In this document: one piece after another, positions 1 to 64,000 of the stretch
Layout of the letters: each line of letters starts with the position of its first letter
How positions within the stretch are numbered: position 1 is the first letter of the stretch
From: Anthoceros angustus
Taxonomy: Eukaryota > Plantae > Anthocerotophyta
Reading direction: 5' to 3'
NCBI GenBank assembly: GCA_010909165.1
Contig: MU008165.1
Span: 1 to 64,000, forward strand
DNA length: 64,000 nucleotides
Program-made: the position numbers and the translations under genes
Notes under the pieces: generated by a model
Databases searched by the model: none
Seen by the model: only the letters and a program-made list of their open reading frames with translations
Told to the model about the DNA's origin: nothing

Positions 1-2698
1 CATGCATAAAGACTTGACCATACTAGTTACTTGGGCTGCCAAGTGCACATTGCGACCAGTTCATGATCTGGGGCTCCAACGTCGATGTCGTCCTCGTGCC
101 TCTCCTCTTAGGAATGGTTGCAGTCAGGTGATCACATCCTTGGGATGTTTGGAACCCAGCGCATCTTATGGCTTCCCGCCACCTTCATGATGGCCTTGGT
201 TTGGCGTTCCGTCTTCCTTGGATCGCCTTGCGCTCAATCCCCAAGGCAGGTTAACGGTGCCTTCTCCACCTTCTCCCGGTGGTGTCTTGATTGTACTAGG
301 GTGGGGCTTACAGGCATCGGAAGTTGCTAGCCGTCTTTGGCGCTTCGGTGGTGGTAGGCTTCCCTCCAACAGGAGGCTTTGCTTGCTGCCAAGGCTCGTG
401 TAGAATCCGCACAGCAGTTGGAATAGGTCCTGGGTAACGCAACAAACCCGCGTCGTTGCAAGTTGCTTGGCCAGGCAGGTGAATATGCTCATGTTGCCGA
501 GGCTCTTGATCCTCCCTGGCCCGCCAGAGAACATTGTTGCCCTCCGTGCCCTCCATCCAGCACCCAAGGATGCCATCTTCCGGACATGTCGGCTATATCA
601 CGGAGGATCCCTTCTCCACATCGGGCGGCTTTTGCTCACTCTCTCGACCCATGTCTTTCATTTGCCGGGTTGTTAGGAATGGTGTTTGAACACCTCAGGG
701 ACCTTTTTTTCCCCAAAGATCCATCTAGTGGCTTCCCAAAGCTCTTTTCTCTAGCCGCTGCGGTGGCTCGTGGTGAGACGCCTCACCGGATTTCCAATGT
801 TCTTGTAGCTAGCAGGCTTGTCGCTATGGACAAGCCTGCCCCGGGCTCGGGCGTGCGCCCACTCGCGGTCGAGGAAGCCTTCATGCGGCTTCTCAATCGC
901 ACTATTGCCCTTCAGTGCCGCTCTCTTCTCTAGCAGCACATCAACCCCCTTCAATTTGGCATTGCCACTCCGGGGGGCTGTGAGTCCGTGGTGCTTGGAG
1001 TGAAGGCATGCCTTGACATCCACCCAGAGTGGGTGGTCTTACAGGTTGATGTCGAGAACGCCTTCAATACCATTTCTAGGAGTGTCATCTTTGAGGAGCT
1101 TAGGGATGCTGGTGACGTCCTGGGGAGCCTTATACCTTTTGTCCGGTGCTTCTACGGGAGGTCCTCCAACCTCTACTACCCGGCCTGAGAATGTCTCTTG
1201 AGTTCTTGTCTCTGTCTTGGAATCGGCCATAGGTACCAGGCAAGACGACCCCCCGGGCAGTACTCTCTTCGCCATTGCTCACTATAGGGCCCTATCTAGG
1301 GCCGCCTTCTCAATGTGTATTTATGTCTTCCCTTATTTGTGATTCTCACATCCTCGGGCCTAGTGACAAAGTCAAGGAGGCCTTTGAGCTCTTTTCTCAT
1401 GAGCTTTATTTGGTGGGCTTGAAGGTCAAGTTGTCCAAGTGCGTCGGTCTCCATCGATTCTACCTACTTTGCGGTTCCTGTGGGAGATTACTCGGCCTCT
1501 GGGATTCTAGGGGTCCCCTTCGGTTCCCCTGACTTCATTGGGAGCTTCCTGGACCAAGCTCTCGCAAAGGACCTCTCCATGTCGAGGACCTCCCTTTGCT
1601 AAAGGATACACAAGTGGCCTATGGATTTCTTTCCTCTTGTTTTGCTAGGCGCCATTTTACCTCATGGTCTGCCGTCCCCAACCTTTTGTCCCGATTCGGT
1701 TTGATAGGAAGATTATGGATACTCTTGGGGACATCTTGGGCTCAAGGGCTTTTGAGTGCCCTATGGCGTCGGCCCAGCAAGCGTCCCTCGTGTGCAATTT
1801 GGAGAGCACTCTCATGGAGGTCTCTTCCCGTGGCTTTCACAGGCGATTGGGCCCTCTATACCCCTACTTTGGCTTCTCGCTTCATCCTCCATGACAGGCC
1901 CTTTCTGGAGGATCTCGTTTCAGGTATGGAGGAGGGAACCTTCTCTCTCCAAACGTCCTTGAGGCAAGCTAGGGACATGTTATCAGTGGATGCTCGGAAG
2001 GACTTCCCTCCTTTCTCGACATTTATTACTGATGGTTTCAGAGGGTTGCAGGAGGGAAGGCTCGGCGGGCTTTCCTACATCCTCGGGGACCCCTCCATCC
2101 CCAATTCCACAAGGCGGCTCCGCTCTTGTTTGGGAAGGCGCAGTGGCAGCTCGCCCGCCCATGCATATGGGGTTTTCACATCGCACCAACCACCTTTACT
2201 ACTGCGATGCGATTCCGTCTTGGCCTGCGAGTGCGACTCTACCCTTGATGATTCTGGGGTACACCTTGCTCGTTGTCCCCACGAGGGTCATTGCATTGCC
2301 ACTCACGATGCCATCCATGATGTCATGTTCGCCATCGCTCGTGAAAGTGACTACATGGCCTGGAGGGAGCGGGTGTATACTCTCCGTACAGGTCATTCAA
2401 TCAGGGCTGACTTGTACCTTGTCATGGTGACCCGGGTTTGGTGGCGGATGTGGTGTTCGATCCTACGTGACACCATCTCACTTTCGAGTCATCACTAACC
2501 GTCAGGTTAGTGCCCGGCCGGGCAACGGCTCTCAAGGTCAGAAAATATAGCAGGATGTGTGGAGTGCCAAATCCGATGTCAGTACTCTTGGCGGCTTGTT
2601 TTGCTTTTGGTCGTTCTTGTTAAGAGGATAGGGAAGAGTTAGCCAATAAGGCCATTTGCGGATTATACGGTGCAATCCCTAGACCCTCAGTCCGTTGG

Positions 2699-2876
2699 AG
2701 GAGTGGTCCGTCCGGGCGAGGTCCGACGGAGTGGTCCGTCCGGGCGAGGTCCGATGGAGTGGTCCGTCCTTGCGAGGTCCGACGGAGTGGTCCGTCCGGG
2801 CGAGGTCCGATGGAGTGGTCCGTCCTTGAGAGGTCCGGCGGAGTGGTCCGTCCGGGCGAAGTCCGACTGAGTGGTC
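2699..2876. repeat. 28-bp tandem repeat (~6 copies) inside the LTR
   Basis: Unit GAGTGGTCCGTCCGGGCGAGGTCCGACG repeated with few variants. Confidence 0.95.
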
Positions 2877-3294
2877 TGGCCGGGTGGTTTAGTTTGGTGG
2901 GCATCGCCTGGCATGGATCTACTGTTTGGCGGGGAAGCAGCTGGTGCAAGAAGTCCGGCGCAGTGATGAGCTACGTCCGTGATTCCACGACCAGGTTAGG
3001 GTACATACATAGGCGGGTTAGGTACATACATAGGCGGGTTAGGTTAGGGTATGGGAGTATATAGGAAGGCGTCCAAGGCAGACTATCCGAGTACCATCTT
3101 GGCGCTCAGTGTGTGCTCTTGCCTTGGTGCTCGGGAGGCGGGTGAGTTCTGCGTCACCGTCACGGGATTAATTGGTGGTAGAGGGATGTGTTTAGAGCTA
3201 CGGTGGCGAGCTCCGTAACCGCTTGATGGAGTGCGAGGCCAGGGTCGGACTGAGCTCGGGAGGTGCTCGCGGGTGATTTCTGGTGCGAGACTAA

Positions 3295-3593
3295 CCTTGG
3301 AGGCTGGCTTGGAGCGGAGGCTGTGGGGATGCAGTGCGAGCCACTTGGCATGAGCGTGAAGCGGTAGGAGGATTAGAGGCGCTTGGGGTGACTGCTTTTG
3401 GGGAAGCCATCCTTGGAGGCTATTTGGAGCGGAGGCTGTGGGGATGCAGTGCAAGCCCTTCTCCAGAGCGTGAAGCGGTAGGAGGATTAGAGGCGCTTAG
3501 GGGTGACTGTGGTGAAGCCATCCTTGGAGGCTGGCTTGGAGCAGGCATGTGGTTGCGGCTGCAAAGCTACTTCTCCATGAGCGTGAAGCGGTA
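3295..3593. repeat. ~110-115-bp tandem repeat (~2.6 copies) inside the LTR
   Basis: CCTTGGAGGCT...GAGCGTGAAGCGGTAG recurs at ~3295, ~3411 and ~3521. Confidence 0.85.
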
Positions 3594-4379
3594 GAGAACA
3601 AGCGGCTGGTGTGTGAATACATCGTGTTGGTGTTGTGACTACTAGAGGAATGGATAAGGGAGAAGGGTCGTGCGGCATGTGTGTTGAGGTGGAGTTGGCG
3701 GACGAGTTGAGGCGCTGCGCTAGAGTCGTGGTGCGAAGGAGCAGCGTCGTTAAACTCGGTAGTCTTGGAGAAATCCGAGGTTTGTGGGAAGGTCCGTGCG
3801 CTGGTCCAAAGCGAGTTGTGGAGGGCACACACTTAGGGTTGTGGAGCCGGACCCAACTGATGAAGTCCGTTCAGGCGATAGGGCATAACTCGAGCGAGAA
3901 TAAGCAGACCATTCCCTTGGGAGCGGACTCCTTCCTAGCGACACGGGATTGTGCGTGGCCGTCGGTAGTCGCGCCACGGGATGCAAGCGGGCCACCTCTT
4001 TGCAACACTAGAAGCGTCTGGGGCAATGGTGAGAACGACAAATTTGTCAAGTCCTCTGCCGCACCACCATCGTCTTGTCCTCTCGTACTTCACAGCATAC
4101 TTGAACGGGTTTCAATTGCCCTTCAGGGCACTCTCAGGCGATCCTCCACAAGGTGGCGGCGGTGGTGATGCATATATTTTCCTCTACCTCCGTGGTTTTG
4201 CGGGCGTTTATTCTTCACGCATATGACATTGTGGGTGCAGTAGGTGACTTTAGGTAGGGAGCTCAGTTGCTCCTCTCCACCTCGACCCCCTAGTCCCCTC
4301 TGGTTGTCCCCTCTTGGATGGGCTCTTCCCATCGTTTTTTCACCTTAATAAAAACTCCTCTTGAAAAAAAAAAGCTGGA

Positions 4380-5620
4380 TACAAAATAAATTTCTTGTTG
4401 GTGCTGGTCGTTGTATGTTGTTTCATATGAGTTTGGCTCCAATCAATTTTTTGGGTTGAAGCGGTTCGAACAACTGCTTATCTTATGAATAGGGTTGTTT
4501 CTGATGTTCTTATGTAGCTAACTCCCAAGGTGTTGTGGACTGGTAAGGTTCCTCCTTGTTCACACTTTTACGTGCTTTCGGATGTGTAGCTTTTGCTCAT
4601 ATTCCAAAAGAGAAAAGATCAGCTAACTATTAAGTGTATTTTTGGTGGATATTGTGAGAATTCTATGGGTTGTCGTTTGTTTGATCATAGTACTCGACAA
4701 ATAATTTCAAGTTGAGATGATTTTTTCTGTGAAGATTTGTCTTGAAAAGATTCGGTTGCCTCTTCTCAGTGATCATAATCTTATTTTTGAACAATTTCCT
4801 TTTTTGTTACCCTCAAATCGATTACTTATTTCATGATTCTGTGAATGATGTTCAAGATGATCTTCATAATGATCATGGTGTGGACGCATACGTTGTTGAT
4901 GAAGTAGTCACACCGTATCTTTCAAATTCTCATAATATATTTGCAAATAAAATTCCTTGTGCGTCTCCTAATGTTTCACAGGGTTCTGCTACGGTTCGTC
5001 TAGTATAAATTGGGTTTGCCACAACATGTAGTTCGTCGTTCTTCGCAGTTACATATTACTGCTCATCGACAACTAGAATTTTATGAAACTGAGGATGTCG
5101 TTGCTCTTTCTTCTGGCTGTTCTCGCGAAGCCTCAATCAATTGTTGAAGCATAGGCTTCAGCCAAGTGGTCTTTGTCCGAGCATGCTTTGCAAGACGAGT
5201 AAAACTCACCATTGCAAAATGGAACATGAAAGCTTGCTCCACTTCCTTAAGGTCGGAAAACGGTTGGTTGCAAGTGGGTACTTAAAATAAAATACAATGA
5301 TGATGGGATTTCATAAAGCTCGACTAGTTTTTAAGAGATATTCACAAGTTGAAGATGTTGATTATAAGCAGACTTTCTCACCCATTGCGAAATTTCCTTT
5401 TGATTGTGTTTTATTTACTTTGGTTGCTTTCTTCAATCTTGAAATGTGTCATATGGATGTGAAGATTGCTTTGAATGGTGATCTCGATGAAGAAATTTAT
5501 AGAGAGTTATTTAAATGGTAGTGTGGATGAGGAGATTTATATTGAGCAACCCGACCGTTTAGTGATGATATAAAACATTTACTTGGACTTGGTTTGGTTT
5601 GCAAGTTGAGAGGATGAGAA
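4380..5620 (+). mobile_element. Degenerate Ty1/copia pol fragment (integrase C-terminus to RT)
   Basis: GRCMLFHM..FWVEAVRTTAYLMNR and FGCVAFAHIPKEKR (integrase); VGCKWVLKIKY, KARLV..YSQVEDVDYKQTFSPIAK and MDVKIALNGDLDEEIY (RT). Multiple stops; AT-rich. Confidence 0.9.
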
Positions 5621-5703
5621 TTTTTCATTTCAAATTGTTGTAGAACCCCCTCAAGATATTTAAATGGGATGCCTCATCAGGCGTGCGGTTCTGGATTCTT
5701 GCT

Positions 5704-6079
5704 TATGTTGCCACAAGGATTTGAGCTCAAGTCTTTACTGTTCCACTACGATTTCCTACCACTACCACTACAACAATAACAATAACTTTATTTATGTCCA
5801 TTAGGATGGAAAAACCACCATGGGACAGAACTTATACAGCCCTAACTTGGATAGAGGGTATACACATATATACATCTGAACTGGAGAAACAAAAACTGAA
5901 AAAAAAAGGCGCATCATGCATCTCAGAAAGACCGAGAGCATAGAGCTTGGGAATATGAAAGAAAAAAAAAGCGGCTGCGGGGAAGACTTGCACACTAAAC
6001 TAAAGCCACTTCTTGTTGGGAATATGAAAGGGAAAAAAACGCTGCAGAGAAAAACGTGCACACTAAACTAAAGCCACTT
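5704..6079 (-). pseudogene. Decayed tRNA-His copy split by a LINE 3' fragment
   Basis: 5704-5764 aligns to the 3' two-thirds of the tRNA-His at 11191-11262, and CACTAAACTAAAGCCAC (6061-6077) aligns to its 5' end. Confidence 0.55.
5765..6062 (-). mobile_element. 5'-truncated 3' tail of the RTE-X-like LINE family
   Basis: CAACAAT..ACTTTATTTATGTCCA and GGAATATGAAA...GCACACT match the LINE 3' end at 29583-29900. The last ~68 bp are duplicated in tandem. Confidence 0.7.
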
Positions 6080-6368
6080 CTTGTATTAAATATGTTTTTC
6101 GGTACTCCCCCGACGCTACGGTGCTTGATGCCAAGGTATTCAAGCTCTCACAAAGGTAGAAAGCGCCTCATGTCTTGCTTCACAAGGTGGGATCTTGCCT
6201 CATCTCTTGTCAGCGCTCGGGCCGCGACTGGGTCAGCCGGGAACGCGTGTCTGGACTTGGGACACTATCTCACCATGGAAATCTTTCTCTTCTTCGATCA
6301 CGGAGCTATGACAGAGCTCTACATATCCCGCAGCGATAGCGCAATGCAGACCTAAATTGCACTGCAGG

Positions 6369-9300
6369 ATGACCGCCACCGGGATGTCTGCCGATGTGGA
6401 ATCACCTGCTTCTTCATCCGGCGGAGAAGCTGCATCAGCGGACGCATGCGCAGCGGCAGGAAATGCCGAACGCTTCCGTCGATCCGTCGTTGCCTCTCTC
6501 CGCGAACAGGACTACCATGCAGCCTCCCATCTCTGGGGGAATTTCTCGAATGGTTGGGACAAGTTTAGCGAACAGGGTCGGGACAGGTGGATTGTGCGGC
6601 CCCCGGCAGCCTTGCTCAAGCTTGGGTTGGAAGCAGTGTCAGGGGCACTTGATGGGTGGGAAATGCAGCGTCTCAATGAGCTAGCTGACGAGCTCATCGC
6701 CTGTGGAGACGAAGAGGAGCCCATGGTGGATGTGTGCCAGGAGATGCGTGAGCTTATACAACGAGTGATGCAGGCCGTGGTCATCGCCAATGAGCTTCAA
6801 AGCTCGGAGTCATTCACAGAGGCGCAGGATTGCACTCTGTTGATACTCATTTGGGCCTTCACTTGGGTTGAAACCTTGCTTCTGGAGGATGCCATGCTTG
6901 GGGATTGTAGCCCAGAGGAGATGCACACTATCAGCTCCAGGTGGGAAACCCTGCACTTGTCCTGGCCTAGAGCATTGCACCGGACGAAGGAGACACTTGA
7001 CGCTTTCCGACGAGTAGCACTGTTCTCCTGCGGCCAAGAAAGGGAGGCTCTCGAAAATTATGTAGCGCCAGACTTCTGGGAAGGGTTTGAAGCTTGTTTT
7101 CTGTGTGTCGTCATCTCCGACATGTGTGACCCCGGTCGTAGGAATGTAGGAAGGCTTAGTGCCGGGTATGCTAACTTGAGCCAGATAGGAAACAGGTGTC
7201 TGAATTGGCTTCACCGTGCTGAAAGAGCTGTTCCGCGCAACCACGAGCACTGGCCTCTTGTCAGAGCCTGGGTCCTCCTGTTGCAGGGGTCGTCCTTGAG
7301 ACAGTTCGGTCGGATCGAGCTGAGTTTTCAGGCTTGTGACAACGCACTCAAACAGATTCAACAGATAGATCTTCAACCCCGATTCGAGTTCCCAGTGCCG
7401 CACCCCAGTATTGAATTTCTGAAGTTGCAGCTGCTGGAATTCTTGGCCCGGCACAATCACCGCACAGGTTGTCAATTCATTGGATTAGTACCTGAGGTTG
7501 GGCAAGAGGTCATGGACCGGTTAGACGGCGTGCAGAGCTATTTCCAAGCCCGGTATGCATGTTACTGGCTTCGGCTGCGAGGAGAGCAATTGATCACCCA
7601 TTTTGGACAGGTCGAGGAGGGACTGGAGGTATTTGAAACATGTCTTGCCAAGTTCGGTGCCGATTCTGTTGACAGCACAATTCGCCAACCGTGGTTAGAG
7701 GGGGAGATTTTTGAAATTTGTCATAGAAGAATCAACTGGGATGTGACCAAAGTGGTTCACCTGGACAGGGTAGAGAGGCTTCAGGCATTTATTGTTGCGC
7801 ACGGGGAGTCCTTGCAAGCGTCAGCTCTTGCCCATTCGTTCTTTCGGAATGCGTGGGCTGTTTTTGGATTCTCGGGGCCTGCTAAGTTCATGCCCTTTCC
7901 TGTGCCTGCACCGACACCCAGCGCTGCTGTACTGGACACATTCTGGGAATCCTACAGGGATACTTGTGCCGCATTGTCACTTTGCAGTGCTACAGAGCGC
8001 CACTACCAAGTGAAGAACTTGGGTGATGGCAAGAAAGTGAAGGTCTTTGTCGATTCGTGGTTCCCCTACTTCTGTCTATTTCACGTCCATCTCCTGGCGG
8101 ACACCGTCTCTAAGCTTTTGGGGCGAAACGTAGGAGCGGCAGATGGTGAGATTGCTCGCCAAGCTTTGCTCTCTCTCGAGGGTGCTAGGAATTACAAACT
8201 GCCCCACATCGACTGGGAAGGAATCGAACGAGCCCACCGGGCCTGCGGTCCTGGTGCAGTGTTTGTGCTGTTCGCATGTCTGGACTCGAGGTTGTCAGCG
8301 TCTGCAGGGGTGCCGGACGTGTGCATTGTGGTGCAGGATGAAGGTGTGGCCTCGTGCCACAGGTTGGATTGGATTCACTCGGACAGTATACTAGAAAATG
8401 TCCAGGAAATTAATGATGCTTGTCTTGAGAGCAAGCTTGAGAATGACGGCTGCCGGATTGCTCTGGAGACGTTGTACGACCTGCTCATCAGGCCGCTCTT
8501 CCACAACTTCATCCGGGACCAGAATTGGACCCCGCATCGCAAGTTGGTTATCTCCCCGGTTGGTCGTGTCCAGGACGTGCCTTTCAGCATCCTTAGGAAC
8601 AGGGTCTCTGGCTGCTATCTTTTCCAAGAGGTGAAACTGGCCGTCACACCGTCTTTCCTAATGCTCGACTTGTGTCGGTTCTGGTACAAGTCACTCCAGG
8701 AGAGGACATTGCTTGCGGGTGCAGGGGCTGCAGTGGCCTTGGGAGATCCTCAATACTTGCCTTACCGAGGTCCTCCGTTGCCGGAAAGTCGGAATGAGGT
8801 CGAGGCCATATGCAAGCTATTTGATTTTTGTCAACCTGAGCATGAGATTGTGAAGCTGTTGGGTAGTGATGCCACGGTAGAAAGGCTGTGGGAGTGGGTG
8901 AAGAAGCCCTCAGGTGTGGGAAGTGGCACCCAATGCAGCCAAGCCTTCATACATATCGCAGCTCACGGCTCCGGTGGCAAGGAAGCCGATCACGGGACTC
9001 TCAGTTTGGCCCAAGCTACCGAAACCAGAAGGAGCCGCCGAGCAGCACAGGGCAAGCTTAAGGTAACGAGGGACGAAGCTGCGTCTTCAGATGACGAGAG
9101 CTATGAAGAACCTGAGGCTTCGGTCTCCTCAGATATGGATGCCCTACCTTCTGGGCTTTCTGAGCACCACATGTTGCAGCGAGAGGCGGATAGGGCAGTG
9201 GAAGGCTTGGAGTTTCTTTCTGGACTTCCATTACGCAGGTCAGATGTCGGGAGTAGCTTGCACTGCGATGATGTCATGTTCTCAGGTCCGACGTGGTTTG

Positions 9301-9671
9301 CTTACATGGTCGTCCTCAGCGCCTGCAGCACGGCTGTCGGAGTAACCCTTAATCTAAACGTCCTCGATGTCCTCAACTTCGGTCGCGCATTCATGAACGT
9401 GGGAGTTCCCTGCTCTGTTCTGGCTCAATGGCGTGTAGATGATAGGGCCACTGGGCATCTCATGCCCCTGCTTTACGAGGCACTATGCCAAGGTGAGGAC
9501 GCGTGCTCGGCCTTGCAGTCCGCCATGATCAAGATGCACCAGACTGGGAAGTACACCCTCCACAAATTAGCTCCGTTTGTAGTAACTGGCTTGCCCACAG
9601 TCTGCTTACCACCACAGATGCGGAGAGGCCAGGCTGAGCTCGCTTCGTCCATCTCCAAACTGCATACCTGA
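6369..9671 (+). CDS. Intronless helical/TPR-like plus CHAT-domain (caspase/HetF, clan CD) cysteine protease, ~1100 aa
   Basis: Uninterrupted ORF, first ATG at 6369. CHAT motifs in order: LYDLLIRPL, LVISPVGRVQDVPFSIL, ALGDP, PLPESRNEVEAI, LLGSDAT, FIHIAAHG (His codon 8964), VVLSACST (Cys codon 9324), GRAFMNVGVPCSVLAQWRVDD, ALQSAM, APFVVTG. The N-terminal ~550 aa are rich in amphipathic helices. Confidence 0.9.
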   Translation: MTATGMSADVESPASSSGGEAASADACAAAGNAERFRRSVVASLREQDYHAASHLWGNFSNGWDKFSEQGRDRWIVRPPAALLKLGLEAVSGALDGWEMQRLNELADELIACGDEEEPMVDVCQEMRELIQRVMQAVVIANELQSSESFTEAQDCTLLILIWAFTWVETLLLEDAMLGDCSPEEMHTISSRWETLHLSWPRALHRTKETLDAFRRVALFSCGQEREALENYVAPDFWEGFEACFLCVVISDMCDPGRRNVGRLSAGYANLSQIGNRCLNWLHRAERAVPRNHEHWPLVRAWVLLLQGSSLRQFGRIELSFQACDNALKQIQQIDLQPRFEFPVPHPSIEFLKLQLLEFLARHNHRTGCQFIGLVPEVGQEVMDRLDGVQSYFQARYACYWLRLRGEQLITHFGQVEEGLEVFETCLAKFGADSVDSTIRQPWLEGEIFEICHRRINWDVTKVVHLDRVERLQAFIVAHGESLQASALAHSFFRNAWAVFGFSGPAKFMPFPVPAPTPSAAVLDTFWESYRDTCAALSLCSATERHYQVKNLGDGKKVKVFVDSWFPYFCLFHVHLLADTVSKLLGRNVGAADGEIARQALLSLEGARNYKLPHIDWEGIERAHRACGPGAVFVLFACLDSRLSASAGVPDVCIVVQDEGVASCHRLDWIHSDSILENVQEINDACLESKLENDGCRIALETLYDLLIRPLFHNFIRDQNWTPHRKLVISPVGRVQDVPFSILRNRVSGCYLFQEVKLAVTPSFLMLDLCRFWYKSLQERTLLAGAGAAVALGDPQYLPYRGPPLPESRNEVEAICKLFDFCQPEHEIVKLLGSDATVERLWEWVKKPSGVGSGTQCSQAFIHIAAHGSGGKEADHGTLSLAQATETRRSRRAAQGKLKVTRDEAASSDDESYEEPEASVSSDMDALPSGLSEHHMLQREADRAVEGLEFLSGLPLRRSDVGSSLHCDDVMFSGPTWFAYMVVLSACSTAVGVTLNLNVLDVLNFGRAFMNVGVPCSVLAQWRVDDRATGHLMPLLYEALCQGEDACSALQSAMIKMHQTGKYTLHKLAPFVVTGLPTVCLPPQMRRGQAELASSISKLHT

Positions 9672-10002
9672 AGCTCAAGGCTGTGAGAAAGCTAGTAGTC
9701 TCCAACGGGAAGATAGTCTCCAGTGGGAAGTATCTCCAACAACGTGAGTCACTCACTTTGTTGCTCCTATACATCTCTGTACACCTCTGTCGATCAGCAG
9801 TGCACAGCTTGATGTTGGTCATGTTGAAAGAGTTCTCAGAATTGCAAGAGTACGCCGGACTTGGTGATTTTTTGTAAGCGATCACATTTCACCGCTTTCC
9901 GTTAGGGAATCGGCCTTAGTACACCTATATAAAGATCGAGCAACAGTTGCACACCTCCTGCATCGACAGGACTACTGCCAAATGCACGGCGTTCATCAAC
10001 TT

Positions 10003-10531
10003 CTCAGCACACATAGGAGGTGACAACACACAGAAAACAAGCTTCAAACCCTTCCCAGTAGTCTGGCGCTACAAAATCTTCGACAGCCTCGCTTTCTTGG
10101 TCGCAGGAGAACAGTGCTACTCGTCGGAAACCGTTGAGAGTCTTCTTCGTCCGTTCCAATGCTCCAGGACAGGAAAGGTGCAGGGTTTCCCACTTGGGGC
10201 TGATAGTGTGCAGTCCTCTGGGCGACAATCCCCAAGCATGGCATGCTCCAGAAGCAAGGTTTCAACCCAAGTGAAGGCCCAGATAAGTATCAACAGAGTG
10301 CAGTCCTGCCCCTCTGTGAATGACTCCGAGCTTTGAAGCTCATTGGCGATGACCACGGCCGGTGACACTTGTTGTGTAAGCTCACGCATCTCCTGGCACA
10401 CATCCACCATGGGCTCCTCCTCGTCTCCACAGGCGATGAGCTCGTCAGCTAGCTCATTGAGACGCTGCATCTCCCACCCATCAAGTGCCGCTGACACTGC
10501 TTCCAACCCAACCTTGAGCAACGCTGCCGGG
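10003..10531 (-). pseudogene. Inverted partial duplicate of the CHAT gene 5' region (6602-7125)
   Basis: Encodes PAALLKVGLEAVSAALDGWEMQRLNELADELIACGDEEEPMVDVCQEMREL...APDYWEGFEACFLCVV, near-identical to the main ORF. There is a 1-nt frameshift near 10212, and no start codon or CHAT domain. Confidence 0.92.
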
Positions 10532-21520: not shown

Positions 21521-22184
21521 AGCATGGATAACAACCTAATTAGTTGTAGCAACAAAAGATTCTATGGGTAGCCAAGTGAGCTACAACAACAATTAGGTGG
21601 CCAGGTGCTTGAAGGCTACATGAGCAGCCATGTTTCAAGTAACAACATCAACAACAACCCAACCGATTATGGGTAGCCAAGCAATCTGCAGCAACAACCA
21701 AGCCTAGAAGCAGGAACCTGGGCACTGGCTAGACATGATGTACGATGTTTTGCAAAGACCCGTACCCGATTCGGGAGAGGTTGGGAAATAACCCTTATAT
21801 GATGAAGTGTCATTAAGGGGGACCCTCAACAGGGGGTGTGAAGCTATCGAGATCAAACAAAAAAACTTTATGATCAAAGCAACAAGTAATACTCAACCAA
21901 TTGTGGGGACATTGTTCCCAAAGTTTGTGCCTAGAAGTACCCCCTTCATTCAAAAAAGAAAAGAAAAAGTTATAACATTGCCGGATTTAGGGTTTAGGGT
22001 TGCTGATATAATCTATGACGATAATTATAATCTATGACGGAATTTAAGAAAACGAAAAACAAAAACATTGTTTCCTGAACAATGTTTTTTTTTCTTAAAA
22101 TTAGATTATATGCCCGGATATAATTAGATATGACCGAGTTTAGATAATTATATGCTGATCAGAATGTGATACGGATGCTGTCAG

Positions 22185-22532
22185 TTTGAGGAAGCTGCAA
22201 GGAGCAAGGAAAAGATGGCGCGCTGGACGAGCTGACGCCCGTGCTGCAGAAGCTGGGAAGGGCGCACGTACCTCGTGCTGTGATTGATCCGCACTTCGAT
22301 GTGAGTTTCTGGTGGTTGCTGCTTGCGCTGCGTGTTCCACAGCTCAGGAGATGGTGTTGTTCTAAGAATTGTTTCTTGGCAGGTGGTGAAATATGTGTTG
22401 CTGAAGACTGTTGCGGGAGAGCTGCCTGGGCCTGATGCCGCCAACCTAACAGAGGCCTGGGGCGAGGCGTTTGATACGCTGGCGGATATCATGAAAGCTG
22501 AAATGCAGGCAGCGAGGGAGGCGCAAGCTTAG
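22185..22532 (+). pseudogene. Phytoglobin (non-symbiotic hemoglobin), last two exons only
   Basis: DGALDELTPVLQKLGRAHVPRAVIDPHFD|intron 22301-22382|VVKYVLLKT...EAWGEAFDTLADIMKAEM. The proximal His is present and the intron is at the conserved plant-globin HF.|VV position. Frameshift near 22200; no exons 1-2 found upstream. Confidence 0.8.
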
Positions 22533-22712
22533 ATTGCGGCATTTGTGCTTTATCTGGACGCTTGTTGACGGATTGGTTCTTGATCGAGTTGCCATCCTCC
22601 CATCTGTGCATTAGCTGTTAGAATCTGTCAAAAAGAATTGTAGGTTGTTTTACATGAGGATGGGGTAGGATAGGGTAGGATTGTGGATAACGAAACGAGG
22701 CCATACCACCTT

Positions 22713-24546
22713 CTATTGATTGAAGGAATTAGAATTGGAAGCTGGAGATGTGATCACTTCTCCACGCAACAACTTGCGTTTCTGACCGCCTGCAGGAGCT
22801 TGGGAATTTGCGGATGGGAACATGTTGATGACCAAGTCCTGCTGCTTGTCCCGTGGATTTCCTCGGTACACTGTCATCGTGAAATTCTCGATGTCGAACA
22901 AGACTGTGCACAGGGTGCACAACTGAGGACCTGCCAGAAGCCGTCACAGAAATTGAGCCGAAAAAATCCGTCAAAGGAAAGTAAGCCAAAAGAAATCGCT
23001 ATAAAAATAACACAAGCTGAGCGGGACCTTGCATGTATATCGGGAAGTCGGTGTCAGAGGCATCCCCCAAGAGGTCCAGAGCCTCCCATTTCCTAGACTT
23101 CCGCAAATGGAGTGCCCGCTTCTCTCGATGAACCGAGCTCTCGTGAACAATCTGGAAACTCCATCGTTTGACAGAACGTTGAACTCATGCAGCCACATCG
23201 CAATTGCTAAGTCTCGTTTCAAATCACAAACCTGTGGAACCTGCAAGTGCCGGTACATGTTGGCATGGAAGAAAGGTTCTGCTCCAATTTCTTTCTGCGA
23301 GAATCGTGATTTCGATGCAGTCTCCACAGTGACGATCTTCCTCAGGCCGAGATGCAGCAAGTTGTAGTTGTGGCCAGAGGCCAGTCCCCTGTGCTTGATT
23401 CTCTGGACACATGACGTGCACAAGAGGTAGAATGAGATAGCAAACAGTTTTGAAAGCAATTTCGGACCTGTGAGAGAACATCTTACTCTTAGGGCATCTT
23501 CCAAGTCAAGGCTTTCAAGCAAATCACGGGAGATAAAGTTACGGCCAATGCCTCCTGCCACGGCCTCTTCTGTAGCCAGAGGGACAGCATTCAGAGTAAA
23601 TCCCTGCCACATGAGGTATCCAGACTTGGATGAAGTTGCCCTATCCGATGTTAGAGAGAGCATGTTTCAAGCACTGGACAGTGGTAGGAAGCATACGAAA
23701 CCCGCAGTGTTGAAGCCGAAAGCACAACTAGGAAGCTCTCCAGCGTAGGTGTAAGCCACGAAGGTCAGGTCATCTCGACAAGCATATTGGACGAGATACC
23801 TGACAGAACATCAAACCTGTTGAGTGCAAGAACATGTCCTCAATGAGTTCAACAAGTATGCAAGCTTAGGAGCATGACAGTACGCATGATCTTTGACAGA
23901 AGCATCGGCATCTTCGTTGTGGGCGATAAAGGCTTTGCCAGCTTCACCATCGTCGGCGCACATGAGGACATCAGAGCACTGGTCAGCTTCACCAACATCC
24001 AGCTTTAACTGAGCCTCTGGAAGAAACGGGGCAATCTCCTTACGAAGATTCAGCAGGAGGAGCTGCAGTGACCAATGATCCAAACATTAAAAAACCTGCC
24101 GGTCAAGGATACAGTGCTGCTTATTCTCCTACCCTCACCTCCAGAAAAGGAGCTCCAGATCCATGTGCTGTGCCTTGCAGCTCATCCCAGTAGAGGGGAT
24201 ACTCGGATCTGACATGAGAGCAAGCAAGCAGACTTAGCTCCCCCTTATCCTCATGGACTGATGTGTGACTTCAAGAAGGAAAAACAAACCAGGACCTGTG
24301 GATTATGGAACAGGCTCGAGGTAGTAGGGGCAAGAACCTGTTTGTTGTGGAAAGGGCCTTGACAAGCTCCTGTCCTTCCTGCGTAGCTGCAAATGGCAAC
24401 AACTTCGAGTGCAAGTGAGGATCTCCCGCTAACCTGCTTTTGATCATGTCCGAGAATTTCTTCCCTATCTCAAATCCCAAATCGTAGGGCGTGCCATCCC
24501 TGACGGTGATGGATGGAATACTGCAGCTCGATGGGATGTCATACAT
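22713..24546 (-). CDS. Peptidase C45 / acyl-CoA:6-APA acyltransferase (AAT)-like Ntn hydrolase, multi-exon
   Basis: Exons encode GTPYDLGFEIGKKF, YPLYWDELQGTAHGSG, LLNLRKEI..DQCSDVL (nucleophile Cys)..IAHNEDA, AYTYAGELPSCAFGFN, FTLNAVP..GIGRNFISRDLLE, GHNYNL, FFHANMYRHL, FPIYMQG and TLCTVLFD..YRGNP. Confidence 0.88.
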
Positions 24547-24897
24547 GTTGGACCTGTTCAGGCCAACACGAGAGACTAGGGCTATTCTTCACGAAGATGA
24601 CAAGGGGGCAGAAATGTTTGTGTCGTTTTGACAGAGGATATCTATTGCTGAATTTGAAGCGGGAAACATCTGCCAAAACCCGACTGTTCGACTGCTGATT
24701 ATGAATGGTGTGGCTACTGATCACAACAACACTTCCATCTGGCCATGAGCTGGCTTGCAGGATGTCTTCATTTGACACCATAATACAGGGTGGGTCATTG
24801 GTAATTTATCTTTTCTCAATTATGTACAGATACTTCTTCAAGAAGAAGAAAAATACCGCGACTACTACCACCTAACAAAAATCCTTGAGCAATCGGA

Positions 24898-25954
24898 TCA
24901 CTGCAGAATGTCGTAGTCGTCAAGCCGTTCATTATACGCAAGGACCTTTCTTCTGATGGACGATGTATCCACCCAGGTCACATAGTCTTCCATCTTCCTG
25001 GTCACTAGAAATGCAGGATCCGTGATAGTTTCTGTCGCAACACGGATATCTGCACAGCAAGCTCGCTTCAGTGTGCTGCTCTACGAAGGGCTCCAGACAA
25101 CCTCTACGGCAGATAAACTCTCACTTGATTGTGAACATCAGAGGAGTCAAACGGCCATTATCACAAACTACAACATCCGCAATCACTGCACTGGGGTGGG
25201 GAAGGTGAAGGTTTAGGGTTAGAGGCATACGGCCTTGTTCGATGAACGTCACAGCCTCCTTCATCGTCTCAGCGAAGTGTTTGTTGACGAGGACAACAGC
25301 CAATCTCCTCCTGTACATCCAACACACGATAAGAGACACAGGAACAGAAAACTGAAATTCTGCTCGGTGTCCATAATTCCAACCGCATGTCACACAACAG
25401 CTGCCCAGACCCGCATCGGCTAACCTGCAGAAAGCCGAAACTGCGAGCTTCTCCACGCTTTCCAGAGAGCTCGCATCTTTGATAACGCCCATCATATGTC
25501 TGCACAGTCCAGTACCAGATCGTCATCCAAAACAGCGGCTGCCAGATGCACCATCACTGTAACCAAGCTCCATCAGCATTGTCAAAAAAAGAAAAAAATA
25601 CAAAGCACCTACAGCTTCTCCAGCAGGGCCTGGCTCAGCTCAGCTCTGAAAGGATCATCCGGATCCAGCTTCTTGAGGAAGTTGACAAGCTTGGTGACAG
25701 TTCCACACAAGCGGCTATACCTGACATCACCAAAATGCAGCATCGTAAGAACCCGAAGCAACAAATTCTCTACCCTAGCCTGCAAGCTCATGGCAATTCA
25801 ATAGCTGTGGAGAATCTCACTTCAGGTAGTCATCTCGGCCAGTGATATGGTACTTTCGCATGACACGGAGCTCATGGCCAGCCCGCTCCTGTTTCCATTC
25901 CAGAAAGTTAACCTTCTTGAGCAACTTCTGCTCGTGGAATTTCAGCTTCCGCAT
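24898..25954 (-). CDS. IMP3: U3 snoRNP protein IMP3 (S4 domain), multi-exon
   Basis: [111 protein letters not shown]. Confidence 0.95.
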
Positions 25955-26354
25955 GTTGCCGCAAGAAGCGGCCTACAAGCTGCAATCTCGAAACACAATT
26001 TGCGACTCAAGGTTTGCCACTGAAGATTCACGTCTTAGACCTATGTCCTATTATATAGATTGGGGAATCCCGTTGTGGAAAACTAATAAAAAGTGCCGCA
26101 TGCCATACATATATACACCTGTAGATATATACATCGAGATCGAGCTGTTAGCGTGACGATAAGAATGCGCTACATGCCATAGATATACAGAGCTGTGGAT
26201 ACACATACATCGAGCTGTTTGCGAGGGCGTGGTGGAGTTGTGTTGTGCGGCCTGGCTGCGTGGCGTCCATGGATAAATGCAGAAGCCCAGCAGTTGAGCG
26301 GGATGGGCTGCTCTTTCGGCAAATGGTAACAAGCAGCATGGTGTGGAAAAGTTG

Positions 26355-28958
26355 ATGAGCTTCTTTGATTGTGGAAGAAGGCTGACTCATGTTGCTGCCT
26401 TGCAGCAGGTATACAAGGAGATTCGGGTTGTCCAGAATGCAGGCAGGGGAAGTGGGTCAAGGATGAGGATGATAGCAGTGGCCATTGAGCAAGATCAAGC
26501 ACGTGGTCGATGGAGGCCCTGGCTACCTCCTATGCCTGGTGATATGGATGCTGGGAGTTCGGGGAAGGAGGATAAGAGGTAGTGCTCAGAGGTGTGTAAC
26601 TTTGGCAGCCAGGGGCTCTGCAGGGATGTTGACATTGCTGCCGAAGCTTATAGATGAGCATGCTTGGTCTTACAGGGGGTGATGATGCCTATGCCTTGGG
26701 ATGAGCCGGAGTCGAGGCGGAGTGGCTTGGAAAATGGGAGAAGAAGTGTCCAACGGGGCACGCCAAGGAGGAGGGTGGTAAGGTCAGCAGAGGAGGAAGG
26801 GGAAGGCAAGGAAGGCCCTAGGCAAGCTGGTCGTCCTCCTGTGGATGTTGCAGAACTGTGCAATGAAGGGCGGTTGAAAGAAGCCATGGGCGTTCTCCTG
26901 ACCTTGGAGGAGAATGGGTCCAGGCGGTACACTGCAGTTTATGCTTCTCTGTTGAACTGTTGCATCAAGAGGAAAGCACTGGCGGAGGGAAGACGTGTTC
27001 ATGCACACATGACTAAAATTGGGTTTAAGCCTGATATGTTCTTGTCAAATACTCTTGTGCATATGTATGCCAAGTGTGGGAGCATGGTGGATGCACGCCA
27101 GTTTTTTGATCAGATGGCTATGCGGAATGTGGTTTCGTGGACAGTTGTGATTGCGGGCTATGCCCAACATGGGCACAACATTGAAGCACTGAAGCTGTTC
27201 AGTAGAATGGAGAGGGAAAATGTGCAGCCAAACAAGGCTACTCTTGTGACCATTCTGAACGTGTATGGGAGCTTAGCAGACCTGGAGGGGGCAAGCGGGT
27301 GCATGAGCTTGCTGTTCGGGCTGGTTACAACTCTGACCTGTTTGTTGGAACTGCACTCATCTCGATGTATGCTAAGTGCAAGAGGATGGAAGAGGCACGA
27401 CAGGTTTTTCACAGATGTCAGAGCGTAATGTGGTGGCATGGTCTGCTGTGATTGCGGGCTATGCACAGAATGGATCTGGAGAGGAGGCTTTTAGGCTGTT
27501 TCGTAAAATGCAAGAGGTAGGTGTGGAGCCAAATGAGGTCACCTTGCCAGTATCATCAATGTGTGCGCTAGCCTTGAGGCACTGGAAGAGGGCAGACAAG
27601 TCCATGCGCATCTCGTCAAGCGTGGCTTTGGGTCGGATGCTTTTGTCAACAGCTCTCTCATTCATATGTATGCCAAATGCGGCAGCATCGAAGAGGCTCG
27701 GGGGCTGTTCAACAAGCTTCAACGACGAGATATGGTTGCCTGGACTTCCATCATAACTGGATACAATCAACAAAACCAGCCTCAGGAGGCACTAATGCTG
27801 TACAAGCAAATGCTGCAGGAAGGGGTGAAGCCTGGAAAGCATACTCTTTCCTCTGTCTTGAATGCATGTGCCAGCCTTGCCGCCTTGACACATGGTAAGC
27901 AAGTGCACCAGCTGATCATCAAGCTCGGGTTTCAATCGGATGTCTTCATTGCTAATGCTCTTATCGACATGTATGCCAAAAGCGGCAGCATCGAGGATGC
28001 AAAAGCAGTGTTTGAAGGTATCAGGAAACCAAATGTGATCTCCTGGACCAGCATGATTGCCGGATATGCCAAGCATGGATTGGGCTGGGATGCGCTTCAG
28101 CTCTTTGAAAAGATGCAGCGGAAAGGCGCGGAGATCAATCATGTCACCTTTGTGAGCATATTGACGGCCTGCAGCCATGTGGGTTTGGTGAATGAAGCTC
28201 GCTACTATTTCGACTACATGAAGAGGATACATAACATTACCCCAACAGCAAAGCACTATGCTTGTCTGGTTGATGTTCTTGGCCGTGCTGGGCGTCTGGA
28301 TGAAAGTGAAGAACTGGTAGCTAAGATGCAGTGTGAACCAAATGCTGTAGTGTTCAAGGCATTGCTCGGGGCCTGTAGAATCCATGGAAATGTCGAACTA
28401 GCAACGCATGCAGCCGAGCGCATACTCGAGCTGGAGCCAGGTGACAGTGCAGCTTTTATGCTGCTTGCGAGCATATATGCTGCAGCTGGCAGAAGGGAGG
28501 ACGAAGCACGAGTCAGGAGCTTGATGAAGGAGCGGGGTGTGAAGAAGGAGACTGGACAAAGCTCTATTGAACTCAGAGGCCAGGTGCACGTGTTCATTGC
28601 AGAGGATAGACAACACCCACAAACCAAAGAAATCTATGCAAGACTGGACAGCCTCATTACAAACATCAAGTCAGCAGGATATGTCCCTAACACAAGCCTG
28701 GTGCTGCATGACATAGAGGAAGAGCAGAAGGAGCAGTCCATCTGTCACCACAGCGAGAAGCTGGCCATTGCTTTCGGGCTCATCAACACCCCTCCAGGAA
28801 CAACACTCCGCATCATGAAGAACCTACGTGTGTGTGAGGACTGTCATACTGCCACCAAGTACATCTCAAAGGCTGTCAAACGGCAAATTATTGCAAGAGA
28901 TGCAAACCGTTTCCACCACTTCAAGGACGGGAAGTGCTCTTGTGGAGACTACTGGTAG
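26355..28958 (+). CDS. PLS-class PPR protein with E and DYW cytidine-deaminase domain (organellar C-to-U editing factor); three -1 frameshifts in this sequence
   Basis: PPR motifs (DMFLSNTLVHMYAKCGS, NVVSWTVVIAGYAQHG, etc.). DYW domain HHSEKLAIAFGL..KNLRVCEDCH..RDANRFHHFKDGKCSCGDYW*. Probable intron ~26579-26674; start codon uncertain. Confidence 0.9.
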
Positions 28959-29207
28959 ACTCCTGAGAAATGTCGCTGCCACGCAGCACTTGAACCAGCA
29001 ACTCAAATCGAGCTCAACAACCTCGAACTGTGACCAGCAGGAACCCTGGATGTCGAATGTCAGCATGGACTGAAGGTCAGTGAAATGCTGTCCTTTCTTC
29101 CCTTACCTGATTCAAAACTGCAAGGTGAACTGTCTTATGTCTCAACTGTTGTGCAGCCTTCCATTCCAGCTCTCAGAACCTGCATCGTGTTGTTGCATCT
29201 CAAAAAC

Positions 29208-32200
29208 AATGAAAAAAGCAGGTGATGCTCCGAACTGAGCTCACCTGCAGTCTGAGCCCTGTCGGCATCTGCCTGAACTTGCTGACGGGCGAGGTTTGCT
29301 GCTGTGCAGGCAAAGGACTGGAGCAGCTGAACACGGCATTGATAGAAAAATGAGACTGTTTGCACATAATTCCAGACCTGATCACAGCACTGCAAACTAT
29401 GGTGCAATTAAGCATACTTCCAGCAAGTACTTCGGTTCCAACGTTCCATCGACGACGTCAGCAAGCCCTAGGCCCGCCAAAGGTGCTCCAACTGCCCTCG
29501 ATTTCGAGAAAGCCTTGTTTGGTCTGATGTCAATTTCGATCCGCCGACTTCCTGTTCAGGTTGCAATCTCCCAACCAACAGCAACAATGACTTTATTTAT
29601 GTCCACTAAGAAATCGTACATTGTAAACAGAGGCGAAACATTGCGGACATATACATACATATGAACTAGAGAGACACATACGTAAAATGGAAAAAAAAGG
29701 AAGGAAAGCTATAAAGAGGCAAAAGAGTACTAAAGAGTCGAACGCGAAATGGAAAAAAAGGGAAGGAAAGCTATAAGAGGCAAAAAAGCGATAAAGAGTC
29801 GAACTGAGTTTGCCGAAAATCAAGAAGCCTACATAGACATAGGCCATGAGGCTTCGGAATATGAAACGAGAAGAATCTGCGCAAAGAAAAACTAGCACAC
29901 TCATGTAGCGAGCCTGAATAGGAGTATAAACAGGGCAAAAGAAGAGGAAGTGCGATTCAGATTCAGGATCAAAGGAGCACAGCTTGCAAATAGGGGCAGC
30001 TTAGGGAGGTGTGGGCTTAAGCCAACGGTCGGTCTCGATTCGGAGGTGGTGGGAGCTAACACGGAATTGACCGATGAGAGTACGGAGCTTGAAAGAGAGG
30101 GGAATTGAGATAATGTGGTAGAGCAAGGAATCCAGAGGGAGGATTGACACGAAACTCCTCCTTGTAGAAACGGAGTTTGGACGTTAGGGGAGGGGCAAAT
30201 GAAACGGAACCAAGTGAGACGAAGGTATCTTAATTTAAAGTCCCGTCGTATGAGGCGATTGGGAGGGAGATGAGAAAGGGGGAGGGGGGAATGGGAAGTT
30301 GGCCAAGCCGGGAGTCTAAGGGGTGCAAAGTTAAGCCGTTAAAGCCAAGCAGCTGCTTGGGAGAGCAAGAAAAAGAAGCTTGGGAATCAGTATTGAGCCA
30401 AAGGGAGCAGAAAGACCAGTAGGCCCTTAAGGAGATGGTAGGCGGGGGAGGGGGTGTTGACAATGTCAAGGAGGAGGAGGCGGTAAAAGAAACAAGAGAG
30501 GCGAAAGAAGCCATCAAGTTCAAGGGGGAAGGCAGCAAATCCACCTTAGCCCAAGAGGAAGAGGAAAGACTTGGGCCCAATCCTCAGCACCATAAATAGT
30601 GGAGAGTATGATCAATGTGTTGAAAAATTGCTTCCGGAGGTTGATATCTTGAACATTCATCCTGTATAAAGCCCAGCGCAGAGCACCAGCAGCACCCATC
30701 CCCTTGGTGGCACGAGAAGAGGCAGAAAAGGTCCAATTGAACTTCCGACCAAAAATCGTAACACCTAGGTACATATAGGAGCGGACCATCTCCACCTTTT
30801 GACCATCATAATAGGATACGCAATCATCATCATAATAGGATACGCAATCATCATCATAATAGGATACGCAATCACCCTTGTAATCCTTAAAGTTGAATCG
30901 CATGATCTTGATCTTCCGCAGATTGACAGTGAGACCCTTGGCTTTACAACAACTAAAAAGCACATCCGATTGCAGTAGCTTTCGTGGAATGAAAAAGCAG
31001 GTGATGCTCCGAACTGAGCTCACCTGCAGTCTGAGCCCTGTCGGCATCTGCCTGAACTTGCTGACGGGCGAGGTTTGCTGCTGTGCAGGCAAAGGACTGG
31101 AGCAGCTGAACACGGCATTGATAGAAAAATGAGACTGTTTGCACATAATTCCAGACCTGATCACAGCACTGCAAACTATGGTGCAATTAAGCATACTTCC
31201 AGCAAGTACTTCGGTTCCAACGTTCCATCGACGACGTCAGCAAGCCCTAGGCCCGCCAAAGGTGCTCCAACTGCCCTCGATTTCGAGAAAGCCTTGTTTG
31301 GTCTGATGTCAATTTCGATCCGCCGACTTCCTGTTCAGGTTGCAATCTCCCAACCAACAGCAACAATGACTTTATTTATGTCCACTAAGAAATCGTACAT
31401 TGTAAACAGAGGCGAAACATTGCGGACATATACATACATATGAACTAGAGACACATACGTAAAATGGAAAAAAGGAAGGAAAGCTATAAAGAGGCAAAAG
31501 AGTACTAAAGAGTCAGACGCGAAATGGAAAAAAGGAAGGAAAGCTATAAGAAAAAAGCGATAAAGAGTCGAACTGAGTTTGCGAAAATCAAAAGCCTACA
31601 TAGACATAGGCCATGAGGCTTGGAATATGAAACGAGAAGAATCTGCGCAAAGAAAAACTAGCACACTCATGTAGCGAGCCGAATAGGAGTATAAGCAGGC
31701 AAAAGAGAAGTGCGATTGATTCGGGATCAAAGGAGCACTTGCAAATAGGGGCTTAGGGAGGTGGGCTTAAGCCAGCAGTCGGTCTCGATTCGGAGGTGGT
31801 GGGAGCTAACACGGAATTGACCGATGAGAGTACGGAGCTTGAAAGAGGGAATTGAGATAATGTGGTAGAGCAAGGAATCCAGGAGGAGGATTGACACGAA
31901 ACTCCTCCTTGTAGAAAGCGGAGTTTGGACGTTAGGGAGGGCAAATGAAAGCGGAACCAAGTGAGGCAGGTATCTTAATTTAAAGTCCGTCGATGAGGCG
32001 ATTGGGAGGAGATGAGAAAGGGGGAGGGGGGAATGGGAAGTTGGCCAAGCCGGGAGTCTAAGGGGTGCAAAGTTAAGCCGTTAAAATAGCGGTGAGAGCA
32101 AGAAAGAAGCTTGGGAATCGATGTTGAGCCAAAGGGAGCAGAAGACCAAGAGGGCCCTTAAGGAGATGGTAGGCGGGGGAAGGGGTGTTGACAATGTCAA

Positions 32201-32718
32201 GGAGGAGGAGGCGGTAAAAGAAACAAGAGAGGCGAAAGAAGCCATCAAGTTCAAGGGGGAAGGCAGCAAATCCACCTTAGCCCAAGAGGAAGAGGAAAGA
32301 CTTGGGCCCAATCCTCAGCACCATAAATAGTGGAGAGTATGATCAATGTGTTGAAAAATTGCTTCCGGAGGTTGATATCTTGAACATTCATCCTGTATAA
32401 AGCCCAGTAGCGAGCACCAAGACACCATCCCCTTGGTGGCACGAGAAGAGGCAGAAAAGGTCCAATTGAACTTGAGCCAAAATCGTAACACCTAGGTACA
32501 TATAGGAGCGGACCATCTCCACCTTTTGACCATCATAATAGGATACGCAATCATCATCATAATAGGATACGCAATCATCATCATAATAGGATACGCAATC
32601 ACCCTTGTAATCCTTAAAGTTGAATCGCATGATCTTGATCTTCCGCAGATTGACAGTGAGACCCTTGGCTTTACAACAACTAAAAAGCACATCCAGTTGC
32701 AGCTGTAAGCTTTCGTGG
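29208..32718. repeat. ~1.75-kb tandem duplication (29208-30987 and 30988-32718)
   Basis: ORFs 29296-29664 and 31075-31443 are identical at offset 1779. The unit is flanking DNA plus the LINE 3' part. Confidence 0.95.
29575..30987 (-). mobile_element. RTE-X-like LINE, 3' part (duplicated copy)
   Basis: KGLTVNLRKIKIMRF, VRSYMYLGVTI, LIGQFRVSSHHLRIETDRW..C..C....ESHFLFFCPVY, and AATAAA followed by a TTG-rich tail. Confidence 0.85.
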
Positions 32719-34420
32719 AATGCGAAAAAAGCACAATATCATCTGTATATAAAAGGATAGGGATACTTTCGAGGAACAGGTGAGCGCCAGGATCACCAAA
32801 TGACAGAAGGCACTCTTCAAGCTTGTCAATGTACGATCCAAAAAAATTTGGAGACAAAGGATCACCCTCACGAACGCCAAGCTGGATGGGAATTTGGTGA
32901 GTAGATAAATCACGAGGAATTTGGATGCAAGCATAAACCCGACTATAGAGGATAGTAGAGGCGTGCCACAAATGGGAGAGCCATCTCTAGACATTTCAGC
33001 CTATCAAAGGACTTGTCTCAAGGCACAAAGTTGAAAGCGCGCTTAAAATCCACAAAGCAGTAGTTGACATGATTCTTCCTATGCAATGAGCCTCATCAAT
33101 AATGGTCCGAAGGGTAAAAATATTGTCCAAAGTATTTCGGCTAGGGCGAAACCAGTTTGACTAAGGACACGCACTTTAGCCTCCTCAGCCCAAGAAGTAG
33201 TGAGAATCTCCAAGCAAGAGCTGAAAATCTTAGCATAAATAAACTCCACAATAACAAACATGTAGTTAGAAAGGAGGTGAGGGTCGCCCGCTTTAATAAT
33301 GGAGTGGATATCATTCTCACACCAGGGAGACGGGAAACCATGAGACAGGGCGTCATTAAATAGAGTGGCAAGGTGAGAAGAAAGGGAGACAGGATCAGCA
33401 AAACGGAATAAATCCCCACGAATACCCGCAAGGTCTAATGCGATACCTCTTCTCAATTTCTCGATGGCACGAGCCACGAGATGAGCGTTGAAAAACCTGA
33501 GGCCGGGATTAGACGAAATGGGGGCCGGGAGGGCAGAGGGGATGCGGTAAAGAGTATGAACATAGGAGAGCAAACTCAGAGTCACCTTTAAGCAGGATGG
33601 GAAAGCAACCGGGTAAGGAATTCCTTACAAAAGGCAGAGCCACCAAGAGACAACCGGAGGAGGGAAGTAAGACGGATGTGTTTAGATTGGAGGAATTGAG
33701 ACTTTTTATATGGAAAGGAAAGCTTTATAAGATTTGACAGTGGCTTTATAGAGGGGGAAATGATGAGGCCCAAAGGGCGAGGTGAAGCTGACGCAAGGTA
33801 AGACGTTATTAAAAGCACATGCGCTTACAGTCGATATCAAACCAAGGATGGAGAGGGGCCTGATTTTTGCGGGGGAGGGGGGTGGTAAATTTAAAAGAAA
33901 AAGTAGAGTGGGCATAAGAGAGAACAACAGAGGAGGAAGCAGCGGCCCGAGAAAGAAAGGGGAGGTCAGGGGAAATGGAAGTTAGGGAGGAATGGAGCAT
34001 GTGGGAGAATTAAGAAATAAGTCCATGGGAGAAGGTAAATTTGGTTGACAGACCATGTGTGGAATGAAGGGGAGGAGGGGTGGCAGAAAAGGTACAGAGA
34101 TCAAAATGGTCAACAACATGATCATGATTCCACACAGACGGAGTCGATGGTCCTCAAGTTAGAGATACGCGAAAGAAGCTCACCAATGACATAGTCTAAC
34201 TTGCTAGAGGAGGGACCGTCGCTGCTGAAAAATGAATTATCCGAACTATTTGGCCAGCAGGGAAGTCCGTTGAAGATGACCATGTTGTGAGACTCAACAA
34301 GGCCCAAAAGAGCAGCACCATAGGGGTTGATAGGATGGGAGTCGGAGAAGGTCTTGTTGAGGCCAAGGTCAACAGGGTCGAGTAGAGAAATCCTGTCAAA
34401 ATCCGAAGCATAAAAAATGT
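31355..34420 (-). mobile_element. Degenerate RTE-X-like LINE (AP-endonuclease C-terminus, RT, C-terminal Cys/His motif)
   Basis: NPYGAALLGLVESHNMVIFNG..SKLDYVI (endonuclease), PWFDIDC, CFVDFKRAF, GVREGDPLSPNFFGSYID and ILLYTDDIVLF (RT). Many indels. Confidence 0.88.
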
Positions 34421-34482
34421 TGACATCCGTGGGTGGATTAATATATGGAGCAAGGAGCCCATTCATAGGGGCTCTCAAAAGG

Positions 34483-35125
34483 TTTTTTGGGATGGTATGG
34501 CAAATTCGAAGGATCAGCACCCATCCGGGAATGGTGTTTATACTTGTGGCAAGGTCACGATTAAAATTTGGAAAGTATGATTGCAGGATTGGAATCTAGA
34601 ATAGAAGGGTCTTGAAAAGGGGCACACCAGTATTATTAGTAATTATGGCACTATTTTGGGGAATAATACTAGCTTGAAAGCCAAATTCGAAGATCTCTCT
34701 ACCCGGCACTCGGATCTTTCAGATAAATTTGCTGCCCTCTAGACTACCAATGACTCCCTATGCAATGAATTGCAGGAAGCGCAAGCAAATGTTTTGAACC
34801 TCCAAAGTGGGAACTCCATATTGCAAATATCTTTTGATGAATTCAGAGGGATTGAATGCACAATAGGCTGATCTTAAGAAGTCTCTAAATGGGCTAACTA
34901 AGAATATTTGTGAGCATATTAAGATTATTTCTAAGCAAAAAATAATTCCTAAAATAGTACCATAATTACTGACAATATTGGTGTGCCCCTTCTTGAACCC
35001 CTTCATTCTAGATTTTAATTCTGCAATCATACGTTCCAAAATTTTAATCGTGACTTTACCAAAAGTATAAACATCATATCCCAATGGATGCCGATTTCGA
35101 ATTTGCCATACCGGTCCAAAAACTT
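34483..35125. repeat. Imperfect ~180-bp inverted repeat (34483-34665 vs 34941-35125)
   Basis: GGTATGGCAAATTCGAA...GTCACGATTAAAATTT..GTATGATTGCAG...AAGGGGCACACCA.TATT..AGTAATTATGG.ACTATTTT is present in opposite orientations. Confidence 0.85.
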
Positions 35126-35267
35126 GTTGAAAGCCCTTTCCTGAATACTGTACATTGGTGCACCCTTTGGACGGACTGTAGTAGCCACACCCACGCATGT
35201 CGACCGAGCATGCCCACAGCCCGCAAGCCCCCCAACAAACCCGAAACCCTCCCGTGAAGGGAGGGGA

Positions 35268-35395
35268 GGGCCTACTGTCAGGAACTCCAACACGGCCGGG
35301 CCTGCCAGCAGGAACTCCGCACGGCAGGGCCTACTGTCAGGAACTCCACACGGCCGGGCCTGCCGGCAGGAACTCCGCACGGCAGGGCCGGCCGC
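35268..35395. repeat. GC-rich tandem repeat (~29-bp subunits, ~58-bp dimer x2)
   Basis: GGGCCT(ACTGT/GCC.G)CAGGAACTCC..CACGGC repeated four times. Confidence 0.8.
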
Positions 35396-35419
35396 CAACT
35401 CCGCTCCGCACACCGCTCC

Positions 35420-38400
35420 GCCGCAGGAGCTATTGGTACACAGGAAGTAATGAGGCACATAACACGAGGCCAGCGCAAATTGTTTTGCCTTCGGCATCCC
35501 ATAAGTCATGGGGCCATGCCCACTCGCATGTCCACACCATCCCGCACACGTTACCGTTGGACGGCAACAGCTGTGCCGCGCCCATTTGGACGCCCGTTCC
35601 GCCAAACTCCGTCCCTAAGTTGTGCCAGGGCATAGTTATTCCAGGAAAACGAAAACGGGCGGGCAAAACGCTTTGGTTTCAAAACACATGTTAATGAAAG
35701 CCTCCGGACCTTCCTCGCTCAATTACTCGAGTGTGTCACACCAAGCTAGTAATGTGCGTTGCTGATCACGCTATGGGAAGTGGTATGATGGTCCTTGTAG
35801 GTGCGGGAGGCGTGCACGTACGGGAAGTGCTGCGGTGGAGTCTGGATCTCATAAGGAAACCTTGCCATCTACAGAGGTAGCATAACACCCGACGTCAAAA
35901 TGCTTAACCGGCCCCGAGATTAGACTAATTAAATGATCTCTGTGAAGCAATCACAACTCTCGTGAATCGGCGGAGGCGAAACTTACACTTCTTGTGAGAT
36001 GAACTACAAGCACATAGTCATGTCCACCAAGGGTGCATCACTTTGGAGACGGTTGTCAGATCTGGAACCATACGCACAGCAATACCTTATGTATTGTTTT
36101 GGTGTGGTTGGTGACAGGACATTATACTTACGTGCCTCTGCCCTGGACCTGGAAGTCGAAGGAGCAAGGTGGCTTGTGGGGAGAGCAGGAAAGTAGGTTG
36201 TGAGTTTGTGGTTGTTATTACTCAATTGGAGTTGTTTCAAGATATTGCTCAAATCCGTTTTGATCGGTGGCATCATGTGAATGCCTCGTGACTTTTGCCA
36301 TGGATTGTTAGCAGATGCACTCACGTGCTCTTGCTCCTTCTTTATCGCAAGCAAGAGAATGGGTGAAGCACAAACTTTTGTGCAAAACCACTCCATACCA
36401 GATTTTATGTGATCACGAGCGATGTCTATGTTAGGATGCAAGGGGATCCTAACGCTGTCTTACATAGAGATGATTTTCTCTTGCCTAAGGACATACGCAA
36501 CTTGCAGGCTGAGTTGGATGCAAGGACTTGGAGACTCCATACCATTGATGAAGTCAGTGTCAAGCTATGGATTGACATCCACAGGGATATTGTTTTCTTC
36601 CCACCACCTGGTGCTTCGATGGAGGGCACACATTTTACTTTAGGGTTTCAAACAAGATTCTAGGAGGAATGCATGCTTCACTGGGGGCATCAATCCATCA
36701 TTTCAATGGATGCCACATTCGGCACCAACAAGTGGAAGGTTAGATTCTTTGCATTTCAAACACAAGATTGTGGGATTCTGGCTTCCTAACTCGCTGTCTC
36801 TTTATTTCAATTTCAATTGTTCACTTTGCTGGTGTTCGATGATCACCGCAATGGCATACCAGTGGCCTGGGTAGTGACCAGTCAATCTACTGCAGAACAC
36901 ATGGCCATGTGGTTAACGGCTTTGCAAAGGAAATTGCAGTCACTACGGTTAGATTGGCATCCTACGGCTTTCCTTGTCGATGACTGTGCAGCGGAGATAA
37001 AAGCAATTCGGCAAGTATTTGGCAGCACAACTCTTGTGTTCCTCTGTCTATGGCATGTACGGGCGTGGTTGCGGCTCTTGAAGAAAGTCAAGTCCGCAAG
37101 TAACAGGGCAGCCATGATGAAGGCCTTGGGAAATGTTATGTACATGGACATGGACTCAAGGAATGATCTAGCATCAGCCCAGATGAAGCTTCAAGAGTTT
37201 TACGAGGTGTATGGTGCCTCGGAAGCCAGTTTTGTGCATTATTTTCAGCAGCAGTGGGGGGATGTCATGGACATGTGGATAAAGGCAGTAAGGACTATAC
37301 CTCATGCAGGCCAAGACTGCAACTCTTCGATCGAAGCTTATCATCGTCACCTTAAGTACCGTTGTCTCCTCACAAAGAAGAATCTTCGTAGCAGACGACT
37401 CGACTGGCTTTTACATATCCTGACGGACGAAGTGAATGACATTTTTGGTACCAAAGACAATGTAAGCGGAGTGGCATCATTAGGAATAATAAGCAAGAAC
37501 AGGTTGTCAGAAGTGCACTGAACAAAGCATTGGAAATCCCAGAGTCCGATGTATCCCTACCTTGTACTGGGCAACCATATGCTATCGTGAGGAGCGAGAA
37601 TGCAAAGAAGGACAAGGCTTATCATGTGTTTAACGCCGGCTCTCCTTGGGGCAGCTGCACATGCAAGATTTCATCTACAGGGTTTCTTTGTAAGCATCAA
37701 GTGAAGGTCATGATGCTCTTGCAGGAAGTAGTGCCCACAGAAACCCTTGTGGGTATATATGCATCAGTGGCTACTTCACAGGAATCGTATAGACAAGCAC
37801 CTCTATTTTCTGCTGGGGAGGCTGAACTTTGTGGTAGTGTTCGAAACGAGCTGACAATTGTGCATCGTCCTTTGTCACAAGCTGTGGGTGCTGGAACAAA
37901 TGGGATTACGAGAGCTCCTGTCCCCCGCCAAATGAACTTAGCAACTGTTTGGGAAAACATATCAAGTTTAGTGCAGAGGAAACCTGGCATTGAGGCCCAT
38001 GCAGTTGCACTGATACAGGGTGTGTTCCAGCAGTTAGAGGGTGTGGCTGCAGAAGCTGAGGAGAATAGTCTAATGCAGATTCCATACCTCTTGCCAATAG
38101 GCGAAGCGTCCGACAATAGCTTGAAGAGGAAGAAACCGTTTTGGGAAAACAGTCTATCATGGAAACTGCCTCCGAAGGCAAAGCGCCCTACATTTGCTGA
38201 ACAAGCTGCAGGGAAGGCTGCCTTCAGTGAATCGATTAAGTAGAAATGCCGATCCTTGCCGATTGTGCAAAGGCTGGCCACGTTTTTCTTTGCTCACTCA
38301 CCTGCAAACGCGATTGTCGCAATCCATCTTACAACCAGAACTCCGTTGTTTGGGGTCCAAAACACAATACAGACATATCATTCTGTAACCCCTGCATAGA

Positions 38401-39265
38401 CCTTCCATTCAAGATATTGGGCACAGAAATCCGTGAACTGTGCATGCAAAAATCAGCAAAAACCTCCTGCTGCATTCTCGTTCTTGTGCATCCGTTTTTC
38501 AATGATACCGCAAGCATTTGGATGCCAAACCAAAGTACAGACATATCATTCTGTAGCCCGTGCAGAGGGCTTCGATTCGAGATATTGGCCAGGGCATTCT
38601 GCAAATAGTGCATGAAGCGATCTGGAAGAAACTTTCTGCTGCAATCTTGTTGTTATGCATCCGTTTTCCACCCATTCTTGGGGAGTTTGATGTCCGTTTT
38701 CGGCGAGACAAACCCTGAAAGATTCGCTTTCAAGTGAGCTGTGAAACTAGACACCAAACATCAGCCAAGAATTTGACGGGAGCAAGCTTTCTCCCCAAAG
38801 GGTTAAGGCTGCGTGAATGCGTGGAAAGGCTGCGTGAATGCACAACCATACACTACCATTGTGCAGGGGCTGCAAACTGGATCACACTGCCATTGTGCAC
38901 GAAACCTCCTTTCTGTCTCAATCCCAGGCCCCTTGAGTCCGTCGGCTGGAGGCGGGCACAAGCGGCACCCAAGCACTGAAATGGATAGCAAGTAAGGGTC
39001 CTTCATGTCTCGAAACAAAACTAATCCCCCTGGCATAAGTGTACCCTGGCACAACATAGAGACGGCGTGTAAGGGAGCGGGCGTCCAAACGGGCGCGGCA
39101 CAGCTGTTGCTGTCCAACGGTAACGTGTGCGGGATGGTGTGGACATGCGCTGTGGGTGCGAGTGGGCATGGCCCCATGACATATGGGATGCCGAAGGCAA
39201 AACCATTTGCGCCGGCCTCGTGTTATGTGCCTCATTACTTCGTGTGTACCAATAGCTCCTGCGGC
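35420..39265 (+). mobile_element. Mutator-like (MULE) DNA transposon with ~220-bp TIRs and a defective MULE-SWIM transposase
   Basis: TIRs at 35420-35645 and 39029-39265 (GCCGCAGGAGCTATTGGTACAC...). Transposase at ~36200-38243: RDDFL..DIRN, ISMDATFGTNK, LFTLLVFDDHRNGIPVAW, FLVDDCAAE, LCLWHV, SIEAYHRHLK and SWIM CTC...LCKH. In-frame stop at 36661 plus frameshifts. Confidence 0.9.
38358..38670. repeat. ~165-bp subterminal direct repeat (x2) within the MULE
   Basis: TACAGACATATCATTCTGTA.CCC.TGCA.AG..CTTC.ATTC.AGATATTGG...TGCATCCGTTTT at ~38369 and ~38536. Confidence 0.75.
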
Positions 39266-39541
39266 TCCCCTACCGCTCTGGGCACAACCGCCACGGCAAG
39301 TTTACCAACGCAGAACACTGCCGGAAATTCCATGCGAAGTCCCAATCAGATGCTATCGATTTTACCGCCCGCTTCCCTCTCGGACACAGGCTCCGCTCTC
39401 TCAGCCTGAAAGGCCAGCACTTTCCTGAGCATCGCCACGATCCCGCACCCGCGAGCTTGTGTACGTTTGCAAAGGGAGATGTTGAAGGATCCTGAGGCTG
39501 TGCCTGCGGAAGCGTTTCGTATGCCAGCGAGCGATCCAGCG

Positions 39542-41713
39542 ATGGCTGTGGCCGTGAGCATGTCGATTCAGGGAGTAGCTGCCGGGCTGGCAAGCCACAC
39601 GGACTGCAGCAGCGCGCACTCGGTTGGCATCAGGTAGGAGCATGGTTGAGAGGGAGAGGTGGAGGGCAGAGGGGAGGAGCTGAGCTGCCCGATCTTGTCT
39701 GCATGGAATGCGAATTGTGACATTTGCTGCTTGTGGTTCCAGATCTCGGAGGTTGTGTTGTGCCAATCTTTTTATGCTTTGTTTTGATTGCATTTGAGGT
39801 TTGTGGAATTTGGGAAGCGGATTGCTGTATCAAATTGTTTGTTTTGCACAAGCGAGATGAGCTTCAGGGTGCATGTTGGTGTACTGCGCCCTCGGGAGCT
39901 GCGTCCTTGAGCTGGAATGTTTGGTCGTTAGTGAGCAGTGTTCCCATTCGTCCGGCACTGTGTGTGGATGCCGTTGATCAGTGTCTGGTTTTGAGCAGTG
40001 TGACGTGTTGGACACGTTAGTGGTGGATGAAGGTCACAGATGTGGTCATTGAGCTAGGCGGGTGGAGGTTGGTGAGATTTTGGTGCAATTCGGCGGCTTA
40101 GGTTTAGCATAGGCAGCTATACTGCCGCCTTTACTTTTTGTGTGGGGTGGTGTGCGGTTTGATTCCGTGCAGTCTTTCTTAGGGCTTGGATCTGACAGAT
40201 GTTTGATATGACCGCTAGCCTTGTCTGATCGTTTGAGTGTTTTTTACAGGTCGGTGGTATTTTTGAAGTCTTCGAGGAAGCCTGCAATGCAGTCCTTCTC
40301 GGGTCTCAAGGTTATGTCAATGTCGGGTTCCGTGGCTTCTCACGTTGGGGGTGATTCCCTCGTCTCCCTGCAAGCGTCTGTTGAAAGTACGAGGAAGGTG
40401 AAGGCGGTGAAGAACTTGAACATGGGCCAGGCCAGGGGAGCCGCATATAAAGTAGCAGTTCTTGGAGCAGCTTGATCAAGATGTCTCCTCTTGTGTCTCA
40501 CCTCCACCTGTATGATATCGCCAATGTGAAAGGAGTGGTAGCTGATCTGAGCCACTGCAACACTCCTGCCCAGGTATACTCTTAAGCTTTTTGCTTGCCC
40601 TCCATGGGAGTTGATCTACGCTTTTTCTGGATATAATTTGGTCTGACTGATGTTGTGTAACTATCTGGGACACTCATTCACAGGGCGTAGCGAGCTTGGT
40701 GATGCATTGAAGGGGGTAGACCTTGTGGTGATTCCAGCTGGAGTCCCACGAAAACCTGGCATGACAAGAGATGATCTTTTCAACATCAACGCTGGAATTG
40801 TGAAGACCCTAGTGGAAGCTGTAGCTGACAATGCCCCTGATGTAAGTCACCCTTGTTGTGTGAGAACTGCACCGTTCTGGTGATGCTAATGTGTTCTTGA
40901 ACAATTTATTGTTTGGGCTTTGTTTGTAGGCATGGATTAACATCATCAGCAATCCTGTGAACTCCACCGTCCCTATTGCTGCTGAGGTTTTGGGCAAAGG
41001 GAACATATGATCCAAGAAAGCTTTTTGGTGTGACAACTCTTGATGTCGTTCGAGCCAACACTTCTGTTGCTCAGAGGAAGAACCTGAGACATCTAGATGT
41101 TGACGTTCCGGTTATTGGTGGCCATGCCGGCATTACAATTCTTCCTTTATTATCGAAGACCAGACCTAGGGTTGAGTTCACCCCAAAAGAGACTGAAGAG
41201 CTGACAGTAAAGATCCAGAATGCTGGCACAGAAGTTGTGGAGGTGAGCTTGTGTCTGATGTGCTGACCACTAGCAACACTGTTAAACCCAGTTAGAAGAT
41301 TATCTCCTTCAAGAGATTCTGAAGAATCCACATTTTCTGTTGCAGGCAAAGGCTGGGCCAGGCTCTGCAACTTTATCCACGGTAAAGGCATTGCCCATGT
41401 CTGCAGTTTAGGTTTCCAGGGGAGGTTCAGACAGCGTTGAGTAGGGCTATGTTTGGAAGTCTTGACTTGTCTCTGGTGGGTGATCCGGTTCAATCTTCAG
41501 GCATACGCCGCTGCAAGATTCGCAGAATCATGCACCCGGGCTCTTGATGGGGATGAGGATGTCTATGAGTGCACATATGTCCAGTCCGAGGTAAGCCATC
41601 CTTTCCTGCGGGTGAACCGCGCAGTGTTTCTGAATCTAGCACACAACCTGAATGCACGCAACGGAGCTTCCTTTCTTTGCATCTCGAGTGAAGCTGGGAA
41701 AGAAGGGAATTGA
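39542..41713 (+). pseudogene. Plastid-type NAD malate dehydrogenase pseudogene (intron-containing)
   Basis: Transit-like exons, then [93 protein letters not shown] and [13 protein letters not shown]. The GGIGQPL loop is deleted, there is a frameshift at ~40992 and the C-terminus is missing. Confidence 0.88.
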
Positions 41714-42440
41714 GCAGCATTGAAAAGGGTATTAACTTTGATCGCCATCCCTGAGGACGAGATAGGTCTGTCCTGTAGTTGTCGCCCTGCTATGCCACCA
41801 TTGCAGTGCCTGAGATTTTGCAACCAGATTTTGCTCCTGTACACTTGCACATTGTTTTAGGTTTGGTACGCTCCGTATTCCTTTATTTATTGCCTCAAGT
41901 GAGAGGACGCCATGAGTTTGGCCACGTTTGTCCACGTATCGCCAGTTCCGCCAGTTTCGCCGATTCCCTGGGATCAACGTGTACGCTTACCGTTCTTGGC
42001 GAGAAGTGTTCTAGACTCTTGTTTCTCCTCTCCTCTCGAGACTGCTCCCCTGCCTACTGCGGCACCTGGACTCCTTGTAAGTTATTCACAGGCTGTCGCA
42101 GCGGATGCTTCGACTTGTGCTTTTTTTGAATCCAGCTTGTCTCCCAAGGAGTCCAAGCTGAAGGCGGAAAGAGCTTGTGGAAGTCTAAGTGCGTATGCAG
42201 CGTTTTCCACTCCTGACCAATTTTACGATCCTTTTGCCTTTGCGCTGGATGAACATGTTGTTTGTTCGCGGGCGGAGGGATGCACATGCAATCACGACGG
42301 AGTTTAATCAGAATACATTTGATCAAGTACCTAGCAGGAGCGCACAGGGCTGCGTCTCAAAGTTCACCCGGTTCGGGTGGAGTGTGAAAGCTTGAAGTTG
42401 ACACGTCTAAATGTGTCCGGGGCGAGAAGCTAGTGTAGCT

Positions 42441-44484
42441 CTATAACCCCTGTATTTGAATATTCAGTCTCCGTAGCCATACGGAGTGTAGGATCATGTG
42501 GAAGACATCATACCTTTGTGGAGGTTGATTGAATAGAAAATGCTGCTGAACTCGTCTCACGTTCTCCTGCATATTTTGGTATTCTGTTTGAGATACCTTC
42601 TCCAGGGCCTCTCTCAAGTTTGGGATATCCCGTTCAGACAGATGAATAGAGAACGACTTCCAATTCAGAACGTCACTGAAGGGAAGCACAAAGTGGTCGG
42701 CAATAATAACCGGTACACAGTCGTTGTAGATGGCTTCTACTATTCTCGGACTGTTCACTTCATACCCGCCAGGGCACAGACAAAACTTGCTGTGCTTCAT
42801 GAAGTCGTGATAAGATTTGTCTTTCGGAAAGTTTTGAGATCGAAAGACTGGAACATCTGGATCTTTTTCCTCCCAGTGCTCAAACAGTACCGGTCTCACA
42901 GGACCATGCTCCGCACCCGAGAAGAATGCCAGATAATTGCGATCCGCCAAGGAAGGTCCACCAAGCTCCGCAGGTATACCACCTCCTATAAGGTTTATCT
43001 CTGGAAGGCTGACATCCTTCTTGCCAACGTATCCTTCACTAGTGTTGGCGTTGCATATTACTCGAATAGCATTATGTTCCAAATCCCTGTGCACCCTTGA
43101 GATATGGGGACCCTGTTGGATACAGAAGAACGGTATCCCACAATGTCAGAGGCAACCACACGGATGGCACCCTGCCTCCTGGACCACACTACAGAACACT
43201 GCATCTGCCTGCCCCGTTCAGGAGGCTTCGATTAGGAAAATGCCTGATACGATTAGGTCAAGTGATCTCAGAACAGGGTGATGGTACTTACCCAATCGTG
43301 ACAAGTGAGCATGAAATGATCTGCACCGGAACTCTGATTCCAATAAGGGTGCCTCTGGGATATCACTTCAATGTAGTCCTTGACAAACCGTTGAAGAGGA
43401 GAAAAATCATGGGACTCCGATCTGTACAGATAGGTGACCATCATTGCCACACTGAAAGGTAAAAAGAAAGCATGAGCCTGTTCCGCATCCTTTGTGAGGA
43501 ACGGATTGTCCCCTTGCAATTCCTGGATAAAGCGTCCTTCAACTGCATATATTTCTTTGCAGGGTCCGTTGTGCACCAAGGGTTCCTCTCCCTCCTCATA
43601 CGCATAGATTTTGAACCTTTTCTCCATTTCCGTGTAGCTCCTGGGAATGAATACAAGCGTGCATGAGCTCTTGCACCGGCCTGCAGATTCTCAGTATCAG
43701 GTGAAGTGGAAACTAGACAGGGCAGAAAGCGTACTGGTGAAAAAATGCTGCGTTTATGTAAGCATTTCCGGAAGGCACATATTCTCCAGCTCCTGTTTTC
43801 TTTAACTTTCCTCCCTTCACAGCTTGGCGAATTGAAGCTCGAGCTCTCCTGAGGCTCTGTTCAATTTTCTCTAAGCTCGTTTGCTCCTGCAGATCCCCCA
43901 AAGTTAGAAACTTGCGAAGACCAAACAAAATCGTGGTTCACTAGCATTGCTTAGCCTGTGTGACAAAAAGCTGGAATACCAATAGATGTCACCTTAGGGA
44001 GCACTGATGCGGGAGCTGGTGCGACAGCAGGTGGCGCTGTCGGGGCAGGTATCCTCAATTTCTCCGCTTCGTCTGGCCCTGGGCTTCCGACTTCGCCCGC
44101 CACTACGTGTTGCAAGATCTGTTCCTGTTGTGGAGCGGGTGAAGAATCTTCTGGAGGAGGTGCCTTGGCATCATCGGTTTCTCTCTCCACAGCTGTAGAG
44201 TCATGCTTCCCTTGTGCCTCTTCTGGCAAATTCAATGTTGAGCCAGCCACGGGGTTCTCACCTGCTGCAGTCTCTGGATAGGCAAGTATCACATGGTGAT
44301 TTTCGGAGGATTTCCCATGCAATTCCTCGATGGCAGACGAGCTAAGAGGACCAGAAATTTGTTTCCAACGAATGGCAACGTCACGCCAGTCGTGAAAATC
44401 AAATACGGAGAAGCCAATAAGCAGACAAATCACTACCACTATCGTCGAACGAACAGTACAGCTTGGATCACCCCAACGTCTCAT
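42441..44484 (-). CDS. Exostosin-family (GT47) glycosyltransferase, type II membrane, 4 exons
   Basis: N-terminal TM (IVVVICLLIGFSVF), [87 protein letters not shown] and DVFHMILHSVWLRRLN. Confidence 0.95.
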
Positions 44485-46210
44485 TGTAATAGCTAGACGC
44501 CACTCAAGAATCTGCTGCCCAGGTGGAGCCGCCACGCGTCATGCCGTCCCCTAGCTCCTGCGGGCCGCGATGCGCGCTGCGCGTGCTTCCTCTTGCGTTA
44601 ACTTCTGCGTGGATCGCAGCAATTGTTCCATCTGGCGACCTGTTCCAAGCTCCTCCTCGCGATCCGTCGCAAAAAAGCAGCCGGGAACCTAGAGTTGTGG
44701 CCTGTTCTGACCACGTGAGCCGCCGGCATCACCTTTCCATGATAATGCAACCGAGCTACCACTCTCGCGGATCTCACTCCCATGAAGCGCAAAGAAAAAC
44801 TGGCAGGGGGAAGAGGGACAGGAGGAAAGCCAGAGAGCGATTGGACAGAGGATCAGCTGAAGAAATCAAGAAAGACTTGCATACAATCTTGAACTGGCGC
44901 AAATCCTTGCACAGCAAGCCAGGGGCACCTCTTCAAGAGAGTCTCTCTTGAAAGCTCCCCAGTTCTCTCTGCGCAAAGGAAGACTCAGCAGCTTCAGGAT
45001 CCACTCGCACAATTGGAAAATTGCATCCATCACCAGCAGAAACAGCTCTTGCAAGCATCAATGAGGAGTTCAGAACAAGCCAACACACAAAGCCACAAGA
45101 GGTGAATCGACGAAATCCCTACGGTGCCCTCTCCAAATCTAGACTCTTCAAGCTTGACATTCTGCATGACATCACATTCAGCCCCATATCGTTCTCCAGA
45201 AGGTAAGCAATTCTCCAGAATTGCTCCCGAATGAGAATTTCAAGCCTACCATTGCACCAAGGTTGGGAGGACACCTAATTCATCCTTACAAGAACTAGAG
45301 CGTCAAATGCACCATCGCAGAAGAAGGGCCAGAATTGAGCAGCAAAGCCTTGATTATACTGTTACACCACAAGCAAGCAGAGCAGAGCAACAGGTGGAGG
45401 GAACTCGGAAGCGCAGAAACAGAAGCGGCATAGTCGGCGGCCAAGAACAGGCCGCTCTATACCCCCTCGAACCCGAGTCAACCTAACCTTGTCCCTGGTT
45501 ATCCTATTTGCAGGAACCGAGTGGTACATATGTCAGAAACTTATAAAGAGTTAACTAACCCGGTTGGAGCACATTAGTGATGGCAGGAGCTTCGAAATTT
45601 AATACGCGCATGCACGTGTCCTGCCTGATGCCTGATCTTCTTGAGCGTCTAATGAAGCTCGCTTCCAGGCGTGCAGGCTAAAAATCCAAGTACAACAGCA
45701 TAGCACAGATATAATTTCAATCCAAGTACAACGCGAAATAAACATCAGAGACAGCCTGATATAGCATCATAGCTCCATGCCACAAGCAGTGGCACAATGT
45801 AAGCCAGGCACGTGTCTCTGGAGGTGCTGTGAAAGCGTGTAGAAGTGACTAATGCACTGTTGTCTTTTACCAACCAAGCAAATACAAACCTACCCTCCTT
45901 GAATGCTTAGGTACGCCGGAAGTCCACTCCTGGACAAACTTGATGGAACAGCAAAGGTCCCTGGGCCCCGGGAGGGGAACAGTAGATTGCATACAGGTGT
46001 CGAGACTGGTAGCAACAAAATCCCACCCGTCCTGTCCTCTGTTCGGATTCAAATGAGGTTGCGTGCTGAGGACCCAAGCTGCTTGCGTGCTGAGGACCCA
46101 CTCCTTCCCTCAGCAGGTGGAAAGCTCTTCTTCTGAACACTTGTAGTGTAATGGATCTGCTTTCCGTCTTTGTGGTGAGGTTGAAACTTCGTGGGAGTGG
46201 CCCATAGTAG

Positions 46211-47947
46211 CTATGGAGGAGTGTGGTCAGACATGAGCATAACCGTGGCAAGCATGGCCACAGCAGCAGTTTCAACTCGCAAGCGTCGAGGGCCAAGTCC
46301 AACAGGCTTTGCACCAGCTGCTACTAGATATGAAATCTCCTCTTCTGTGAAATCTGCAAGTCACCAAATCAGATTAGTCTTCCCTGGTGCACTTGAGACT
46401 GAGTGAGGCACACCATAGCTTGTCCACAAAGGCTGCTGGATGGCTTGGCAGGAGCACCTCCTTCAGGCCCGACTAGGAGCAGTCCTTCATGAACTGGTGT
46501 TTCATGAATCGTTGCAGCTAATGGCGGTGCCCCTGCTACTGCCAGCAAGGCAAGTTGAGACTTGGCAACCTGATGCACAAGTCGTCCACTGGCTTAGCGA
46601 CTCAACGAGACAAACCCCTGCCCTCGAAAAACCGATCTCAATGATGATGCAGATAATGCGGATCTTACCTCGGGCAGAAAGGAATGAAGCTCGATAGGAT
46701 CCCTCAAATCCAGCGAATGCAGTCTCTGACCTGAAGCAAAAGGTCTTGTTGCATGGAACTTAGCAGCGGCAGAAACTCAACAAGGATCGTGGTTGTGACA
46801 GCCTTCCACGAACGTGACAATCACTTACATTGCTTAGAAGCAGCCTGAACAATGCGCACCCAACGGTCCTTCCGTCCCGTAACGGTGGATCTTTGAGTCA
46901 CCAAGGGTGTAACAGACCTTGCTCCAAGCTCCTGTTCCACAACAACAGAACCAGTCATGACACAACATCCTAGATCCCAGGCACGGAGTTAGGTCACAAG
47001 ACACTTACTGTGCACTTTTCAACCAGCCAGTCAGCACGGCCCCCCTTCAGAGAACCTGAATCCAAACAAAACTTCAACCATGTCACTTCTATTCACTGCA
47101 AGCCAGAACGTCACACAATCTGGTTACAAGGCAGATGATCCCACCAAAAGCTGCAGCCACATGCCAGCTGGGTCCAGTCGGTGGAAGAACACGAGGCTGC
47201 CCCACCGCAGCAACATCAACACCTTGACGGTCCACACCGACTAGACAAGCCTCCACAACACCTCCTCGACCATCAAATAACTCCACCCTGAGGCCAAAAC
47301 AAGAACAAAACAAACTGAAAACCTACACCCGCAAGCCAGCTGCCAGCCTCGGCCCTCCATGGCCACACCAGGAACACGTGTACCTGTCATCAACCTTCAA
47401 TCTCAGTACCTTTGCCATATGCCAAAACTCATCACCCGCCACTCGCACAACCACCCCCTGCCAAGACATCAACATCCATCACCGACAAAGTCCAAACACA
47501 AGGAGCTAACGCTTGCTTCAGTTTCACACCCTCCAAGCAAAGAGTTACCTTGGAGGCTGGGAGTATGTCCAACTGAAACCTGGGAAGCCCGCCCCGTGGC
47601 TTGTCGGGACTGACATCAATCTCCATCCCCTCACAAAACGACCTCACCTGCATTTTCATCATTCAGCTTTAGGTCCACTCCAGCTCCAGCTCCAGGGAAA
47701 TAGAAATGTAAGTGAGACGGAAGCTCGTCAGCTACTCCCAGTGAATCCCAATGCAAAGCAGAAACAAGGAGAACGAGCAGGAACTTGTACGTACCTCCTG
47801 TTCAGGATGCGTGAGCCACGCAAGTCGTCCTCCAAATACGCTTTTCGAGAGACTGCAATGCTGGAGTGATGCCAGACCACAAGGCCTGCAGAGATGCAAC
47901 GCCCGACCGTCCCGCACTGCCAACATTCCCACTCGTACCCCAAGCAT
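46211..47947 (-). CDS. rsmE: Organellar RsmE-family 16S rRNA m3U1498 methyltransferase (SPOUT), multi-exon
   Basis: Exons encode RGGLPRF..ILPASK / EFWHMAKVLRLKVDD / RVELFDGRGG..WHVAAAF / GSLKGGRADWLVEKCT / ELGARSVTPLVTQRS / QRLH / GLLLVGPEG / DFTEEE..VGLGPRRLRVETAAVAMLA. Start at 47947 or 47926 is uncertain. Confidence 0.88.
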
Positions 47948-48789
47948 GTCTTGTGTCTTTTTTGCTGAAGGCACTGTAAGCTCATCAAGTTTGAGGACCC
48001 TGTCTTTCAACTTAGGCTGGTCTACGCAAGCAATTGTCGGTGTGCGCGGGGAGTTTGCCGAGCACACAAAACCTTTGCTGCCAGGTTTCTCATCCAGATA
48101 TCGAATTCATGTCCGTACAGTTTCGAATGAAGGAGGAAGAGCTGACACTGGTCGGCAGTGGGACTCGACTCTCGAGGCTACTGAGCAGGGCAACCAGCGC
48201 GATAGGGTTTGAATGATACAGGGGAGACATGATATTACAGGCATTCAAAACCTGCTACATGGCGCGGCTACTCCAAACCTGTGAACTCCCACTCTTTGCA
48301 TTCACACATGTCCACCAGGCAGCACGCGTACGCAATTCTCACCTGGCAGCTGCCAACAGATACATCAGGCTTAGGCACACTAGTTAGTACATCAGAGTGG
48401 ACCGGTCTGCCTGATGTCAGAGCTTCTGCGAAGCCACGAGCCTTCAGTGCTTCCACAAACAGATGGTCATCGGGCTTAACAGAGTGAAATGGGCGTGGAG
48501 GAAAAATCACTCTGGCTGCCAGAAATATCCTGGCATGGAACGTCATGTGGTAGTGGTGGTTAGACGATGTCCGCAGAGTGGTTGACAGTCTGTCCACGAA
48601 GACCTTGGTGCATGGAACGTAGTTCTTCCAGCCTATGGTGAGCATGGGATGGGTCAGGAGGCTCTCCTGTACCAGGACCAAATGGTGATGGCAGGCACCC
48701 AGCCAACTGAAGTCACCTTCCTTCCACGCCATGATATCTGTCAATGGATTCGAAGCGCTTCGAACCTTCCCACACCAGGTCTGCAGGCA

Positions 48790-48910
48790 GACACATTGCT
48801 GAGCCTGTGCCTCCTGCGGAACACTGGTTCATCCGTGGTCAGTTCTATGTGGAACTTCCCTTTGGTGTACTTCCCCATCCACTGCGAACATTGGGGCTTT
48901 CCGGGATAGG
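48790..48910 (-). mobile_element. Possible tiny Ty3/gypsy pol remnant
   Basis: GKFHIELTTDEPVFRRRHRLS resembles the pre-RT segment of gypsy pol. Nothing else supports it. Confidence 0.3.
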
Positions 48911-50769
48911 AATGGATGATGCAGGCGCTGCGGTGATAGCATACGCTGTGGCGCGCACCACCACACGGATGAGGAGGAGGTGGATCCTCGTTGCTGCTGT
49001 CAATCCTGAAGGAGTGCAAGCTGCAGGTGCTGACACTCATGTTTGACAAACCCTACAGGGCTCGTTAAGTTTCTTCTCTACATCCTTGAGCTCCTTCTTC
49101 ACATCCCGAAGTTCAGCTCGAACTTCGACTCCTTTTCCCTTGGTGGGTAGAGACTCCTTGACTCAGCATTGTCAATGTCCCAGTCCTACCTATGGAGATT
49201 TAAACCCGGACCAACATATGCTATATTGGTGTCCTAAGAAGCCTGAACCGGCACCAGCCTCCATGAGTAGTAGTAGTAGTAAAATAGAGTTTGTTACACT
49301 ACAATTTGTATTATACTTCTACACGCTGGTCTCACACTAAGAAACCAACTTTTCTATATAAATAGGGGTCAAAACTTTTGGAACTGAGCATAAGGATAAC
49401 CTATTGAGATTTAAGGATAGAGGGTTGGAAAAATAAAAAAAGAAGGAACAAAAAAAGTGAGACCCAACTCTAACTTGAACAACGTAAAAAAGCTACACCA
49501 CAAGACTCCTACCTTCTAGCCTTTATGCCCTTATATTTAGCATGGAGTCTCATCGGCCTACAATTTATAACCTCATATTACGCATTCTCCGTCTACATAA
49601 GTAGCTCGAAAAGGAAAAGGACCACCGGACATTCTAGGTGGACACCCAAGGCACGGCTAGCGAACTCCATCATTCCGAACTTTCATCTCTAGTTTAGGTA
49701 TTCTCCAATGAGAGTACCTAACGAGCGAGATTATAATGTGAACAAGGACTGTGATGACCATGATGGCCAGCTCAATCTCATAGTCGCTTCTAGAATGATG
49801 GTGTGGGAAGGAGAATCTTAGGTGGGCTTGATTCAAGAAAGGAAGAGCTACATTGATTCACAATGCCTTTAGAGAACTGAGCAGGACTTTAGAATAGGCA
49901 AGACTATTTTGAAGGTGGGAATCATGACTTAGTCAGAGGCAAGACTATTTTGCATGTGAAACGATGTTCATTGCAAAGCGAGTTGCAGGATACATTAGAA
50001 TCGCCCACCTTTCTGAATGTTCGAATTCGCTCTCTCCCCACATCTAGGCTGGTCCTTGCACTACAAGCAATTCCAATCATCAGTTACGCGAGCTCTTCCT
50101 ATCGCAGTGAGACCAGCCGGAAACTCAAAATAAATTGCTTGCATGTGAAATTATAAATCACTTTTATAATGTGGTGACCTAGATTTCACCTTTCTCATGC
50201 CACCATTTTTCCCTCATTTGCAGGTCTGTATTCCTTTCCTAAGTTTTATTTTTTATCTTTGTTTGCCATACTTGTAAGCTTGATAATTTTATTTTTCTTG
50301 CAACTAATTATTGACATAATTTTTTGTTCAGGATGTTCTCACTGAAATCAAGTTTGAGGCTTGCAGTTCATTTCACAACGACAATGAATACAACACACAA
50401 TACCTCACAGAAGTTCGTGCCAAAGTCCCATCTCTAATCTTAAATAAAATGGAGTTCCTCATTCTTGAGATATGGATTAATCACATCACGGACAGCAAAA
50501 ACATTCATGACGATTGCACGCCCTACAAGGAGTACATCAATGCCCAACACGTATTATAACCGTCTTTCACATAGCACATTGTATCCTTGAACTGTTCAAG
50601 TCCAAAAGCTTCTCTTGGATACGAGCTATGGTTCTTACCAGCTGCTCTATGGTAACTTTCCTTGTCTATTGGCTTCTGCAATCACTTACTAAACAGGTCA
50701 AGACAATACAATGTCCGTTCCCGAAACTTTCACTTGGACTCCAGGACACTCCTGCTTCGGTTCTTTCGC

Positions 50770-53700
50770 TCAAGGCTGGTTGGTTTGGGATGGCCCACAA
50801 GGCACTCGAAACGCAGCACTCCGCCACTTCTCGCCGTGCCCGGGTGGCACTTCCGGGCTCCGGCTCGTCGAGGTCCGGCGGCGGGACGAACCGGGAAGCG
50901 AGGTTTGGTACCAGACCCTGTTAGGGGCGGGGGGGACGACCGGAGGAGAGTCCTCAAGGCTCGTCAGACTCGAGGTCCGGGGGGGCTCGTACCGCCTGGA
51001 ATATCGGGGGACGGGGGGCTGATACCGGTCACCTGGGATGACCGGGGGAGAATGTGTATTCCTGGCGCCGTCCCTGTCCCTGTCCCGGTCTCGCTCCCGG
51101 TCGGGCTGGTACCTCTCGAGGGAAGGTTGGAACCTGCCTGGACCTGTGCCAGGCTTGTCCGCGGGAGCCCTCCAGCTGTCCACCTCCCGGTCACGCTCCC
51201 TCTCCCGGTCTTCATTCTCAAGCAGCTTGGAGCGGCCAGATGGCGGGACGATGCGGCTGGGCTTGAGATCGTCGGCTCTGGACGCTTCCCGTTCCCGCTT
51301 GGCCCGCTCCTCTGCTTTCACCTCTCTCTGCCTCTGCGTGGCCGCCATCTTATCGAGCTTGGCGCGATTGTCGGCTTCCTCCTTCCTTTTGCGCTCTTCT
51401 TCCTCCTCCCTTTTGCGCTCTTCTGCGTGCATGGAAGGAAAAACAGGGATGGCAGTGGACATAAGTCCCTGCATGTGGCAGGAAGGGATCTTGGTTTGAA
51501 GGCGAGTACAGGATTCGAACTCGTACCTTCTCGCGTTCTGGCTTCCTCCTCTTCTTGGATCCGCAGGAGACGGGCATTCTCTTGCTGGCGATAGTATTCC
51601 ATCTTGCGACGACACTCTCGCTCATGCCTGCGGAGACGTCTTTCCTTTTCCAGCTTCTTCTGTCTCGCCTTCTTGAGCCTTTCGATCTCAACATGCCGGC
51701 GATTCATCACTCGCTCCTGAAATTTTTCCTGATACAGTATTCCCAAGGCAACTGAGGATTTCAGGGCCCTGAGCAACTTCTAGAGGGTCCACCCCAACAT
51801 AACAGAACAGGAGAGAAAAGAATAGTGCGAAAGGGGGTGGCAAAGCCACTGACCTTGTCCTCCACAATCCGGGCCAACATGTTTTTCGTCAAGAGATCCT
51901 GCTCGTGTAGTATCCTGCTTTGGTGCACAGCGTGCTGCTCGTACATAATTTCTTGGATTATACTCTAGAGAGAAACAGTGCAGTAGTACAGAGCTTTAGA
52001 AGGAAGAAGGTACCTCTTGCTGTTGTTTGTAAAAGACCTCATCATCTTCCAAGCGCCTCAAGTAGGCTTCCTCGAGTAATGGCCGCTCCTCTTCACGCTT
52101 CGCTCTTTCAAAATGGTCCAAGGTCTTGGAAAGCTTTTGCAACTTTCGCTCCATGTCTTGTCTTGCCTTCAGTTGCTCATTGAGAGCTTCCTCCAGTAAG
52201 TGCAGCTTCGTCAGCTTCGTCACGTCCTGAAAACACACGGCTATACCGCAATCAGAGGCCCCGTCTGTATGGACAATGGACATCCGGACCAAGACGCATT
52301 GCTCTGCGAGACAGTTACCCAAACTGCTGCTTACCCCATCTGGTATGGCTGCCTTTTTCCCTTTGCCTCGCTTCCTCTTTTCAGACTCCTGGAGAAGCAG
52401 GCGAGCTTCTTCCAGTTCCTTTTCTTCAATCTCCTGCCTTATGCGAGCTTCCTCCCTCCGTGCAGACTCGTTCGCTAGCCTCTTCGCTTCTGCTTCCTCT
52501 GCTAACTTCTGCTGCTTCAGCCTCTTCGACTCCTCCTCCCGTTCCTGCAACACGCACCGCATATATACACCATAAGGATACACTCCACAGTCCTGCACTG
52601 ACTCTCTGACGACAGAAGAGCGTGCTCCACAGAGTTCCTCACCATTTCCAACATTTGCTGTTCTCGGTTTTCCTTCCGCTTCTCAATGACAAGCTTCCGA
52701 GCTAACAATTTCTTGTGATCCTTCTCTACGATTGCAAGGAACTCGGACAATGGCTGAGTCAGCTTCGAGGGCCTCTCAGCAGGCGAGGGGTGAATCATGC
52801 TGATCGCCTTGTTCAGTCTCTTTGCAAGAATTGTCAGGTGATTCTTCATGTTCTCTGACTCAAGGTCCTAAAGAAGCAGACACTAAACCATTGGAACGAG
52901 CAGTGAAGCACAGCAAAATGTTCTCCCGTGTAGAGAAAAAAGGACCCCGAGTACCTGATTTCCAAAGTGAAGAACGCCCTTGCGATGGTCAAACTTAGCT
53001 TGCAGGAACTTGTGCATCACTGCATCTACAGCGAGCTTTTCGACTTCAGCGTGATCAAAAAAGGGTATCATCCTCGACAGACTTGTGATGTTGACCGTTT
53101 GATAGACCTGCGACACCTGCAAACAAACCCACATATCACACAAGGAGCACCCAACCACCCATAACATCACTCGACACATAAATGCTGCATGGCAGAGAGA
53201 CCTGCTGCAGCGCTCGTAAAGTCGCCAGATTTTCCAAAGCTGGCACATATTGCCCCAGCTGAGCTTCCGGAACAGGAGACGCAGCTGAGAGGTTGTCACT
53301 AAGCTTGGAGAGCCGATACAGCAATGGCTTAGCCTTTGCAGCAAGGTCCAATGGATGAAACTCGTTCTCCAAAAGATTGTAGACGTCCTTCACTTCGTGT
53401 GCGACATAGGTCACGACACCACCCTTGGATACCTGCAAAGCACAAATTTGTTTCCAGATGCAAACTTGCAATCACTGTATACTTTATGCTACGATATACT
53501 TCACACGTAACAATCATGGATACAATCCCAAACTCACCAGCTCCGACAGCAGTGCTCCTCGAGAAAACTGCCAAAAGAAGAACAATGGTCAGACGTGTGC
53601 TTCTGACGTCAGAAGCACAGTGCTCTTGAGGTGTTGAACTTCGATACAGTGACACAATCGAGCTCAAACAACCCACTCACACAACTTACAACTTCACGAG

Positions 53701-55126
53701 TATCCCTCTTCGGGTCCAGAGTGAAGCCCAAAAGGTTTGCCATCCGGGAATGACGATCGTTCTCCATCTCCAGCTGAACGTGATGTGCACCATGCGTCAT
53801 GTCATATGGTGTTACAGCAAGGGTAGCTAACAACACACAAGAGGCCATCCGCTGCAAATCCTTGTGCGTCACATTCTTGTTGTAGCCCTTCTGTAGACTA
53901 AAAAGTTTATACCACGCATATGCGTGATACAAATGGCTGTCGGCCGACATCCAGAAAATCTGTGTCAGCTTGGCGTAATAGATAGCCATCATGTGGGGTT
54001 TGGGTGATATCTTCACCATCGACACGAGGTCATGAATATCTTCAATAGAACGAAATGCTTCCTGCACAAGGGACCAGTTCTCACAGCATTCAGCACAGCA
54101 TGTCTGAAACAGCAACGTGTTGAAACATCACTGCCAAAAATGACAAAGCTCGTACAATGACTCACCTGCCACATCTCAAGCTCGGTGGCCACCTTCAACT
54201 GCGCAAACCTCGTGTCCAAGTACAGCTGGAAGGTTTCAGGCTGCTTGAGATCCGGTCGATCATGCGGGTCGCTGGACATGTATTTGGTCACCTTACTCAA
54301 ATGATTTCTCAGAATCACACAGAGCCGACGAAACTCGGTAGTCCTCTTGTGCTGCAGGCAAAACTGGAAAGCACGATACACCGTCATCTGCTCCAACCAA
54401 CACAAACATTGTAAGCCATATACACACCCGAAAAACCACATTGATCAACGACGTCAGTCCGTGCACACCACTCGTACCGCATACACCGTCTCCAGCTTGG
54501 ACTTATTCCGCAGAACGTCCAACGCAGCCCGAAACGCTTCCCACAGAAAACCAAGCCACAGCGTGACCAACTCCCTCTCAGACAGCTCCATCCGCCGCTC
54601 GTCACTAGCATAGCACAGCGTCAGCTCCTCCGGCGTCTGCATAGCCTCCAAATCCTTCACATCCAGCGCAATCCCCGCCGCCTGCGCGTTCGAGTATGCC
54701 TGCTCCGCGCGGTCGCTGGCGAGCTGCAGAAAGTGCTTAATCACATCCGCCAGCGAGCGCACGTTCACTTGCTGGCACACCATGCGGAACTGCATGAGCC
54801 CGTCCCTGGCAAGACTGCTGTTCCTCAGCTCCACGCACAGCTCCACGTGCTTGAGCATCACCTTCTCTACCGTCTGGTGCCATGTGCTATACCTCTTGTG
54901 CGTGATGATTCCATGCAAAACCTGCAATGCTGCCTTCTTCTGGCCTAAATTTATCAATTCTGCAGCCAATCGACGCCAGTCAGGTCACAAACCGCGTGGA
55001 CATCGCTGCGAGGAAACGCTTCTTCGATCCAAACACTTGGATCGAAGAAGAGTTTGCTCTCGCTCTCAAGCTTCCCTTACCTTCCGCACGCGTCAGCGCA
55101 TTTTCGGGCTTCAGAACGGTCGCCAT
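50770..55126 (-). CDS. eIF3a: Eukaryotic translation initiation factor 3 subunit A, divergent copy, multi-exon
   Basis: [15 protein letters not shown]|[52 protein letters not shown]|[60 protein letters not shown] and an R/D/P-rich C-terminal tail. Confidence 0.92.
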
Positions 55127-55689
55127 TAGGGGAGTTCGCAGGGACAATCAGTTCTGTGCCTGGCGGATCAGTTTCTTCGCACGATCCCAGCATCAAGCTC
55201 ACATTGGAGTCCTCTCGTCGACGTTGCATGAGCCGCGCCGCGCCAACAGGTCGTGAAGAACCCCTCTAAATCTAGGCCGTTAGTGGTGTGAAATGTGAGT
55301 TCTCCGTTGGCGCGTTTACGGGCAGTTATGAACCGGTTGAAGCCCAATCCAGTCCATCATTCGGGAGAGTTGAGGATCGTGAAAACTCATTCACCCTCTC
55401 CTTTTTACCTCGAGCTTAGGCTGCTCACGGCTCGGGTAAAAAAAAAGCCTCTCGCTTCTCACCGGGTTTTTTGCATTCCCTGTCCACCAAGTGCTCGAGT
55501 TAAGACCTATTGATAACTGAAGAAGTTGTCTTTATAAAATCTACACACAAATATATAAAGATTAAATTCACTTGATATTCTCCCTGGCATGGTGGCCTTT
55601 GTTGGGTTTTTTCTCCTTTGTTTTTGGGGTGGATGGGTTTTTTCCATCTCTTGGGTATAGCCCCAATGTAAGAAGAGCACATCGCTCAC

Positions 55690-55985
55690 ATTGTATTCTA
55701 ATCTGAACATCCTCTGCTTCTAAAAATCTTAACAGCACATTTGCAGATGCCTGTAGGAGGCAGAAGAATGTCACAGAGTCGGTTGCAACAATGCCTTCTT
55801 TCTGCATAGCCCTGTGAAGGTGCAGGGCCTGCTATCAAGGCGCTTCACATTACCGTGGCTTTTGCGTCAAGTCCATCAACGACGAGCTGCCCATTCTCTA
55901 AGCTGCCAGACTGTGCATACTTGTCTACCAAGCTGCTGGCTTCAAACATATCCGCTTCTCTTGATGGCAGTGCATTGAACACGTG
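55690..55985 (-). pseudogene. PPR gene fragment
   Basis: ADMFEASSLVDKYAQSGSLENGQLVVD and ALHLHRAMQKEGIVATDSVTFFCLLQASAN. Confidence 0.75.
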
Positions 55986-56505
55986 CTCCCCTGCTACTGC
56001 CAGCACTAAGCAAGTTGAGACTTGGCAACCTGGTGCACAAGTCGTCCATGGGCTTAGTGACTGAAGGACACAAAACTTTGCACTCGAAAAATCGTTGATG
56101 CAGATCTTACCTCGGGCAGAAAGGAATGAAGCTGGATGGGATCCCTCGAATCCAGCGAATGCAGTCTCTGGCCTGAAGCACAAGGTCCTTCTTGCACGAA
56201 ACCTAGCAGCACAAACTCGACATGGATCGTTGTTGAGACGGCAATCACAAACGTGAAAAACACGTACATTGCTTAGAAGCAGCCTGAACAATCTGCACCC
56301 AACAGTCCTTGTGTCCCGTCACAGTGGAAGTTTGCAATTGAGTAACCAAGGGTGTAACAGACCTTGCTCCAAGCTCCTGTTCCACAACAACAGAACCAGC
56401 CATGACACAACATCTAAGATCCCAGACACAGATTTAGGTCACGAGACACTTACTGTGCACTTGTCAACCAGCCAGTCGGCACGGCCACCCTTCAGAGAAC
56501 CTGGA
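55985..56505 (-). pseudogene. Internal duplicate of rsmE (4 exons with their introns)
   Basis: High-identity match to 46530-47060, including the introns. Encodes GSLKGGRADWLVDKCT, ELGARSVTPLVTQ and QRLHSLDSRDPIQLHSFLPE. Confidence 0.9.
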
Positions 56506-57904
56506 TTCAAATGTCCAACAAAAACTCCAAGACACACACCGAAACTCTAACAAGGGTGATTGGCAAGGTCGCAAAGATGGAGGTCTTGCAAGGATCTGAG
56601 ATGAAATTCCAGTGTCCCCAGTTTTCCAGCTCACTCACCAAAGGGCTATATCCTGTTCTTAACCACAGCATGCTCTCACGTGCCTGGCCAGCGTGAGTAG
56701 GGTGTGGGCATGGCTCATCATAAGTGACCAACCTGTAATGCCTTCAGTCAACTGTCAGGTATCATTTCCAGCGGGACATTGTTGGTGCAGCAAACTGCTT
56801 CTTGTGCAGGCAAGTTCTCATTTCTCCTTGGCTGCTCCTCTCTGAAGTTCAGGCTCGAATGCAATTGGCAGGAGATAGGTCTTCGAGGTTTATAAAGTTG
56901 GAGAGAAGGAGCGAAGTTGTGGAGCTGTAGCTGTGAGCTTTGGTTTCAAGAAGCGCAAGTCCAGATTAGCGTTCCTCTGCTTAAGTGATTTCTAGATCTT
57001 CTGCCTACGAGATGTATGTTCCACCAGCCCAGGCTGGGACAGGATGTTCCTCACAAATCACGCCTGCTGTATTTCATAACGACAGTACATAAAGCTGAAA
57101 ATAGCTCACAGCAGCTTGTGCCAGAGTCCCATATGCGATCTTGCACTATGTAAATGGAATTTTCGCTGTTGGGATGTACATTAAATTACAACCCACGCAT
57201 CACCCGCAGCACAAGCATGTGGCTGAAAGCTAGAGAAGATTGCACATCCGATAAGGAAAGCAAGCCGGGTTAGGCAGGTAGGTACACGAGAGGGAAATTT
57301 GAATCGTCAACCTGAATCAAAGCCTATAGAAGGACTCTCTGCTTCTTTTCTAGTGGAGGAGACACTATATCAACGCCCATCTTTGCTACTGTTCCAGCAA
57401 TAATTCTCATACAAATGTTGTGGTTGAACAGTTCATGGTCGAAAGCCTCTCGTCTCAATGAGCTTTGGTTCTTGGCAGCAGCTGGTTGGTAACCTTTCCC
57501 AACTTTCAGAACCTTTTGAGGATTCTCTTGGATTGAAACAAACTACTCAAGCCGAGTGTCCGCTTCCAGAAACGTTCGCTGACACCATTACGCTCCAATA
57601 CGTGAGATTGCAAAGCCAACCTGCAGCCTTGAGCAATTCTTATCCTGTCAAGGCCACAGCAAGGAACGCGGAGCTCAGCCCGATGCTACTGTTTCGTTTC
57701 GCCAGATGAGCAGGGGGGCGCGGCATTTGCCTCGCCATCATTGCCCATCTCTCTCGCACAATCTGCATTCAATCTGCAATGTGGGCTACAGAAACCAAAG
57801 TATTCAAATGCGTTGCGCAGAAAGATATCACGAAAGTGTGTACCTATATAAACTCACGGAACGGTTTAGCTCACTGCAGTGATTGGCGTGTTGGAGTCTG
57901 CGCT

Positions 57905-59619
57905 ATGGTGACAGCTGCAGCATGGACGGCCTCTCCCTGCGCCATGGGCATCGACGAGGCTGGCCGGGGTCCTGTTCTTGGTGGGTTTCCCTTGCGTTGC
58001 ATTGGCCTCTAGGTTCGCAATGTTGTCACTGGGAGAAAGGCTAGTGAGGAGCTCGCGAGTTTTCGCTGATAAACAGCGTGTTTGTGGTGGGCACTGGCAG
58101 GTCCCATGGTTTACGGATGCGCCTACTGTGCTGTGTCGGATATCGAGCGGATAGGAGGCATGCAATTTGCTGGTATGCAGGGCGGGAAGGGCGTGGGGGA
58201 TTTGTGGCATTGGAAAGAAGTGCTTCTGTGAGGGTAGGAGTGTGGGTTTTGGAAGACCGTGTCTGAGCGTGACCGCAGACTCCAAGGTTTTGACGGAGGC
58301 CAAGAGGGAGGAGCTGTTTGCAAGCATTAAGGAAGATACGGGCATTGGGTGGGATGTGGATGTGATAGGGCCCAAGGAGTTGTCAGCGCAGATGCTGCAG
58401 AGGTTGGAGGAAGTTGGAATGTGGTTTCCGCATGCTGTGTTGCTGGCTGGGGTGGGCTAGGGTTGAAGTGGAGGTTTGTGATGTGCAGGGAAAGGAAGAG
58501 TCTGAATGTGATCTCGTATGACTCGGCGATGGGTCTTATTCGACGGACCCTGGATCTAGGTGTCCTTCTCACCGAGGTTGGTAAGAGTTCAGGGTTGAGA
58601 GGTTTCAGCTTTGCTGCAGCTGGGATGGTGTGTGGGTTTTTCCAAGGGTGGCCTGGCAAAGATGTGATTGTATGTCAGTTCTTTTGCAGCGAGGGAGAGG
58701 GGTATGTTGAGCTGCATTTCCCAGGATTTTTGATGGCGGAGTGGATCCTCCATCAGGTTTACGTGGATACAGTTGGAGATGCTGAGAAGTATCAAGCGCG
58801 GTTGACTGAAAGGTTTCCTGGAATCAAGTTCACGGTGGCCAAGAAAGCTGACAGTCTTTTCCCAATTGTCAGTGCTGCTAGCATTGTTGCCAAGGTACTT
58901 CTGGCAACGACGTGTTGTTAGCTGCCTCCTGATGCAGTGGTGAAGTAGCCGTGTACTCAAGGGATCTCTGTGACATAGTGCCTGGAGGCGGTTTAAGGGG
59001 TATGTGATGATCCAGTGTAGTGTAATATCTGCAATGGCATCATTCTTGCTTCAGGTTACCAGAGACAGAGCCCTCCGCAATTGGAGTATGGATGAGGTGG
59101 GGAGGGAGATCGGCCGAGATTTTGGATCAGGCTACCCGCACGGTAAACCTTCAATCGTTGCTCTGTCGCGGATCTGAAAGCACTCTGACGCGAAGATGCA
59201 TTTCCCTGGTCTGCCCAGCTCTGCAATTTTTCACCAAGTAATCAATCTCATCTGTCTGGTGCCAGATCCTGAAACCCAGAAATGGTTGCAGCAGCATAAT
59301 GATGCAGTCTTTGGATTTCCATCTCTTGTTCGATTCAGTTGGCAAACCTGCAAGCCTTTTCTCTCAGAGGGTGGTGTCGAAGTGTACTGGTCAGGTTCCA
59401 CCCTTCCTCACTCATCCCGCTAGCTGAATTTTCAGAGACAGCAAAAGGCTTGGTGCTTGTACATGAGTCGCTAAATGTATCGTCTCCAGGGAAGCTGAGG
59501 AAGATGATGAGGATCTAACAAAGCGGAAGTCTAAGACAGCCGGGGTAGAGTCTAATGCATCCACAAGGCATTCCTTCTTCCGTTCAAGGCAACTACAACA
59601 CTTGACAATAAAGCTTTAG
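57905..59619 (+). CDS. RNASEH2A: Ribonuclease H2 catalytic subunit A, multi-exon
   Basis: [13 protein letters not shown]|[47 protein letters not shown]|[24 protein letters not shown]; TAG ends at 59619. Confidence 0.95.
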
Positions 59620-59788
59620 ATTTCGAATAATCCTGTGCTCAAGAAGTATTTGTGGTGTCCTTAAAGGGCAGAAAATGCAAAGCAAATAGCTAATCAACGT
59701 CCTCGGTTACTCTGCGGTGCAAGTATGGGAAGGAGTCTCACAGGTGGAGTTCTAGGACGTGCCTAGAAAATAAGGCATACATATCGTG

Positions 59789-61552
59789 TCAGTCCGAGTC
59801 CGAGTCGTCTGAGTCCGAGTCGTCCGAGTCTGAGTCCGATTCCGACTCTGAGTCCGCGGCAGTACAAACAAACCAAGGACAGATGCTGACATGAGCACGA
59901 CCTTCTTGGGAGTCGAACCTTGGCTGGAAAAGGGAAAGGTTGCTGTGCGGAGATCTAAGCCCTTCACTACCCATTTTCAGCTGCATCCACCGCACCGACC
60001 CGCAAGACAGGTTGCAGACTAGCACCAGATGCAACCCCTGATTAAAGCACGAGAACCTCGGATTTCGGATGGTGAAGATCCAGACGATGTCGTCGTCAGG
60101 CATGTAGCAGTAGTCCACAAACTTCCAGGGGCACCAGGGCCCTCCCCAAATCTCAGACTTGCTCTCGATGCGGACGATTAGATGCAGCTTCCAGGACTGA
60201 TTCCTCTCCCCCTCCTGAACAAGCTCCCAGATTTGAATGTGCGAAGGACCGTAGATACTGACCCGGTCCCTTTTCGGCAGGTCCGGAACCGGGGGCAGCA
60301 TCACTGCGCGCGACGTGTTCCTGCCATCCACAACGGGTGCCTCGTGGGTGACCACCAGCATGCGGGAGCTGTCGTGGGTCTGGACAGGGAAGATCCGATC
60401 GTCCCTGCCGTTGGGAGCCACGACCCTTTCCCACCTCTTCGTCTTGATATGGTAGGCGAGCAAGACACTGTCAATACACCAGTTGTTCCCTCTGGACGGG
60501 GTGCCGTTGTCTGGGCAATCGATCTCCCTGTAGCTGTAGAAGATTCCTGCATCGCTGTAATACTGGATCCTGCCCGTGCTGACGTCCTTGGTCCTGCTGT
60601 TCGGCAGAATCATGTTGGGCCAGTGGTTGCTAAGGCTCCAGGAATTGGTCACGGAGTCGTACACCGCGGTGAGAGCCCTGGAGGTATCTGCGGTCACCTC
60701 ATTGGAGGTCCCTATGACAACAACCCTGTACGCTCCCGCATTGTGGCGCCTCGTGTCCACCACCATGTCCAGCTCCCTGGGGCACATGAGCCAGGAGCCC
60801 GCATCCGGCCTGGCAGCCCTCAAGGGCGGCAGCTCCCACCTCGCCCTGGTCAGAGGATTGCACATGAAAATGCGAGATTGCCACCCGTCATGGTCCTCCA
60901 GGGGCGGATCGGACGGGTCCGAAATCGGGATCGCCCGCTGGAAGTTGAAGGCGTAGCAGATGAAGCCTCCAGATACACAGACCAGGCTTAACCCACTAAA
61001 CCCAGCCATCGTGGAAATCGAAAAAAAGGTGCGCTCGGGGTCGGCGGCACGGAACCGGCGGCCCAGCTCCCAGGCTACCAACTTCAAGGCGATTCCTGAA
61101 GGCCCAGTGTTCGTCCTGATGAGCATGGAGCTGTGGCGATGGCGCGCGTCTCCGTCTTCGTCTTTGACCTGGCTCCAGCTTCGCACGAAGTGCGCAGACT
61201 GCACCAACGACCTCCACTGCTTGCACACATAATTGAACCGCCACAAGTCCTTCACAGGCAGGAAGAGCAGCACCCGCTCCTGCAGCTCCTGAGGCAGGAA
61301 CCGCCACACGGCCGGATCCATTTCCTCCGCTTGCTTCTCCTCCTGCCTCGGTACAGCAAGCTCCTGTCCCGCACTTGGGCTTCCTTCCATACCCACCAGC
61401 TTAGTCTCCGCCTCAGAGCCTCCAAGCGAACCTTTAGGTCTTTCCCAACGCCCTGAACAGGAACGGAAAGACGGTGGACAACGACGGAAAGCAGGCCCAG
61501 GACGGGCCCCACTTCCTGCCACGGTCTTCGAGATTTCCTCCCTCGCTCCCAT
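59789..61552 (-). CDS. Intronless F-box protein with kelch/FBA-like C-terminal region
   Basis: MDPAVWRFLPQELQERVLLFLPVKDLWRFNYVCKQWRSLVQSAHF (F-box), SGGFIC, MCNPLTRARWELPP, VYDSVTNSW and LFQPRFD, followed by an acidic SD tail. Confidence 0.9.
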   Translation of the reverse strand: MGAREEISKTVAGSGARPGPAFRRCPPSFRSCSGRWERPKGSLGGSEAETKLVGMEGSPSAGQELAVPRQEEKQAEEMDPAVWRFLPQELQERVLLFLPVKDLWRFNYVCKQWRSLVQSAHFVRSWSQVKDEDGDARHRHSSMLIRTNTGPSGIALKLVAWELGRRFRAADPERTFFSISTMAGFSGLSLVCVSGGFICYAFNFQRAIPISDPSDPPLEDHDGWQSRIFMCNPLTRARWELPPLRAARPDAGSWLMCPRELDMVVDTRRHNAGAYRVVVIGTSNEVTADTSRALTAVYDSVTNSWSLSNHWPNMILPNSRTKDVSTGRIQYYSDAGIFYSYREIDCPDNGTPSRGNNWCIDSVLLAYHIKTKRWERVVAPNGRDDRIFPVQTHDSSRMLVVTHEAPVVDGRNTSRAVMLPPVPDLPKRDRVSIYGPSHIQIWELVQEGERNQSWKLHLIVRIESKSEIWGGPWCPWKFVDYCYMPDDDIVWIFTIRNPRFSCFNQGLHLVLVCNLSCGSVRWMQLKMGSEGLRSPHSNLSLFQPRFDSQEGRAHVSICPWFVCTAADSESESDSDSDDSDSDDSDSD

Positions 61553-61952
61553 GGCTGTAGCGTTTCAATGCGCCTGGAATAACAGAAGAACAGAAAACGC
61601 CACCGAGATGTAGCTCAGACAGCACATCTACGCCCTGGCCCTGGCCCTGCTCCGAATATTCCTCGGCCTCGTCACAAGGTGGGCGAAGTGGCGCCAAGCA
61701 GGTGTACCTCTCTCGGAGCCCGGCCGCCCAGCAAGTTGCTGCATCCTGTCGGTCTGGTCAGTCTCCGGCCCTGCCCTTGCAAATGACCTATTCTCGGAGC
61801 CCAAAACCCCGGGAAGAACATGCAGCCATGAACTCCCGTTTCAAACAGTGGGCCTGCGCCGCTTGGAAGATCGACTCTACCTACATGTTCGTCAAGTGTA
61901 ATCTACTAAGTAAAATGTACATGCCAGTGCTTTACGTGTCTTCCAAAATTAG

Positions 61953-64000
61953 TCAGAAGCCTCCGTAGCCTCCACTGTTAAACCCCCCACCACTACCGTA
62001 GCTTCGGCTCCCTCCACCACCACCACTTTTCTGGCTGTTGGGACAGCTGCTCGCCCAGTGCCCAGATTGGTTGCACTTGAAGCATACGTCTTTGTCCCGT
62101 CCACCACCCTGACTACTGCTCATAAAGCCTCCGCCTGAGTTGCCAAAACCGCCTCCTCCAGAGCTGCCATAGCCGCCTCCTCCAGAGCTGCCATAGCCTC
62201 CTCCTCCAGAGCTGCCATAGCCGCCTCCTCCAGAGTTGCCATAGCCGCCTCCTCCTCCTCCAGAACTGCCGTAGCCTCCCCCAGAGTTGCCATACCCTCC
62301 TCCTCCTCCTCCTCCTCCAGAGTTGCCATACCCACCTCCTCCACCTCCAGAGTTGCCGTACCCACCTCCTCCTCCTCCAGCGTTGCCGTACCCACCACCT
62401 CCTCCTCCAGAGTTGCCATAACCGCCTCCCGTAGAGTTGCCAAATCCACCTCCCCCGGAGTTGCCAGACTTCCCTTCATTTGGGCAGTCTCGGGCGTAGT
62501 GTCCTTCCGCCCCGCACTTGAAGCAACCACTTCTAGAGCTGGACCCATTAGATGTGTTGTTGTCATACGTTTGACCATATGAGCCCCCTCCACCGGAGAA
62601 GCTGGCACCTGTTTGCCTACCGGCATCACCGCCATGGGGAGTGAAACCAGCCCCTTGCGAACCAGGTGTCGCGCCTGCCGTGGACAGCACATTGATCGGC
62701 TCACCCCTTACTAGCTTGCCAATGAGGTCCACCAGCAGCTGGGACTCCTGGATGTGGTTCACCCGATTACTACTTACCAAAGTGCACTTAACTCGCTGCT
62801 CGTCGTTGTAGCTCTCCTCCTTCACCTTCAACTTGAAGAGGTGCTGAGAGAGGTTGACATTGCGCAGTATTTCCCCGAATTTCGCAGAATCGTCCTGTTT
62901 CAGCTGGTGCAGTTCCTTAGCAGGAACTCCCATGAGCCCCTCCCCTGCCTCTTGAAAAGCTGTCACCCACGTTGTGCTAGTGTGGTCTTGCAACTGCATT
63001 TGGAGCATGTACTTATAGTCACATTCTTCAACCGTCTGATTGCATTTCTCACACCTCCATGTCCCATCTCCCATGCTGATCACTTTTTTGTTGCATTGTC
63101 TGTCAGCCGACTTCAGAGGGCAAGCAGTGTAGTACAAAGTATCTCCTTTGATGAAAGCGATGGTAGCCCGCACAAGAATCCAATCAGGCTTGTCCGATCT
63201 TCCGAGTCCCTCATCCTTAATCTGGGCAAGAGTTTTACGTAGCTCCGGTCTACTAGAAGTACCTCCTTCCCTGGAGACCGATTGACAAGGCATATTCCTG
63301 CCCTCCCGATCATACCATTCCCTCAACACGTGTGCTTCTGGGAGATCCGGATTGATCAATAGCAAACTGGTTGATATGGTTCCCACAGACTTGCCACTGA
63401 AATCATTCACTCGACCTGCCTTGAAAAGCAATACCGGGCACTGTCCTGAGTCACACAGCTCCTGAAGCTCCTGACCGGGCTTGCTACAAAATTCCCCCCA
63501 CATGGTCACCTCCACACTCTTCCCGGACCTATCCACGAGCTGAAGAGTCCGCTTTTGTGTCTCCTGGCCTGTCTTCCGGATGATTGGACTTGTGGGATTC
63601 ACAACAGTAACTATGCCTATGACATCAACCACAGCGCCAGTTTCCCTTTCTTCGATGCTGCTGACGGGAACAAAATTGTATTGCTGCTGCGGAATCCCAC
63701 CATCGTCAGGAGATGGCTCCAGTACCGACGTATGATCCAGAGTCAACTCCCACTCACTCTTCAAGTGGTTGAACTTTCGATCCGCAGCTTTCAGAGTGCC
63801 CTTGGATAGCATATACACCCGTCCCACTTCGACAATGTCAAAAATCTTATTTGCAACATCGTTGAAAGCAGTGGCCCGTATTTCACCGCCATCCGCATCA
63901 AGCATATCAAAACTGAAAACTGTTCCTGGCCCGTTCGCCTTATTGTACCTCTTCTTCGGCGATTTCCCAGTTACCCTAGCTTTGATTGTCCACCTGCCCT
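61953..64000 (-). CDS. RPA1: Replication protein A 70-kDa subunit with C-terminal CCHC zinc knuckles (RPA1C-like); 5' end outside the window
   Basis: GRWTIKARVTGK, GEIRATAFN, KPDWILVRATIAFIK, YTACP..CNKKV..WRCEKC, QDHTSTTWVTAFQE, two CX2CX4HX4C knuckles separated by GGGGYG(N/S)S repeats. Confidence 0.95.
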   Translation of the reverse strand, partial: GRWTIKARVTGKSPKKRYNKANGPGTVFSFDMLDADGGEIRATAFNDVANKIFDIVEVGRVYMLSKGTLKAADRKFNHLKSEWELTLDHTSVLEPSPDDGGIPQQQYNFVPVSSIEERETGAVVDVIGIVTVVNPTSPIIRKTGQETQKRTLQLVDRSGKSVEVTMWGEFCSKPGQELQELCDSGQCPVLLFKAGRVNDFSGKSVGTISTSLLLINPDLPEAHVLREWYDREGRNMPCQSVSREGGTSSRPELRKTLAQIKDEGLGRSDKPDWILVRATIAFIKGDTLYYTACPLKSADRQCNKKVISMGDGTWRCEKCNQTVEECDYKYMLQMQLQDHTSTTWVTAFQEAGEGLMGVPAKELHQLKQDDSAKFGEILRNVNLSQHLFKLKVKEESYNDEQRVKCTLVSSNRVNHIQESQLLVDLIGKLVRGEPINVLSTAGATPGSQGAGFTPHGGDAGRQTGASFSGGGGSYGQTYDNNTSNGSSSRSGCFKCGAEGHYARDCPNEGKSGNSGGGGFGNSTGGGYGNSGGGGGGYGNAGGGGGGYGNSGGGGGGYGNSGGGGGGGGYGNSGGGYGSSGGGGGGYGNSGGGGYGSSGGGGYGSSGGGGYGSSGGGGFGNSGGGFMSSSQGGGRDKDVCFKCNQSGHWASSCPNSQKSGGGGGSRSYGSGGGFNSGGYGGF
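62128..62470. repeat. Coding low-complexity tandem repeat (24-36-bp units, GYG[NS]SGGGG)
   Basis: CCAGAG(T/C)TGCC(A/G)TA(G/C)CC.CCTCCT repeated about 11 times. Confidence 0.9.

Follow-up and report, generated by a model that had tools for sequence, protein, structure and literature searches.

The 64,000-nt window of Anthoceros angustus contig MU008165.1 analyzed here contains, at positions 6369 to 9671 of the forward strand, a single uninterrupted open reading frame (ORF) of 1100 codons, with the ATG at 6369, the stop codon at 9669-9671 (included in the given span), and an in-frame TAA directly upstream, at 6354-6356. The product is exactly 1100 residues long, and the frame is continuous and collinear both with its relatives over the CHAT domain and with the contigs of a public sequencing run (X1), which bears out the clean, intronless ORF of about 1100 codons that had been proposed from the sequence. 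In an exact look-up against a collection of 15 billion proteins, the protein and four other ORFs of the window were absent. The same contig stretch holds PPR-DYW, F-box, and GRXCR-like (glutaredoxin) genes. Downstream of the ORF, 337 nt past the stop codon, part of the gene is repeated in inverted orientation (10008-10531, reverse strand); this copy was recovered by tblastn, a repeat search, and blastn and duplicates codons 79-253 (6602-7128, forward strand) over 527 nt at 91.8% identity with one 1-nt gap. The original prediction placed the gene among transposon debris. This holds in part only: the immediate flanks contain the inverted self-copy and PPR-repeat debris at about 10756-11610, a MULE fragment at 36817 is the nearest Pfam-recognizable transposase, and an ORF at 1596-2498 gave weak reverse-transcriptase-like leads only. 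Among ORFs of at least 90-100 residues on both strands within about 6 kb, a scan that multi-exon genes could escape, no Pfam family other than the PPR debris was detected. In agreement with the prediction that no substrate gene is recognizable, no gasdermin-like, RPW8-like, or other cell-death effector, substrate, or partner gene was recognized within this distance, and none of the scanned ORFs encodes a CRISPR component.

The C-terminal part of the protein (residues 616-1090; 8214-9638) matches the Pfam CHAT family (PF12770) with an E value of 2.1e-35 and 123 bits, compared with a cutoff of 24, and is modeled by AF2 with a pLDDT of about 90 as a pseudo-caspase lobe followed by a putatively active caspase-like lobe. 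The match falls in two stretches because the domain is split by an insert, and it confirms the CHAT domain that had been anticipated. The presumptive catalytic residues are located exactly where they had been placed, with His866 (codon at 8964-8966) in an H-x3-H-G motif, in which His862 is likewise invariant, and Cys986 (codon at 9324-9326) in an L-S-A-C motif. His866 and Gly867 fall in invariant columns of one of our family alignments (A2), with a histidine aligned to the former in 120 of 121 other CHAT domains, and Cys986 is invariant in both alignments (A1 and A2), with a cysteine in all 121. All 15 invariant family columns are retained, as are 42 of the 53 columns with at least 85% conservation; most of the 11 substitutions (8) exchange similar residues, Y/F, I/L, and V/I among them, and the family-conserved His755, Gly1000, and Trp1067 are substituted. 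The His-Cys spacing is 120 residues, within the 62-195 range of the plant clade described below, whereas the median over 120 other CHATs is 47. The enlarged spacing corresponds to an acidic, mostly disordered insert at about residues 880-960 (9006-9248), in which pLDDT falls below 50 at residues 894-932 and 949-959. Such an insert is common to the bryophyte and fern CHAT clade, where it may serve as a regulatory or self-cleavage loop.

The N-terminal 615 residues (6369-8213) are predicted to be all-helical, the AF2 models showing about 23 helices, although pLDDT is only 40 when this region is folded alone and, in the model of the full protein, below 50 for the greater part of residues 1-290. 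The region is TPR-like in shape only: no Pfam TPR was found at E values up to 0.1; neither phmmer nor the word-indexed search recovered any sequence relative; comparison with the N-termini of the relatives showed no BLAST similarity and an hhalign probability of 0.5%. Nor are the relatives' N-termini well conserved among themselves, with 14-23% identity. In the structural comparison, residues 283-600 of this low-confidence N-terminal model overlay the TPR arm of Csx29; language-model neighbors are TPR clusters, at only 0.89-0.91, and a match to the TPRs of KLC1 (Z 11) does not exceed the level regarded as noise for helical repeats. The front half of proteins in this family can diverge past recognition with the protease core intact, and specificity or sensing would reside in this quickly changing arm.

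The original prediction had proposed a CHAT HMM search and structural comparison, and both came out positive, the latter on a predicted model of the A. angustus protein rather than a solved structure. Csx29 was the best structural match, with Z 30.7 and 536 residues aligned over model positions 283-1078, followed by the separase protease domain of C. thermophilum (Z 28.1, rmsd 3.4, 323 residues); the separase matches at Z 28 had an rmsd of 3.3-3.4, and human, yeast, and worm separases scored Z 24-27. Other matches to the fold were gingipain (Z 22), SAVED-CHAT (Z 18.6), and caspase-9 (Z 12). Compared with the TPR-CHAT clusters of the atlas, the models of which align with residues ~130-1084, the whole model gave TM scores of 0.5-0.77 across 600-677 residues. 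At the sequence level, a single-sequence phmmer search against the PDB returned nothing relevant, and the family profile matched solved CHAT structures weakly and around the cysteine only (Csx29, E 0.14-0.21). The models point to a layout consisting of a helical arm, a pseudo-caspase lobe, and an active caspase-like lobe, in line with the sensor-plus-protease organization that had been put forward, as far as a helical arm joined to a protease is concerned. Across the whole protein, CHAT was the only Pfam family at E values up to 0.1, with neither C14 nor C50 among the matches, in keeping with the expectation of a protease outside the well-known set of plant clan CD enzymes. A metacaspase or caspase was ruled out given that C14 was not matched and caspase-9 reached just Z 12. 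Orthology with separase was ruled out as well: C50 was not matched, the phylogenetic tree groups the protein with CHATs, and the likeness is one of fold only. The central proposal, a TPR-like/CHAT protease with an intact His-Cys dyad in a land plant, is supported.

Relatives of the protein emerged from an exhaustive phmmer search; a word-indexed search yielded one distant relative for the full length, none for the N-terminus, and two weak bacterial matches for the CHAT region. In a tree of CHAT domains, built by a quick search with SH-aLRT rather than bootstrap support, the A. angustus protein belongs to a 15-row clade (98% SH-aLRT) that includes proteins of Riccia, Ceratodon, and Adiantum; a second plant CHAT clade is found in Selaginella. 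The bryophyte and fern proteins, among them Riccia sorocarpa KAL3683022.1 and KAL3689802.1, Ceratodon purpureus KAG0608914.1, Adiantum capillus-veneris KAI5077259.1, and Sphagnum jensenii CAK9271496.1, share with the A. angustus protein a long helical N-terminus ahead of the CHAT domain, the H-x3-H-G, L-S-A-C, and C-terminal P-F-V-V-x-G-x-P-T motifs, and the acidic His-Cys insert. However, they are only 27-38% identical to it even inside the CHAT domain, and the N-termini cannot be aligned. Both relatives checked for gene structure (Riccia KAL3683022.1 and Ceratodon) have introns, whereas the A. angustus copy has none, and the PP2 lectin domain of one relative and the sub-threshold TPR matches of some are likewise missing from it. 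Judging from the sequence comparisons, the gene has one exon, has diverged strongly, and belongs to a CHAT clade that liverworts, mosses, and ferns share; it is not a singular oddity, and members of the bryophyte and fern family can occur as single-exon genes. These relatives are already deposited in databases as "CHAT domain-containing protein" and are uncharacterized.

The alternative to be weighed most seriously, although we consider it unlikely, is that the locus arose by recent duplication, perhaps through retrocopying of a CHAT paralog with introns, and is under no functional constraint, its frame still being open but drifting toward a pseudogene. Nonsynonymous and synonymous variants relative to public contigs stand at 10:3 in X1 and 22:8 in a second run, X2, both close to the ratio expected under neutrality. 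The recent variants show no purifying selection, an outcome that the original prediction had in part listed as speaking against it. The dN/dS of the gene relative to the inverted fragment is 0.81, a value that includes the neutral branch of a dead fragment. The single-exon structure in the face of intron-bearing relatives and the rearranged locus, with its inverted partial copy and PPR debris, also fit a drifting duplicate, as do the X2 contigs, which are about 97% identical and carry a 1-nt deletion at 7700, implying a broken near-copy in that sample, and the share of conserved family positions (79%), the lowest in the family, tied with one other member (P0023). However, a stop-free frame of 3.3 kb is not kept for long without selection. 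Identity of only ~30% to every known relative implies that the gene is old, yet it has lost none of the invariant residues, catalytic or structural, and the replacements are mostly conservative. The branch length of 1.14 lies within the sub-clade range of 0.77-1.14, and a search for marks of retrocopying found no poly(A) tract 3' of the ORF.

A second alternative, which appears improbable, has the locus act mainly through RNA: transcripts that continue into the inverted copy would fold into a long hairpin, and small RNAs derived from it would silence the gene and perhaps its paralogs, with the protein rarely or never made. The arms at 6602-7128 and 10008-10531 are 91.8% complementary, and the inverted copy could form a hairpin with the mRNA. 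Contigs of X1, a run taken to be RNA by guess and the contigs of which show neither strand nor ends, cover only positions 6315-10055, with no coverage at all at 5200-6169 and a first contig beginning at 6315. Such coverage without the upstream flank is as expected of a transcript, and transcription of the CHAT gene is suggested by these contigs. The possible transcript (6315-10055, forward strand) would begin with a 5' leader of 54 nt and end 48 nt inside the inverted copy, given that one contig (9593-10055) starts within the coding region and spans both the stop codon and position 10008. Against predominant silencing, X1 depth drops to 5.5 at 10050-10243, and the depth at 10244-10631 may stem from contigs that belong to the forward arm, to which this stretch is 95% similar. 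Furthermore, no paralog with the same N-terminal sequence was found, and a functional protein would remain compatible with silencing.

Another scenario, a long shot in our estimation, combines these elements in a lineage-specific, immune-type sensor protease. Its arm would diversify under selection as the recognition parts of NLRs do, small RNAs from the hairpin would limit its dosage, and the activated protease would cut a cell-death or signaling substrate encoded elsewhere in the genome. Diversifying selection on the arm would explain the surplus of amino-acid-changing variants. Finally, an origin from bacterial DNA, by assembly contamination or recent horizontal transfer, can hardly be entertained: CHAT proteins are mostly bacterial, the ORF is intron-free, and a protein encoded on a cyanobacterium-like contig belongs to the next clade outside those of plants, but the gene groups with strong support among nuclear genes of liverworts, mosses, and ferns, has the His-Cys insert specific to that clade, lies on the same piece as the PPR-DYW, F-box, and glutaredoxin genes with a GC3 (0.59) resembling that of neighboring plant genes such as PPR-DYW, and has a diverged partial duplicate in situ, so that this explanation is rejected on tree, context, and composition and largely refuted, and the horizontal acquisition that had been raised as an option is not supported as a recent event.

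As far as its sequence indicates, the locus is an intact gene in the nuclear genome of a non-seed land plant and is predicted to encode an 1100-residue clan CD CHAT cysteine protease. The X1 coverage, resembling that of a transcript, also speaks for this reading, and the inverted partial copy may bring the gene under RNA silencing. With moderate confidence, we favor the fuller reading in which this diverged, single-exon member of the liverwort, moss, and fern clade is also partner-gated, as better-known proteases are. On the model of Csx29, separase, and the TPR-CHAT protein Q2L-6 of fungi, the helical arm would keep the protease inactive until a partner or ligand binds, and after release, His866 and Cys986 would cut one or a few specific substrates. 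A role in defense or cell death is conceivable by the same kind of analogy. Work on clan CD proteases of seed plants centers on metacaspases, VPEs, and separase, and our literature search found no paper pairing "CHAT domain" with "land plants". Bryophytes and ferns carry a second separase- and Csx29-like protease family, with several copies and variable helical arms. If partner-gated, these proteins would be the plant counterpart of bacterial Craspase and of the fungal CHAT proteases that cleave gasdermins, and would allow a test of what may have been lost en route to seed plants. Taken alone, the locus is a modest finding, the family being already present in databases; what it adds is the divergence of the arm, the single-exon form, and the inverted self-piece adjoining one member, of which the downstream inverted copy is new here.

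Several known systems offer points of comparison. Among animal proteins, the atlas contains a cnidarian cluster annotated "tetratricopeptide repeat protein 28-like", which aligns over 660 residues with TM scores of 0.53/0.58; the animal proteins have canonical Pfam TPRs, in contrast to the N-terminus of the A. angustus protein, and no close sequence relation was seen. Separase, a universal cell-cycle gene, resembles it in the succession of helical region, pseudo-protease, and active protease, but the A. angustus protein is shorter than the matched solved chains (1018-1684 residues) and is a lineage-restricted, divergent paralog. Csx29 of the type III-E CRISPR Craspase, reported to be a partner-gated protease cutting one specific substrate (PMC10028731), is similar in that the structural alignment covers the TPR arm and both CHAT lobes. 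It differs in its 10-12% identity, in an N-terminus about 300 residues shorter, and in the His-Cys spacing, which is far larger in the plant protein than is typical of the mostly bacterial CHATs; moreover, the plant locus has nuclear neighbors and no Cas7-11, Csx30, or CRISPR context. In Podospora anserina, the CHAT domain of Q2L-6 (HET-Q2-like) processes a neighboring gasdermin (PMC8851545), whereas no such neighbor was recognized here within about 6 kb. Likened by description only, Q2L-6 is, as this protein is, eukaryotic and about 1000 residues long, with N-terminal TPRs in its case and a C-terminal CHAT domain, and by this analogy, it would be the best functional precedent for a cell-death switch of the sensor-plus-protease type.

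The uninterrupted reading frame of about 1100 codons claimed in the original prediction is a single ORF of exactly 1100 aa at 6369-9671 (+), which starts at an ATG at 6369, preceded in the sequence by an in-frame TAA (6354-6356, +), ends with a stop codon at 9669-9671 and, as had been claimed, requires no intron. The sole Pfam family in the protein is CHAT (PF12770; E 2.1e-35; 123 bits, cutoff 24), matched in two stretches because an insert divides the domain; neither C14, C50 nor any other clan-CD family was detected with Pfam at E up to 0.1. The originally noted His at 8964 and Cys at 9324 are indeed encoded there, by the codons of the catalytic residues His866, in an H-x3-H-G motif (8964-8966, +), and Cys986, in an L-S-A-C motif (9324-9326, +). 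At the level of sequence, it can be considered settled that this is a real, intact gene for a predicted CHAT protease of a bryophyte/fern clade.

An exhaustive phmmer search against 1.84 billion cluster representatives yielded 5034 matches at E <=1e-3, only 2 of them at E <=1e-30, with an identity of at most 38% to any relative across the matched parts. The named top matches are uncharacterised 'CHAT domain-containing proteins' from Riccia sorocarpa, Ceratodon purpureus, Adiantum capillus-veneris and Sphagnum jensenii, with Selaginella proteins ranking below those of bryophytes and Adiantum. In a maximum likelihood tree of 118 CHAT domains (quick search, SH-aLRT support only, deep nodes weakly supported), the window protein falls inside a 15-row clade (98% support) with proteins of Riccia, Ceratodon and Adiantum, and thus belongs to a plant family, within which it is divergent; its terminal branch is 1.14, in a sub-clade ranging from 0.77 to 1.14. 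The Selaginella-type CHAT group forms a separate clade (100% support), and an adjoining group contains a protein from a cyanobacterium-like contig. On one cyanobacterium-like contig (locus L004, GCA_039189765.1), a pair of TPR-CHAT genes in head-to-head orientation adjoins two Peptidase_C14 (caspase-like) genes as well as CHAT fragments, forming a clan-CD protease cluster.

Contaminant DNA is very unlikely given the plant relatives, the plant-type neighbours and their like composition (GC3 of the CHAT ORF is 0.59, with GC1 > GC3 > GC2, and neighbouring genes are alike). From these neighbours and the nearest relatives combined, the source is taken to be a non-seed land plant. A fresh bacterial import is ruled against by the nesting within the 98% clade of plant CHATs, so that the horizontal acquisition offered in the original prediction does not hold as a recent event. 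The plant-type genes of the window include a glutaredoxin/GRXCR-type gene (16336-18687), an F-box ORF (59789-61552) and a gene for a PPR-DYW editing factor (26664-28958, +). The latter, with PPR, E, E+ and DYW deaminase domains, consists of two ORFs in the same frame (26664-27428 and 27561-28958) separated by ~130 nt, reflecting either an in-frame stop or two adjacent starts. Of transposases, Pfam recognised just one in the window, a MULE fragment in two adjacent ORFs (36817-38243, +). A 650-aa RPA70-like ORF (61953-63905, -) combines REPA_OB_2 and Rep_fac-A_C OB folds with CCHC zinc knuckles, a combination often met in Helitron-borne RPA copies rather than cellular RPA70. The 300-aa ORF at 1596-2498 (+), with a Cys/His-rich tail and no Pfam match, has language-model neighbours that include zf-RVT and RVT_1 clusters at low scores (0.82-0.84) and, as a lead only, may be a non-LTR retroelement remnant. 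Consistent with the original prediction, neither strand showed a recognisable gene for a substrate or effector within ~6 kb of the CHAT ORF.

The AlphaFold2 model, computed with a family alignment, is confident for residues 600-1090 (pLDDT ~90), moderate at 290-600 and low at 1-290 and in the insert, with a helical N-terminus throughout (~23 helices). Foldseek against the PDB, a check suggested originally, retrieved Csx29 (E 2e-11) and human separase (E 2e-9), with additional matches to DdvA, gingipain and SAVED-CHAT. VIA-align aligned Csx29 over 536 residues (Z 30.7, model 283-1078) and the protease domain of C. thermophilum separase over 323 (Z 28.1, rmsd 3.4, model 594-1085), followed by gingipains (Z 22), SAVED-CHAT (Z 18.6) and caspase-9 (Z 12), and bacterial and cnidarian TPR-CHAT clusters of the ESM Atlas matched over 600-677 residues (TM 0.5-0.77). 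These matches support, in predicted shape, the proposed layout of a TPR-like arm plus CHAT. Canonical TPRs are a different matter: the window protein has no Pfam TPR match, its language-model neighbours are TPR clusters at scores of only 0.89-0.91, the match to the KLC1 TPR (Z 11) is under the stated VIA-align noise limit for helical repeats, and the N-terminus modelled by itself reaches a pLDDT of 40. Ciliary central-pair C1 proteins (Chlamydomonas 7n6g_1N and 7sqc_R0, mouse sperm 9ijj_B) also match arm plus CHAT (residues 283-1078, Z 17-18), a hint that axonemal proteins may contain a module resembling CHAT.

The best-matching phmmer stretches are all confined to residues 609-1095, leaving the N-terminal 600 residues without a match; no arm homologs were found by word-indexed search, phmmer or BLAST against fetched relatives, and when profiles were compared with the N-termini from ten members of the clade, the probability was 0.5%. 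The arms of relatives are themselves diverse, one with a PP2 lectin domain and some with sub-threshold TPR matches, and the front half of the CHAT family therefore turns over rapidly. The PP2-bearing clade member of 1214 aa (P0008, from an ENA contig, 527-4171 of locus L005) combines PP2 (phloem protein 2 lectin), a helical arm and CHAT, a fusion suggesting N-terminal swapping of sensor-type domains in the plant family.

The protease core presents a different pattern. In an alignment of 17 CHAT-domain sequences, the window protein has all 15 invariant columns (the Cys, the two His, and positions around the active lobe occupied by Gly, Arg, Ala and Asp) and, of the 53 columns conserved to 85% or more in the other members, retains 42. 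This share is the lowest, tied with one other member (the rest retain 83-100%); 8 of the 11 departures are conservative, the more radical replacements being at His755, Gly1000 and Trp1067. The enlarged, acidic and poorly ordered His-Cys insert is common to the clade, with a spacing of 120 aa in the window protein and 62-195 aa across the clade, versus 47 aa as the median of 120 other CHATs, most of them bacterial. Judged from these alignments, long-term conservation does indicate constraint on the core.

The CHAT ORF may have arisen as a retrocopy: the Riccia gene encoding KAL3683022.1 (1030 aa) extends over 3627 nt and that of Ceratodon (1427 aa) over 6339 nt, the coding sequence of each lying in several pieces (tblastn). 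No poly(A) tract was found 3' of the CHAT ORF, and any retrocopy marks would be long erased because identity to every relative is ~30%.

The main rival reading is that of a drifting, function-poor duplicate, to be weighed against the constraint on the core. In a feature absent from the original prediction, codons 79-253 (6602-7128, +) recur as an inverted partial copy at 10008-10531 (-), 337 nt past the stop codon, with 91.8% identity across 527 nt and one 1-nt gap; this divergence excludes an assembly fold-back artefact. Between ORF and fragment, dN/dS is 0.81 (31 nonsynonymous and 11 synonymous differences). A 161-aa ORF (10117-10602, -) passes through the copy, directly after which degenerate tandem PPR-like repeats (10756-11610; direct repeats D3/D4), including an ORF at 10756-11082 with a sub-threshold PPR_2 match, look like PPR-gene debris. 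Two public runs of one sample, X1 and X2, were available as contigs only, and both have loose contig ends at ~10597-10612 and 10910-10982, so this stretch of PPR-like repeats is repeated or differently arranged in that sample. X1, RNA by the tool's guess, has zero depth at 5200-6169 and coverage that begins at 6315 and is unbroken to 10055, its contig 9593-10055 running through the stop codon and on into the inverted copy for 48 nt; this fits an unspliced mRNA, with the proviso that neither RNA origin, strand nor ends can be proven from contigs. X2 coverage extends to the upstream flank, and X2 includes contigs of ~97% identity with a 1-nt deletion at 7700, which implies a broken near-copy or allele in that sample. 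Nonsynonymous to synonymous variants inside the ORF number 10:3 in X1 and 22:8 in X2, small numbers that are roughly at neutral expectation, and recent evolution thus carries no signal of purifying selection; part of the X2 differences within 6602-7128 may derive from the inverted fragment. A read-through transcript would form a long hairpin, and any silencing by it would be compatible with both a functional protease and a drifting duplicate.

In the literature searched, papers on the CHAT domain, plants and caspases deal with bacteria, fungi and corals, and none was found joining 'CHAT domain' with 'land plants'; the bryophyte/fern family is therefore unstudied, yet already present in public annotations. 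What is novel at this locus is an unusually divergent, single-exon member whose arm is an orphan and which is followed by an inverted fragment of itself. By analogy, the most likely working model is an arm-gated specific protease, in which the helical arm would gate the activity and its variability would confer specificity. The precedents are Csx29, separase and Q2L-6 of fungi, all of them specific proteases under the control of a helical arm; Q2L-6 cleaves a gasdermin (PMC8851545).
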